A DNA stretch of 43,703 bases, from the sequence record DRR723986_5863, one strand, 5' to 3'. This document shows, one piece after another, positions 1 through 43,703 of the stretch; positions within the stretch are counted from its first letter, which is position 1, and every line of letters starts with the position of its first letter. The notes beneath the pieces are model-generated. The model saw only the letters and a program-made list of their open reading frames with translations. It was not told the origin of the DNA and searched no databases. A program made the position numbers and the translations under genes.

Positions 1-30
1 TCGCGGGTTCGAGCCCCGTCACTCGCGCCA
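1..30 (+). tRNA. 3' end of a tRNA, probably tRNA-Asp(GTC); serves as ICE attachment site (att core). Truncated by window start
   Basis: TCGCGGGTTCGAGCCCCGTCACTCGCGCCA = T-arm with GTTCGA loop, acceptor strand and CCA end; matches the alphaproteobacterial tRNA-Asp 3' end as I recall it; integrase starts 140 bp downstream. Anticodon not visible. Confidence 0.8.
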
Positions 31-116
31 TTTCTTCGGAAATGAAAGCTCCATAACCCCCTGAAATCATTGAACTTATCGGATTAGCGTGATGCCAATC
101 CGGGTTCGACGCCGGT

Positions 117-163
117 GTTTGCACTACAGTTTGCACTACAGTTTGCATACTTTTTGCACTACA
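117..163 (+). repeat. Four tandem 11-12 bp repeats (GTTTGCACTACA), candidate integrase arm-binding sites
   Basis: GTTTGCACTACA 117-128 and 129-140, GTTTGCATAC 141-150, TTTTGCACTACA 152-163, between the tRNA and the integrase ATG. Confidence 0.8.
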
Positions 164-170
164 AATCACG

Positions 171-1550
171 ATGAAGAATACAGGACTTGGAAAAAGATAT
201 CTCAAGGAACGCGGCGGCTGGTGGCACTATCAGCGGCGGGTTCCCTCTCGGTATGTTGACATTGACGACCGTGGTCTGATCCAGATCGCGCTGCGCACCC
301 AATCGATTGAAGTTGCCATGATGCGCCGCGACGGTCTCGCTGAAGCCGACGAAGCAATGTGGAATGCAAAGGCTCTTGAATTGATGGGGCCGAATGGAGA
401 CCGGACGGCTTGGCGGGTTGCAGACCATCGCCACAAGGCGGCTGTCTCACGGGCCATGGCACAGGGCTTTGTTTATCGGCCCGTCGAAGAGATCGCTGCA
501 CTTCCCGATCTAGAAGAGATTGTCGAGCGCCTGAAGGCCACCGACAGAGGCAAAGCGCCAACAGAAGCGAAAGCTGAAGCGCTTCTCGGCGGTGTTCCTG
601 AACCGGTAGATAAGACAACGGTCTCTGAGGCCTTTGAGCTTTATATCTCCAAGATCGCGTTCGACGACCAGTACAACAAATCCGACGCGCAGCGGCGGTC
701 CTGGGAAAAAACCAAGCGCACGTCGATTGACTACTTCATTCAGGAAATCGGCGACATTCCGCTGACGGATATCACACGTGAAATCGCGACGAAATATCGA
801 GACTGGTGGCAGACGCGGATGCTGCCGCAAAAGGACAGCTCAAAGCCTATCACGCCGAACACGGCCAATCGGCATGTCGGCAATATGCGCTCGCTATGCA
901 AACGCTACTTCAAATATCGCGGCGTGACAGATTTCGAGGATCCGTTTCGTGATTTCTTCTTCGCTGGCAAATCAACCGTCAAACGCGCCTCCTTCACGGA
1001 CGACTGGGTGCGCAGTCGCATTCTGGTGCCCGGTCTGTTTGATGGCTTGCGACTTGAGCTGCGGGTCATCATCTATCTTCTGATCGAAACGGGCGCGCGG
1101 CTGAGTGAGGTGGTCAATTTGCGTGCGCAGGATATTCGGCTGGATCATGACGTGCCGCACATCCAGATTCGCGCTGAACAAAACCGTGAATTGAAGACTG
1201 ATGACTCGGAGCGAGAAATCCCGCTTGTTGGTGTCGCCCTTCCGGCAATGCGCCTGTGTCCGACGGGTTTTGATCATTATTATGATCGCAGTACGCTGGT
1301 ATCAGCCAACCTTATGAAAGCCTTCAAACAACGTGATCTCATCCCAAGCCCGGACCATGTCATTTACTCGCTGCGCCACTCATTCGAGGATCGTATGCTC
1401 GAAGGCGGTCTTGATTACGGCCTGCGCTGCGCTTTGATGGGCCACAAGAACAACCGGCCAGAATATGGTCAGGGTGGCTCGCTGGCTTATCGGCGAGATC
1501 AGCTTGAGCGGATCGCGCATCCGTTTGATGCTGCGATGTTTGGGGTGTGA
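171..1550 (+). CDS. Tyrosine integrase of the ICE (DUF6538-like N-terminus)
   Basis: N-terminal YLKERGGWWHYQRRVP; catalytic motifs ETGARLSE, LKT, YSLRH, LMGH, PEYG; adjacent to the tRNA. Confidence 0.92.
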   Translation: MKNTGLGKRYLKERGGWWHYQRRVPSRYVDIDDRGLIQIALRTQSIEVAMMRRDGLAEADEAMWNAKALELMGPNGDRTAWRVADHRHKAAVSRAMAQGFVYRPVEEIAALPDLEEIVERLKATDRGKAPTEAKAEALLGGVPEPVDKTTVSEAFELYISKIAFDDQYNKSDAQRRSWEKTKRTSIDYFIQEIGDIPLTDITREIATKYRDWWQTRMLPQKDSSKPITPNTANRHVGNMRSLCKRYFKYRGVTDFEDPFRDFFFAGKSTVKRASFTDDWVRSRILVPGLFDGLRLELRVIIYLLIETGARLSEVVNLRAQDIRLDHDVPHIQIRAEQNRELKTDDSEREIPLVGVALPAMRLCPTGFDHYYDRSTLVSANLMKAFKQRDLIPSPDHVIYSLRHSFEDRMLEGGLDYGLRCALMGHKNNRPEYGQGGSLAYRRDQLERIAHPFDAAMFGV

Positions 1551-1561
1551 TAACGAAACTC

Positions 1562-1598
1562 CCCCTTTCGACGTCTCTTTTGAGAGGCGTGGAAGGGG
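1562..1598. terminator. Long stem-loop after the integrase, possible terminator
   Basis: CCCCTTTC-G-ACGTCTCT-tttg-AGAGGCGT-GGAAGGGG pairs with two G-T wobbles and one bulge; no U-tract on +. Confidence 0.5.
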
Positions 1599-1822
1599 TA
1601 AAAGAGTGGCCGCGCGCGGGTTCGACAGAGGTGAATATTGTATCCTTTTCAGGGTCTTAGACTTTCAAGAGGGCGATCTGGAAAACGGTCTTGAATACCG
1701 TCTCCGGCCTTATCGAACAGGCCAGCCAGGACCCGGATTTCTGCTTCCCCGTGTGTCCTGAGCGCTTCCCCAGGATGTGCAGTCTTTTGTGTCCTGACGG
1801 GGAAGCATCAGGAGATCGCCTC

Positions 1823-3133
1823 ATGCGCGCCAAACCAAAACTCAAGACATCGCCCGCCCCAAAGCCGGAAGAAGACCGCTTCGAATGGGACAGTTCAGAA
1901 ACGGGTCTCGGAATCCGTCACCGTTCAGACAGGAAACCGGCCTGGTATTTTCAGACGCGGGTCGATGGCAAAACTGTCCGTCGCTCATTGGGGCCTGTAG
2001 AAGACCTTTCCCGCGCAGAAGCCATCTCCAACGCCAATGATCTTCAGGACCAGCTCACCGGCAAGTCGCCTCTGCCAGTCCTCGTTCCGGATGTGCCGAA
2101 AGCCAGTGTCGCCGAGTTCACCGAACGGTTCCTGAGAGATGGTGCCCCCAATTGGAAACCCGCCACCATCACGGCGCACCGATACGTGATTTCCCGCTTC
2201 ATCGTGCCCGCGTTCGGTGCCCGCGATCTTGCCTCCCTGACTGCTGAGGAGGTTGCCACATGGTGGGCGGGGATGGACGCGTCAGCCGGAACCCGCAACC
2301 GCACCCTTGCCGTTCTTTCTGGCATCATTCGGCACGGAGAACTGCTGGGGTTGCGCGCGCCGGGGCTTAACCCCTGCCGGGGGCTCCGGCGACGTAAGTC
2401 CAACTTCCAAGCCCATAGACTGACGAGAGCTGATTATGGACGGCTTGGTGAAGCTCTACAGCATTTCGATCACCAATGGCCGATTGAAACCGCTCTCATT
2501 CGCTTTCTGGCGCTGACAGGCTGCCGCAAGTCCGAAGCCCGCTTTCTGCGCTGGGACATGATCGACGGCAGGCGGGCAGCGCTTCCAGACAGCAAGACCG
2601 GACCCCGTGCGATCTGGCTCGGAACACCGGCAATCAACCTGCTCGCTGCGCGGCCCACGGTCTCAGCGCTTGTGTTCGCCAAGCGCGACAAGCCTGTTTC
2701 AAACAACCAATTGGACAAGATCTGGCACAAGGTCCGTGATCAAGCCGGGTTCGCTAACCTTCGGATGCATGACCTTCGGCACGGGTTTGCATCGGTTGCT
2801 ATCTCATCTGGCGAACCGCTGCGAACCGTGTCCGGCTTGCTCGGACACTCTGACCTGCAGACGACCGCTGGATATGCGCAGTTTGCAGAGGCCCCTGTCA
2901 GAGATGCCGCTAAACGGGTAGCGGCCCATCTTGGAAAGGCGTTGACGGGCAACACAACACAGGCTGCGCCAGCGCCCAAAGGCATGGTCGCCGCATTTCT
3001 GGCTCAAGGGCTCCCCATGGACGCCTTTGCCGACGCTAACGGCATCAGCCTGTCCACGCTTCGCCAGAAGCTCGCGAGGCACTTCAAGGATGTCCGCCTG
3101 TCCCGTGCTGACAGCGAGGGTATCGAGCAATGA
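1823..3133 (+). CDS. Tyrosine recombinase A with Arm-DNA-binding (DUF4102-like) N-terminus
   Basis: AGGAG RBS at 1810-1814 before ATG 1823; WDSSETGLGIR arm domain; LTGCRKSE, DSKTG, HDLRH, LLGH, TAGYA all intact. Confidence 0.9.
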   Translation: MRAKPKLKTSPAPKPEEDRFEWDSSETGLGIRHRSDRKPAWYFQTRVDGKTVRRSLGPVEDLSRAEAISNANDLQDQLTGKSPLPVLVPDVPKASVAEFTERFLRDGAPNWKPATITAHRYVISRFIVPAFGARDLASLTAEEVATWWAGMDASAGTRNRTLAVLSGIIRHGELLGLRAPGLNPCRGLRRRKSNFQAHRLTRADYGRLGEALQHFDHQWPIETALIRFLALTGCRKSEARFLRWDMIDGRRAALPDSKTGPRAIWLGTPAINLLAARPTVSALVFAKRDKPVSNNQLDKIWHKVRDQAGFANLRMHDLRHGFASVAISSGEPLRTVSGLLGHSDLQTTAGYAQFAEAPVRDAAKRVAAHLGKALTGNTTQAAPAPKGMVAAFLAQGLPMDAFADANGISLSTLRQKLARHFKDVRLSRADSEGIEQ

Positions 3134-4314
3134 GCGCGCCGAAGAAGCATCTGACCGACACATTGGCGCGAAAGGCGAAATCCAGAACCCAAGAATACGC
3201 CCTCGCCGACGCCGCCCTGCAAGGGTTCGCGCTTCGCATTCAGCCTTCTGGCGCGAAGACATGGACGCTGAGACTGCGTATTGAGGGAAAAGTTCGCCGA
3301 TTCACGATTGGATCTGCCGAAACGATGAGCGCTGACGAAGCGAGAACGCGCGCGCTGCAGTTGCGCGCTGAGCATCAGCCGAAAACAATCCTGCTGCTCG
3401 CGGCAGCTGACGCGCCTGCCATGACGCTCCGCGAACTCAGCCAATGCCTCCTGCAGGCGAAGGACAGCATTTGGAGGCCGGGCACGATGAGGGCCGTCTC
3501 CACATACCTCAGGGCCGAATTGCTCCCCGCGTTCGGGGACCGTCCGATCAACCGACTGACGACGGCTGAAATTGCCGAATGGTTCCACGCCTACAGCATC
3601 AGGCGACCGGGCGGTGCCAATCAGGCCCTAACGCATCTGCGCACCACCTTGAAGTTTGCAAGGGACACCGGACGTCTGCCGCGCGATGCACCAGACCCGT
3701 CCCGTCCGATCCGCAAGAACACAAGGCGTGCACGCGGGCGGCTCCTCAATGCCGGCCAGCTTGCAAAACTAGGTGCCTGGCTGGAAGCGCCGCAACTGCG
3801 CTGGCTGGATGTCGCCGATGCCATCCATCTGATCCTGCTTACGGGTTGCCGGTCGGGCGAAATCTCACGCTTGCAATGGGCCGAAGTTCTGGAAGATCGT
3901 CTCCGGCTGACGACGGCCAAGACCGGCAGCCGGGACGTGGTCCTGACACCGCCAGCCTTAGCAATCCTTGCGCGGCGGCGCACAGGCGTGCGGTCGTTCT
4001 ATGTGTTCCCTGCCAGCCATGATGCGGGAACACCTATCGGGACATTAGATGTGCCGTGGCGATCCATCCGGGAACACATCGGACTACCCCGTGAAATCCG
4101 CTTGCACGACCTTCGCCACACCTATGCCAGCCAAGCCATCATGACCGGCGAAACACTCAGCATGGCGGGTCAGCTGCTTGGGCACCGAAGACCCCAGACA
4201 ACTGAAATCTATGCCCACCTCGACGCACAGCATCTCGCCGATGCTGCGGACAGAGTCTCCCGATCGATCTCTGAATATCTGGAATCTGGGAGTGGAGCCG
4301 CCGTTCGAATCTGA
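3130..4314 (+). CDS. Tyrosine recombinase B with Arm-DNA-binding (DUF4102-like) N-terminus, translationally coupled to A
   Basis: ATGA overlap at 3130-3133; DAALQGFALRIQPSGAKTW arm domain; LTGCRSGE, TAKTG, HDLRH, LLGH, TEIYA intact. Confidence 0.92.
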   Translation: MSAPKKHLTDTLARKAKSRTQEYALADAALQGFALRIQPSGAKTWTLRLRIEGKVRRFTIGSAETMSADEARTRALQLRAEHQPKTILLLAAADAPAMTLRELSQCLLQAKDSIWRPGTMRAVSTYLRAELLPAFGDRPINRLTTAEIAEWFHAYSIRRPGGANQALTHLRTTLKFARDTGRLPRDAPDPSRPIRKNTRRARGRLLNAGQLAKLGAWLEAPQLRWLDVADAIHLILLTGCRSGEISRLQWAEVLEDRLRLTTAKTGSRDVVLTPPALAILARRRTGVRSFYVFPASHDAGTPIGTLDVPWRSIREHIGLPREIRLHDLRHTYASQAIMTGETLSMAGQLLGHRRPQTTEIYAHLDAQHLADAADRVSRSISEYLESGSGAAVRI

Positions 4315-4379
4315 CCGGGTGGTTGATTAGACTTGACCCAAAATTGCGGGTGCTGGGGTGGCTTATGAACGGCGGCTTT

Positions 4380-4407
4380 ACTTCTGCATTGGGTCAATTG
4401 GAGACAT
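4380..4407. repeat. Putative recombination site A (11-6-11 imperfect palindrome)
   Basis: ACTTCTGCATT-GGGTCA-ATTGGAGACAT; an extra left arm ACGGCGGCTTT abuts it at 4369-4379. Confidence 0.55.
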
Positions 4408-4425
4408 CGCAGACCGGAGTGAAAT

Positions 4426-4995
4426 GTGGGATTGTTCGGGATGCTCACCGAAAACACCTTTCGAGATATTGTGACGTCTGTCCCGGAAAATGCCGAGATA
4501 CTTGCGGTGATGGAACAGTTGAGACTCCCCGATTGCTATCTGACCGCCGGATGTTTGTTTCAGCCGATCTGGAACCGGAAATCCAACCAACCTGATCTTC
4601 AGAACGTCAGGGATTTCGATGTTTTCTACTATGACAGTGACGTATCTTGGGAGGCGGAAAACTGGGTGATAAAGAGCGCAGAAAAACTTCTCGGCCCGCT
4701 GGCGGACCGCGTAGAGATCAGGAATCAAGCACGCGTCCACCTGTGGTATGAACGACGATTTGGAAACCCGATAGCGCCGCTCAAACACTCCCGTGACGGC
4801 ATCGATCAGTTTCTTATCTCATGCACCTGTGTCGGCATCAAAGTGAGCACGCGTGAACTCTATGCGCCATATGGGCTGTCCGAGTTGTCGGATGGCGTGC
4901 TGCGAATGAACCCCGCAAACCCAAAGCCGAAGCTTTTTTTGGAAAAGGCGTTGGACTATCAATCGCGGTGGCCCTGGTTATCTATTCCGCGGTGA
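4426..4995 (+). CDS. Nucleotidyltransferase-family protein (DUF925-like)
   Basis: LPDCYLTAGCLFQPIWN, RDFDVFYYD, VEIRNQARVHLWY, YAPYGL, RWPWL motifs; GGAG before GTG 4426 (alternative ATG 4441). Confidence 0.85.
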   Translation: MGLFGMLTENTFRDIVTSVPENAEILAVMEQLRLPDCYLTAGCLFQPIWNRKSNQPDLQNVRDFDVFYYDSDVSWEAENWVIKSAEKLLGPLADRVEIRNQARVHLWYERRFGNPIAPLKHSRDGIDQFLISCTCVGIKVSTRELYAPYGLSELSDGVLRMNPANPKPKLFLEKALDYQSRWPWLSIPR

Positions 4996-5023
4996 CGTCC
5001 CCTCAGACGCCGGGAGCAGACCA
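4995..5023. repeat. Putative recombination site B0 (11-7-11), overlapping the stop codon of the upstream gene
   Basis: ACGTCCCCTCA-GACGCCG-GGAGCAGACCA. Confidence 0.45.
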
Positions 5024-5030
5024 AGACGCT

Positions 5031-5062
5031 TAGGCTGGATCGGGGGCAAAAGCGGTCGTTAG
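5031..5062. repeat. Putative recombination site B (11-7-11)
   Basis: TAGGCTGGATC-GGGGGCA-AAAGCGGTCGT(TAG); 5047-5062 is a 15/16 inverted match to 12368-12383. Confidence 0.6.
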
Positions 5063-5143
5063 AATTACCTCCAACATCGATCGATTTAGCAGATAGTTCC
5101 CTATTTTTTTGGGCACGTCTGCAAAACGGCAACGGCTTCCCAT

Positions 5144-6349
5144 TTATCCGGTCGATTTCACATCGCGGAACGGCACGTCTTTATCCACGCCGTCGTCTTT
5201 TGGCAGGCCGAGGACGCGTTCCGCAATAATATTCCTTTGGATTTGGTCTGTCCCGCCACCGATAGAGTTCATATAGGCTTTCGCGGCATCGAAATTTGCG
5301 TTCGCCGCATCAGGGGCGTTGGCTCCGTCAAGCAATGCGCGAGGACCAAGAATGTCTGCGGCAATACGTGCTTCGCCGTGCTGTATGCGGGACATGGCCA
5401 GTTTGCCCAGTGACATGAGCGGCGAAGAGCCCGTTTGCATGATCTCTTGCTTTGCGCGTTTATTGTTCAGGGAATTGAGCTGGCGATAGGCAATGGCCGT
5501 CGCTATTTTTTGACGCAAAACTGGATCGGCCTCTTTGTTATGACGCGCGGCCAGTTCAATGAGGAGTGGCTTTTTCGGGCTATTCTGTCGCCCTCTGCGC
5601 TCTGTGCCGCCTTGGGCCATGATCAGGCGCTCATAGGCAATTGCGGTCTGAAATGACTTCCAGCCTTGGCCCGCTTCGCCAATCAAATTGGCGGCGGGCA
5701 CACGTGCCTCGGTAATGAAAACCTCATTGAACTCGGACTCGCCTGTGATCTGATTGATTGGGCGCACATCAACGCCGTCTTGCTTCATGGGGAACAGAAA
5801 AAAGCTGATGCCCTTGTGTTTAGGGACGTCCCAGTCGGTGCGCGCGAGCAGCATGCCATAATCGGCCTCAACCGCGTTTGAGGTCCACACTTTTTGCCCC
5901 GTCACGATATAATCGTCGCCGTCACGTTCAGCGCGGGTGCGGATGCCTGCAAGGTCAGAGCCTGCGCTTGGCTCCGAATAGAGAAGGCAGCAAATAGGCC
6001 CAGACAGCAGGTCTGGTAACATCGCGCGTTTCAGGTCATCAGATCCCAATTTAAATACGGTGATCGCACCCAGATGAAACCGATCACGTCCCCATCCCGG
6101 GGCCTTCACATTGCGAAATGCCTTTTCGATGATGGCCGCTTTTTTGGGCGACAGCCCAAGGCCAAACCAGTCTTGCGGCCATGACGGTGTGGCAAGGCCA
6201 GCATCGCGCACCTCGGTCAACCAAAGGCGCATTTCATTGGGGGAGTTACCCACCGCCTGCATGCGCGCGTCCGTCCAACGTTCTGACAGCCATGCGGTGA
6301 CGGCATCGCTGATCGCTTCGGGGGTGTTGTCAAAAGTGAGCTTGCTCAT
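5144..6349 (-). CDS. Acyl-CoA dehydrogenase (catalytic-type subunit)
   Basis: YSEPSAGSDL, GQKVWTS, EFNEVF, AYER, SIGGGTDQIQRNIIAERVLGLP; start MSKLT overlaps upstream stop (ATGA). Confidence 0.92.
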   Translation of the reverse strand: MSKLTFDNTPEAISDAVTAWLSERWTDARMQAVGNSPNEMRLWLTEVRDAGLATPSWPQDWFGLGLSPKKAAIIEKAFRNVKAPGWGRDRFHLGAITVFKLGSDDLKRAMLPDLLSGPICCLLYSEPSAGSDLAGIRTRAERDGDDYIVTGQKVWTSNAVEADYGMLLARTDWDVPKHKGISFFLFPMKQDGVDVRPINQITGESEFNEVFITEARVPAANLIGEAGQGWKSFQTAIAYERLIMAQGGTERRGRQNSPKKPLLIELAARHNKEADPVLRQKIATAIAYRQLNSLNNKRAKQEIMQTGSSPLMSLGKLAMSRIQHGEARIAADILGPRALLDGANAPDAANANFDAAKAYMNSIGGGTDQIQRNIIAERVLGLPKDDGVDKDVPFRDVKSTG

Positions 6350-7449
6350 GCGGCTGCCTCCCATGTTTGTAGGTAAAGTTCGCGGAATGTGTCGCTGCTG
6401 GCATATAACCATTCGCCCGCGCGGGCGCGGCGCCAGAATAAGTGGGCGTCATGCTCTTTTGTATAGGCAATGCCGCCGTGCATCTGGATGGCCTCGCTTG
6501 AGACGGTGCGAAAGTTGTCAGCGCATGCCAAGGCCGCCAGATAGACGAGCTGGCGCGATTCTGGTTTGTCTGCCGCTAGGGCGAGCGCTGCTTGACGCGA
6601 CACCGTGACCGCTGACTCCGTTTCAACGAGCAGGTCGGCCGCCATATGTTTCAGCGCCTGATAAGACCCAATTTGACGGCCAAACTGATAACGGTCTTTC
6701 AGATACTGAATGGTACGATTGAAAATCTCTTGCGTCGCTCCGGCTTGCTCAGCGGCAAAGCCCGTCAGCGTGAGGTGCAGCGCATGTTCAATTGCGGCAT
6801 CGGACACGCCAGACAGCCGTATTGCAGGCGCACCGGAAAGTGTCACACAGGCAAGCGAGAGGGTTGGGTCGTCCGTTTGCAGGCTGTCGATGGCGGCGTC
6901 ACTTACCGCAACTTCATAGACGCTCACCTCCTCGCCATCACTGGCAGTGATGAGCAGCCTGTCAGCACGGGAGGCATCAAGCGCAAGCCCTGCGACCCCA
7001 TCGAGCCGCCACGTATCGCCCGTGCGCGTGGCGCGAATGTCGGTCGGCGCAAGCCAGTCCTCTGCGGCGTTGCCCCGGACGACGGCATAGACCACCGAGC
7101 CATTCATAATTGCGCTTACCCGCGGGGTGACATAAGCGGTATCTGTGCTCGCCTGTATGAGGCTGGCTGCAAAAACAGCGGTTGAGAGATAAGGCGATGG
7201 CAGGAGCCGCGCGCCCATCACTTCCATGATGGCCTGCAGGTCGGCACTGTCGCCGCCCGCGCCGCCATGTGCCTCGTCCACTAGCAATCCCAACAAGCCG
7301 AGTTCCGCCATTTGCGTCCATAGCGCGCTATCGTACTTAGGCTCTGCCTTAACAGTGTCGCGAAGCGTGTCGGTAGAGGCGACATCGGTTAGCAACCGGT
7401 CTATAACGTCAACCAATGCAAGCCTGTCTTCAACTGTAAGTGCGCTCAT
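6346..7449 (-). CDS. Acyl-CoA dehydrogenase family protein (short partner subunit)
   Basis: LWTQMAELGLLG, RYQFGRQIGSYQALKH, AIQMHGGIAYTKEH; lacks the SEP-GSD motif; GGAG RBS before MSALT. Confidence 0.9.
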   Translation of the reverse strand: MSALTVEDRLALVDVIDRLLTDVASTDTLRDTVKAEPKYDSALWTQMAELGLLGLLVDEAHGGAGGDSADLQAIMEVMGARLLPSPYLSTAVFAASLIQASTDTAYVTPRVSAIMNGSVVYAVVRGNAAEDWLAPTDIRATRTGDTWRLDGVAGLALDASRADRLLITASDGEEVSVYEVAVSDAAIDSLQTDDPTLSLACVTLSGAPAIRLSGVSDAAIEHALHLTLTGFAAEQAGATQEIFNRTIQYLKDRYQFGRQIGSYQALKHMAADLLVETESAVTVSRQAALALAADKPESRQLVYLAALACADNFRTVSSEAIQMHGGIAYTKEHDAHLFWRRARAGEWLYASSDTFRELYLQTWEAAA

Positions 7450-7481
7450 ACCTGCATCATCTCCATCGCGAAATTTAAAAC

Positions 7482-7524
7482 TCGAACATATGTTCAACTT
7501 GCATTAAGTTGAACAATGGTTCAA
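7482..7524. promoter_or_regulatory. Two palindromic operators TYGAAC-N4-GTTCAA in the divergent ACAD/TetR promoter
   Basis: TCGAACATATGTTCAA 7482-7497 and TTGAACAATGGTTCAA 7509-7524; same motif recurs at 12263-12278. Confidence 0.75.
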
Positions 7525-7572
7525 TTTTGATGTCAAGTATTGCGGATCCCTTCCGTCGCGAGGTGTATCAGG

Positions 7573-8208
7573 ATGACAAACACGCAGGCAGCCGCCAACA
7601 CAAGGCGGCAACCCGTACAGGAGCGCGCCGTGAAACGCCGCGCACGCATTGTTGAGGGCGCGATGGAGGTCATCGCAACTGACGGCATTGATGCCCTAAA
7701 TATGCGCGATATTGCGAAAGCCGCCGGCGTTGGCATTGGCACACTATACGACTATTTTCCAAGCCGGTCGGATTTGATCTGCCATGTCACTGATGATTGG
7801 CTGACACGAAAACTTGCAGTGTTTGACGCGACGATTGCGACCGTATCGAAAGACGACAAATTCCGGAACTTTATCGTGCGATACCGCAAGGCTATGCAGG
7901 ATGCTGGGTTTGGAACGCCCTTTGATACAGAGATCAGCCGCGCCGCCGCCAATGACAAAAAGGTCGCGGCCATCATTGATGATTATAGGTCAGAGGCCAT
8001 CGAGCGATACACGCAAGTCCTACAGCACGCGGGATCAACCTGGACCAAGCGCCAATTGCGGCCCATCTCGCGGTTCCTCTTGCAGCTGTCAGAACAAGTT
8101 GAACCCGCCACGGGGTTTGAAGGGACGGCCGAGGACCGCGTCATTGTTGGTGAGCTGATCGCGCAAACAATTGTCAGCACATTAAAACGGACTCTGCAGC
8201 CGCGTTGA
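7573..8208 (+). CDS. TetR/AcrR-family regulator
   Basis: RQPVQERA...LNMRDIAKAAGVGIGTLYDYFPSR HTH. Confidence 0.92.
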   Translation: MTNTQAAANTRRQPVQERAVKRRARIVEGAMEVIATDGIDALNMRDIAKAAGVGIGTLYDYFPSRSDLICHVTDDWLTRKLAVFDATIATVSKDDKFRNFIVRYRKAMQDAGFGTPFDTEISRAAANDKKVAAIIDDYRSEAIERYTQVLQHAGSTWTKRQLRPISRFLLQLSEQVEPATGFEGTAEDRVIVGELIAQTIVSTLKRTLQPR

Positions 8209-8244
8209 GATGACACGCACTGATGGGCATAGAGGGAGCTAAAA

Positions 8245-9513
8245 ATGACATACGGATGGACACTGGCCTGCGGCGTGGCCGCATTGGCGCTGTGCGGGTG
8301 CGCAGGCGAGCCGCAGACAGACGCAGCGACGCAAACAGCAACGACGGCTGCTGCGGTCGACGCACGCTATACACTTGGCGATGGCGGGGTGTCGGACTTC
8401 TATGCATTTGAAGAGGCGATCCCTGCAACGCCGGGCATGCTGCTACGACAGGAACCATTGACGGCAGAGCAATCTGTACCTGGGGCGGCGCGGAATATTC
8501 GGCTGCTCTATACATCGACAGATGGCTTGAATGGGGGCGAACCTATTGTTGTGTCTGGTGGCCTGTTCATCCCGCCCGGTGAGGCCCCCGCAGGCGGTTG
8601 GCCGCTTCTGCTATGGTCACACGGCACAGTCGGGATTGCCGATAAATGTGCGCCGAGTTGGACAGGTTATGTGCCGTTTCATGATGAGCATTTGCAGACA
8701 TGGCTGGACAATGGATATGCCATTGTCGCGTCTGATTATCAGGGGCTGGGCACCGAAGGGACGCACCCCTATCTCGCCACCCGCCCCGCAGCGTTCAGCA
8801 ATCTTGACGTCATACGCGCCGTACAGGCCGCCGACTTCAACCTGACCGATGCCGTTGTGATCGCAGGACAATCCCAAGGCGCAGGCGCAGCGTTCGCGAC
8901 CGCTGGCCATGCCGCAGATTACGCGCCAGATATTGATATCAGAGGCGTCGTCGCAACCGGCATTCCATACTTTACGCCAGAAGCCCTGATCGCTGTGCAA
9001 GAAGCCCGCCCGAATGATGTGGTTGACCCCATGCTAGGATACAACTTCCTCGCGCTGTCCATGATCTCGCTGGTGGAGCCCGACTTTAGTATCGAGGACT
9101 ATGTCTCTGACGCAGCCCTGCCGATGGCGCGCGGCGTTGCTGACATTTGTAACCGCGATATGCGCACTAAAATCGAGGAGGCGGGTTTGACCTATAACAT
9201 GTCCTTCAAACAAAGCCCTGCGGAGCAATTGAAAAAGGCGTTTGCAAAAATGCAATATCCGACGCTGGACCTGCCTGTGCCTGTCTTTGTTGGGACAGGG
9301 TCGACAGACCGCGATACGCCGCCGCGCATGCAAGCCGGATTGGCAAAACGTGCCTGCGCGGCTGGCACCACTATTGAAGCGCGGTTTTATGACGGCTTTG
9401 ACCATCTGACCGTCTTGAACCATTCCCAAATGGACTCGCTGCCCTTTGTGGCGAAGGCCTTTGCAGGCGATGATATTGCGGGAAACTGCGCAGATCTTCC
9501 CTACGATAAGTAG
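8245..9513 (+). CDS. Secreted lipase (LIP family, alpha/beta hydrolase), probable lipoprotein
   Basis: Lipoprotein-type signal LCGC, HGTVG, DYQGLG, nucleophile GQSQG, GSTDRD, DH. Confidence 0.88.
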   Translation: MTYGWTLACGVAALALCGCAGEPQTDAATQTATTAAAVDARYTLGDGGVSDFYAFEEAIPATPGMLLRQEPLTAEQSVPGAARNIRLLYTSTDGLNGGEPIVVSGGLFIPPGEAPAGGWPLLLWSHGTVGIADKCAPSWTGYVPFHDEHLQTWLDNGYAIVASDYQGLGTEGTHPYLATRPAAFSNLDVIRAVQAADFNLTDAVVIAGQSQGAGAAFATAGHAADYAPDIDIRGVVATGIPYFTPEALIAVQEARPNDVVDPMLGYNFLALSMISLVEPDFSIEDYVSDAALPMARGVADICNRDMRTKIEEAGLTYNMSFKQSPAEQLKKAFAKMQYPTLDLPVPVFVGTGSTDRDTPPRMQAGLAKRACAAGTTIEARFYDGFDHLTVLNHSQMDSLPFVAKAFAGDDIAGNCADLPYDK

Positions 9514-9537
9514 GCGGATCCATCTCACCTCGAAACC

Positions 9538-9572
9538 AAAAAAAATGGGCGGCCCTATGACAGGGCCGCCCA
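9538..9572 (-). terminator. Intrinsic terminator between the convergent lipase and TonB receptor genes
   Basis: TGGGCGGCCCT-atgac-AGGGCCGCCCA 9546-9572 with an A8 run at 9538-9545 (U-tract on minus). Confidence 0.85.
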
Positions 9573-9598
9573 GTTAGAAACGAAGGAAGAGGTTCGTT

Positions 9599-12175
9599 CT
9601 AGAATTTCGTCCTCAAGGTCACGCCGTACGTGGCGGGGTCTTGCACGAACTGCGCACGCGCGCGGTTGCCGGCACTGCCGCGCAACGAAACGTTAAACGT
9701 CACGCCCTTGGTGCGCTCGTCCGTGACATTATTGCCCCACAGTTCCACAGCCCAGCGCTCATCAATCGTGGCCAGCCCGACCCGCAGATTGACCTTGGTG
9801 TGAGCCTCTTGAATGTCGCCTGGCAATAGCAGGGATGGGTTGGAGACTTCGACCGCCTGCGTTGAGGTTCTGCGGTCACTCTCATAACGGGCCGATGCCG
9901 TGGCAAAGAAGTTTGCATTACCATTGAAGACGGGCGTCTCATAGGTGCCGCCACCGATAATGGCCCAGTCAGGCGCATTGGTCAGTTTCTGGCCGCACAG
10001 GGTTGAGGCATTTCTGATAAAGTCAGGATCAGTTGCATCCTGCGTCGCGCAATCATCGGGATAGCGCGCATCAGTATATGTCACGCCGACATTACCACTG
10101 AAGGCGTCCGTGAATTGCATCTGGCTTTCCACCTCGATGCCCGTGCTGATCGCTTTGTCGACATTGAACGTCTGAAACTGGACACCTGTAAATTCAAGTA
10201 CCTGAAAGTCTTCAAATTCCTGATGGAACGCTGCAATGTTGAGCGTTGCCCGTCCATCAAGCAAGGTCGATTTCAAGCCAATTTCAAACGCATCAACTTT
10301 TTCTGAGTCAAAGCGCGGGTCAGCGCCCGCCCCTGCCGCAGACGCATCAAGGTTGAAGCCACCTGATTTAAAGCCGTGCGTAAAGCCGCCATAAATATTG
10401 ACGTCTGGTGATAATTCATAGCCAGCTTTCAGCGTATAGATCAGCTCCTCATCTTCAAATGTATCGCTGAACTCCTGAGGCAACAGGCCGAGCAGGGCGG
10501 CGGCCGGTGATTGCGCAATGGCCCCGAATAGTGGGCCAGGATTGGCGGGATCAAATACGGGCGCAGTAAACACAAAACAGTTAAGCGCCACGGCATTTCC
10601 GGTCAAACTGGCCGGTATACCGCCAAGGTTTTGGAATGTGCCAAGACAGGCATTGTGCTGCCCTGCGACCTGATCAAAGCTGCCATCCTTGGTTTCTTCG
10701 ACATAACGAAGGCCGAGGGTCACATTGAACTGGTCGGTGACGCTAAACACATTGTGCGTAAAAACAGAGATGGATTGCGCCGACTGTGCAAACTCATTCG
10801 TTGCAAAGTCACCCTCTGCGGACGCGCCGCCCGCAAAGCTGAGCAGCAGATTGTTTGGGCTGCCGAACAGGCCAGCGCTGAGCCCGCGCTGATAGTCACC
10901 CAGCAGCGTCACAGTGGCCCGCGACCCAATCTCTTCGTCCGAATAGTAGAAGCCAACCAGCCAATCGAGCCGGTCATCAAACGCTGTATTCTGCAGGCGC
11001 AGTTCGTGGGATTGGGTCTCAACATCGATGCCATTTTCAGGCGCGGTGCTGCCCACGGCGCGTACCTCTGGCGTGATGCCTGTTGCGAAAATATCCAGGC
11101 CGACAAAGTCATTATCGCGTCCAGATTGCGCGCTGTAATCGCGGTATGCGCCAATGTAAGTCAGGTCGCCAAATGGTAGTTCGTTCTCATAGGCCAGCGA
11201 GATGCCCCACTGTTCAAACGGGTTCCGGAAGGACGTACCATTGCCCTTATAGTCATCCAGTGCGGCATCACCGACATTCGGCGCGCCGCCGCCCGCGCCA
11301 AGCGGTGTCGCCGCGAAGACAGCGCGCTGCGCAGCATCTTGCAACCAGACGGCATCGCAGCATTCATCCTTGCCCTCAGCATAGTCAGCGATCAGGCGGA
11401 ACTGGCCATTGTCAGCAAGGTCCAGCAGGGCCTGTCCGCGCAGGGTCAAACGGTCACGCGTATTGGTGTCCTGACCATCAAACTTCTCGACAAGGCCGCT
11501 ACGGTCGCGCGTTGCGCCAGACAGGCGGACGGCAAACTTATCTTCCACAATCGGGATGTTCACACCGGCCTGCAGGTTGACCAGATCATAGTTGCCAACG
11601 GTCAGGTTTCCGAACCCGCTAAACTCATCAAGATCAGGCTTCTTTGTTTGGATGCTCAACGCGCCCGATGATGTGTTGCGCCCAAAAAGGGTGCCTTGTG
11701 GACCGCGCAAAACTTCGATCTGCTCTACGTCCAGCAAATCGGCCAACGCAATGCCGGGCCGCGAGAGGTATTCCCCATCGAGAAAAACGCCCACCGCGCT
11801 TTCAAGACCGATATTATTACCCGTGGTACCAACGCCGCGCACACGCAACACGGTGCCGCCGGACTCAGAATCAGACGATGTCATGCTGAAGCTTGAGGCG
11901 ACAGAATCGAGCGTTCTGATGTCTGCAACGCCTGCACGTTCGAGTGTCTTGGCATCAACGGCCGTCACCGCAATTGGCACATCTTGTATCGTTGCGCCCT
12001 CACGCCGTGTGGCTGTCACTTGAATGGTATTGAGACGTCGTGCTTCGGCCTCAGGGGCCGCAGGTGCTGCGGTTTCGCCTGTTTGCTCTTGAGCGGTCGC
12101 CGCCATTGGCAAGGTCAGTGCGACGAGTGATGCCGTGGCTAAAAGCCCGCCGAATCTCCGTGTTGATGTGGTCAT
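9599..12175 (-). CDS. TonB-dependent outer-membrane receptor
   Basis: Signal peptide, TIQVTATRR TonB box, IEVLRGPQGTLFGRN plug motif, C-terminal TYGVTLRTKF. Confidence 0.95.
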   Translation of the reverse strand: MTTSTRRFGGLLATASLVALTLPMAATAQEQTGETAAPAAPEAEARRLNTIQVTATRREGATIQDVPIAVTAVDAKTLERAGVADIRTLDSVASSFSMTSSDSESGGTVLRVRGVGTTGNNIGLESAVGVFLDGEYLSRPGIALADLLDVEQIEVLRGPQGTLFGRNTSSGALSIQTKKPDLDEFSGFGNLTVGNYDLVNLQAGVNIPIVEDKFAVRLSGATRDRSGLVEKFDGQDTNTRDRLTLRGQALLDLADNGQFRLIADYAEGKDECCDAVWLQDAAQRAVFAATPLGAGGGAPNVGDAALDDYKGNGTSFRNPFEQWGISLAYENELPFGDLTYIGAYRDYSAQSGRDNDFVGLDIFATGITPEVRAVGSTAPENGIDVETQSHELRLQNTAFDDRLDWLVGFYYSDEEIGSRATVTLLGDYQRGLSAGLFGSPNNLLLSFAGGASAEGDFATNEFAQSAQSISVFTHNVFSVTDQFNVTLGLRYVEETKDGSFDQVAGQHNACLGTFQNLGGIPASLTGNAVALNCFVFTAPVFDPANPGPLFGAIAQSPAAALLGLLPQEFSDTFEDEELIYTLKAGYELSPDVNIYGGFTHGFKSGGFNLDASAAGAGADPRFDSEKVDAFEIGLKSTLLDGRATLNIAAFHQEFEDFQVLEFTGVQFQTFNVDKAISTGIEVESQMQFTDAFSGNVGVTYTDARYPDDCATQDATDPDFIRNASTLCGQKLTNAPDWAIIGGGTYETPVFNGNANFFATASARYESDRRTSTQAVEVSNPSLLLPGDIQEAHTKVNLRVGLATIDERWAVELWGNNVTDERTKGVTFNVSLRGSAGNRARAQFVQDPATYGVTLRTKF

Positions 12176-12262
12176 GTCTATCTTCCTCCCAGATCGGCTT
12201 TGCGCCGCTTTTGTATCATTCCGCCTCGCGCGCTGACGTAACGTGCGTTCGACCTATAAGAC

Positions 12263-12278
12263 TTGAACAACTGTTCGA
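12263..12278. promoter_or_regulatory. Third TetR-type operator, upstream of the TonB receptor
   Basis: TTGAACAACTGTTCGA; partial copy ending GTTCGA at 12237-12252. Confidence 0.7.
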
Positions 12279-12367
12279 GTTTCTGTCAAGACATTGGAAT
12301 CGGCCCTGCGCGATCAGCGTCGTCATCATCCCGCAGAGTTGGACTATCGACTGTCATACTAATGGGG

Positions 12368-12398
12368 CTAACGTCCGCTTTTGGGATTTTGGAGCCTT
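12368..12398. repeat. Putative recombination site C (11-6-11)
   Basis: (CTA)ACGTCCGCTTT-TGGGAT-TTTGGAGCCTT; left arm is complementary to site B right arm; right arm resembles site A right arm (TTGGAG.C). Confidence 0.6.
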
Positions 12399-12640
12399 CA
12401 GCGTTGGCTCGTATGCGGATCGCATTTACGCAGAAGATTGAATGCCAACCCAACTACTTGATCATCATGCAAATCGACGACATTGTGACCATGGGCCGCT
12501 CGGTCCGAGTTCAAGCTGGCGCAAAGTCAAAAGCCGGTCGCATCTGAGAGCATTGGTTTTGCTCGAAAATTATGGCGGCCAGTCTTGGAGTTTCGGTATC
12601 TTCCTTCACCGCCAGGTGAGTGGGGTGTGATACCCGATAC

Positions 12641-12722
12641 AACAGTCTATAGGTTGTAACTTCGTATAGAAAAACAAATTATAGATTGTTAAATAAATTC
12701 ATGCTAACAAGCTATGAATTGT
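12641..12722. promoter_or_regulatory. Three 17-bp operator-like repeats upstream of mobile mystery protein A
   Basis: AACAGTCTATAGGTTGT 12641-12657, AACAAATTATAGATTGT 12673-12689, AACAAGCTATGAATTGT 12706-12722. Confidence 0.65.
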
Positions 12723-12742
12723 AAAATGGATTGGGTCTACTT

Positions 12743-13201
12743 ATGGACAGGTCTCTCAAACGTGCCCGTGCGGCGCTCGATAAACGCGTAAACGTGCTGA
12801 GGCAAATGGATCAGGTATCTGCGCCTCCGAAGGGATGGGTGCGGGCGATTCGGGACGCTATTGGCATGTCGGGTGTGCAATTGGCTGGTCGCATGGGGGT
12901 ATCGCAGCAGGCGATCAACGCTCTGGAGCAATCCGAGGCGAACGAAACCATTCGCCTTGAGACACTGCGTAAGGCTGCTGCCGCACTCGATTGTCAGTTG
13001 GTCTATGCGCTTGTGCCCAATAAGCCGCTTGAAGAGATGGTGGCGACGCGTGCGCGTGCCAAAGCGCTAGAGGCGCTTGGCGGGATTTCCCATTCCATGG
13101 CGATGGAGGACCAAAAAGTTCTGAACGATGACCTCGAAGAGCGAATTGCAATTTTCATCGCCGAGACCTTGCGGGACCGTGATTTGTGGGAGCCTTCGTG
13201 A
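12743..13201 (+). CDS. Mobile mystery protein A (Xre-family HTH)
   Basis: PPKGWVRAIRDAIGMSGVQLAGRMGVSQQ..LEQSE, LDCQLVYALVP, HSMAMEDQ; start may be TTG 12731. Confidence 0.9.
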   Translation: MDRSLKRARAALDKRVNVLRQMDQVSAPPKGWVRAIRDAIGMSGVQLAGRMGVSQQAINALEQSEANETIRLETLRKAAAALDCQLVYALVPNKPLEEMVATRARAKALEALGGISHSMAMEDQKVLNDDLEERIAIFIAETLRDRDLWEPS

Positions 13202-13785
13202 CGGACCTGTTTCAGGAGCCCGAAGATGCAACACCGCTCGCCCCAGAAGAGCGGGACGGGCTCCGCCTATCCTGGGTCACGACGCGAGCTGATCTCAATG
13301 TCGCTGAGCAAGACAATATCGACAAAGGTGCAGCCTGGGCATTCCGCGCGCGGCGACGGGACATGCTGACCGTCGATTTTGCGCTGCAATTGCATAAGCA
13401 TATGTTTGGAGATGTCTGGACATGGGCGGGACAGTATCGGCGTACTGAACGTAATATCGGGATCGCGCCCTATCTGATTGGTGTGCAAACAGGCCAACTT
13501 ATGGGAGATGCGACCTATTGGGTTGAGCATGAAACCTATCAGCCAATCGAACTTGCAGTTCGGCTCCACCATAAGTTGGTCTTCATCCACCCGTTTCCCA
13601 ATGGAAATGGACGCCATGCGCGATTGATGGCCGATCTGTTGCTACAACGCCTTGGAGTTCCTGCGCTCAGCTGGGGCGGTGGGTCACTTAACGATCTGAC
13701 GGCGCTGCGCCGCGGCTATGTCGATGCGCTTCGCTTGGCAGACCGCGAAGATTATGAGGCTTTGATCGCATTTGCCCAGTCCTGA
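13198..13785 (+). CDS. Mobile mystery protein B (Fic domain)
   Basis: Canonical Fic motif HPFPNGNGRHAR; ATPL..EE..GL, WTWAGQYR; GTGA overlap with protein A. Confidence 0.92.
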   Translation: MTDLFQEPEDATPLAPEERDGLRLSWVTTRADLNVAEQDNIDKGAAWAFRARRRDMLTVDFALQLHKHMFGDVWTWAGQYRRTERNIGIAPYLIGVQTGQLMGDATYWVEHETYQPIELAVRLHHKLVFIHPFPNGNGRHARLMADLLLQRLGVPALSWGGGSLNDLTALRRGYVDALRLADREDYEALIAFAQS

Positions 13786-13978
13786 CGCTTTGCCTTGAGC
13801 CGGTTGAGAGTTTTCTATGTTGGCGCAATCTGGCTTCGACGCGTTTCGCCCGATCAGAACGGGCATCCAGTTCCGCTTCAAGTCGCTCGAAGATGGGCCA
13901 GTATCTGTAACCATAAAGATCGATCATCTTTGCAGCGATACCCAGCGCATCTTCGAGGTCCTGATCGCTCACGGCCAT
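13688..13978 (-). CDS. Small hypothetical protein at the end of the trb operon; C-terminus runs antisense into the Fic gene
   Basis: ATG 9 nt after the DUF736 stop; protein-like N-half (LEDALGIAAKMIDLYGYRYWPIFERLEAEL). Confidence 0.55.
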   Translation of the reverse strand: MAVSDQDLEDALGIAAKMIDLYGYRYWPIFERLEAELDARSDRAKRVEARLRQHRKLSTGSRQSVRTGQMRSKPHNLRGLPSEAHRHSRGAAPSDR

Positions 13979-13987
13979 GGGAAGTCA

Positions 13988-14296
13988 CTATTTCGTCCGG
14001 TTCCAGACCATGACGCCGGTGCCGTCAGCTTCGTTCTCGAAGAAGGCGGCGCGCATAGGGCTGGCGAAACTGGGGTCGTCCAATTTGACTGACAGGTACG
14101 GCGTCTCGCCGCTCTTGCTTTCCTCGCGCCAGGCGGCGCCGAGTTCTGCGCCGCCAGCGTAGAGCCGGAAATCCGGCGCGCTGTCGCTGGCCTTGTCCGC
14201 ATTGGGAACAAGCTGCGCTTTCACATTGATCGTCATGGTGCGAATGGTGCCAGTATAGGTGCCATCCTTTGCGGTAAAGGTTCCGATCTGTGCCAT
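13988..14296 (-). CDS. DUF736-family protein
   Basis: MAQIGTF..YTGTIRT, APDFRLYAG.ELGAAW, YLSVKLDDPSF. Confidence 0.9.
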   Translation of the reverse strand: MAQIGTFTAKDGTYTGTIRTMTINVKAQLVPNADKASDSAPDFRLYAGGAELGAAWREESKSGETPYLSVKLDDPSFASPMRAAFFENEADGTGVMVWNRTK

Positions 14297-14299
14297 GGG

Positions 14300-14536
14300 T
14301 TAGTCCTCCGTTCTGGCATTGGTGTGGAGGGCGCGGCGCGCCCGTTTGAACCCGGTGTCACCACCGAGAAATTGGTGCAGCATGGCCGGGATCAACGCTT
14401 CGGGTTTTTCTTCCGCGCCATAGGTCTGGCGGTAGATTTTCGAGTAATCGGCGAGCGCTGAAGCCAGTTCCGGGTCAACCGCAATGCTCATGCGGACGGG
14501 CGTGCGGTCTGGTAATTTATCAAGACGAAGGCTCAT
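14300..14536 (-). CDS. DUF2274-family protein
   Basis: LRLDKLPDRTPVRMSI, LADY..Y..TYG, LIPAML; typical position after trbI. Confidence 0.88.
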   Translation of the reverse strand: MSLRLDKLPDRTPVRMSIAVDPELASALADYSKIYRQTYGAEEKPEALIPAMLHQFLGGDTGFKRARRALHTNARTED

Positions 14537-14552
14537 TGGATTTGCTCCTGTT

Positions 14553-15812
14553 CTAGTGAGGTCTGAGGATGAGATCGCGGGTCACAACAACCCGCACGGG
14601 CCAGCCAGGCCGGACCTTGATGGTCGGCTGGATGCCAAGGTTTCGATCGACGACGCGTTGCCCGGCTTGATTGACGGTATCAGTTGTTCCGCGCCGGATC
14701 GCGCGTTCGATAACGCCGTCGCCGTCTGAGCCGAGCTCGGCGCCAATACCCAGAATGGTCGCGAGCCCTGCTGCAACAAACACGCGGTCCCAATGGTGAT
14801 CGGTACGATCAGACAAGCCTGCAAAGCCCTGGGCGTCAGCGCCGGGAGCAGAGATCACAATGGAGGACCCGTCAGGGAAGATGATCCGGTCCCAGGTCAC
14901 AAGCGCCCGGTCCTGCCCAAACGAGACTTCGGACTGGTAGCGCCCGATCAGGCGTGAGCCCTGCGGGATGAGGAGGTACTGTCCGCTGACCGTGTCATAG
15001 ACGGGCTGGGTCACCTGCGCGACGATGGTTCCGGGCAGATCGGAGTTGATGCCGGTGACAAGGCTGGCTGCAATCAATGTACCTGCCATAACCTGATAGG
15101 GAGACGCCGGGTCTTCGATACGGTTCGGGTTGTAGATGTCGCTGCCCGCGCCTTCGCTGGCAAAGGCGAGTTTGCGCGATTGTAGATTACTGTCGGTCGT
15201 CTGACTGAAGGCAGATGGCGCACCTTGTGGCAGGGCTGCCAAGGCAAGCAGTTCCGAGCCAAGGTCGAGCGCGGGGTCGCGATACACTGTGGGTGCGTCT
15301 GAAGCGCTTTGGTTGCGTATTCTGGATTGCAGCTGGAAGAAGACCGGCGCTTTTGCGGCTTCCTCGGCCATGGCTGCCTCGCGTAGTCTTGCAGCGCGGG
15401 CAGCTTCATCGACGGGGTTAGGCCGGAAGTCATCTTCAAACCGCGTGACGTATTCTGGTTCAATGCCGTAGCTGCGCTCTGTTTCAAGCATGGTTGCGCC
15501 AAGGTCACCAGCGAGTGGTGGGCCAAGACGGGCCACACGCTCCGAGACCGGTCTGATCTCGCTATACCCCGCTGGCAATGCGGAAAGCGCTTCGGGTTTT
15601 CTGGTATTGGTCGTGTTGTAAAGTTCGCTGCGCTCGGCAGGATCAGCAGCCTTCGGGGGCTTGAGGGCGATACTCATCGCGGCAAAAAGGCCGAGCACGC
15701 CGAGACCCGCGCCTACCATCAGAACCTTGCGGTTGATGCGGGTGACCGGCTTGGCGTTTTGACGGATTTTGAGCCGCTCGGCATGCTCGTCAAAGGGAAT
15801 GGGTTCTGACAT
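14553..15812 (-). CDS. trbI: TrbI/VirB10 conjugal transfer protein
   Basis: AGTLIAASLVTGINSDLPG, VYDTVSG..LLIPQGSRLIGRY, IQPTIKVRPG. Confidence 0.95.
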   Translation of the reverse strand: MSEPIPFDEHAERLKIRQNAKPVTRINRKVLMVGAGLGVLGLFAAMSIALKPPKAADPAERSELYNTTNTRKPEALSALPAGYSEIRPVSERVARLGPPLAGDLGATMLETERSYGIEPEYVTRFEDDFRPNPVDEAARAARLREAAMAEEAAKAPVFFQLQSRIRNQSASDAPTVYRDPALDLGSELLALAALPQGAPSAFSQTTDSNLQSRKLAFASEGAGSDIYNPNRIEDPASPYQVMAGTLIAASLVTGINSDLPGTIVAQVTQPVYDTVSGQYLLIPQGSRLIGRYQSEVSFGQDRALVTWDRIIFPDGSSIVISAPGADAQGFAGLSDRTDHHWDRVFVAAGLATILGIGAELGSDGDGVIERAIRRGTTDTVNQAGQRVVDRNLGIQPTIKVRPGWPVRVVVTRDLILRPH

Positions 15813-15816
15813 CGCC

Positions 15817-16863
15817 TTAGCCCCCGAAGATGGAGGCGAGGCCTGCGCGGCGCTGGCCTTTGGAGATGCGCACAACGGTCTGTTCTTTCTCGCCGATCCT
15901 CAATTCTGCAGCGCGGAACAGACGATCGACGACATAATAGTTGCCGCGTATCCGGTAGTTGACGAGTTCGGCGTCGCCATTCGCGCCGAGGACGAAGAGC
16001 GGCGGCATATCCGTGGTGGCAATATCTTCGGGCATCTGGATAAAGACCTGCCGTCCGTCATCGAACACACGGACAGGTTTCCAGTCCGGGCTGTCGCCAG
16101 TCATGCTGTAATCGAAATCGAGACCTTCCAGCGTTAGCCCGCGCTCGATAGAGCTGGCCTCGCGGGTCATGGCGCGGGTGTTGCGACTGGTCAGTTCCGC
16201 AAGTTCATCTCTAGGGTAGCGCCAGGACAGGGCCGCCATATAGCCGCCATCAGTGCTTTCCAGCTCTAGATGATAGGTGCGCCGGTCGGTGGCAATCATG
16301 AGGTTTGTACGGATGCCCGCACTAATGGGTTTGACCAGCACATGTGCACGAGCTGTGTTGCCAGAACCGGAGATCGTATCCCCGACCACCCAGCGTACTG
16401 TGTCGCCTGCCGAGACGGAGACAAGTTCCTCGCCCGGTTGGAGCGCGATGTCGCTCACCTGGCTCGGGCTGGCATATAGGCGGTAGAGCGCGCCTTCGGT
16501 ATAGGGGTAGACTTGGATGGCGTTTACATAGCCATCGACCGAGGGCTCAATCAGCGCGCTGGTGCGGCCTTGCCGGATGGTCTCGGATGGCGATTGGCTC
16601 GGCGTGCTGATTGTGCGCCGTGTATAGGTCCGCGTAATGCTGCCATCCTGGTTTGTTGTGACGCGTGCGCCGACCGGCATCATCTGGCCGGGCAATGGCA
16701 GTGGGACAGCGGTTTCGACAATCTCGACGGGACGTTCAGTCTCTTCGGTGACCGCGATGGCTGCCTGAAACACGGCTTCATCCAGCGGTGGAAGGCTGGT
16801 ATTTGTTGTGGCGCAAGCCGTGGTCAGCGCGAGCGCGGATGCGGAAAGTAAAATACGGATCAT
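15817..16863 (-). CDS. trbG: TrbG/VirB9 conjugal transfer protein
   Basis: NAIQVYPYTEGALY, AGDTVRW, TDRRTYHLEL, VFDDGRQVFI, LVNYR. Confidence 0.95.
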   Translation of the reverse strand: MIRILLSASALALTTACATTNTSLPPLDEAVFQAAIAVTEETERPVEIVETAVPLPLPGQMMPVGARVTTNQDGSITRTYTRRTISTPSQSPSETIRQGRTSALIEPSVDGYVNAIQVYPYTEGALYRLYASPSQVSDIALQPGEELVSVSAGDTVRWVVGDTISGSGNTARAHVLVKPISAGIRTNLMIATDRRTYHLELESTDGGYMAALSWRYPRDELAELTSRNTRAMTREASSIERGLTLEGLDFDYSMTGDSPDWKPVRVFDDGRQVFIQMPEDIATTDMPPLFVLGANGDAELVNYRIRGNYYVVDRLFRAAELRIGEKEQTVVRISKGQRRAGLASIFGG

Positions 16864-17555
16864 TGGGTATCTCCTGTGACGAGGTCCTGACCCCAATTGA
16901 GGGCGTGGACATAAAGGCCGAGCGGGTTAGCGCGCAGAGTCTCTGCGTCCGTCGGCGGCTGGGTGATGATGGTGAAATTGCCAGTAAACCTCTGGACACG
17001 GACGAGCGCGCCATTCTCATAGGTTTTCTCTATCCAGCGGGCCTGGAAACTGTCATCGGAGACGCGCACGACGCTGACGACATCCACCGTGCGGGATTTT
17101 CGCCCGACATCCGCGAAGGGGTCATTGTCCTGCGCATACTGATTGAGCGTGGTTGAGGCGCGGTCTGTCACGAAATCATAGGCGCGCAGCCAGTTCTCGC
17201 GCACGACAACCGGATCGACGGAAAGTCCGCGGACATTCTCGATGAAGCCTGCAAGATGATGGGCGATCTGGGCGTCGGTCGGCGAATAGCGTTCCGTCGC
17301 CGGGGCGACAGCGCGGGCGGCGCCTGTCTCATCGACTTCGACGACATAAGGCGTCACCGTCGATTGCAGGCTTCGCCAGACAAGGGCGCTTGTGGTGACG
17401 AAGCAGAGGCCGAGACATCCGAGCGCTATCAGCCGCCAGTTCTTCGCCTGCACGCGGGCCGACCCGATCCGCTCGTCCCAGACCTGACCCGCTTTCTGAT
17501 AAGGCGTTTCAGGGAAAGGGCTCAGGCCATAGGTGGTGGAAGATCGTTTGAACAT
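16860..17555 (-). CDS. trbF: TrbF/VirB8 conjugal transfer protein
   Basis: TPYQKAGQVWDERIGSARVQAKNWR, NPLGLYV. Confidence 0.95.
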   Translation of the reverse strand: MFKRSSTTYGLSPFPETPYQKAGQVWDERIGSARVQAKNWRLIALGCLGLCFVTTSALVWRSLQSTVTPYVVEVDETGAARAVAPATERYSPTDAQIAHHLAGFIENVRGLSVDPVVVRENWLRAYDFVTDRASTTLNQYAQDNDPFADVGRKSRTVDVVSVVRVSDDSFQARWIEKTYENGALVRVQRFTGNFTIITQPPTDAETLRANPLGLYVHALNWGQDLVTGDTQ

Positions 17556-18863
17556 CTACTCGTCCTTGTCATTGAGTTGCGGGGCGGCGCCGGGCGAACC
17601 GCGATCGCCGTCGCGAAGACTGTGCGCCGCCATCTGTCCAGCCTGGGTCGCATTCTGGCGGGCCTGCATCCGACGCGCCCATCCCGGGCTTGAGGTTGAA
17701 GATGTTGGTGCGGACGCTTCCGCTCCGCCGGAGCCGCCAGTTGTGCGCCACGCACCCTGACTGCCACGCCGGTACGCGTCTCGAAGGGACTGCGCCGGAC
17801 GGCTTGCTGTTCTGCGAATGGCGTCGCCGCCTGCGCGCGCCATACCGGCGACACCTGCAGCGACGGCTCCCACGCCGGTCGCGCCGGATGCAACTGAGCC
17901 AAGCGTGTAGGCGGTGCGTCCTGCGCCCGCCATCGAAGCGCCCGCCTTGACGGCTGAGGACGCTCCGCTTGCGGCGGCACCCATTGCCGCACGCCCGCCC
18001 GCGCCAGCAACATAAGTCCCTGCAGCAACGCCAGCGGTCGCGCCGGCGGCTGATCCGGCCCCGAGCTGCGGCGCGCCGGTGATCAGCCCGCTGGCGACAC
18101 CGGGCGCAAAGATGCCCATCCAGAAGAAAACAATAGCTGCGAGCACCGTGCCCATGACCTGGGCGAGCGTGACTTCATCGCCGGTCCGGAATGCATCGGT
18201 TACTGAGGAGAACAGCGTCGAGCCAATCCCGATGATTACGGCAAGCACCATGAGCTTGATGCCCGACGTGATGACATTGCCGAGCACACGCTCGGCCAGG
18301 AAGGAGGTTTTGTTCCAGAGGGCGAACGGGACTAGAACGAACCCGGCGAGCGTTGTGAGCTTGAACTCCAGGATGGTGATGAAGAGCTGCACGGCCAGCA
18401 CGAAGAAAGCCACCATGATGATTGCCCAGGCGACGAACATGACCGCAATCATGATGAAGTTGTGGAAGAAGCTTATAGGTCCCAGCATGTCGCTGATCTC
18501 TTCGAGCAGGGGCTGGGCGGCCTCAAAGCCAACGCTGGCAATATAGCCCGGACGCAAGAGGTCCGCTGCTGTCATCGTACTGCCACCGGCTTTTATGCCG
18601 AGTTCGGCAAAACTGTCGAACACGATCCCGGCCAGTAGGGCAAAATTGCCAATGATGAAGGCGAAGAAGCCGACATAGAGCACTTTCTTGATCAGCCCGG
18701 CGATGACATCCGTGTTCTGTGAGAGCGCCCAGAACAGGCCCGCCAGCGTGATGTCGATGGCGATCAAAGTTGTTGTCAGATAAGCGACATCTCCCGCCAG
18801 CAGGCCGAAGCCGCTGTCAATGTAAGCGATAAAGGTCGCAAGGAAGGTGTCGATGACGTCCAT
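17556..18863 (-). CDS. trbL: TrbL/VirB6 conjugal transfer protein
   Basis: YIDSGFGLL, EFKLTTLAGFVLVPFALW..TSFLAERVLG, Gly/Ala-rich tail. Confidence 0.95.
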   Translation of the reverse strand: MDVIDTFLATFIAYIDSGFGLLAGDVAYLTTTLIAIDITLAGLFWALSQNTDVIAGLIKKVLYVGFFAFIIGNFALLAGIVFDSFAELGIKAGGSTMTAADLLRPGYIASVGFEAAQPLLEEISDMLGPISFFHNFIMIAVMFVAWAIIMVAFFVLAVQLFITILEFKLTTLAGFVLVPFALWNKTSFLAERVLGNVITSGIKLMVLAVIIGIGSTLFSSVTDAFRTGDEVTLAQVMGTVLAAIVFFWMGIFAPGVASGLITGAPQLGAGSAAGATAGVAAGTYVAGAGGRAAMGAAASGASSAVKAGASMAGAGRTAYTLGSVASGATGVGAVAAGVAGMARAGGDAIRRTASRPAQSLRDAYRRGSQGAWRTTGGSGGAEASAPTSSTSSPGWARRMQARQNATQAGQMAAHSLRDGDRGSPGAAPQLNDKDE

Positions 18864-19570
18864 CAGTCGCTGCCGCCGCTCAGAAAGGATTTGGTGCGGG
18901 CGCGGCCGCGTTCCGCTTCGGCGAGCTGGCGGGCGCGTTCGAGCGCTTCGGCCCGGTAGTGCGAGGCCATCATGGATTCGATCTGCATAAGCTGCTCAGT
19001 CTGCAGCGCTTCAATCTGATTGCCGGCCTGCAGGGCCTGGAGATTGCCGACCGCGGACTGGCTGTCGCCGATCAGCCGGTCGAGACTTTCAGAATCCGCA
19101 CGGGCGGATGAAACGACCTGCGCTGTGACAAGCAGGCTTTCACGATAGGCCGTCCGGGACTGGCGCCACCTCGTGCGCGCCTCTTCAACAAGGACGCGAT
19201 GCTCCGGCGGCGTGTCGCCATAATCTTCCGGGTAGATCACTTCATAGTCGCGTTCGATTTCCTCAACGCCGTAGCCGATCCCCTCTGCGCGCCGCATGAG
19301 GTCGTCGATGCGGCGCATCCGGCGCAAAATGTCATCGGCGATCGAGTCGGGCAGCGTTTCGAGATCGCGCGCCATATTCTCCAGCATTTCAATCTCATGA
19401 GTGAGCTGTTGGATCTGATTGTTGATCTCCTGCAGTGCGCGGACCGCCTGGTAGATATTCTGGATATGATTGGCCGGGTCGTAGACCGTCCACTGCGCGC
19501 TTGCCGGCGGCGCGGTGATTGCCGTCATGGGAAACACGCAGAGGGCGGCGGAGAGAAGAAGACGTTTCAT
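18863..19570 (-). CDS. trbJ: TrbJ conjugal transfer protein
   Basis: Signal peptide, VYDPAN..QN, SQSAVGNLQALQAGNQ. Confidence 0.93.
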   Translation of the reverse strand: MKRLLLSAALCVFPMTAITAPPASAQWTVYDPANHIQNIYQAVRALQEINNQIQQLTHEIEMLENMARDLETLPDSIADDILRRMRRIDDLMRRAEGIGYGVEEIERDYEVIYPEDYGDTPPEHRVLVEEARTRWRQSRTAYRESLLVTAQVVSSARADSESLDRLIGDSQSAVGNLQALQAGNQIEALQTEQLMQIESMMASHYRAEALERARQLAEAERGRARTKSFLSGGSD

Positions 19571-19582
19571 GGGGTGGGGCTC

Positions 19583-22048
19583 CTATTCGGAGGCGATGGC
19601 GTGAGCGGATGGGAAGGGATCGCTGGTTTGAGGCGCATGGCCCGGCCAGCGCGCCAGCAGGTCAGCCGCCCAGGGCAGGCCCTTTTCGTGGAGCCAGCAT
19701 TCGGGGAAGTCTTCGCTTGTCGTTTCCGCCAACACGCGGTCGAGGAGTGCCTGATCTTCGGGTGAGGATGCACCACACACTGAGAGCGCAATCGGGCCGA
19801 GGCCGAGGTCAAAGACACGCGCGCCAAGCGGTGACTGGTAATAATAGTCGCGCTTCGGTGTCGCCCTTGAGATCAGTTCGATCTGGCGGGCGTTCAGGCC
19901 AAATCTTTCGTAGGTCTCTTTCGATTGCGGTTCCTGCGCGCGTTCGTTCGGCAGGAAAATCCGTGTCGGACAGCTTTCGACAAGCGCAGGCGCTATTGAG
20001 CTGTTGGCGATGTCCGCGAGGCTCTGTGTCGCAAACACGACGGACACGTTCTTCTTGCGCAGCGTCTTGAGCCATTCGCGGATACGCGCTGCAAATATTG
20101 GATGATCGAGAAAGAGCCAGGCTTCATCGAGAATGAGGAGCGTCGGATGTCCATCGAATCGGGCTTCGAGTCGGTGGAACAGATAGGTGATAACCGGGAG
20201 GGCTGCGCCCTTGGCATGCATTAGCTCTTCCATTTCGAAGCAGACCGTGTCTGCGAGCGCGAGGCTTTCATGGTCGGCGTCGAGCAGCCGTCCATGAGGG
20301 CCTTCGAGGGTGAAGGGATGAAGCGCTGATTTCAGCGTGTCGTCCTGCAGCATCAGGGTGAGACCTGTCAGGGTGCGTTCTTCTTCCGGGGCGCTGGCGA
20401 GAGACTGGATGGCTTCCCAAAGTCTCGCTTTCAGGTCAGGCGTCATCACGACGCCTTCACTAGCGCAAAGCCCCGCAAGCCAGTCGGCGGCAAAGCTCGC
20501 GCCGGTCTCATTGTCGATGTTTTTCAGGGGCTGAAGGCTTGGGGCGTCTCCACCGCCGAGATCGACATGCGCGCCGCCCATTGAGAGCGTCGCCGCGCGG
20601 GCCGAGCGGCCCTTGTCGAAGATGAAAACCTGCGCGCCATCATAGCGTTTCCATTGCATCGCCAACAGTGAGAGGAGGACTGACTTGCCTGCGCCGGTCG
20701 GACCGACAACCAGCGTGTGACCGACATCGCCAATGTGGAGGTTGAGGCGGAACGGGGTCGTGCCATCGGTCTGCGCCTGGATGAGCGCCGGGCTTTTAAG
20801 ATGCCGGTTCGTCTCTTCCCCCGCCCAGACCGCTGAAAGCGGCACCATATGGGCGAGGTTTAGCGTATGCAGGATAGGCTGGCGGACATTGGCGTAAGGA
20901 TGACCGGGTAAGCTACCGAGCCAGGCGTCGACGGCATTGAGCGTTTCCCTTATCGCCGTGAAGCCGCGGCCATTGATGATGCGCTCGGCGATGCAGATGT
21001 GTTCATCGACGGTGCGCCGGTCCGGATCGGCGACGGTGATCGTGGTCGTGACATAGCCATAGGAAACAAGATCAGACCCGAGCTCTTGCAGCGCGGCGTC
21101 GGCATCGCTGGCCTTGTTGTCGGCGTCATTGTCGACAAGGGCGGCCTGTTCATTGAACATGGTCTCGCGCAGGACCGCGCCGATGGACTTGCGCTTGGCG
21201 AACCAGTGACGGCGCTTCTTGCCGAGCACCTTTTCGGCCTGCGCCTTGTCCATGGCGATAAAGCGCGTCGCCCAGCGATATGCGAAACCCTGCCGGTTCA
21301 GCTCATCAAGGATGCCGGGCAGCGTTGAGGCCGGGAATCCGAGAATAGTCAGCGTTCTGAGATGCGCCTCGCCGATCATGGGTTCGAGACCGCCTGCGAA
21401 AGGCTCATCGGCCAGCACGGCGTCGAGAAAGACGGGTAGCTCGGGCGTGACGACCGGATGGCGTTTGGTCGAGATGGTCGAATGCAGATAGGTCAGCGTC
21501 TCATCGTCGGAGAGCCTTGCGATCTCGGCGAGACAGGTTGAGAGGAGATCGAACACCCTCTCGGCATGTTGTTGGAAGGTTTCCAGCCGATGACGCCAGG
21601 TCGCCGCGTCCTCGGTTTCGGCTCGCTGGATCAGAGCTTTTTCGGCGCGGCCCGTCGCATCGGCGGGCGGTAGCCAGAGAAGTGTCAGGAAGTAGTCGCT
21701 TTCAAAGCGGGCTCCGGCCTCTTCAGCCTGCAGGGCACGTTCCTTGTCGACGAGCCATGACAGCGCGTCTGGAAAGTCCGTCTCCGGATAGTCATGCACC
21801 TCGCCGCGCTGCGCCTCGAAGAAGAGCGCCCAGCCGGAGCCGAACCGGCGCAGCACATTATTGACCCGCGCCATGGCCGAGACGAGTTCTTCTTGCGTCG
21901 AGCTTTCAAGGTCAGGGCCGCGATACTTGAACGTCGTCTGAAACGATCCGTCCTTGTTGAGGACGATACCGGGCGCGACGATTGCAGCCCATGGCAGATA
22001 ATCGGCCAGCAGCGTAGGGGAGTCTGCATATTCCTTGAGGTTCAGCAT
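19583..22048 (-). CDS. trbE: TrbE/VirB4 ATPase
   Basis: MLNLKEY..LADYLPWA, Walker A GPTGAGKS, LILDEAW, WLKTLRKKN, FATQSL. Confidence 0.96.
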   Translation of the reverse strand: MLNLKEYADSPTLLADYLPWAAIVAPGIVLNKDGSFQTTFKYRGPDLESSTQEELVSAMARVNNVLRRFGSGWALFFEAQRGEVHDYPETDFPDALSWLVDKERALQAEEAGARFESDYFLTLLWLPPADATGRAEKALIQRAETEDAATWRHRLETFQQHAERVFDLLSTCLAEIARLSDDETLTYLHSTISTKRHPVVTPELPVFLDAVLADEPFAGGLEPMIGEAHLRTLTILGFPASTLPGILDELNRQGFAYRWATRFIAMDKAQAEKVLGKKRRHWFAKRKSIGAVLRETMFNEQAALVDNDADNKASDADAALQELGSDLVSYGYVTTTITVADPDRRTVDEHICIAERIINGRGFTAIRETLNAVDAWLGSLPGHPYANVRQPILHTLNLAHMVPLSAVWAGEETNRHLKSPALIQAQTDGTTPFRLNLHIGDVGHTLVVGPTGAGKSVLLSLLAMQWKRYDGAQVFIFDKGRSARAATLSMGGAHVDLGGGDAPSLQPLKNIDNETGASFAADWLAGLCASEGVVMTPDLKARLWEAIQSLASAPEEERTLTGLTLMLQDDTLKSALHPFTLEGPHGRLLDADHESLALADTVCFEMEELMHAKGAALPVITYLFHRLEARFDGHPTLLILDEAWLFLDHPIFAARIREWLKTLRKKNVSVVFATQSLADIANSSIAPALVESCPTRIFLPNERAQEPQSKETYERFGLNARQIELISRATPKRDYYYQSPLGARVFDLGLGPIALSVCGASSPEDQALLDRVLAETTSEDFPECWLHEKGLPWAADLLARWPGHAPQTSDPFPSAHAIASE

Positions 22049-22296
22049 GTCATGTTCTCCTTGTGCCGCGTCGAGCGACTGGCGACGGCCATGAAATCCG
22101 GATCGCTTCGCGCCATGAAGACGGCGGCGGAATGGCCAAGTACCCAGAGGCAGAGCCCCGGTATCCAAAGCCGGAGACCGAGCGCGAGGGCGGCGGCCAG
22201 CGTTCCGATGGCGATGGCTGCGCTGCGCGGCGCGCCCGCCATCAGGATCGGCTCCGTCAGCGAGCGATGAAGCGGGATTTCATAGCCTTCAGCCAT
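22042..22296 (-). CDS. trbD: TrbD/VirB3
   Basis: MAEGYEIPLHRSLTEPILMAGAPR; TAATG overlap with trbC. Confidence 0.93.
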   Translation of the reverse strand: MAEGYEIPLHRSLTEPILMAGAPRSAAIAIGTLAAALALGLRLWIPGLCLWVLGHSAAVFMARSDPDFMAVASRSTRHKENMTC

Positions 22297-22631
22297 TAGA
22301 CGAGCGCTCCGCCGCCGAAGGAGAAGAAGGTCAGGAAGAAGGATGTCGCGGCGAAGGCGATGGACAGACCGAACACAATCTGGATCAGTTTGCGCATGCC
22401 GCCGCTGGTCTCTCCGAAAGCCAAGGTCAGACCGGTCAGCGTGATGATGATGACCGCCACAATCCGGGCGACCGGGCCTTCGATGGATTGCAGGATCTGA
22501 TCCAGCGGGCCTTCCCAGGGCATGCCGGAACCGGCCGCGTGCGCTGGACCTGCGAGCAATAGACCGATGCCGATGAGAGCCGCGACCTGAGCCGTCCGGT
22601 TCACGGCGCTGAATGTGTTGTAGAGCGTCAT
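22296..22631 (-). CDS. trbC: TrbC/VirB2 pilin
   Basis: AGSGMPWEGPL..IL.SIEGPVA, LAFGETSGG, SFGGGALV. Confidence 0.95.
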   Translation of the reverse strand: MTLYNTFSAVNRTAQVAALIGIGLLLAGPAHAAGSGMPWEGPLDQILQSIEGPVARIVAVIIITLTGLTLAFGETSGGMRKLIQIVFGLSIAFAATSFFLTFFSFGGGALV

Positions 22632-23623
22632 AGAGTTTCTCCATGTTGGACGAGGGACAAAGAGCGGGAGACAAGCGGGGCGGTGTCATAGCCCTCGCCA
22701 TTGAAGCCGGTGACGCGGAGCGCTTCCTCGACGCGGCGCTGGCCGCCTGCGCGGCTCATGAACACGACCACGTCGATGGCCTCGGCGATGAGATCGAAGG
22801 GCGCGCGGGGCGTTGCTTCCAGCGTCAGCTGCTCAAGTCGCTGGAGCGCGCCGTGTGCGGAGTTTGCATGAAGGGTTGTAATCCCGCCCGGATGGCCTGT
22901 GTTCCACGCCTTCAGGAGATCGAGCGCTTCGGCCCCGCGCACCTCGCCCACAATGATCCGGTCAGGCCGCAGGCGGAGGGTCGAGCGCACAAGGTCCTGC
23001 AGGTTTGTGGCGCCGCGATGGGTCCGCAGCTGGACGGTATTCGGCGCGGTGCATTTCAGCTCGCGTGTATCTTCGAGGATGACAATGCGATCATCGTGCA
23101 GGGAGGGCTCGGTCAGCAGGGCGTTTGTAAAGGTTGTTTTGCCGGATGATGTGCCACCCGCGATCAGAATGTTGTCGTGCGTGGAAACCGCAGCCTTGAG
23201 CGCTGTCATTATTGCCGGCGCCAGCGCGCCCTGGTCGACATAATCAGCGAGTTTGAAAGGCGTTGTCGCAGGCTTGCGGATTGAAAAACATGGACTTGTT
23301 GAGACAGGTGGGAGGAGCCCTTCAAACCGCTCGCCGCTGCCGGGGAGTTCTGCAGAGACGATGGGGGAATTACGGTTTGCGGCTTCTCCCACGCCGGAGG
23401 CGACGAGGCGAATAACGCGCTCGCGGTCTGATGGCGCGAGCCTGTGATCAGAGACGACGACCCCGATACCTGTTGTTTCTATCCAGACAGAGCCGTCCGG
23501 ATTGGCCATGATTTCGATCGTATCTGGCGCTTCCAGCGCTTCGCGCACCACAGAACAGAACGCGGTGCGCAGCATTGCGCTGCGACGGTCTTCTGTTTCG
23601 CTTTGGTGCGCGGGCTTGTCCAT
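22628..23623 (-). CDS. trbB: TrbB/VirB11 ATPase
   Basis: GGTSSGKTT, LRLRPDRIIVGEVRG, AWNTGHPGG. Confidence 0.96.
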   Translation of the reverse strand: MDKPAHQSETEDRRSAMLRTAFCSVVREALEAPDTIEIMANPDGSVWIETTGIGVVVSDHRLAPSDRERVIRLVASGVGEAANRNSPIVSAELPGSGERFEGLLPPVSTSPCFSIRKPATTPFKLADYVDQGALAPAIMTALKAAVSTHDNILIAGGTSSGKTTFTNALLTEPSLHDDRIVILEDTRELKCTAPNTVQLRTHRGATNLQDLVRSTLRLRPDRIIVGEVRGAEALDLLKAWNTGHPGGITTLHANSAHGALQRLEQLTLEATPRAPFDLIAEAIDVVVFMSRAGGQRRVEEALRVTGFNGEGYDTAPLVSRSLSLVQHGETL

Positions 23624-23752
23624 TTCATAAGGCTCCTGTCACTCACGTTTCCGAGTGACCAAAGCCTGACAGCCCATGCGATTTTCGGGGAGTGGGACTG
23701 CGGGCCATATCCAGCAACGCCCCGCGACCTGCTGCAGATGAATGCAAACACG

Positions 23753-23776
23753 AACCTGTAACTATAGCTACAGGTT
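23753..23776. promoter_or_regulatory. 24-bp near-perfect palindrome in the divergent trbB / DUF2285 intergenic region
   Basis: AACCTGTAACTATAGCTACAGGTT (one mismatched pair). Confidence 0.6.
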
Positions 23777-23938
23777 GCGACTGTAAAAATCCCTCATGAG
23801 GAGAGTTTGAATAGTGATCAGATGCTCAAATTATTCCCGTAAGATGCTGTTCTTGCATTAAGTAATCTGCGCGTATGAATTCGGTCTTCAATTTCAGGTT
23901 GGCACTCATCTTGCTGAATTCCCCTGTGAAGGGAGCTG

Positions 23939-24790
23939 ATGATGAAGACTTTTACCTTGAGTTCAGAGGGCGTCCTGGCGCGCTACGATTACCTTTCTCG
24001 CCTGTCGCCTGATCGCTGGGCATGGGAATATGCAAGGCGCAATCCCGACCTCAGACGCGATGCAGAGGCGCGGTCGGACGACGATGTATCTGAAATGAAA
24101 GCGCCTTGCGCCGATATTCGTCTCTTGAAGCCCCGCAACCCGCAGCGCCTCGCTCACCGCTGGGGCCTTATGTTCATGCCCGATCCAGACCTTAATGGGT
24201 TTGAAGCCGATGCGGTCTGGAACAAGCATGTGTTTCCCGATCAGGTGGAAGTGAACTGCTCACCACGGGCGCCGGGCGAAAGCTGTGATATCTGGGACAG
24301 CACGGTTCCAATTTGCCAAATCACCCACATTACCGATTTGCAGGCCCGCGAATTTCTTCTGATCCGCGGCAAGGGCTGCGTCGTGCAGGTGCGCTGCACC
24401 GGCGTTTCGATTCTGGGGCTCGAACCTGTTCGGATGAAACTGACCATCTCTGATCTCAAAGCCTATGAGCGCAAACTGAAAGCGCAGAAAGCCGCACTTG
24501 CCCTGATCGAGGAAGGCAGCGTGCCCGAGGCGCCGCTCTGGACCAAAACCACGCAAATCCTGCGTGACGGTTTGGTCGCCCTCGATTGTCTTGAGCTTGG
24601 CATGTCACGGCGCGAAATCGCCATTGTTCTCAACGGTAAAGCGGCCGTCGATGCCGAGTGGAGCGATGAAACCGGCACCATGCGGGACGCCATCCGCTAC
24701 ATTATCAAAAAGGCGGAGGGGCTGCGGGATGGCGGCTATCTGGTTGAACTTCTCGGCGCACAGCTGGGGTTTAATCAGCGTGCCGCATGA
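23939..24790 (+). CDS. FseA-like ICE transfer activator (DUF6499 + DUF2285) in a single frame
   Basis: WAWEYARRNP (DUF6499), RWGLMF.PDP, ALD....GMSRREIA..L.G, GLRDGGYLVELL (DUF2285). Confidence 0.8.
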   Translation: MMKTFTLSSEGVLARYDYLSRLSPDRWAWEYARRNPDLRRDAEARSDDDVSEMKAPCADIRLLKPRNPQRLAHRWGLMFMPDPDLNGFEADAVWNKHVFPDQVEVNCSPRAPGESCDIWDSTVPICQITHITDLQAREFLLIRGKGCVVQVRCTGVSILGLEPVRMKLTISDLKAYERKLKAQKAALALIEEGSVPEAPLWTKTTQILRDGLVALDCLELGMSRREIAIVLNGKAAVDAEWSDETGTMRDAIRYIIKKAEGLRDGGYLVELLGAQLGFNQRAA

Positions 24791-24799
24791 GTGAAGTCT

Positions 24800-25039
24800 T
24801 CACTCATTGCGGGCAAGCTCTCTTAGAACGTCGCTCTTGCAGGTCTGATATGCCCGTCGCCTGAAGTCTCCGCCGCTCTTGAGCCTGGAAGCCGGTGGGA
24901 TCAGTCCGCACTCGGCACGAACTGCTTCAGCTTCGATGACATCTAATGGTTGGAAAGCTTTTGGGGCCGACGCGCATCCCGCGAGCGAGGCGGCTAAGGT
25001 CCCCGTAATGAACAAGCTCCGCAAACTATTCATCGACAT
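24800..25039 (-). CDS. Small hypothetical lipoprotein
   Basis: Lipobox LAGC; AGGAG RBS; two further Cys. Confidence 0.7.
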   Translation of the reverse strand: MSMNSLRSLFITGTLAASLAGCASAPKAFQPLDVIEAEAVRAECGLIPPASRLKSGGDFRRRAYQTCKSDVLRELARNE

Positions 25040-25152
25040 ACGTAGACTCCTTTTGTGAATGATTGCTTTTCAGTTTTAGTCAGAAACACTGAGCCGCGCT
25101 GGCGGCACCCGGGCGTTTGATTGAATTCGGCACCAGAAGATCCTCAGTTTCA

Positions 25153-27162
25153 TCAATGTTCGCGATCCTGGAACGCAAGTAGTCGCAAAGCGTTGAACAC
25201 GACGATCAAAGTTGAACCTTCGTGAATGAGGACAGCGGGCCCGATCCCGAGACCGAAAAGCGTCGCGGGAATAAGAAACGAGACGATGCCGAGGCTGACC
25301 CAGAGATTTTGCCGGATAGTGCGACTGGTTGCCCGGCTCAATCCGACTGCAAATGGCAGCGTTTCAAGATCATCAGCCATGAGGGCAATGTCAGCGGTCT
25401 CAAGCGCAACGTCTGAGCCCGCCGCTCCCATGGCAATACCGACAGTCGCATTAGCCATGGCAGGCGCATCATTGACGCCGTCCCCAACCATAGCGACACC
25501 GAGGCCTTGCTTGAGCGATTTGATCTTGGTGACTTTGTCATCGGGCATGAGATCGCCGAAGGCCTCGTCCAGCCCAACGTCTCGCGCGACAGCATCTGCC
25601 ACATTCTGATTATCGCCCGAAATCATCATCATGCGGGTCACGCCGATGTCGCGCAGCCGCGCTATGACGGTTTTCGCGGCTTCGCGCGGCGTGTCCATCA
25701 GACCGATTACGCCCAGATAGCGCTCACCATGGCGCACAATCATCGTTGTGCGGCCATCGGCCGACAGCGAATTGACGCGCTCTGCCAAGTCCTCGGGCAC
25801 TGGCTTGCCGTCCACCTCATCAAACAAGGCCGATTTGCCGATATGCACAATCTGGCCATCATACATGGCGGAAACACCGCGACCGGTTATGCTCGTAAAA
25901 TCAGTTGCGCTGTCGGGGATTGATCCGAGGCGCGTTTTCGCATCGCGCACCACGGCCTCGGCCAGCGGATGATCACTCAGCGTTTCAACAGCGGCGCTAA
26001 CCCTGAGCAAAGTGTCTTCATCGACATCGCCGAAAGGCACAATATCCACTAGGCGCGGCTCGCCCTCCGTCAGTGTGCCTGTTTTGTCAAAGGCGATGGC
26101 GTCGAGCCGTCCGAGCGCCTCAAGCGGCGCGCCGCCCTTGATCAACACGCCGCCGCGCGCGGCGCGGGCCACGCCGGAGAGAATGGCGCTTGGGGTTGCA
26201 ATGGCCAGCGCGCAGGGGCTTGCCGCCACCAATACAGCCATGGCTCGGTAGAAGCTTTCGGAAGCCGTCTCGTCCAAAACAAGGAAGGCCAGCGACGTAA
26301 CAACCGCCAGAACAATGACGCACGGCACAAATATTCGCTCGAACTTTTTGGTAAAACTCTGGGTCGGTGACTGGCGTGTTTCAGCCTCGCTCACCATGGT
26401 GACAACGCGGGCCAGCGTCGTCTCGCCCGACAATTTGGTCACTTCTATATCAAGACTGCCGGACCCATTGATTGACCCCGCGAACACGCGGCTTTCGGCC
26501 TTCAGCGCGTCAGGATTAGCAGCTGCCTTTTCGCGGTCAGCCACGGGTCTTTTGTCTACGGGCGCGCTTTCGCCTGTAATGGGCGCCTGATTGACGGCGC
26601 TTTGTCCGCTGACCACAAATCCGTCGGCTGGCAAGCGCTCATTGGAACGCACCACAACGACATCGCCGACAACTAACTCGTCAATCGCAATGGTTTCTGT
26701 CGTCTCACCCCTACGGACAAGCGCCTCATCCGGAGTGAGATCCGACAAAGCCGAAATCGCATTGCGCGCCCGGGCCATGGCATAGTTTTCAAGGGCATGG
26801 CCAATGGCAAACAGGAAGAGAAGAAAAGCACCTTCCGCCCATTCGCCGAGAATGGCGGCGCCCGTCGCAGCCACCAGCATCAGAAAGTCGATCTGAAACT
26901 GGCCTTTGAGTATTTTACCCATGGCCTCACGCAGCGCGAAATAACCGCCGAAAAAGTAAGCCGCGAGCAGGAAGCCAAATCCGATGGGGTCCGGTAGAAA
27001 CCCAAGTTTGGGTCCGAGCCAGCCTGCCAGCAGGCAAAGTCCAGCTAGCCCGGCAAAGATGATTTCCGCGCGCGGGCCCACTATACGGCTAATGACATCG
27101 CCATGGTCATGACCATGACTGTCAGTGTCATGATCATGATTTGAGTGTTTCGGGGGTGACAT
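25153..27162 (-). CDS. Heavy-metal P1B-type ATPase, P1B-4 (CzcP-like; Co/Zn/Cd)
   Basis: His-rich N-terminus, TGES, SPC motif (AASPCAL), DKTGT, GDGVNDAP, HEGST. Confidence 0.93.
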   Translation of the reverse strand: MSPPKHSNHDHDTDSHGHDHGDVISRIVGPRAEIIFAGLAGLCLLAGWLGPKLGFLPDPIGFGFLLAAYFFGGYFALREAMGKILKGQFQIDFLMLVAATGAAILGEWAEGAFLLFLFAIGHALENYAMARARNAISALSDLTPDEALVRRGETTETIAIDELVVGDVVVVRSNERLPADGFVVSGQSAVNQAPITGESAPVDKRPVADREKAAANPDALKAESRVFAGSINGSGSLDIEVTKLSGETTLARVVTMVSEAETRQSPTQSFTKKFERIFVPCVIVLAVVTSLAFLVLDETASESFYRAMAVLVAASPCALAIATPSAILSGVARAARGGVLIKGGAPLEALGRLDAIAFDKTGTLTEGEPRLVDIVPFGDVDEDTLLRVSAAVETLSDHPLAEAVVRDAKTRLGSIPDSATDFTSITGRGVSAMYDGQIVHIGKSALFDEVDGKPVPEDLAERVNSLSADGRTTMIVRHGERYLGVIGLMDTPREAAKTVIARLRDIGVTRMMMISGDNQNVADAVARDVGLDEAFGDLMPDDKVTKIKSLKQGLGVAMVGDGVNDAPAMANATVGIAMGAAGSDVALETADIALMADDLETLPFAVGLSRATSRTIRQNLWVSLGIVSFLIPATLFGLGIGPAVLIHEGSTLIVVFNALRLLAFQDREH

Positions 27163-27172
27163 AAGCGTCTCC

Positions 27173-27210
27173 AAAAAAGTGACGCCTTGGCGGATTACAC
27201 CGCCAAGGCG
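27173..27210 (-). terminator. Terminator-like hairpin between czcA and the ATPase
   Basis: CGCCTTGGCGG-attaca-CCGCCAAGGCG 27183-27210, followed on minus by TCAC-TTTTTT. Confidence 0.7.
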
Positions 27211-27217
27211 GAGTGAT

Positions 27218-30200
27218 TTATTCCGCTGGCACAGTTTCGGGGTTGTGCCGTGTTTCCAGTAGCGAATGATGCGAGTCAGGTTTTGGCGAGAACCACCGAT
27301 GCAATGCCGGCATCACGAGCAGCGTCAGCAGAGTTGAAGAGACAAGCCCGCCTGTGACGACAGTTGCCAGAGGCCGCTGTACTTCGGCGCCGACGCCAGT
27401 CGCAAACAGCAAGGGCGCAAGTCCCAAAGCGGTTGTCATCGCCGTCATCAGAACGGGTCTGGCGCGCATCCCAGCCGCATCGATTGCGAGCGCATCCCGG
27501 TCCCGCCCGGCGCGGGCGAAATCATCCATGAAGCTCACCAGGACCATCCCGTTGCCAAGTGCGATACCAAACAACGCGATGAAACCAACCGTCGCGGGAA
27601 CCGAGACAGGCAGGCCTGTAATCCAGAGTGCGAGCGCGCCTCCGGTTAACGCCAGGGGGATGTTCAGCAGTATGAGAATTGCCGATTTAAGCCGTCCGAA
27701 TGTCAGTAGCAGGATCAGCAATACAATGCCGAGCGTGATTGGTATCACAACTGCGAACCGAGCATTGGCCTGTTGCTGCAATTCAAACTGACCGCCCCAG
27801 ACAACGCGGTAGCCTGCAGGCAGGTCAAGATTGGCGTCCGTCAGAGCTTGCGCCTCCGTTACAAAAGACCCAATGTCACGGCCCCGCACATTGGATTGGA
27901 CAGTGATAAAGCGCTCGCCATCCTCTCGCGTGATCTGGCGCGGACCAATCACGGTCTCGATAGTGGCCACGCTTTCCAGCGTGACACGTGCGCCGGTCGG
28001 CGATTCCAGCACCAAACGGCGGATGGCTTCGGCTGTATCGCGGCTCTCTTCATGAAACCGCACCACGATCGGGAATTGCCGAACGCCTTCAAACAGAGCG
28101 CCGGCTTCTGCGCCGCCGACCGAGGCCCGCAAGGCATCAAGCGCGTCCTCAACATCGAGACCATACCGCCCGAGGGCCGCCCGATCGACACGCACCACGA
28201 GTTGTGGCGCCCCTGTAATCTGGTCAGCTTGAACTTCAGCCGCCCCATCGACCTGTTGCAAGATGGCCTGTAGCTCTTGTGACTTTTTCAACAGGACATC
28301 ACTGTCCGGCCCGAAAATTTTCACGGCAAGTTCTGCGCGCGTCCCGGTCAAAAGCTCATCAACAGACATCGCGATAGGTTGACCGATATTGACGACAATA
28401 CCGGGCACGCCTTCGAGATTTTCCGATATCGCTGTGCGCAAGTCCTCCGGCGACAGGCCTTTGCGCCACTCCGACCTCGGATTGAGTTCAACAAAAGCTT
28501 CCGCACTATTAGTCGGGTCGGCGTGGGCCCCGACCTCACCGCGACCGATTCGGGTCACGATAGACTTGATTTCTGGAAAGGCCGTCAGAAGCCTTTTCTC
28601 AACGCGGGTGGTCGTTTCCGCCGCTTCTGTCAAAGAGATAGATGGTGCCATGGTCACGCGGAGCAGAACATCACCTTCTTCAAGCGAAGGGGTAAATTCA
28701 GACCCGAGGCGCGAACCGGCCAGTCCGCCCGCTACGAGGAGGACGGCGGCCAGAGCAATCGCCGCCAAACGCTGGCGAACGAAGAATCCGGCCGCTCGGC
28801 TGACCGTGCGGGCAATCCATCCCGGACGGTCCTCACGCGGCTTTTTGCTCCGGCGCATGACCCCATTTGCGAGCGAGGGCGCAATCAGCGCGGCGTAGAA
28901 CAATGACCCCGTCATGGCGAGCGCGGCGGAGGCTGCCAGTGGCCTGAAGGTTTTACCTTCCACGCCTTGCAGGGAGAAAAGCGGCAGAAAGACGACGATC
29001 ACTACCGCAACAGCGGCAATCAGCGGCGCAATAACTTCCGCAGCCGAGCGCGCCACAACATCTCTCTGATCGACAGACGGATCGCTTTCCCGGAATCCCC
29101 GGTCGACATTTTCTGCGATGACGATAGCCCCATCCACCATCATCCCAATGGCAATGGCGACACCGCCCAGTGACATGAGATTGGCGCTGATGCCGAGCCA
29201 TTGCATCGCGATGAAGGCAAAGCCGACGGAAAATGGAATAGAAAGGACAACAACGAGGCTTGGACGCCAGCCGCCGAGAAAGACGAAAACGACCAGAGCG
29301 ACGAGGAGCGCACCCTGCCAAAGCGCCGTTGTTACTGTGGCAGCAGCTTTGTTGACCAGTGTTCCCTGATCATAATAGGGCACGGCGTTGACGCCGTCCG
29401 GCAGGTTTTTGTTGATTTCCTCAAAGCGTGTCTGAACGCGCGCAATCACATCGGACGTATTGGTGCCATAGAGTTTGAGCACCAGTCCCGCGACGACTTC
29501 ACCTTCGCCATTGGCGGTGGCCAGGCCCTGGCGTACCCCGCCGCCGACAATGATTTCCCCGAGGTCGCGTACCCGCACGGGGCGGCCATCGTCCACATTG
29601 ACAACAATTTCCGCAAGATCTTCAACCGATCGCGCCAGTCCGACGCCGCGCACCGTATATTGCTCGGCCCCGATTTCGAGAAATTGTGCGCCTTCGGTCT
29701 TGTTGCCGCGCTCAAGGGCGGTCATCACATCACCAATCTGGATGTCGTAAGCCAATAGCGCGTCCGGATCGAGCCTGACCTGATACTGCTTTTCGTAGCC
29801 GCCCAGCGAGAGCACTTCGGTGACGCCGGGCACAGTCTGAAGCTGGTACTTGATGATCCAGTCCTGGATTTCGCGCATCTCTACAAGATCGCGCGCGCCG
29901 GTCTCATCTTCGAGACGGAAATAGAGAATAATCCCAAGACCGGTTGAGATCGGCCCCATTTGCGGATCACCAAAGCCATCGGGGATATTGCCGCGCGCTT
30001 CGGCGAGGCGTTCGCCAACAACCTGGCGCGCAAAATAGACATCCGTGCCGTCCTCAAAATAGATGTTGACGACCGAAAGTCCAAAGTTTGAGACCGAGCG
30101 CATATGGTCTAGCTTTGGCAAGCCGGACATGGCGGTCTCGATTGGATAGGTCACGTAGCGCTCCACCTCTTCTGGGGCGAGGCCTTCGGTTTCTGTGAAG

Positions 30201-30343
30201 ACCTGAACGAGTGAGGGTGTCACATCGGGAAAGGCGTCAACGGGTAGCGCCTTGAACGCGAATAATCCGCCAAGGGTCATGGCGAGCGCCGCGATGGCGG
30301 CGAGCAGCCGCCCTCCGGCGATACGGTGCATTAAATTTATCAT
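27218..30343 (-). CDS. czcA: CusA/CzcA-family heavy-metal RND permease
   Basis: LPVDAFPDVT, ANLMSLGG.AIAIGMMVDGAIV..EN, EGKTFRPLA, RPVLMTA, AEVQRPLA. Confidence 0.93.
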   Translation of the reverse strand: MINLMHRIAGGRLLAAIAALAMTLGGLFAFKALPVDAFPDVTPSLVQVFTETEGLAPEEVERYVTYPIETAMSGLPKLDHMRSVSNFGLSVVNIYFEDGTDVYFARQVVGERLAEARGNIPDGFGDPQMGPISTGLGIILYFRLEDETGARDLVEMREIQDWIIKYQLQTVPGVTEVLSLGGYEKQYQVRLDPDALLAYDIQIGDVMTALERGNKTEGAQFLEIGAEQYTVRGVGLARSVEDLAEIVVNVDDGRPVRVRDLGEIIVGGGVRQGLATANGEGEVVAGLVLKLYGTNTSDVIARVQTRFEEINKNLPDGVNAVPYYDQGTLVNKAAATVTTALWQGALLVALVVFVFLGGWRPSLVVVLSIPFSVGFAFIAMQWLGISANLMSLGGVAIAIGMMVDGAIVIAENVDRGFRESDPSVDQRDVVARSAAEVIAPLIAAVAVVIVVFLPLFSLQGVEGKTFRPLAASAALAMTGSLFYAALIAPSLANGVMRRSKKPREDRPGWIARTVSRAAGFFVRQRLAAIALAAVLLVAGGLAGSRLGSEFTPSLEEGDVLLRVTMAPSISLTEAAETTTRVEKRLLTAFPEIKSIVTRIGRGEVGAHADPTNSAEAFVELNPRSEWRKGLSPEDLRTAISENLEGVPGIVVNIGQPIAMSVDELLTGTRAELAVKIFGPDSDVLLKKSQELQAILQQVDGAAEVQADQITGAPQLVVRVDRAALGRYGLDVEDALDALRASVGGAEAGALFEGVRQFPIVVRFHEESRDTAEAIRRLVLESPTGARVTLESVATIETVIGPRQITREDGERFITVQSNVRGRDIGSFVTEAQALTDANLDLPAGYRVVWGGQFELQQQANARFAVVIPITLGIVLLILLLTFGRLKSAILILLNIPLALTGGALALWITGLPVSVPATVGFIALFGIALGNGMVLVSFMDDFARAGRDRDALAIDAAGMRARPVLMTAMTTALGLAPLLFATGVGAEVQRPLATVVTGGLVSSTLLTLLVMPALHRWFSPKPDSHHSLLETRHNPETVPAE

Positions 30344-30353
30344 TTCAAATGTC

Positions 30354-31688
30354 CTAGTGGCCGTGGCCATCGCCAAAGGCGTCTTTTTCGAGTTGAGCTT
30401 TGAGGGTGAAGGCACCGTCTGTCACGACTGCCTCACCCGCCATTAGGCCGGAGCGGATTTCAACAAACCCACCGGATTTGGTGCCTGTCATCACTGCGCG
30501 CGGTGCATAGCCGCCCTCGACAGGGACGAACACGGAAGGTCTGTCTTCAACCAATTGAATGGCTGCTTCCGGTACGCGCAAAACCTGCTCAGATGTGCCA
30601 ACACTGAGATCGGCCGTGACATACTGACCAGGTCGCAGTGTGCCATCCGGGTTGTCAACGATCACGCGGGCCGTCGCGGTGCGTGACGTTTCGCTGATGA
30701 CCGGCAAGACAAAGGCAATTGTGGACTGCGCAAGGATTTCACCGCTGTCGGTTTTGAGCGCGACAGGAGCGCCGACGCGAATGCGGGCGATGTCCTGTTT
30801 GTAAACGGCAATATCCGCCCAGACGACACTATCATCGACAAGGGTGAAGAGCGGATCAGCGCCCGCATCCCCGGCTGAGACCGTTTCACCCAGCGTGACC
30901 GTCCGGCGCACCACTGTTCCGGCTATCGGCGCGGATAGGTAAGCATTGGCATTATCGCCGTCAGCCGCCGTGGAAATGCGCTCCAGTGCGGCATGACTGA
31001 CACCTGCGGCATGGAGCTCATTTTCAGCCGCGTCACTATCGGCTTTGGCGGCTTCAAATTCCGCCCGCGCGGCTTGCAAATCGGCTTCCGAGGTGATCTT
31101 GTCCGCAAACAGTTTTTCCTCGCGGGCCAGCGCCTGACTGGCCAGAGCTTTGCGCGTTTCCGCCGTGAGCCAAGCGGCTTTCAGACCTGCGAGTTCACGG
31201 CTCTTGATCAGCGCCAGCGTATCGCCGCGTGCCACGTGATCCCCTTCGCTCGCATAGAGTTTGCCAATTACGCCGCTGACCTTGGGCGAGACATTGGCAA
31301 CACGATCAGCGTCAAAGCGGATTTCGGCCGGAAGGCTGAGAGATTGCGCAATCGCCCCCTCTGCAACAGTTGCTGTTTCAATACCGGCCTCAGTGGCCGC
31401 GTCCTGGGTTAGTTTTACAACGTCGCCTTCGGATTCACTATGATCATCATGGCCGTCAGGCTCGCCGTCACTTTCCGCATGATCGTCATGCTCATCATCT
31501 TGATCGGTCTCGCCATGGTCATCGTGATCCGCTTTTTCTTCGGCATGATCATCGTGATCATCGTGATCAGCGGTCGCGGCGGAGGTTTCGCTAGCGACCC
31601 GATTTGTATCCGGGGTTGCATTGCCGCATCCCGCCAAAATCACGGCCAGAACCATCATGGTCGTTGGCAAAATATGTGTCTGTTTCAT
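30354..31688 (-). CDS. czcB: CzcB-like RND periplasmic adaptor with His/Asp-rich N-terminus
   Basis: Lipobox LAGC, repeated DHDDH, APIAGTV, SRTATARV, LRPGQYV. Confidence 0.9.
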   Translation of the reverse strand: MKQTHILPTTMMVLAVILAGCGNATPDTNRVASETSAATADHDDHDDHAEEKADHDDHGETDQDDEHDDHAESDGEPDGHDDHSESEGDVVKLTQDAATEAGIETATVAEGAIAQSLSLPAEIRFDADRVANVSPKVSGVIGKLYASEGDHVARGDTLALIKSRELAGLKAAWLTAETRKALASQALAREEKLFADKITSEADLQAARAEFEAAKADSDAAENELHAAGVSHAALERISTAADGDNANAYLSAPIAGTVVRRTVTLGETVSAGDAGADPLFTLVDDSVVWADIAVYKQDIARIRVGAPVALKTDSGEILAQSTIAFVLPVISETSRTATARVIVDNPDGTLRPGQYVTADLSVGTSEQVLRVPEAAIQLVEDRPSVFVPVEGGYAPRAVMTGTKSGGFVEIRSGLMAGEAVVTDGAFTLKAQLEKDAFGDGHGH

Positions 31689-32977
31689 AGGAAGTCTCCA
31701 TTAAACGGGGCGGCACCGATCAGGCTTTTGAGACGCATGAGGTCCGCATTGAGAGCGCGCCGGGCGTCAATCACGCCGACGCCTGCCTCGATCAGCCCTT
31801 TTCGGGCATCGAGCGTGGTGGTGAGATCAAATCGGCCTGCGGCGTAACCTTGGACAGACGCGTCATAAGCTGAACGGGCCGCAGGTAGCGCCTCCTGTTC
31901 GAGTAGCGTCAGCCGGGCCTCTGCGGCACGCACCCGCGCGGCGGCGGCTTGTTGCTGCGACCGCAATCTGGCTTCAACGGCGACGGCACTGATCCGTTCG
32001 GCATCTGCGCGAAAACCTGCTGCGCGGGCGGCGTCGCGGTTGCGGTCAAAAAGTGGAATCGGCACGGTGATACCGACTAAGAGCGCATTGTCGCCAGTCT
32101 CTTCAAATTGGCGAACGCCTGCACTAACCGTGACATCGGGAACACCGGCTGCGCGGGCGGCGTCCTGCTCGGCGTCGCGGGCTGCTGCGCCAGCTTTAGC
32201 AGCGGCGAGCGCCGGGTGCTCATCAAGCCCGTGCGTCTTTGAGAGTATTTCGGTTTCTTCAGGCGATATGACGCGGGGCGGCCCAAAAACCGGCGTTGGG
32301 CTTCCCCAAAGCGCGGCGAGTTCATACCGCAGTTGACCGATTTCAGCGTCTGCGGCAAGTGCGGCGGCTTTGAGTGCAGCCGCATCTGCCTCGGCGCGCG
32401 AGCGCTCCGGCGGGGCGGCCGCGCCGGCCTCAACACGTTTCGCAACGGTTTCAGCCAAAGACACGGCGAGATCCGCCGACTCCCGTGCCAGCGCTGCGAG
32501 TTCTGTCGCGGCGATCAGGTCATGATAGAGCAGCGCTGCTTCTAGCTCGGTCTCTCTTAATATGACGCGGCATTCAGCGTCGGCGAGCGCTGCCCGGGCC
32601 CGCGCGGCACGCTCGCGCTTGGCTCTTTTACCTCCAAGCTGGAATGTCTGCTCAATGGCGAGCGTGGTTTCGGTTTGGTCAAACCCGTTGAGCGGTCCGG
32701 TGCCTGAGAAGTTTTCAATTTCCAGTCCGATTGACGGATTAAGACGGCGCCCAGCCTGATCGGCTTCGGCTGCGCTGGCGCGCGTCTCCAGTGCGGCCCG
32801 GCGGACATCCGGGGACGCATGACGGATTTGCATGAGCGCCATGGTGAGGGTCAGCGGCGCATCGGGCACGATGGTCGGCGCGCTGCCTGTTGGCCCGTTG
32901 CATGGGGCCGCGACCGCTGTGCCTGCTAAGGCAGCCGCGATCAGGACGCAGAGTGCGCCCTTTCTGAATTTTGGCAT
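31685..32977 (-). CDS. czcC: CzcC/TolC-family outer-membrane protein
   Basis: LNPSIGLE.EN, LGGKR..R, IPLFDRN; first gene of the CBA cluster. Confidence 0.9.
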   Translation of the reverse strand: MPKFRKGALCVLIAAALAGTAVAAPCNGPTGSAPTIVPDAPLTLTMALMQIRHASPDVRRAALETRASAAEADQAGRRLNPSIGLEIENFSGTGPLNGFDQTETTLAIEQTFQLGGKRAKRERAARARAALADAECRVILRETELEAALLYHDLIAATELAALARESADLAVSLAETVAKRVEAGAAAPPERSRAEADAAALKAAALAADAEIGQLRYELAALWGSPTPVFGPPRVISPEETEILSKTHGLDEHPALAAAKAGAAARDAEQDAARAAGVPDVTVSAGVRQFEETGDNALLVGITVPIPLFDRNRDAARAAGFRADAERISAVAVEARLRSQQQAAAARVRAAEARLTLLEQEALPAARSAYDASVQGYAAGRFDLTTTLDARKGLIEAGVGVIDARRALNADLMRLKSLIGAAPFNGDFL

Positions 32978-33051
32978 GGGGTGTTATTCCTTGTGATAAC
33001 CTGAATCGACATCAAACCCACGCGCAAAAGGCGCAGGCTCAGAGAGTCAGG

Positions 33052-33420
33052 TTAGGCACGCGGAGGACGATAAAGACCGTGAGGACCAGCGCGCGGAACG
33101 TGCTGGTCTGCGCCGGGGCGAAGCCCCGATGTAGCTGATAAAGCGTAAGAGAAGGTCAGGCTGTTCATACCCACCATATGCAAATGGCATGGCCCGCAGC
33201 TATGAGTATGATGTTTGTGGGCCGGGCGCTGCTCAGAATCATCACTTTCCGCATCACTGAGTTCGGCGGCATGATGCGCTTCAGTGTCTGCGGTCATACA
33301 GGCAATTTCTTCAGCGTCCACAGGATGAATGCCAGCCGCCGTTGCACCCATACCAAAGGTAACGCTGAGCATCAGCGCAAGCCAAAACCTGGCGGTGCAT
33401 ATGACGGTTACAATTTTCAT
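33052..33420 (-). CDS. CzcI/DUF2946-like small protein upstream of czcC
   Basis: N-terminal hydrophobic segment, HKHHTHSCGPCH, C-terminal PRAGPHGLYRPPRA. Confidence 0.7.
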   Translation of the reverse strand: MKIVTVICTARFWLALMLSVTFGMGATAAGIHPVDAEEIACMTADTEAHHAAELSDAESDDSEQRPAHKHHTHSCGPCHLHMVGMNSLTFSYALSATSGLRPGADQHVPRAGPHGLYRPPRA

Positions 33421-33474
33421 TCTTTCAAAGACTATCCTATTTCATTGTCAAAATCATTAAATCTATTCATTTAT

Positions 33475-33912
33475 TTAGTGCGGCTCAATGTCATGACCCG
33501 TCTTGATCGCAATGTCGCTGCATTTAATGCGTTCCCGAATATCGCCCTTGGCATTTCGGGTGACAAATCTGTCGGCGTCCAATGTCACAATATCGAGTTC
33601 AACAGCGGGTTTTGATTGCCCGCTGGGATCGAGCGGAAAATCATTATGGGTCATGGCGAGCACGTCGCCTCTGCGGTCCCAACTGCCAATCGCATGGACC
33701 GGGCCTTCGGCGCTAAGGAGGACGAGCACGACCCCATCCGATGAAAAATAGGTGATCGGAGCGGTTTCACAGGCGTCGCTGTCAGTCCCGCTGGCCCAGG
33801 CTCCGAGCGGCTGTGGTGTCTCAGTGACTAGATCGGCAGAGCTGGCGCAGCTTGCGACGAGCGCAAAGGCGGCCATTGCGAGGCCAATGCGAAGTGAATC
33901 AAATTTGATCAT
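33475..33912 (-). CDS. Hypothetical lipoprotein under a MerR-type promoter
   Basis: Lipobox-like VASC, C-terminal His residues; MerR operator directly upstream. Confidence 0.7.
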   Translation of the reverse strand: MIKFDSLRIGLAMAAFALVASCASSADLVTETPQPLGAWASGTDSDACETAPITYFSSDGVVLVLLSAEGPVHAIGSWDRRGDVLAMTHNDFPLDPSGQSKPAVELDIVTLDADRFVTRNAKGDIRERIKCSDIAIKTGHDIEPH

Positions 33913-33916
33913 GTGG

Positions 33917-33948
33917 ATTTTATAACCCCTACAGTGGCTGTAGGGGCA
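33917..33948 (-). promoter_or_regulatory. MerR-type promoter/operator
   Basis: Minus strand TTGCCC-20 nt-TAAAAT with CTACAG-CCA-CTGTAG dyad in the spacer. Confidence 0.82.
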
Positions 33949-33973
33949 AGCACTTTCTTAAAATCGATATTGT

Positions 33974-34432
33974 TTAGAGCTTTGCACCTATTTGGGTGGA
34001 GATCGAGCCTGCATCATGCGCGTCAAGACAATGGGCGTGATCGCCCAGACTTTCGAGGACTTTGCAGGTTGCTATGCTGCCGCCCGCGCAAGCAGACACC
34101 ATGCGTTTTAATTCGGCTTCCAGTGCTTCGAGTTGGGAGAGTTTCTGGCGCACGTCCGCCAATTGGCGCCGGGCAATGACATCCACATGGGCGCAGTCTT
34201 CACCGGGCCTGTGCTGCAAATCAATCAGTTCGCGTATGGAGTCGGTCGGGAAACCGAGATCGCGGGCATGTCGGATAAAGGACAGGCGCTGCACCGCGTC
34301 GTCGCCATATTGCCTTTGGCCGCTGTCGCTTCGGTCCGGCGTGCCCATGAGCCCGATGGATTCGTAATAGCGGATTGTCGTGACCTTCACCCCTGCGGCT
34401 TTTGACAGCCGGCCAATCGTCATCGGTTTCAT
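33974..34432 (-). CDS. MerR-family metal-responsive regulator (CadR/PbrR/ZntR-like)
   Basis: TIGRLSKAAGVKVTTIRYYE, FIRHARDLGF, Cys at EDCA and CAGGSIATC. Confidence 0.93.
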   Translation of the reverse strand: MKPMTIGRLSKAAGVKVTTIRYYESIGLMGTPDRSDSGQRQYGDDAVQRLSFIRHARDLGFPTDSIRELIDLQHRPGEDCAHVDVIARRQLADVRQKLSQLEALEAELKRMVSACAGGSIATCKVLESLGDHAHCLDAHDAGSISTQIGAKL

Positions 34433-34451
34433 GGAACGCCTCCTTGCGGGC

Positions 34452-34482
34452 TTGCCTCTACAGTCACTGTAGACTGTAGAGT
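34452..34482 (+). promoter_or_regulatory. MerR-type promoter/operator for the cation transporter operon
   Basis: TTGCCT-19 nt-TAGAGT with CTACAG-TCA-CTGTAG dyad. Confidence 0.85.
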
Positions 34483-34515
34483 TTAAGAAATCGAGTCGAA
34501 TTGGAGACCTGATCC

Positions 34516-35160
34516 ATGTCCGGATGTTGCGAAGACAAGCGTTTCGACGGCGTGTCGCCTGCCTACCGGCGCGCCTTGCTGGCGGTCATCGCGATCAACG
34601 CCGTCATGTTCATTGTCGAAATGACAGCCGGAATGATGTCGGGCTCTCAGGCCCTCAAAGCCGACGCGCTCGACTTCGCAGGCGATACGGCGACCTACGC
34701 GCTCAGCCTCTTTGTTATCGGGGCGAGCCTGAGGACGCGGGCGCTTGCATCGCTGATCAAGGGCGCTTCGCTCGCAGCGATCGCGATCGCCGTCCTCGGC
34801 ATGACCGTGTTGAGGGTCATGAACGGCGCGCCGCCGGAAGCAGGAACCATGGGACTGGTCGGTTTCCTGGCGCTGTCCGCCAATGTCGCGAGCGTGCTGA
34901 TACTGTTGCGCTGGCGCGACGGCGACAGCAATGTGCGATCGGTCTGGCTTTGCTCGCGCAATGACGCCATCGGCAATGTCGGCGTGATCGTCGCTGGCGG
35001 GGTTGTCGCGCTGACCGGAACGGCCTGGCCGGACCTGCTTGTCGCCGCCCTTCTGGCGGGCCTCTTCCTGAAATCGGCGAGCGCCATCACGCTGCAGGCC
35101 ATGCGTGAACTTAACACAACCGGCGCTTCGCACGCTCCTCAAGGCGGTTCCGCATCATGA
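34516..35160 (+). CDS. Cation diffusion facilitator-type transporter (short, no C-terminal domain)
   Basis: MSGCC, SQALKADALDFAGD, SVWLCSRNDAIGN, WPDL. Confidence 0.9.
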   Translation: MSGCCEDKRFDGVSPAYRRALLAVIAINAVMFIVEMTAGMMSGSQALKADALDFAGDTATYALSLFVIGASLRTRALASLIKGASLAAIAIAVLGMTVLRVMNGAPPEAGTMGLVGFLALSANVASVLILLRWRDGDSNVRSVWLCSRNDAIGNVGVIVAGGVVALTGTAWPDLLVAALLAGLFLKSASAITLQAMRELNTTGASHAPQGGSAS

Positions 35161-35609
35161 GCCTGCGCATTCCACCTGTTGTTCAGGTCCTGATCTGCGG
35201 TGCGTTCGGCTGGGGACTGTCCTCTGTCACGCCCTTTTTGGCGTTCGAAGGCGTGTGGCACTCTGCGGCGGCGTTGCTTTTCTTCTTTGCCGGCATGGCC
35301 ATTCTGGCGCTGGCGCTCGGCGCATTCATCCGCGCCCGCACAACCGTCAATCCGCTCGCGCCGGAAGAGGCAGAAGCGCTTGTCACCTCCGGGCTTTACC
35401 GGATCAGTCGCAACCCGATGTATCTGGCAATGGCGCTGGTCTTGACAGGCGGCGCGTTTCTGATGGGCAATTTGTCCGCTTTCGTAGCTCCAATTCTCTT
35501 TGTCTGGCTGATGACTGAGTTTCAGATCAAAGCGGAAGAACGCGCACTGCAGGCGAGATTCGGTGAAGCGTTTGACGCCTACCGTATCCGCACGCGGCGA
35601 TGGATTTAG
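35157..35609 (+). CDS. Isoprenylcysteine carboxylmethyltransferase/PEMT-family membrane protein
   Basis: TTVNP, LVTSGLYRISRNPMYL, QIKAEERAL..RFG..Y...TRRWI. Confidence 0.88.
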   Translation: MSLRIPPVVQVLICGAFGWGLSSVTPFLAFEGVWHSAAALLFFFAGMAILALALGAFIRARTTVNPLAPEEAEALVTSGLYRISRNPMYLAMALVLTGGAFLMGNLSAFVAPILFVWLMTEFQIKAEERALQARFGEAFDAYRIRTRRWI

Positions 35610-36193
35610 GAGGCGCGCCTGTGTTCAATACACCCCTATGGATGGAATGGCTGGCGTTCGGATTGTCAGTGACCGGAGCGGTAGCGATCTTTTCGCTGTG
35701 TGCGGTATCGCTGTTCCGACGCGATTTTCAGTTTTTTCCGCCTCCGGAAAAACGGAGCTGGCAATACCGGACGTTCTGGGCCTTGTTTCGTTTGTTTCTA
35801 TATCCGCTTATTGCGCTCTCCATCCTCGTTTTTGAGCCGGCTGACGAGGCGGGGGCTATCGCCCGGCAAGGTGTCGGCGGCGTGCTGGCGGTCACGGGAA
35901 TTGGCCTTGCCTTCTGGATCTCAATCCAGATGGGATGGCGCAATGCCTTCGGCGAAGCGCGGGGGCTGGTGACAGATGGCTGGTTCCGTTTCAGCCGCAA
36001 CCCGATCTATGTCGTGACCTGGCTTGGTCTGCTGGGCTGGGGGATCATCTTGAACGATCTGCGCGTAACGTTTCTGCTGTCTTTATGGGCAGCGATGTAC
36101 TGGCTCGCTCCGAGGATAGAGGAGCCCTGGCTGGAACGCCAGTACGGGGATGAGTATCGCGCCTATAAGCAGCGAACGCGGCGTTTTTTCTGA
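35600..36193 (+). CDS. Second ICMT/PEMT-family membrane protein
   Basis: LVTDGWFRFSRNPIYV, EEPWLERQYGDEYRAYKQRTRRF. Confidence 0.85.
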   Translation: MDLGGAPVFNTPLWMEWLAFGLSVTGAVAIFSLCAVSLFRRDFQFFPPPEKRSWQYRTFWALFRLFLYPLIALSILVFEPADEAGAIARQGVGGVLAVTGIGLAFWISIQMGWRNAFGEARGLVTDGWFRFSRNPIYVVTWLGLLGWGIILNDLRVTFLLSLWAAMYWLAPRIEEPWLERQYGDEYRAYKQRTRRFF

Positions 36194-36573
36194 GGGCGGT
36201 GTTCGCCTGCTCGATCAAGGAAAGGGCGCCCCGGCGTTCGCCGGCCGGGCTGGCGTGAACCAGGCCATCGCTGCGCGCCGTCCCGGCCCTTCGGGTTTTC
36301 ATCCCTGGCGCAGTTTTGATGCAGTCTTGTGAGGGATTCGGACGGCGCTGGCGCGCCGGCATGTTTGCTTCTTTTTTCCTTCTCAGGCGGGGGCGGAGGC
36401 GCGCATGCCAGATGGCGGCGCTCCCGGAAGGGGGGCGGCGTTTTCAAGATTCTCTTTATGTTTGTGGCCTCCTACCTGACCCCTTCCGCTCACGCCTGAG
36501 GCCATCTGGCCAGCGGCCTCTCACCGCCCCCGCCTTGCGGGAAAAAAACGCGGGAGTTGGAGAGGAGGCAGAG

Positions 36574-37518
36574 ATGGCGCAGAGCCGCAGACAACGAGAC
36601 ACGCGGAAAGACCTTTATTCAGAGGTCACGGATAAAATCATCGCGGAACTGGAACAGGGGCGCGCGCCGTGGGTGCAGCCTTGGGGCGGGGTGGAGGGGG
36701 CAACGCCGCTTGGCCTGCCGGAAAACGGAGCGACCGGGCGGCGCTATTCCGGAATCAATATCCTGCTGCTGTGGGGCGCGGCGATTGAACAAAGCCGTTC
36801 CTGCCAGACATGGCTCACCTTCAAACAGGCGCTGTCGCTTGGGGCAAGCGTTCGCAAGGGCGAGCGCGGCGCCACGGTTGTTTATGCCGACCGCTTCACG
36901 CCCAAAGCCGAGCGCGAGCGGGCGCGGGAGACGGGCGAAGCGCCCGGCACCGTGCCGTTTCTGAAACGCTATACTGTGTTCAACGCCGACCAGTGCGACG
37001 GCCTGCCGGATGACCTCGCCGCCAACGCGCCGGACCTGCCGGAGCGCGAGATTATCCCCCGCGCCGAAGCGCTGATTACAGCGACGGGCGCGGATTTCAG
37101 GATTGGCGGCGACCGCGCTTTTTATGTGCCGTCCAAGGATTTCATTCAGGTTCCGCCGCAGCCTGCTTTCTTTGACCAGATCAATTATTACCGCACCTGC
37201 TTTCACGAGCTTGGCCACTGGACCGGGCACCCGAAACGCCTCGCCCGTGACCTAAAGGGCGCGTTCGGCACCAAGGACTATGCCCGCGAGGAACTGGTCG
37301 CCGAACTCGCCAGCGCATTCATATGCGCAGACCAGTCCATCATCCCGACCGTGCGGCACACTGATTATATCGCCTCATGGCTGGAGGTCCTGCGCGAGGA
37401 CAAGCGCGCCATCTTTCGCGCGGCGTCCCTCGCATCGAAGGCCGCTGACTATATTCTCGCTTATGTCGCGCCGGACCCCTGCAGCGCTGCCGCAGCGATG
37501 GAAGCGGCGGCATGGTGA
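36574..37518 (+). CDS. ardC: ArdC antirestriction / ssDNA-binding protein with zincin-like domain
   Basis: GAGGAGG RBS; LYSEVTDKII, PWVQPW, YSGINILLLW, HELGHWTGH, YAREELVAE. Confidence 0.93.
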   Translation: MAQSRRQRDTRKDLYSEVTDKIIAELEQGRAPWVQPWGGVEGATPLGLPENGATGRRYSGINILLLWGAAIEQSRSCQTWLTFKQALSLGASVRKGERGATVVYADRFTPKAERERARETGEAPGTVPFLKRYTVFNADQCDGLPDDLAANAPDLPEREIIPRAEALITATGADFRIGGDRAFYVPSKDFIQVPPQPAFFDQINYYRTCFHELGHWTGHPKRLARDLKGAFGTKDYAREELVAELASAFICADQSIIPTVRHTDYIASWLEVLREDKRAIFRAASLASKAADYILAYVAPDPCSAAAAMEAAAW

Positions 37519-37730
37519 GGCAGATAAACAAAAGGTCCGGGGGACATTTTGTCTGCCGAACGAATCCGCCCTTTCGCATCAGCCGACTCGACGCCGCCCT
37601 TGCATCGCTTGACGCTCAGGACATTGGCGCATGGGCCGTGCTGGTCTGCGGCTGTTTCCACATTTTCGAGAGCGAGGGGGCGGCGCATCGCACCTACCGC
37701 CTCTGGCTTGAAAACCGCCCCGTGCGCTGA
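37512..37730 (+). CDS. Hypothetical protein between ardC and parB
   Basis: Start overlaps the ardC stop and the ORF fills the gap; no recognisable motif. Confidence 0.35.
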   Translation: MVRQINKRSGGHFVCRTNPPFRISRLDAALASLDAQDIGAWAVLVCGCFHIFESEGAAHRTYRLWLENRPVR

Positions 37731-37777
37731 CGCGCGGGGCATCCCTCAAAACTGCACATCATGAAGGAGGCAACGCC

Positions 37778-39550
37778 ATGCAGTTAAAACATATCCCCAT
37801 CACCGACATGAAAGTGTCCCGGCTCAATATGCGCCACGGGCGCAAAGCGCCCGACATTTCAGACATCTACCCATCGATAAAGTCGCGCGGCGTGTTGCAG
37901 ACCATGTTGGTCCGCAAGGAGGGCAAGAAGTTCGGCGTCGTCGCCGGACGCCGCCGTTTTTTTGCGCTGAAACGCCTCGCCAAGGAGACAGGCAAACCGC
38001 AGAAAGCGCCCTGTCTTGTGATGCAATCCGGCGATGACATCGCGGCGCTGGAAGCGACTCTTGTCGAGAACACCACCCACCTGCCTGTCGACGAGTTTCA
38101 GCAATATGAGGTCTTTGCCCGGCTCGCTTCAAAAGGCGAGACCGTAACGGCGATTGCCGAGCGGTTTGGCGTTACCGAGTTGATGGTGCGCCGGGTGCTG
38201 GCGCTGACCGCGCTCACCGACGATGTGAAGGCGCTTTATCATGCCGAAGTGATCGACAAGCGGACGCTTTCTGCGCTGACGCTCGCGACAAACGAGCAGC
38301 AGGAAGACTGGCTGACCCTGTTGAACGCGGAAGACGAATACGCCCCGCGCGGCGAGCAGCTGAAAGACTGGCTCACAGGCGGCGGTCGCATCACCACCGA
38401 CAAGGCTTTGTTTGACCTCAATGCCTATCAGGGCACCATCCTCACCGACCTGTTCGGCGAGAATGCCATCTTCGGGGATGCTGACCTGTTCTGGACTTGC
38501 CAGAATGCGGCCATTGCCGTCATGGCCGAACGCTACCGGAGTGAAGGCTGGGCCGAAACCGTGGTGCTGGAACGGGGCGCGCACTTCCTGACATGGGAAC
38601 ATGGCAAGCGCAGCCGGAAAGAGGGCGGCAAGGTCTATATCGAAACCCGCCATGACGGTTCCGTCACTGCCCATGAAGGCTATCTGCCCTTAAAGGACAT
38701 CGAGAAAATCGAGCGCATCCTTGGCCGGGGCGGCGACGGCGAGGATGGCAAACCCGCCGCGAAACCGGAAATGTCCGGGCCGATGGCGGAGTATGTCGCC
38801 TTGCACCGACACGCCGCCGTCAGGGCAAGCCTCTGCGATGCGCCCGGCGTCGCGCTGCGTCTTGCCGTCGCCCACCTTGTCACCCGCTCGGATAACTGGC
38901 GTGTGGACGTTGAGCAGCAGCGCACACGGAAAGAAGCGACAGCGGAAAGCCTCGCGGCCTCGGCAGGCGAGGCAAAATTCGCGGCGCATCGCGCCAAGGC
39001 GAAAGCGCTGATTGGGCAGGACGACCAAGACGGTTCGCTGGTGGCGGAGAATGCTTTTCGGGCCGACCCGTGCGAAACCTTCGCCCGGCTTCTGACACTC
39101 AGCGATGACGAGGTTTTGCACATTCTCGCCGTCGCAATGGGAGAGATCTTGCAGGCGGGTTCAAATGCTGTGGAAGCCGCCGCGCATGTGACGGGCATCG
39201 ACTTCGCCGCGCTCTGGTCGCCCGATGAAGCGTTCTTTGACCTGCTGCGCGACAAGCGCGTCATCAATGAAATGGTCGCCGAGATTGCCTCGCCATCCAC
39301 CGCGCGGTCGGTGCTGACCGACACGGGGAAGGCCCAGAAATCGGTTATCCGCAACCGGATCGCCGGGCACGGGTGCGACCCCGACCCGGACTGGCGGCCC
39401 CGCTGGATGCGTCAGACGCCATCCTCTTATCTTGACGGCGCGTCCTGTCCGCCCGCCGAAGCGTGGGAAACCGTCAGGGGTCTGTTCGAGGGCAGTGATG
39501 ATACAGCCTCACCCGAAAACCCGGAGACGGAGACAGCCATCGCCGCCTGA
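37778..39550 (+). CDS. ParB/RepB/Spo0J-family protein (long ICE type)
   Basis: AGGAGG RBS; SI..RGVLQ, VAGRRRF, VEN, HTH IAERFGVTE..VRRVLAL. Confidence 0.9.
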   Translation: MQLKHIPITDMKVSRLNMRHGRKAPDISDIYPSIKSRGVLQTMLVRKEGKKFGVVAGRRRFFALKRLAKETGKPQKAPCLVMQSGDDIAALEATLVENTTHLPVDEFQQYEVFARLASKGETVTAIAERFGVTELMVRRVLALTALTDDVKALYHAEVIDKRTLSALTLATNEQQEDWLTLLNAEDEYAPRGEQLKDWLTGGGRITTDKALFDLNAYQGTILTDLFGENAIFGDADLFWTCQNAAIAVMAERYRSEGWAETVVLERGAHFLTWEHGKRSRKEGGKVYIETRHDGSVTAHEGYLPLKDIEKIERILGRGGDGEDGKPAAKPEMSGPMAEYVALHRHAAVRASLCDAPGVALRLAVAHLVTRSDNWRVDVEQQRTRKEATAESLAASAGEAKFAAHRAKAKALIGQDDQDGSLVAENAFRADPCETFARLLTLSDDEVLHILAVAMGEILQAGSNAVEAAAHVTGIDFAALWSPDEAFFDLLRDKRVINEMVAEIASPSTARSVLTDTGKAQKSVIRNRIAGHGCDPDPDWRPRWMRQTPSSYLDGASCPPAEAWETVRGLFEGSDDTASPENPETETAIAA

Positions 39551-39992
39551 CACGCCTCCCGTCAGCGGCATGGTTTGAGACCGTCCGGCTTATCTTGCCG
39601 GGCGGTCTTTTCCTGTTCGTAACGCGGATGGAAAGATACGACTCAACATGGATGTTTCCTTACAAGTTGCCCTGTCTGTCCCCGACAGATAGGCCGTGGC
39701 CGCCAGTTCCAGACACCTTTTGCCCTGCACGAAAGACGCCCCGAGCGGCCCCGTTTCCTTGCCTGACCTGGACGACCGCCTGCGGGCCATGAAACCGCCC
39801 ATCGCCAGAAATTTCCTCTGCGGTTCGGTCTGAAGAAGACCGAACGCGCATTCACCGCGAAACAAATTTCAGCCGCCGGGCGGTGCTCCGCTTCGCTGCG
39901 CCCCATCCGGGTTCAGACCCGCCGCCGGCCGTCCCTTTTCGGTCAGCGTCAACGGAGCCATCGGGGCTCCCGCGACAAAGCCAAAAGGAGAT

Positions 39993-40322
39993 ATGAAAAT
40001 GGCTAACGCACTTGGATATGTCAGCGAAACAGACACAGGCTTTGAAGGCGCACTCGCCATGATGAGCCTCAACACGCCGATCCGCATCGTCAAGAATGAC
40101 GAAAAGACCGCCGACAAACAGCCCGACTTCAGGGTCTATGCCGGAGAGAAAGGCTCAGATATCGGCGGCGGATGGGTCCGCACCGCGAAGTCTTCGGGCC
40201 GGGAATATGTCTCACTCACCCTCGCAGACCCGATGATCGGCCCGCGCAAAATCTATGCGAACCTGGCCCCGGTCAAAGACACAAATGGCCGTCACGTCAT
40301 CCTCTGGAACCCACAGGGTTAG
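39993..40322 (+). CDS. DUF736-family protein (second, divergent copy)
   Basis: KQPDFRVYA, IGGGW, SGREYVSLTLADP, IYANL; AGGAG RBS. Confidence 0.88.
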   Translation: MKMANALGYVSETDTGFEGALAMMSLNTPIRIVKNDEKTADKQPDFRVYAGEKGSDIGGGWVRTAKSSGREYVSLTLADPMIGPRKIYANLAPVKDTNGRHVILWNPQG

Positions 40323-40345
40323 ACGCCGAAACAATACCCAAGACG

Positions 40346-40380
40346 CCGCCCCGGAGACTGACTCCGGGGCGGTTTTTTTT
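40346..40380 (+). terminator. Intrinsic terminator
   Basis: CCGCCCCGGAG-actga-CTCCGGGGCGG followed by T8. Confidence 0.92.
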
Positions 40381-40500
40381 ATGCGTCTTCCTTGGTTAAA
40401 ACGCCGGGGAAAAATGCTGACGGCGTATTTTCCCTCTGCAAAAACCCGCAATCTCCACCAATCCTTTCGTCTTGAAAGCGATGAAAGGACACTGCGTATA

Positions 40501-40743
40501 ATGACAAAAAACAGACGAAATGAGCGCCGCGATGATGGCTGGCCGGAGCTTTTAAGCGTTGAGGAAGCGGCAGAGTTTCTAAGGCTGAAACGCTCAACCC
40601 TTGACCATTATCGCTGCGAAGGACGAGGGCCGATTTACCGCAAACATGGCGCGCGGGTGTTCTATCCGAAGCCCGATCTCATCCGCTGGTCAGAACGCAA
40701 TTCCTATGCGTCGACCTCCGAACGTCTGCAGAAACCGGAATGA
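40501..40743 (+). CDS. RdfS-like excisionase / helix-turn-helix protein
   Basis: LLSVEEAAEFLRL..STL..YR..GRGP.YRKHG.RVFY...DL..W; directly upstream of traF as in ICEMlSym. Confidence 0.88.
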   Translation: MTKNRRNERRDDGWPELLSVEEAAEFLRLKRSTLDHYRCEGRGPIYRKHGARVFYPKPDLIRWSERNSYASTSERLQKPE

Positions 40744-41240
40744 AGACGCGCACGCTCTGGATGACCGGATTGGCCGCTGGTCTTGTCCTGTTCGGTTTGG
40801 TTTTCGATCCTGCCGACCGCCTGATCTGGAACCGCACGGCGAGTGCCCCGACAGGGCTTTACTGGCTGAGCGACGCGCCCTTCACCCATGGCCGATGGGT
40901 CGTCGTCTCCAGCCAGAGCATGCAAGCGACCTGGGCTCAGCAACATGGGTTTGTCGGCGAAGACTGGCCGCTTTTGAAACAGATTGCCGGAGTTACCGGC
41001 GATGAAATCTGCCGGACCGAACGCGATATTCTGATCAATAACGAAGTTGTGGCGGAAGCGCTGACTGTCGATTCCAGTGGCCGAAACTTGCCTGTCTGGG
41101 ACGGCTGTGTCCGGCTAAAAAGCGATGAATTTTTCCTGCTGACGCCGCATCCGGCGTCGCTCGATGGGCGGTATTTCGGCCCCACAAAACAAACAGATCT
41201 CGATGGCGTCGCCATCCCCATATTCAGGGTCAGAGACTGA
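40740..41240 (+). CDS. traF: S26-family peptidase (TraF pilin-processing protease)
   Basis: IWNRTASAPTGLY, PLLK, SLDGRYFGP; ATGA overlap. Confidence 0.92.
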   Translation: MKTRTLWMTGLAAGLVLFGLVFDPADRLIWNRTASAPTGLYWLSDAPFTHGRWVVVSSQSMQATWAQQHGFVGEDWPLLKQIAGVTGDEICRTERDILINNEVVAEALTVDSSGRNLPVWDGCVRLKSDEFFLLTPHPASLDGRYFGPTKQTDLDGVAIPIFRVRD

Positions 41241-41457
41241 CAGGCTGCAAGCGGATGCAAAGCGATACAAGCACATGCAAGGGAATCAGAAGCGAACCCG
41301 GTAGGGCGAGATTGAAGCAGTGGCACCACATGCCACCTAACGCCTTGTCTGCACATCTCATTTTTGGAACCCTTTGCACAGCATTGCGGTGCACGGGTTT
41401 CCGGCAAGTCTCAGATTTATCGAGGGTTTTTCTGGTGCACGGGCCGGAGGCCGCGCC

Positions 41458-43383
41458 ATGAGCGAGGAGACGCCCTTCACGCCGCGCCTCGGGCGGATCG
41501 GCGATCAGGGGAAAGGCTCAGGACGGCGGGCTTCGCGCAAGCTGCGCCGGGCGATCGCGAAGCTGCCTAGGGCGACGCGGCCCGCCTTCACAGGCGCGCG
41601 TTCCGGAGCAGGTCGCGCCGCCGGCACGCGCGGGCTCAAGAGCGGGCGTCTTTCACGCCTGCATATGCGCCGCGTCGTGGTGAAGGTTCATATCGCACGC
41701 GGCGGACGCTCCGGGCCCGGCCTTTACCGTGCCCATCTTGGCTATCTCCAACGCGACGGTGTGGACAGGGGCGGCGAAGGCGGTGTGCTCTATGACCGGG
41801 AGAGCGACAGCGTCGATGCGCGGGGCTTCCTTGAGCACAGCGAGCAGGACCGGCACCAGTTCCGTATCATCGTCTCACCGGAAGACGGCGCGCGCCTCGG
41901 CAACCTGAAAAGCGCCACCCGGGAACTCATGGCGCAGATGGAGCGTGACCTTGGCAGGCGTCTCGACTGGGTGGCTGTCGATCATCACAATACGGGGCAC
42001 CCGCACACTCATATCGTCATTCGCGGACGCGATGCGCGCATGCGCGATGTGGTGATCGCCCGCGACTATTTGATGAACGGCCTTCGCGAAACCGCCGAGG
42101 ACCTCGTCACGCAGCGGCTCGGTCCGCGGCGGGCGCTGGAGATTGCGCAGGCGCGTGAGAGCGAAGTGAGCCAGGATCGCTGGACCGGGATCGACCGCGA
42201 GATCGATGCGGCTCTTTCGGGCGGGCGTATCGAGCTTGATGACGCGAGCGGCAGCGGGGCACGGTTCGACCGCGCGGTGAAACTCCAGCGGCTTCGGCAT
42301 CTGGAATCCCTCGGCCTCGCAACGCGGCTCGATGAGCGGGCCTTCGAGATGAAAACCGGCTGGCAGGACAAGCTCAAACGCGAGGCCCGACGTGGCGACA
42401 TCATCCGCACGCTGGCGGCGGAATACACGCGGCAGGGAAAAACCTTCTCCTTCATCGAGGAGCTGAAGCCCGGAACTGACCGGGTGCGCGGGCTCGTGAA
42501 GGCTTACGGCCCGGAAGATGAGCTGCGCGACACGCGCTTTCTGCTGGTCGAGGATTTCGATGGCCGGGTCTGGCATGTCCCGGCAGGCGCAGTCGATATG
42601 GCGGCACCGCCTGTTGAAGGCGCAGTGGTAGAGTTGAAGCGGGCGAGCACCGTGGCCCGCGCCTCCGACCGGGCCATCGCGGCCGTAGCGGAGGCTGCGG
42701 GCGGCATCTGGTCGGAGGCGCTGCATGCGCGCCACGATCCGGGCTCGAAACCGGATTACCGGCTCTCCCTGAAACGCAGGCTCGAAGCCCTGCGCCGGGC
42801 CGGGATCGGCGCGCGGCTTGCCAGCGGCGAATGGCAAGTGGGTGAGGATTTTCTGGAGCGGGCGGCGAGCCATGAGGCGAAGCGCGCAGGCGGGGTCCGA
42901 CTTGCTGTCCTGTCCTGGGTGCCAGCCGAAGAGCAGGTGCGCCTTCAAGGTGAGACCTGGCTCGATCGGTCGACAGATGCGGAAGCGCCAGCCGAAACGC
43001 AGATCGGCAGGCTCCGGACACAGCGACAGGCATGGCTCCGTGAGCAAGGCTACCTTGGCGAGGGGCAGGACCGCCTGTCAGACGATCAGCGTGCACGTCT
43101 TCGGGTCATGGAGCTGACACGCGCCAGCGCCGCGATTGCGGCGCGCACCAGCCGTGAAGCGGTCACGGTTCAGCCCGGCGACGGGTTCGAAGGCACGCTC
43201 GAAGGCCATGTCGATCTCGGGGCCGGACGCATGGCAATTGTCGGCAATGCCAAGGAGTTCACCCTCGTACCCTGGCGCGAGGCGCTCGGTCGACAGATCG
43301 GCCGCGAGCTGAGCATCCAGCGCACCGCGCGGGGCCTCTCCTGGAGCCTCGGCATGGAGCGCGCACGGGGCTTGTCGCGCTGA
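41458..43383 (+). CDS. Relaxase, RlxS/VirD2-like with DUF3363 C-terminus
   Basis: RRVVVK, HLGYLQRDGV, FRIIVSPEDG, DWVAVDHHNTGHPHTHIVIRG, FTLVPWR. Confidence 0.94.
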   Translation: MSEETPFTPRLGRIGDQGKGSGRRASRKLRRAIAKLPRATRPAFTGARSGAGRAAGTRGLKSGRLSRLHMRRVVVKVHIARGGRSGPGLYRAHLGYLQRDGVDRGGEGGVLYDRESDSVDARGFLEHSEQDRHQFRIIVSPEDGARLGNLKSATRELMAQMERDLGRRLDWVAVDHHNTGHPHTHIVIRGRDARMRDVVIARDYLMNGLRETAEDLVTQRLGPRRALEIAQARESEVSQDRWTGIDREIDAALSGGRIELDDASGSGARFDRAVKLQRLRHLESLGLATRLDERAFEMKTGWQDKLKREARRGDIIRTLAAEYTRQGKTFSFIEELKPGTDRVRGLVKAYGPEDELRDTRFLLVEDFDGRVWHVPAGAVDMAAPPVEGAVVELKRASTVARASDRAIAAVAEAAGGIWSEALHARHDPGSKPDYRLSLKRRLEALRRAGIGARLASGEWQVGEDFLERAASHEAKRAGGVRLAVLSWVPAEEQVRLQGETWLDRSTDAEAPAETQIGRLRTQRQAWLREQGYLGEGQDRLSDDQRARLRVMELTRASAAIAARTSREAVTVQPGDGFEGTLEGHVDLGAGRMAIVGNAKEFTLVPWREALGRQIGRELSIQRTARGLSWSLGMERARGLSR

Positions 43384-43499
43384 CTCCATGCACGCCTTTG
43401 CAGGGCGTTGCGCGCTTTGGCGCGCTTTGCGGCTGGGCGCACCCGCCCGCGCGCGACCATTCTGGGAGCCTACAAAACCTGCTCCCGGAAGGACCCGCC

Positions 43500-43703
43500 A
43501 TGACCGGCACGAAAATCCTCATCGGCCAGATCGCGGTGGTGTTTGCGCTCATCATCGGGGCGGTCTGGCTGGCTACCCAGATGACGGCGGAGGCGCTCGG
43601 CTATCAGGTCGCGCTCGGCGCGCCCTGGTTCTATGTCGGGGAGACGCCGGTCTACAAACCCTGGCGGCTCTTCCAGTGGTGGTATGCCTATGAGGCCTAT
43701 GCG
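43500..43703 (+). CDS. traG: TraG/VirD4 coupling protein, N-terminus only (truncated by window end)
   Basis: My translation: MTGTKILIGQIAVVFALIIGAVWLATQMTAEALGYQVALGAPWF...PVYKPWRLFQWWYAYEAYA, typical ICE TraG start. Confidence 0.88.
   Translation, partial: MTGTKILIGQIAVVFALIIGAVWLATQMTAEALGYQVALGAPWFYVGETPVYKPWRLFQWWYAYEAYA

Follow-up and report, generated by a model that had tools for sequence, protein, structure and literature searches.

Positions 1541-12630 (11,090 bp) of the window, that is, the whole 43,703-nucleotide stretch of sequence record DRR723986_5863 that was analysed, are by sequence comparison a discrete mobile island with two integrase genes. We consider it probable that this segment is one integrative, probably mobilizable island that normally targets the core of a transfer origin (oriT).

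An island bordered by a 10-bp core

Direct copies of a 10-bp core, TGGGGTGTGA, border the island on either side. The 12-mer TGGGGTGTGATA occurred in the window only at positions 1541 and 12621 and was found 0 times in 100 shuffles. Between the cores lie, in this order, a conserved leader of 270 bp, the Int2 and Int3 genes, one cargo block and a conserved right arm of 240 bp:

1541-1550, plus strand: left core TGGGGTGTGA; 12-mer twice in the window, and the X2, X6 and X8 contigs diverge at 1541
1551-1822, plus strand: conserved leader, putative P' arm of attP (alignments with relatives)
1823-3133, plus strand: Int2, tyrosine recombinase of 436 aa with a C-terminal tail of ~80 aa (Phage_integrase, 67.5 bits)
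3130-4314, plus strand: Int3, IntSXT/P4-type tyrosine recombinase of 394 aa (Arm-DNA-bind_3, 46.9 bits; Phage_integrase, 57.6 bits)
4426-4995, plus strand: NTP_transf_6 nucleotidyltransferase, a single-gene cassette framed by palindromes A and B0/B (PF06042, 139 bits)
5144-7497, minus strand: two acyl-CoA dehydrogenase subunit genes, 5144-6412 and 6346-7497 (Pfam, NCBIfam)
7540-8208, plus strand: TetR-family regulator (Pfam)
8245-9513, plus strand: lipase / alpha-beta hydrolase (Pfam)
9599-12175, minus strand: TonB-dependent receptor (Plug and beta-barrel domains)
12382-12620, plus strand: conserved right arm, putative P arm and oriT mimic (alignment of 12 right ends)
12621-12630, plus strand: right core TGGGGTGTGA; the X2, X6 and X8 contigs diverge after 12630

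The acyl-CoA dehydrogenase genes were PimC/PimD- and IpdE2-like, under the NCBIfam cut-offs, and the best NCBIfam match of the regulator/lipase region (7540-9513) was KstR, likewise under its cut-off.

Logan contigs of three public runs (X2, X6 and X8) matched 1541-12630 at 0-2 differences and carried sequence unlike the window before 1541 and after 12630, and the X4 contig retained the surrounding context of the window. The cargo was identical among the unit copies, which came from four runs of four studies. In G053 and G063, homology to the HTH-Fic flank begins at 12642. An empty site was found in the genome G115, where the left flank of X2 (30/30 nt), the core and the right flank of X2 follow one another and the island is absent; the right flank equals that of X2 except for a C-run one base shorter. 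G118 is an empty site matching the right flank of locus L011, and G001 (C7) also has an unoccupied oriT. G078 was dropped as an empty site for G044, where the right flank alone matched. Across the 262 family genomes, GGTGCATGGGGTGTGA was present at 29 loci in 25 genomes, with the leader following it at 15 loci and not at the other 14. Each of the 11 relatives whose downstream sequence was long enough had a second same-strand core 7.7-20 kb downstream, which in G043 had one mismatch and in G082 was common to a tandem unit. The segment thus has direct repeats at its ends, integrase genes by one end, and both empty and occupied sites, as a site-specific integrative element does. Comparison of these loci shows a site-specific insertion that leaves the core on both sides, with the cargo travelling along unchanged. 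Circle or empty-site joints were absent from the assembled contigs of the runs, an absence that carries no evidential weight because contigs drop rare forms.

A coupled pair of arm-binding integrases

The first-pass annotation had described two coupled, catalytically intact tyrosine recombinases, and this description proved accurate: the Int2 and Int3 reading frames overlap by 4 bp (ATGA), both proteins have the R..HxxR..H..Y residues, and the pair is a conserved, translationally coupled module. Int2 starts at an ATG preceded by AGGAGA. Its catalytic residues were kept in 20 homologues, and those of Int3 were invariant in 25. IntSXT/P4-type arm-binding integrases are described in PMC8138268 as having a DUF4102 / Arm-DNA-bind_3 domain plus a catalytic domain. 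This N-terminal domain was found together with the catalytic domain in Int3, where PF13356 scored 46.9 bits and exceeded the cut-off of 27; Int2 scored 21.9 bits, under the cut-off, and PF13356 was present in Int2 homologues. Both proteins scored far below the cut-offs of the XerC model (Int2 52.7 and Int3 51.9 bits versus 335) and of the XerD model (46.1 and 37.5 bits versus 330). The integron integrase model TIGR02249 was not reached either (39.9 and 27.5 bits versus 265).

Homologues of Int2 and Int3 share contigs, and tandem pairs were found at 39 of the 80 loci examined, in several phyla. The predicted Int2-Int3 complex scored 0.39 versus 0.31 for the control, a result that we count neither for nor against pairing. 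Gene content 3' of the pair varied among the relatives, as the first-pass annotation had proposed, and no conserved small gene after Int3 was found among them. Flanking repeats of tandem pairs lacking TrwC were not found within 10 kb; a direct-repeat search around 18 distant integrase pairs, with flanks limited to 10 kb, returned 17-19-nt repeats at L013 and L030 only.

Conserved arms and an oriT-like target

Conservation extends over both the leader and the right arm, and the two vary in step with the integrase subfamily. The leader was present in 14 of the 262 family genomes; its final ~100 nt fold into a stem by pairing with the ribosome-binding site of Int2, and the final 100 nt were 82-96% identical to relatives versus 67-78% for the coding sequences. 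A promoter and terminator scan of 1450-1900 found nothing, and no Rfam family was found in the window at gathering thresholds. The 12 aligned right ends split into two subtypes, which track the integrase subfamily. In the right arm, a hairpin with a 5-bp stem (TCACC-GCCA-GGTGA, 12606-12619) ends 1 nt before the right core. A perfect 5-6-bp hairpin was found at this position in the window and in 9 of 11 relatives, and the stems vary with compensatory changes (TCACC/GGTGA, TCACT/AGTGA, GCATC/GATGC and GCATCA/TGATGC). RNAalifold recovered one stem in the right arm but misaligned the two subtypes, so the hairpin evidence relies on a scan of each copy. A one-sided hairpin of this kind suits the need of a relaxase and not that of a tyrosine recombinase.

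The usual target core in the relatives lies 1 nt after a hairpin and just downstream of T4CP and TrwC-relaxase genes. These two genes were directly upstream of the pair in 11 of 12 related loci; the relaxase belongs to PF08751, and the relaxases adjacent to the target are relaxase-domain proteins of ~361 aa. The F oriT oligonucleotides given in PMC3074121 consist of a hairpin, G and TGGGGTGT, with a 3' fragment that begins with G, and the target equals these nic oligonucleotides in sequence and spacing. The relatives thus combine an inverted repeat, a nic sequence and a neighbouring TrwC/TraI-family relaxase gene, as in a MOB_F-type oriT, and in sequence and geometry their target is an F-type oriT nic site. 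TrwC and T4CP genes were absent from the window, and neither the window unit nor that of G178 had a relaxase gene alongside.

In the reading that we favor, Int2 and Int3 together would recombine an attP (right arm-core-leader) with an oriT core, and the island's own hairpin and core would permit transfer by a TrwC-type relaxase. The copy in the window would have inserted into a similar-looking site, TTTGGG..TGA, where the ICE integrase gene ends.

Alternatively, transfer could be the work of the relaxase only: a TrwC-type enzyme would start at the left core, end at the right core, move the segment unexcised and insert it at a nic-like site, and Int2 and Int3 would have a different role, for example in resolving multimers or in the movement of a larger element. 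The F-type nic with a hairpin 1 nt upstream, preserved at every right end scored through compensatory changes, speaks for this mechanism, as does the identity of the left and right copies, which ends 2 nt past the inferred nick. TrwC is moreover described as recombining two nic copies and integrating DNA into a nic copy (PMC4176350; PMC3264647). However, every unit has the integrase pair and ~500 bp of conserved arms directly beside the core, which is the usual attP-integrase layout, and the window and G178 units have no neighboring relaxase gene. The same pair architecture is also widespread without TrwC, tandem Int2-like/Int3-like pairs (~35% identity) lacking it at 35 of the 39 paired loci. 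We regard the relaxase-only mechanism as unlikely.

Palindromes form a separate repeat family

The first-pass annotation had listed five palindromes (A, B0, B, D and C), the letters of which were exactly as transcribed, and had proposed that they delimit the cargo. Four of them are given here, with no strand assigned and with scores from an independent position weight matrix (PWM):

4380-4407: palindrome A, spacer GGGTCA; 14.7 bits, the top site in the window, 18 nt before the NTP_transf_6 start
4995-5023: palindrome B0, spacer GACGCCG; 9.6 bits
5031-5059: half-site B; 3.6 bits, right half only
12371-12398: site C; 10.8 bits, perfect left arm only, at the start of the conserved right arm

With the consensus of the first-pass annotation, the window had 19 sites with at least 15 of 22 matches versus 12.8 ± 3.4 in 100 shuffles, and 7 with at least 16 versus 2.2 ± 1.4, counts that include the sites from which the annotation started. 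The independent PWM was built from 23 palindromes of other genomes and used the arms only, leaving the spacers unused. It found 5 window sites of at least 8 bits versus 0.92 (maximum 4) in 100 shuffles, and two of the five (35511 and 36887) fall outside the region described. The spacers of A and B0 are the two commonest spacer classes of the palindrome family, and both sites have the 11-6/8-11 geometry. Because spacers and PWM scores agree, A and B0 can be taken as real: judged on these features, they are degenerate members of a genuine 11-6/7-11 family, to which the right half of B and the left half of C also belong. Site B was 83-94% identical across 34-40 nt to repeats in G218, G217, G028 and G050, and site C aligned with G044 where the right-arm block begins. 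Site D (-15.5 bits) is a chance occurrence. Arm-to-arm complementarity was weak (A 7, B0 6, B 4, D 3 and C 4, each out of 11).

Of the cargo genes, only NTP_transf_6 lies between A on one side and B0 and B on the other. The other cargo junctions have no site, and identical units break at TGGGGTGTGA instead, which contradicts the proposed delimitation of the cargo by palindromes. The palindromes are a repeat family separate from the island, and they arrived together with some of the cargo.

Among relatives, the palindromes stand at the borders of single-gene cassettes, grouped in arrays where the integrase pair is missing. Sites of the family were present in 9 of 301 genomes. Arrays with one site between neighboring small genes were found in G034, G060 and G047, and one 812-bp cassette was common to four genomes from site to site, with differing neighbors. 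The NTP_transf_6 gene has a geometry like that of these cassettes; no close relative of it was found in the 262 family genomes, the best match being 65%. No IntI over the cut-off was found in any of five array-bearing genomes. We tentatively suggest, as a possibility that we hold to be somewhat doubtful, that the 28-29-bp palindromes (arms GTCYGCTTT/AAAGCRGAC; spacers of 6-7 nt that fall into a few classes) are the recombination sites by which Alphaproteobacteria exchange single-gene cassettes in an integron-like, so far undescribed system, with the cargo zone just behind Int3 in these islands as one docking place among others. Host Xer-like proteins may act as its recombinase, and the Int2-Int3 pair is the least likely candidate.

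The proposal of the first-pass annotation itself, that Int2 and Int3 use the 11-6/7-11 palindromes to capture, excise or shuffle cassettes, here with the site after Int3 taken as the dock, appears very improbable. A palindrome does follow Int3 by 66 nt in the window, by 178 nt in G077 and, as a weak 8.5-bit site, by 154 nt in the unit of G034, G075 and G093, and the family does bound mobile cassettes elsewhere. Palindromes of at least 8 bits were also ~3 times denser in island cargo (20 in 127.8 kb) than outside (16 in 293.5 kb), so some link between island and palindromes may exist. However, the cargo of the unit copies is identical across the four runs, and no Int2/Int3 homologue was found within the 16-36 kb examined around the arrays (three regions, G034 and G047). 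The cargo of 2 of 11 related units (G117 and G082) had no palindrome, and no more than 5 of 11 rows, representing 3 independent unit types, had one at most 200 nt from Int3. In the five type-II units, the 1.2 kb next to Int3 contained none. Sites D and B, finally, fail the independent PWM.

The surrounding ICE and its integrase

The island that we propose to target oriT sits, in the window, within an ICE, as had been claimed: tRNA-Asp, type IV secretion genes and a relaxase with DUF3363 surround the unit, and the secretion operon has TrbI/CagX/VirB8/TrbL/VirB4/VirB3/VirB11-like genes. Two features at the left end matter here:

1-30, plus strand: tRNA-Asp(GTC) 3' end (window 1-44, 93% match to G001 C4, where ARAGORN calls tRNA-Asp)
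171-1550, plus strand: Int1, ICE tyrosine integrase (DUF6538 and Phage_integrase; Pfam)

Int1, a third tyrosine recombinase, and the tRNA-Asp end had been overlooked in the first-pass annotation. The surrounding ICE has its attachment context in the tRNA-Asp 3' end, which lies outside the island unit; no second copy of its 26-mer was found in the window. The island copy occupies a pseudo-site at the 3' end of the ICE integrase gene, adjoining tRNA-Asp. The left core (1541-1550) is a hybrid with this pseudo-site and has no adjacent hairpin, and the final codons and stop of int1 were rewritten by the insertion. The Int1 homologues of G118 and G053 lack the core and end, before the stop, in MFG and MFGC; that of G001 ends in AALF.

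Several tyrosine recombinase genes in an operon at one island end, with variable cargo, are known from RIT and Tn554. A RIT reading, with the three integrases as a recombinase trio, was set aside: the conserved module does not include Int1, which is missing from all 12 related loci.

Three integrase genes in a row beside a tRNA and a left core copy without a hairpin might be taken for decayed, accreted island DNA at tRNA-Asp with coincidental repeats and no mobility as a unit, but identical units in other flanks with the same end points, the empty sites and the 12-mer's failure to appear in shuffles contradict this, and we consider it next to impossible.

Relation to known systems

We read the island as a variant of oriT-targeting mobilizable islands, and the palindrome cassettes are a separate lead. 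The closest parallel is IME_oriT of Streptococcus agalactiae, described in PMC5704250 as a tyrosine-integrase element that integrates at the oriT nic site of conjugative elements. Nic-specific integration is common to both, and more than one IME_oriT copy is possible (PMC5704250). In contrast to IME_oriT as described there, with one integrase, our island resides in an alphaproteobacterium, targets an F/TrwC-type (MOB_F-like) nic, has two coupled IntSXT-type integrases, and carries a hairpin-plus-core copy of its own together with 7-20 kb of cargo. The iOriT islands (bioRxiv 10.64898/2026.01.13.699239) are presented as genomic islands with oriT only and no relaxase. The unit in the window likewise has integrases and an oriT-like site, lacks genes for a relaxase or a mating pore, and would therefore depend on a helper for its transfer. 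Unlike in the account of iOriT, the oriT-like site here is the attachment core and the island lies inside the helper's own oriT.

As in the oriT of F TraI and R388 TrwC (PMC3074121, PMC4176350), a hairpin precedes a short single-strand recognition sequence that runs up to the nick, and TGGGGTGT plus G in the island is identical to the F oligonucleotides (PMC3074121). Unlike the F and R388 origins in these descriptions, the site is flanked by integrase arms, its nic is putative, by sequence, and the relaxases are of ~361 aa. GInt elements, as described in PMC5385486, comprise three integrases and GinD, and their 3' end is AT-rich. They resemble the island in the recombinase operon at one island end, the variable cargo next to it and the short flanking direct repeats, but the ginABCD set (three integrases and a small HLH protein) was not found in the island, whose conserved module consists of two genes for integrases with arm-binding domains and leaves Int1 outside.

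The palindromes resemble the sites of the Acinetobacter pdif modules described in PMC7399989 and of integron cassettes in bounding single genes with 28-29-bp sites of 11-6/7-11 geometry, one site standing between neighboring genes in the arrays. Unlike in those systems, the palindrome arms are the same sequence inverted. We found no paper describing an oriT-docking two-integrase island or palindrome-bounded cassettes, in a search that left subscription journals and supplements outside. The attC sites of integrons are far longer than the 28-29-bp palindromes.

If the oriT-docking reading is true, the same ten bases serve a relaxase as a nick site and an integrase pair as an attachment core, and the island parks in the transfer origin of its helper, leaving a working-looking origin on both sides. 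This would be a compact hitch-hiking route between bacteria for cargo such as the lipid-catabolism genes and the TonB receptor seen here. The island would also allow the idea that two different arm-binding integrases act as a pair to be put to the test, and the palindrome-bounded cassettes hint at a possible gene-cassette system beyond integrons and the Acinetobacter pdif modules.

Tyrosine recombinases and their surroundings

The first-pass annotation described two coupled, catalytically intact tyrosine recombinases. Coupling and catalytic residues stood up, but the count did not, as three tyrosine recombinase genes lie on the + strand.

Features of the window
1-30 (window start): 3′ end of tRNA-Asp(GTC), 30 bases
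171-1550, + strand: Int1 tyrosine recombinase (DUF6538, Phage_integrase)
1823-3133, + strand: Int2 tyrosine recombinase, ATG start preceded by AGGAGA
3130-4314, + strand: Int3 tyrosine recombinase, overlapping Int2 by ATGA
After Int3 (unit cargo): NTP_transf_6, two acyl-CoA dehydrogenases, TetR regulator, lipase-like hydrolase, TonB-dependent receptor
Beyond the TonB-dependent receptor: HTH-Fic pair, trb-type type IV secretion operon, metal-efflux genes, ArdC, ParB-like, relaxase genes

The mechanical ORF of Int2 begins earlier, at a TTG at 1691. Int2 and Int3 both carry R..HxxR..H..Y, which was invariant across 20 and 25 homologues, respectively, and both scored far below the cut-offs of the XerC, XerD and IntI models. 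Int3 has a DUF4102-type arm-binding domain, a feature of the IntSXT/P4 integrase group (PMC8138268). Among 80 loci retrieved by the Int3 profile, 39, in several phyla, had an Int2-like gene followed in tandem by an Int3-like gene, and T4CP or TrwC matches were present in only 4 of these 39. Tandem pairs of ~35% identity occurred in Alphaproteobacteria, Gammaproteobacteria, Acidobacteriota, Chloroflexota and Longimicrobiales (L014-L037 and other loci), mostly not adjoining tRNA genes. Three copies of GCACTACA lie at 121-165, past the tRNA-Asp end and ahead of the Int1 gene, and are candidate arm-type sites of this recombinase.

Judged by gene content, the Int genes, the cargo and the genes 3′ of it together make up an ICE; the earlier proposal that the system rides in one agrees with the trb-type operon and relaxase genes in the window. 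From ~16.8 kb on, the window was 92-100% identical to small contigs of G001, the nearest comparison genome, whereas 1550-14400 had no such near-identity. The near-identical part (16800-43703) comprises the ICE's genes for conjugation and metal efflux. Diverged second copies of it (76-82%) were also found in G001, which therefore holds more than one related ICE.

A discrete unit bounded by a short core

Approximately 280 bases upstream of Int2 were conserved even between loci with just ~60% integrase identity, and the last 100 nt of this leader showed 82-96% identity compared with 67-78% for coding sequences. Conservation started at TGGGGTGTGA (1541), irrespective of the sequence to its left, and the same bases recurred on the same strand at 12621. 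The core 12-mer had no other copy in the window and none in 100 shuffles. Every one of the 11 relatives in which the downstream sequence reached far enough had a second core 7.7-20 kb past the first (with one mismatch in G043, and common to two tandem units in G082). The ~240 bases before the right core were also conserved, in two subtypes tracking integrase subfamily. A perfect hairpin of 5-6 bp ended 1 nt before the right core both in the window and in 9 relatives, with stems that differed in sequence yet remained complementary. The last 60 nt of the leader contained a conserved predicted stem pairing with the Int2 ribosome-binding site.

The tandem units of G082 (contig C1, 2343613 and 2353183; L212, L228) belong to different subfamilies and have one core between them; Int3 of the second is interrupted. 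G112 carries an orphan right arm and core (L131, 4346-4850); after these comes a decayed leader, and the integrase genes are missing.

Identical copies and empty sites

The stretch 1300-5100 was present in sequencing runs from 9 studies, and contigs of four public runs (X2, X4, X6, X8) were aligned to 1-14000. The X4 contigs retained the window's own flanks. Those of X2, X6 and X8 had 0-2 differences over 1541-12630 and differing sequence immediately on either side of it; these breakpoints indicate that the moving thing is the whole 11,090-bp unit with its cargo. A 16-mer, GGTGCATGGGGTGTGA, had 29 occurrences among the 262 family genomes, spread over 25 of them (controls, 0); the leader came after it at 15 places and was absent at 14. 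Genome G115 contained the left flank of X2 (30/30), the core and the right flank of X2 with no island between, the right flank being identical except for a C-run one base shorter in G115; G118 contained the flank seen to the right of the L011 unit. G115 and G118 are the empty, and X2 and L011 the occupied, versions of one site.

The target resembles a relaxase nick site

Of 12 related loci with the pair, 11 have a small gene, a T4CP gene (TrwB_AAD_bind) and a gene for a 361-aa TrwC-family relaxase immediately upstream of the left core. There the core followed the hairpin GCACC-AAA-GGTGC plus one base, and the left contig ends of X2 and X6 beyond the unit carried this same target sequence. F-plasmid oriT oligonucleotides consist of a hairpin, one G and TGGGGTGT, the 3′ fragment starting at G (PMC3074121); the core and its spacing therefore match those of an F-type nic site. 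TrwC requires the proximal repeat arm with single-strand bases up to the nick, and a purine after the nick (PMC4176350). In G001, a TrwC-type oriT core that runs on into ACACCC (C7, 8294-8309; L216) is unoccupied and is predicted to be a natural target ready for islands of this family.

The copy in the window is atypical. Its neighbour Int1 ends in ATGTTTGGGGTGTGATAA, and native homologues in ATGTTTGGGTGA (G118) and ATGTTTGGTTGTTGA (G053), so that the left core is taken as a hybrid, formed with a look-alike site where int1 ends; no hairpin adjoins it. Homology of the HTH-Fic flank to the window begins at 12642. In G053, G063 and G118, other genes occupy the 2.6-3.6 kb that separate int1 from the HTH-Fic pair, and the history of the window therefore includes loss or absence of that stretch.

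Putative regulatory sequences

Two 20-nt inverted repeats, 90% complementary and each palindromic around GAAC..GTTC, lie within the acyl-CoA dehydrogenase/TetR divergent promoter (7478-7497) and upstream of the TonB receptor (12263-12282). They are probably the operator of the cargo TetR regulator, whose best NCBIfam match was KstR, below cut-off; if so, the cargo is tied into one regulon. An AT-rich stretch with three TATAG(G/A)TTGT copies (12640-12730), kept in G053 and G063, is probably the operator of the HTH_3-Fic/Doc pair (12731-13785), which looks like a toxin-antitoxin-type module.

Palindromes are a separate repeat family

The first-pass annotation had the pair capturing, excising or shuffling cassettes at five 28-29-bp palindromes, A (4380), B0 (4995), B (5031), D (5115) and C (12371). 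This does not hold: the identical unit copies ended at the 1541/12630 core rather than at palindromes, and no cargo was rearranged among them. Variable cargo behind the pair was borne out. The five sites had been transcribed exactly, but their arms pair poorly (7, 6, 4, 3 and 4 of 11, respectively), and none was found at an equivalent place in the four closest loci. The proposed consensus (AYGTCYGCTTT-spacer-AAAGCRGACRT) was only slightly richer in the window than in shuffles, counting its own source sites. A PWM built independently from 23 family palindromes outside the window gave 14.7 bits for A, 10.8 for C, 9.6 for B0 and 3.6 for B, with 5 sites of at least 8 bits in the window compared with 0.92 in shuffles. 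D (-15.5 bits) was rejected as noise. B amounts to half a site, of which other genomes have further copies, and C keeps just the left half. The NTP_transf_6 gene starts 18 nt past the end of A, and its stop is where B0 begins. The spacers of A and B0 are the two commonest classes of the family; with the scores of both sites, these features make NTP_transf_6 look like a single-gene family cassette with worn sites.

The palindrome family itself is real. The consensus scan of relatives gave 9 sites scoring at least 17 (1.2 expected), some of them clean palindromes whose spacers recur. Across five genomes, the site counts for a strict pattern (GTCYGCT, 9-13 nt, AGCRGAC) were 10, 8, 3, 1 and 0 (controls, 0-2), and a stricter pattern occurred in 9 of 301 sampled alphaproteobacterial genomes (controls, 0). 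Palindromes clustered between neighbouring small genes, mostly of unassigned function, in three genomes.

Palindrome arrays (28-29-bp sites, one per gene junction)
L178, 13218-19138 (G034)
L188, 594-3487 (G060)
L176 and L177 (G047)

Neither an integron integrase nor an Int2/Int3 homologue lay near these arrays, and no integron integrase exceeded the cut-off in 5 genomes with such palindromes. A 244-aa hydrolase gene with a palindrome on each side formed an 812-bp block common to G034, G054, G073 and G060, at 87-90% identity and with different neighbours every time. ATG-starting copies (e.g. in G047) translate to peptides similar to the spurious 'MSAFGGKAD/MSALGQK' ORFs that the first-pass annotation attributes to related repeats. 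Palindrome-bounded cassettes are possibly a more novel lead, separate from the island.

Mechanism and related elements

As far as sequence comparison reaches, a discrete unit inserts site-specifically, with the 10-bp core on both sides and conserved arms beside the core inside the unit; its preferred target resembles a relaxase nick site, and units accrete in tandem (G082, G112 remnant). Int2 and Int3, always coupled, would act jointly on attP (right arm-core-leader) and the oriT core. A relaxase-only route, starting at one core and stopping at the next before relaxase-mediated insertion, is unlikely; TrwC is capable of integrating DNA into a nic copy (PMC4176350).

The closest precedent comes from Streptococcus agalactiae, where the tyrosine integrase of IME_oriT acts specifically at the nic site within ICE origins (PMC5704250). 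A 2026 preprint (bioRxiv 10.64898/2026.01.13.699239) reports islands that carry an oriT alone. GInts have three integrases plus GinD (PMC5385486), a plan that the unit does not follow. Literature searches outside subscription journals and supplements found no paper on coupled IntSXT-type integrase pairs, integrase islands in MOB_F-type origins or these palindromes. The 11,090-bp unit is probably an oriT-targeting mobilizable island, a variant of such elements. Its hairpin and core would provide the island with a usable origin and restore one to the host element, and with that origin the island could be moved by the adjoining relaxase and T4CP.

Follow-up and report, generated by a model that had tools for sequence, protein, structure and literature searches.

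Two overlapping, diverged tyrosine recombinase genes form the recombinase module of an 11-kb integrative element nested in an ICE

Arm-binding tyrosine integrases are by textbook account a single-protein type, in which one Int acts together with small accessory proteins. The P4/CP4-57-type integrases are encoded by a single gene, usually accompanied by a separate small excisionase and often situated at tRNA genes. They have an arm-binding N-domain, a core-binding domain and a catalytic domain in that order, and their elements are islands with arms and a short core repeat. XerC and XerD are two paralogous tyrosine recombinases with full catalytic sets but without an arm-binding N-domain, and they are in chromosomal service under the control of FtsK.

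Further arrangements of tyrosine recombinase genes are described in the parts of the literature cited here. In RIT elements the tyrosine recombinase genes are adjacent and overlapping, and such genes are common in Alpha- and Betaproteobacteria (PMC3414803). RIT elements have three recombinases of a simple (Xer-like) architecture with special insertions, plus terminal inverted repeats of 34 bp (PMC8138268), RitA having two core-binding domains and RitC an extra helix (PMC8138268, PMC10214605). Tn554, known from Staphylococcus and Enterococcus, inserts site-specifically and needs both of its tyrosine recombinases for movement: an ordinary TnpA and a large TnpB (over 600 aa) are accompanied by a small TnpC, and the ends are imperfect terminal inverted repeats with a 6-bp footprint (PMC10214605, PMC3414803). 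The SE (intA-tfp-intB-srap; strand-biased circularizing integrative elements) and the GInts (ginABCD), both hosted by Gamma- and Betaproteobacteria, are built on a core of four genes, one of them for a recombinase-like protein that lacks RHRY (Tfp/GinC) and another for a small auxiliary protein (Srap/GinD) (PMC10214605). The bipartite module, BIM, consists of one recombinase and a conserved non-recombinase SMC-domain protein (PMC3414803). On ICEPmu1 and ICEMh1 of Pasteurellaceae, a XerCD-like pair is presumed to act jointly at attL and attR (PMC6861422). In the parts of the literature consulted we found no description of integrase pairs like the one reported below, and the family lists of PMC3414803, PMC8138268 and PMC10214605 might carry members under other names.

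The analysed window, that is, the whole stretch of 43,703 nucleotides from sequence record DRR723986_5863, includes three tyrosine recombinase genes in its first 4.3 kb, all on the + strand (Table 1). This count, given already in an earlier note made from the sequence alone, was borne out by the ORF list and by Pfam, in which Int1, A and B alike matched Phage_integrase. The earlier note had regarded A and B as additional to the ICE integrase. Int1 is indeed the ICE integrase; A and B, however, are part of a distinct element that is nested in the ICE and has its own att sites. Int1 and B are barely related (22% identity over 138 aa, E 0.003).

Table 1. Coordinates of the recombinase genes, the integrative element and the adjoining ICE features in the window.
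Feature	Position	Strand	Description
tRNA gene 3' end	1..28	+	Sequence ending ...GGTTCGAGCCCCGTCACTCGCGCCA; attachment side of surrounding ICE, outside A/B element
int1, ICE tyrosine integrase	171..1550	+	459 aa; DUF6538 + SAM_5 + Phage_integrase (Pfam)
Integrative element	1541..12630	+	11,090 bp including both core copies; left arm, A, B, cargo, right arm
Left core repeat TGGGGTGTGATA (attL crossover region)	1541..1552	+	Direct repeat; homology with L006 starts here
Left arm	1541..1822	+	282 bp of conserved non-coding DNA 5' of A
Gene A, arm-type tyrosine recombinase	1823..3133 (ORF open from 1691)	+	436 aa from ATG at 1823
A C-terminal tail	2948..3130	+	Residues 376-436; three predicted helices, HTH-like look
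Gene B, arm-type tyrosine recombinase	3130..4314	+	394 aa; start overlaps A stop
Cargo region	4426..12175	both strands	Pfam; nothing common with L006 element
Cargo: NTP_transf_6 protein	4426-4995	+	Pfam
Cargo: acyl-CoA dehydrogenase-like gene 1	5144-6412	-	Pfam
Cargo: acyl-CoA dehydrogenase-like gene 2	6346-7497	-	Pfam
Cargo: TetR regulator	7540-8208	+	Pfam
Cargo: lipase/hydrolase	8245-9513	+	Pfam
Cargo: TonB-dependent receptor	9599-12175	-	Pfam
Right arm	12473..12630	+	158 bp conserved with L006 element
Right core repeat TGGGGTGTGATA (attR crossover region)	12621..12632	+	Direct repeat; X2/X7 contigs diverge after 12630

ARAGORN found no whole tRNA gene in the window. In the nearest genome, G001, the sequence G001:C4 aligns with window positions 1-44 at 93%, and ARAGORN identified there a tRNA-Asp(GTC). 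The same genome has Int1-like genes at 50% and 67% identity, one of which adjoins the same tRNA; the 67% identical gene ends two codons earlier than int1. The ICE backbone is common to the window and G001 from 13998 onward only, and G001 is without the A/B region.

A was taken to start at the ATG at 1823, since that is where most homologues start, with AGGAG 9 nt upstream. Its stop shares the ATGA at 3130-3133 with the start of B, in agreement with the overlap that the earlier note had reported, and the two proteins are clearly diverged, as had also been claimed (31% identity over 359 aa, E 3e-39). Their Phage_integrase scores were 67.8 and 57.6 bits for A and B, respectively (cut-off 27.1). 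Both keep all R-K-H-R-H-Y residues in identical alignment columns, again as first noted: R235, K258, H316, R319, H342 and Y351 in A, and R241, K264, H326, R329, H352 and Y361 in B. The closest solved sequence match of the catalytic end of A was XerD, the active-site motifs of which align with it, while the XerC/XerD equivalogs TIGR02224 and TIGR02225 scored 37-53 bits here, with cut-offs of 330-335.

The arm-type N-terminus proposed for both proteins stood for B, and for A probably. Against Arm-DNA-bind_3 (PF13356, cut-off 27), B scored 46.9 bits and its N-terminus matches the solved N-domains 3ju0 and 3jtz of CP4-like integrases, so by sequence B has an arm-binding N-domain of the P4/CP4 kind. 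A scored 22.0 bits, under the cut-off, but its structure model shows residues 19-79 as a beta-sheet with a helix, precomputed PF13356 is present in several A homologues, and A probably has the domain as well. The C-terminal tail of A, earlier given as about 55 aa with an HTH-like look, came out as approximately 52 extra residues, A having 85 and B 33 residues beyond the catalytic tyrosine. Its helices were modelled at residues 387-395, 399-406 and 410-432 (10-residue pLDDT means 77-89). The tail could be aligned in 17 homologues, down to 39% identity, and among the 33 A-type proteins sampled it is confined to the subclade of the window, L006 and L007. An HTH character is plausible from the model; the Pfam HTH matches were sub-threshold only, the best being Xre-like-HTH with E 0.023.

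The element is flanked by the direct repeat TGGGGTGTGA(TA) and inserted at the stop codon of int1, the left core repeat containing this stop and the last two int1 codons. The 11-mer GGGGTGTGATA has exactly two copies in the window, on the same strand and beginning at 1542 (1542-1552) and 12622, and a T preceding each copy makes the repeat 12 nt long. Just inside the left core lies CGAAACTCC (1554-1562), the inverted partner of which, GGAGTTTCG, is found in the right arm at 12587-12595. In the k-mer analysis the left arm showed, at about 1743-1806, two TGTGTCCTGA repeats with the inverted repeats GCTTCCCC / GGGGAAGC; judged by their sequence, these are candidate arm-type or operator sites. The 9-bp inverted repeat flanking the core and the two TGTGTCCTGA repeats are kept in a second element, that of the L006 genome. 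Between the window and L006 the mean column identity was 89% over a 400-nt aligned stretch including the left arm and 78% over the whole module, and approximately 100 nt 5' of the ATG of A are almost invariant. The layout of the left-arm repeats is retained also in L007, pTAV1 and Leisingera, the A proteins of which are 43-49% identical.

In run X2, one contig of 11,104 nt corresponded to positions 1541-12621 with 0 differences, with a depth of 22.7 on the element contig versus 1.2-8.9 beside it. The contigs of X2 and X7 have foreign sequence before 1541 (...CAGCAC(C/G)GAAGGTGCA) and after 12630 (ACACCCT...), and in X7, which is labelled as a single organism, the depth was zero over the ICE flanks (bins 1-1461 and 12663-14600). 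In X4 and X5, contigs run on beyond 12630 into the flank that the window itself has there. Two copies of the same core, 20.3 kb apart, border an element of 20,288 bp in the L006 genome. The parts common to it and the window element are only the left 2,710 bp (77.7%), comprising the arm, A and B, and the right 158 bp, the identity of the right arm being 82.4% over 159 nt with the homology ending exactly at the core; the cargo between them is different. The second core copy of L006 was missed by a 13-mer including TAC and found by a pattern without those bases. The element has moved recently as one unit. Bounded by att repeats at either end and found in different contexts, it is a discrete integrative element, or genomic island, and the A/B pair is the recombinase module of this nested island, not a set of spare ICE integrases.

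Of exactly this element, the runs gave no direct view of either a circular junction or an empty site. One joint in X2 goes back from 12630 to 1734, on a diverged contig of low depth that has unknown letters in between, and contig ends in X5 suggest an empty site there. The metagenome scan for the int1 end with the core gave two matches, both on unrelated contigs. In L013, a 16-nt direct repeat ending in GGGTGTGA, with copies 3.7 kb apart, encloses the pair and one further gene. When 27 other type-1 modules were searched for direct repeats of at least 10 nt from the left border to 6 kb downstream, the L013 repeat was the only convincing one; the 10-12-nt matches in a few other modules were outside the border motif. 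In pTAV1 a second copy of the 16-nt left site was absent within 2 mismatches.

Loci for the comparison with relatives were chosen by likeness to A or B, many of them from metagenome bins, and in the search for B in 301 genomes at most six candidates per genome were scored; neither sample is a census. The tree of 118 relatives placed the B-type proteins in one clade (SH-aLRT 95, and 93 with outgroups), comprising 33 downstream members and the downstream member of one pair outside the gap rule, and their upstream partners formed A-type clades with matching internal groupings. The A-type and B-type clade was separate from the single-gene relatives (SH-aLRT 91). The nearest of the latter (22 S-type rows) are lone integrases of the ordinary kind with the same fold, so that the fold itself needs no partner. 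The distance matrices of the A-type and B-type proteins were correlated with a Mantel r of 0.95, and 0 of 2000 permutations reached as high a value. The gene order was A then B in every pair, partners were never swapped, and 29 of the 33 type-1 pairs had a 4-nt overlap (26 ATGA and 3 GTGA). Median identity was 39% among A-type and 36% among B-type proteins, and 36% within pairs versus 35% to non-partners, which indicates that the duplication is old and that there has been no gene conversion.

The earlier note had asked whether the two genes always co-occur, and the outcome was favourable in both the mirrored trees and the gene neighbourhoods. An intact B-type gene lacking an A-type gene upstream was not encountered among the loci examined, and in a sample picked by B likeness, an A-type gene was situated just upstream of all 7 of the 7 intact B-type genes. 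A-type genes without B numbered three: a full-length gene in L108, a lone duplicate in L047 and a plasmid copy in Leisingera methylohalidivorans, which is followed by an RHS gene. The A-type protein may then work, or at least persist, alone. The modules sampled were mostly alphaproteobacterial, and an annotated intact pair with the 4-nt overlap was present on four complete plasmids, pTAV1 and those of Tritonibacter, L. thetidis and L. caerulea. In diverged modules, DNA homology starts at a constant distance upstream of A, which is 124-139, 203-204, 251-275 or 282 bp depending on the clade, in comparisons above about 74% identity, and it stops at or just before the stop of B in most comparisons. 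The genes after B differ among the window, L006, pTAV1 and the other plasmids. Integrase pairs of this kind are, by these sequence comparisons, an old and widespread design.

These results leave very little room for A and B being chance neighbours, left behind by two unrelated elements integrated successively beside the ICE integrase. ICEs with two or more integrases have been reported and sometimes ascribed to composites (PMC5587801, in the part cited), and a third, unrelated integrase, Int1, adjoins the pair in the window. However, 33 diverged pairs repeat the order A then B, their trees mirror each other and the 4-nt overlap is conserved. The 2.7-kb module has been kept as a single block, and the overlapping genes leave no att-like site between A and B.

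The six catalytic residues were invariant in the 18 A and 20 B relatives compared with the window proteins, and likewise in all 33 A-type proteins and all 33 B-type proteins of the paired sample. This bears on a reading which we consider improbable, namely that only one protein is a working recombinase and the other an architectural or directionality helper on the arm sites, a built-in Xis substitute with its catalytic residues unused. Such a helper would suit the extra helical tail of A, the arm-binding N-domains of both proteins (that of A by model) and the excisionase search, in which no such gene common to the window and L006 elements was found. Unused residues would, however, be expected to drift, as in Tfp and GinC, described as lacking RHRY in the cited part of PMC10214605, and the catalytic invariance at median identities of 39% and 36% argues against an unused active site in either protein.

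Our preferred reading, to which we give a probability of roughly 60%, is that A and B are co-expressed catalytic subunits of one recombination system that moves the 11.09-kb island. Joint action of the two is well supported by the sequence comparisons. A physical A-B heteromer would be a further step, since linked genes may co-diverge without their products touching; the predicted complex of A and B, made with two alignments, scored 0.37 versus 0.24 for the control, a result that speaks neither for nor against contact.

A rival reading is a division of labour without a mixed complex, in which A and B would be separate homomeric recombinases acting with different bias on the same or neighbouring sites, one for instance mainly integrating and the other mainly excising or resolving multimers. 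FimB and FimE at fimS, two separate recombinases differing in bias, provide a model for this. The full catalytic sets of both proteins would agree with it, as would the single-gene relatives of the same fold, the few lone A-type genes and the occurrence of pairs also on plasmids, where a role in resolution is conceivable. Still, we regard it as unlikely: the 4-nt overlap, kept by all but four of the 33 pairs, fixes a near-equal co-translation that opposed independent enzymes would not need, the gene order is constant with no swapping of partners (Mantel r 0.95), and an intact B-type gene was never alone among the loci examined.

In the single recombination system that we favour, A and B would be old paralogues within the arm-binding (P4/CP4-like) integrase class, translated at about 1:1 from one message through the ATGA overlap. 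The system would integrate and excise the non-conjugative island at 1541-12630, which, sitting at the int1 stop codon inside a Trb-type ICE, would travel with the ICE. Strand exchange would take place at the core TGGGGTGTGA, where both arms (282 bp on the left and 158 bp on the right) end. A mixed A/B tetramer may assemble on the asymmetric core, each kind of subunit cutting one strand pair in the fashion of XerC/XerD, with the N-terminal domains of both proteins possibly binding the arm repeats. The helical tail of A might add a DNA-binding or control function that elsewhere belongs to a separate small protein. We infer that both proteins are required, contact each other and bind these sites.

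The likeness to XerC/XerD drawn in the earlier note applies to two active paralogues that are encoded together and would act jointly on one asymmetric core, but not to the domain make-up, which in A and B is of the arm type, nor to the role. The mobile island that carries A and B has long arms and a core repeat of 10 bp, and the two proteins are not members of the XerC/XerD group. The domain order of A and B and the arms and short core repeat of their island are those of the P4/CP4-57 type, from which they differ in being two diverged copies in one translationally coupled operon. The ICEPmu1/ICEMh1 pair is, by its published description, similar in consisting of two tyrosine recombinase genes on an ICE, but it is the ICE's own integrase, at tRNA-Leu, and XerC/XerD-like (PMC6861422, in the part cited).

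A and B were set apart from RIT, Tn554, SE and GInt by the published descriptions of those groups. The earlier note had stated that the layout fits neither RIT nor Tn554, and this held: the features that define them in the cited part of PMC10214605, like those defining SE and GInt, were not found in the A/B element. Compared with RIT there are two related genes only, Int1 being unrelated and outside the element, and the ends are direct repeats. Compared with the description of Tn554, A has 436 aa and B 394 aa, both with arm domains (in A a probable one), there is no TnpC-like partner and the ends are again direct repeats. SE and GInt are similar to the A/B element in being non-conjugative, in having an overlapping recombinase operon at the left end by attL and in riding conjugative elements (PMC10214605, in the part cited), but against their description the A/B module has two genes only, with none between them and no conserved gene after B. 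BIM was ruled out, A and B both being recombinases.

That the pair would be a diverged member of one of these named groups (RIT, Tn554-like, SE or GInt) is accordingly most improbable. The groups resemble it in having two or three tyrosine recombinases per operon, overlapping reading frames and site-specificity (PMC10214605, in the part cited). Against this, the A/B module has no third recombinase-like gene and no conserved small Srap/GinD/TnpC-like gene after B, neither A nor B is a large recombinase, and the ends are direct repeats with long arms instead of 13-34-bp terminal inverted repeats. The arm-binding N-domains of A and B also set them apart from RitA-C and TnpA, which the cited part of PMC8138268 presents as simple recombinases with other insertions.

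A bolder version of the preferred reading is offered tentatively, as we hold it less probable than not. A and B would be the first arm-type (lambda/P4-class) integrases working as an obligate A2B2 heterotetramer, the paralogues each cleaving one strand pair of an asymmetric core in which GGTGTG comes after a short, hairpin-like inverted repeat. The helical tail of A would stand in for a separate excisionase or targeting factor, and tail-bearing elements would be specialised to parasitise conjugative DNA, inserting next to a relaxase or integrase gene of an ICE or plasmid and thereby getting carried along. If this were true, the elements would form a sixth group beside the five tyrosine-recombinase transposon groups listed in 2023.

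A large, old clade of two coupled, diverged copies with full catalytic sets suggests an alternative solution to integration: a two-subunit enzyme that, like XerC/XerD but on mobile DNA, would have asymmetry and perhaps also directionality built in. Annotation pipelines label A and B each as 'site-specific integrase', and an island finder would take the pair for two elements or for a composite. The left arm, the core motif and the right arm, all of them conserved, offer a way to delimit such islands. Their cargo is varied: the window element carries a set for lipid/TonB uptake, that of L006 a defence-like SMODS/SLATT pair and that of L013 a single gene. Since the islands sit in conjugative elements, they would provide a route for shuffling cargo among the ICEs and plasmids of marine Alphaproteobacteria. 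Also for genome engineering, paired orthogonal integrases with short cores could be of interest.

In the region upstream of A, the RNA fold of 1735-1830 had a z of -2.45, with 3 of 200 shuffles equally good, and the consensus fold of five homologous leaders was weak (-8.3 kcal/mol, double changes in 6 of 17 pairs). These values fit either an RNA hairpin or a DNA site. No Rfam family was found in window positions 1-5000 at E up to 1. The scan of 1400-4600 gave 0 sigma-70-like promoters; the one terminator-like site lies on the minus strand within B, with no excess over shuffles.

The core repeat of the elements is short, 10-12 nt. The target of the window copy, the int1 end, does not resemble the one in L006, X2 and X7, so that this copy may occupy a secondary site. 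In the fetched flanks, tRNA genes were present at 5 of the 60 loci scanned, the nearest approximately 0.3 kb from an integrase gene.

In the first 4.3 kb of the window, the three tyrosine recombinases reported in the earlier note were recovered as int1, A and B, all on the plus strand, with A and B overlapping by a shared ATGA. The proteins A and B are clearly diverged (31% identity over 359 residues), and each has the full catalytic set, its six residues aligning column for column with those of the other. An arm-type N-terminus was detected in B (Pfam, 46.9 bits; PDB matches 3ju0 and 3jtz) and is probable in A, which scores under the Pfam cut-off (22.0 bits) and whose structural model has the same beta-sheet and helix. 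The catalytic tyrosine is followed by 85 residues in A and 33 in B. The extra tail of A is alignable in homologues down to 39% identity and was predicted, with fair confidence, to form three helices; the HTH-like character earlier ascribed to it came down to a sub-threshold Pfam likeness. Ahead of the ATG the frame of A remains open over 44 codons (1691-1822), and gene callers have extended some homologues through it (P0003 and P0008; 487-488 aa). The conserved "peptide" of this stretch, DPDFCFPVCPERFP.MCSLLCPDGEASG, is more likely a translated conserved DNA site than a real protein.

Features of the window, with their positions and, where given, strand
Feature	Position	Strand
tRNA gene, 3' end	1-28	
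Likely arm-type sites of Int1 (direct repeats)	120-163	
int1, tyrosine recombinase	171-1550	+
Integrative element	1541-12630	
Leader before A	1743-1813	
Gene A, tyrosine recombinase	1823-3133	+
Gene B, tyrosine recombinase	3130-4314	+
HTH_3 gene and Fic-domain gene	12731-13785	
TrbI, CagX/TrbG, VirB8/TrbF, TrbL, TrbE, VirB3, VirB11-like ATPase	14.5-23.6 kb	

A relative was encoded in 558 of the 600 candidate stretches, and the best 80 loci were kept by likeness to A. Most of these 80 hold two recombinase genes in tandem, and not the mainly single homologues that would have spoken against a pair. A tree of 118 proteins (46 upstream, 46 downstream and 26 single; near-identical copies L010 and L018 and rows short of full length left out) contained two kinds of pair, type 1 (n = 33, including the window) and type 2 (n = 13). 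The type-1 downstream proteins formed one clade (SH-aLRT 95), and the upstream proteins formed clades with the same internal groupings as their partners. Type 2, sister to 21 single integrases, arose independently of type 1 and is more loosely spaced (-13 to +55 nt, with the 4-nt overlap in 5 of 13; L030, L033, L055, L059, L063, L067-L069, L071, L080, L081, L085 and L101), while 29 of the 33 type-1 pairs have the 4-nt overlap and the rest lie at -14, +3, +3 and +3. When three integrases of G001, the genome nearest to the window, were added as an outgroup whose rows are long and not monophyletic, the A-type and B-type proteins grouped together (SH-aLRT 91), with the singles and type 2 outside their clade.

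Comparison of the A-A with the B-B distance matrix gave a strong correlation (r 0.95; 0 of 2000 permutations as high), and the phylogeny and neighbourhood check proposed earlier came out in favor of the pair. Proteins were as similar to their partners (36% identity) as to non-partners (35%), which indicates an old duplication with no partner swapping or homogenisation. The partnership is old and faithful, the two genes forming one operon of strict order with coupled translation and two intact active sites; a chance accretion of neighbouring integrases is very hard to credit. The six catalytic residues were invariant in 118 of 118 proteins, and a catalytically idle helper as one of the pair is improbable. 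In comparisons of diverged modules above about 74% identity, the distance upstream of A at which DNA likeness begins is fixed and clade-specific, and the likeness mostly stops at or just before the B stop. At one locus (L009 1-11409; also L010) two type-1 pairs face apart between 3,578-bp inverted repeats, 99.97% identical, that start within the 3' ends of both B genes; the arrangement resembles a segment that can invert or has recombined. A third copy is present in the same genome (L011).

From the side of B, the 20 best places of a search of 301 genomes, with at most six candidates scored per genome, included seven intact pairs of A-type and B-type genes (one of them a second copy truncated where its contig ends), a pair with broken B, a B with only the A tail upstream, two N-terminally truncated B genes without A, one full-length A alone, one type-2 pair and seven single S-type integrases. 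Some alphaproteobacterial genomes showed many copies, with 62-86 first-look candidates (G301, G156, G192 and G007; loci L089-L095). Five pair loci of G301, one of them a copy truncated at a contig end, and one truncated B were among the 20 places fetched; that copy apart, the loci are 67-79% identical to each other, and the copy number is reminiscent of insertion-sequence-like expansion.

The 78%-identical relative L006 aligns to the window only at 1541-4250, a stretch that starts 282 bp before A and extends to the end of B. The left edge of this homology is TGGGGTGTGATA, overlapping the int1 stop codon, and the second and last copy of GGGGTGTGATA in the window lies at 12622 on the same strand, preceded by T as is the left copy. 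A single contig of 11,104 nt in the public sequencing run X2 covers 1541-12621 with 0 differences, at a depth of 22.7 compared to 1.2-8.9 over neighbouring ICE sequence. Contigs of X2 and X7 depart into different DNA exactly before 1541 and after 12630, and in X7, labelled as a single organism, the ICE flanks are without cover. The window's own right junction was found in the runs X4 and X5. In the L006 genome, a second core copy lies 20.3 kb downstream, and the 158 bp before it are 82% identical to window positions 12473-12630, the likeness ending exactly at the core. Beyond the left stretch and this 158-bp right arm the two elements (11,090 bp in the window, 20,288 bp in L006) have nothing in common. 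At L013, a 16-nt direct repeat ending in GGGTGTGA, its copies 3.7 kb apart, encloses one pair and one further gene and is a third, minimal example. The contig borders, the L006 core and arm match and L013 together identify a discrete integrative element nested in the ICE, opened by A and B, with a defined core, conserved arms and variable cargo, that has recently moved as a unit. In L006 the cargo begins directly after B with a defence-like pair, a SMODS nucleotidyltransferase and a SLATT_4 effector (8858-10352).

In the inferred attP the core is flanked by a 9-bp inverted repeat (12587-12595 and 1554-1562), which L006 retains. In the left arm two TGTGTCCTGA repeats lie between GCTTCCCC and GGGGAAGC, a layout that persists in relatives with A proteins 43-49% identical. 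Across clades, GGTGTG is preceded in the border motif by a short inverted repeat (CACC-N4-GGTG, GCACC-N3-GGTGC or GCAGC-N4-GCTGC), the orientation of the motif relative to A being reversed in some clades. The leader before A is almost invariant, running GCTTCCCC, TGTGTCCTGA, GCTTCCCC, TGTGTCCTGA, then GGGGAAGC and an AGGAG ribosome site. In its RNA fold (z -2.45) a GUCCUGA repeat is paired with the ribosome site. The leader may serve as an autoregulatory operator, as arm sites or as a translational hairpin.

Of the heteromer working like XerC/XerD suggested in the earlier note, co-function of A and B is strongly supported and the heteromer itself is a proposal. Both proteins would be needed and would form a mixed tetramer splitting the two strand exchanges in the XerC/XerD manner, their arm domains would recognise the arm repeats, and the tail of A would add a DNA-binding or control function, a role suggested by the lack of an excisionase gene common to the window and L006 elements. 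The probability of this proposal as a whole is put at about 60%. FimB and FimE are separate homomeric enzymes with different bias, and the main rival is that A and B would likewise be two such enzymes. The few A-type genes standing alone and the nearest single-gene relatives, which manage without a partner, speak for separate enzymes, a reading considered unlikely here; the remaining alternatives are less likely still.

A 2023 paper (PMC10214605) sorts tyrosine-recombinase transposons into five groups, namely ICE/IME, SE, GInt, RIT and Tn554. As in SE, GInt and Tn554, several recombinases stand in one left-end operon. However, by the published descriptions as far as available, A and B lack the defining features of these three: there is no Tfp/GinC-like gene, no Srap/GinD/TnpC-like gene and no large recombinase, the terminal repeats are direct instead of inverted, and the recombinases are arm-type instead of simple. 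The earlier judgement that the layout is neither RIT nor Tn554 holds on the same features, and membership of an already named multi-recombinase group is most improbable. BIM elements are described as one recombinase with an SMC-like protein (PMC3414803, available part). Pasteurellaceae ICEs are said to use an "XerCD-like pair", presumed and not tested in the portion available (PMC6861422); by this description the pair may resemble A and B. A text search of the 2021 classification paper (PMC8138268) brought up no mention of tandem or paired complex recombinases. No description of the family was found in literature on paired, tandem or heteromeric tyrosine recombinases, where it may be listed in supplementary tables under another name. 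A and B are the two-gene recombinase module of an 11-kb island representing an old, widespread clade of paired arm-type integrases.

Of the 31 complete-plasmid records with a match at E up to 1e-40, seven were examined. Intact pairs with the 4-nt overlap were present in pTAV1 of Paracoccus versutus and in plasmids of Tritonibacter scottomollicae, Leisingera thetidis and L. caerulea; both genes are broken in the Leisingera sp. M527 plasmid, and in that of L. methylohalidivorans an A-like gene is followed by an RHS gene. The Photobacterium damselae plasmid pWMD-P3-1 has a different layout (L113 617-4087), one operon of three overlapping genes for a 373-aa integrase (31% identical to A), a 499-aa "integrase" and a 289-aa "replication initiation protein". 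In the Tritonibacter (L114) and L. thetidis (L115) plasmids the pair directly follows a MobF relaxase gene and a small ORF, and in L006 it follows a T4CP gene and a TrwC-type relaxase gene (2675-5719). Three unrelated records thus have a tail-bearing pair directly behind MOBF/TrwC-type relaxase genes, and the left flank of the X2 and X7 contigs (...CAGCAC(C/G)GAAGGTGCA) is that of L006, which together suggest that sites next to relaxase genes in conjugative DNA are preferred as targets.

Outside the recombinase region the window is a Trb-type conjugative element, also with a metal-efflux block, ArdC, ParB, a TraF-like S26 peptidase and a relaxase with DUF3363. It shares with G001 the ICE backbone from 13998 on, Int1-like genes and the tRNA end, while 1541-13997 has no counterpart in that genome. 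ARAGORN found no whole tRNA in the window; in G001 the tRNA is tRNA-Asp(GTC) and is adjoined by an Int1-like gene (50% identity), which bears out the earlier assignment of Int1 as the ICE integrase. A repeat of about 12 nt (GTTTGCACTACA and variants) occurs in three direct copies between the tRNA end and int1. Immediately beyond the island's right end, ahead of the conserved backbone, the HTH_3 and Fic-domain genes overlap each other; in L006, too, a Fic gene is close to the pair, on the other side.
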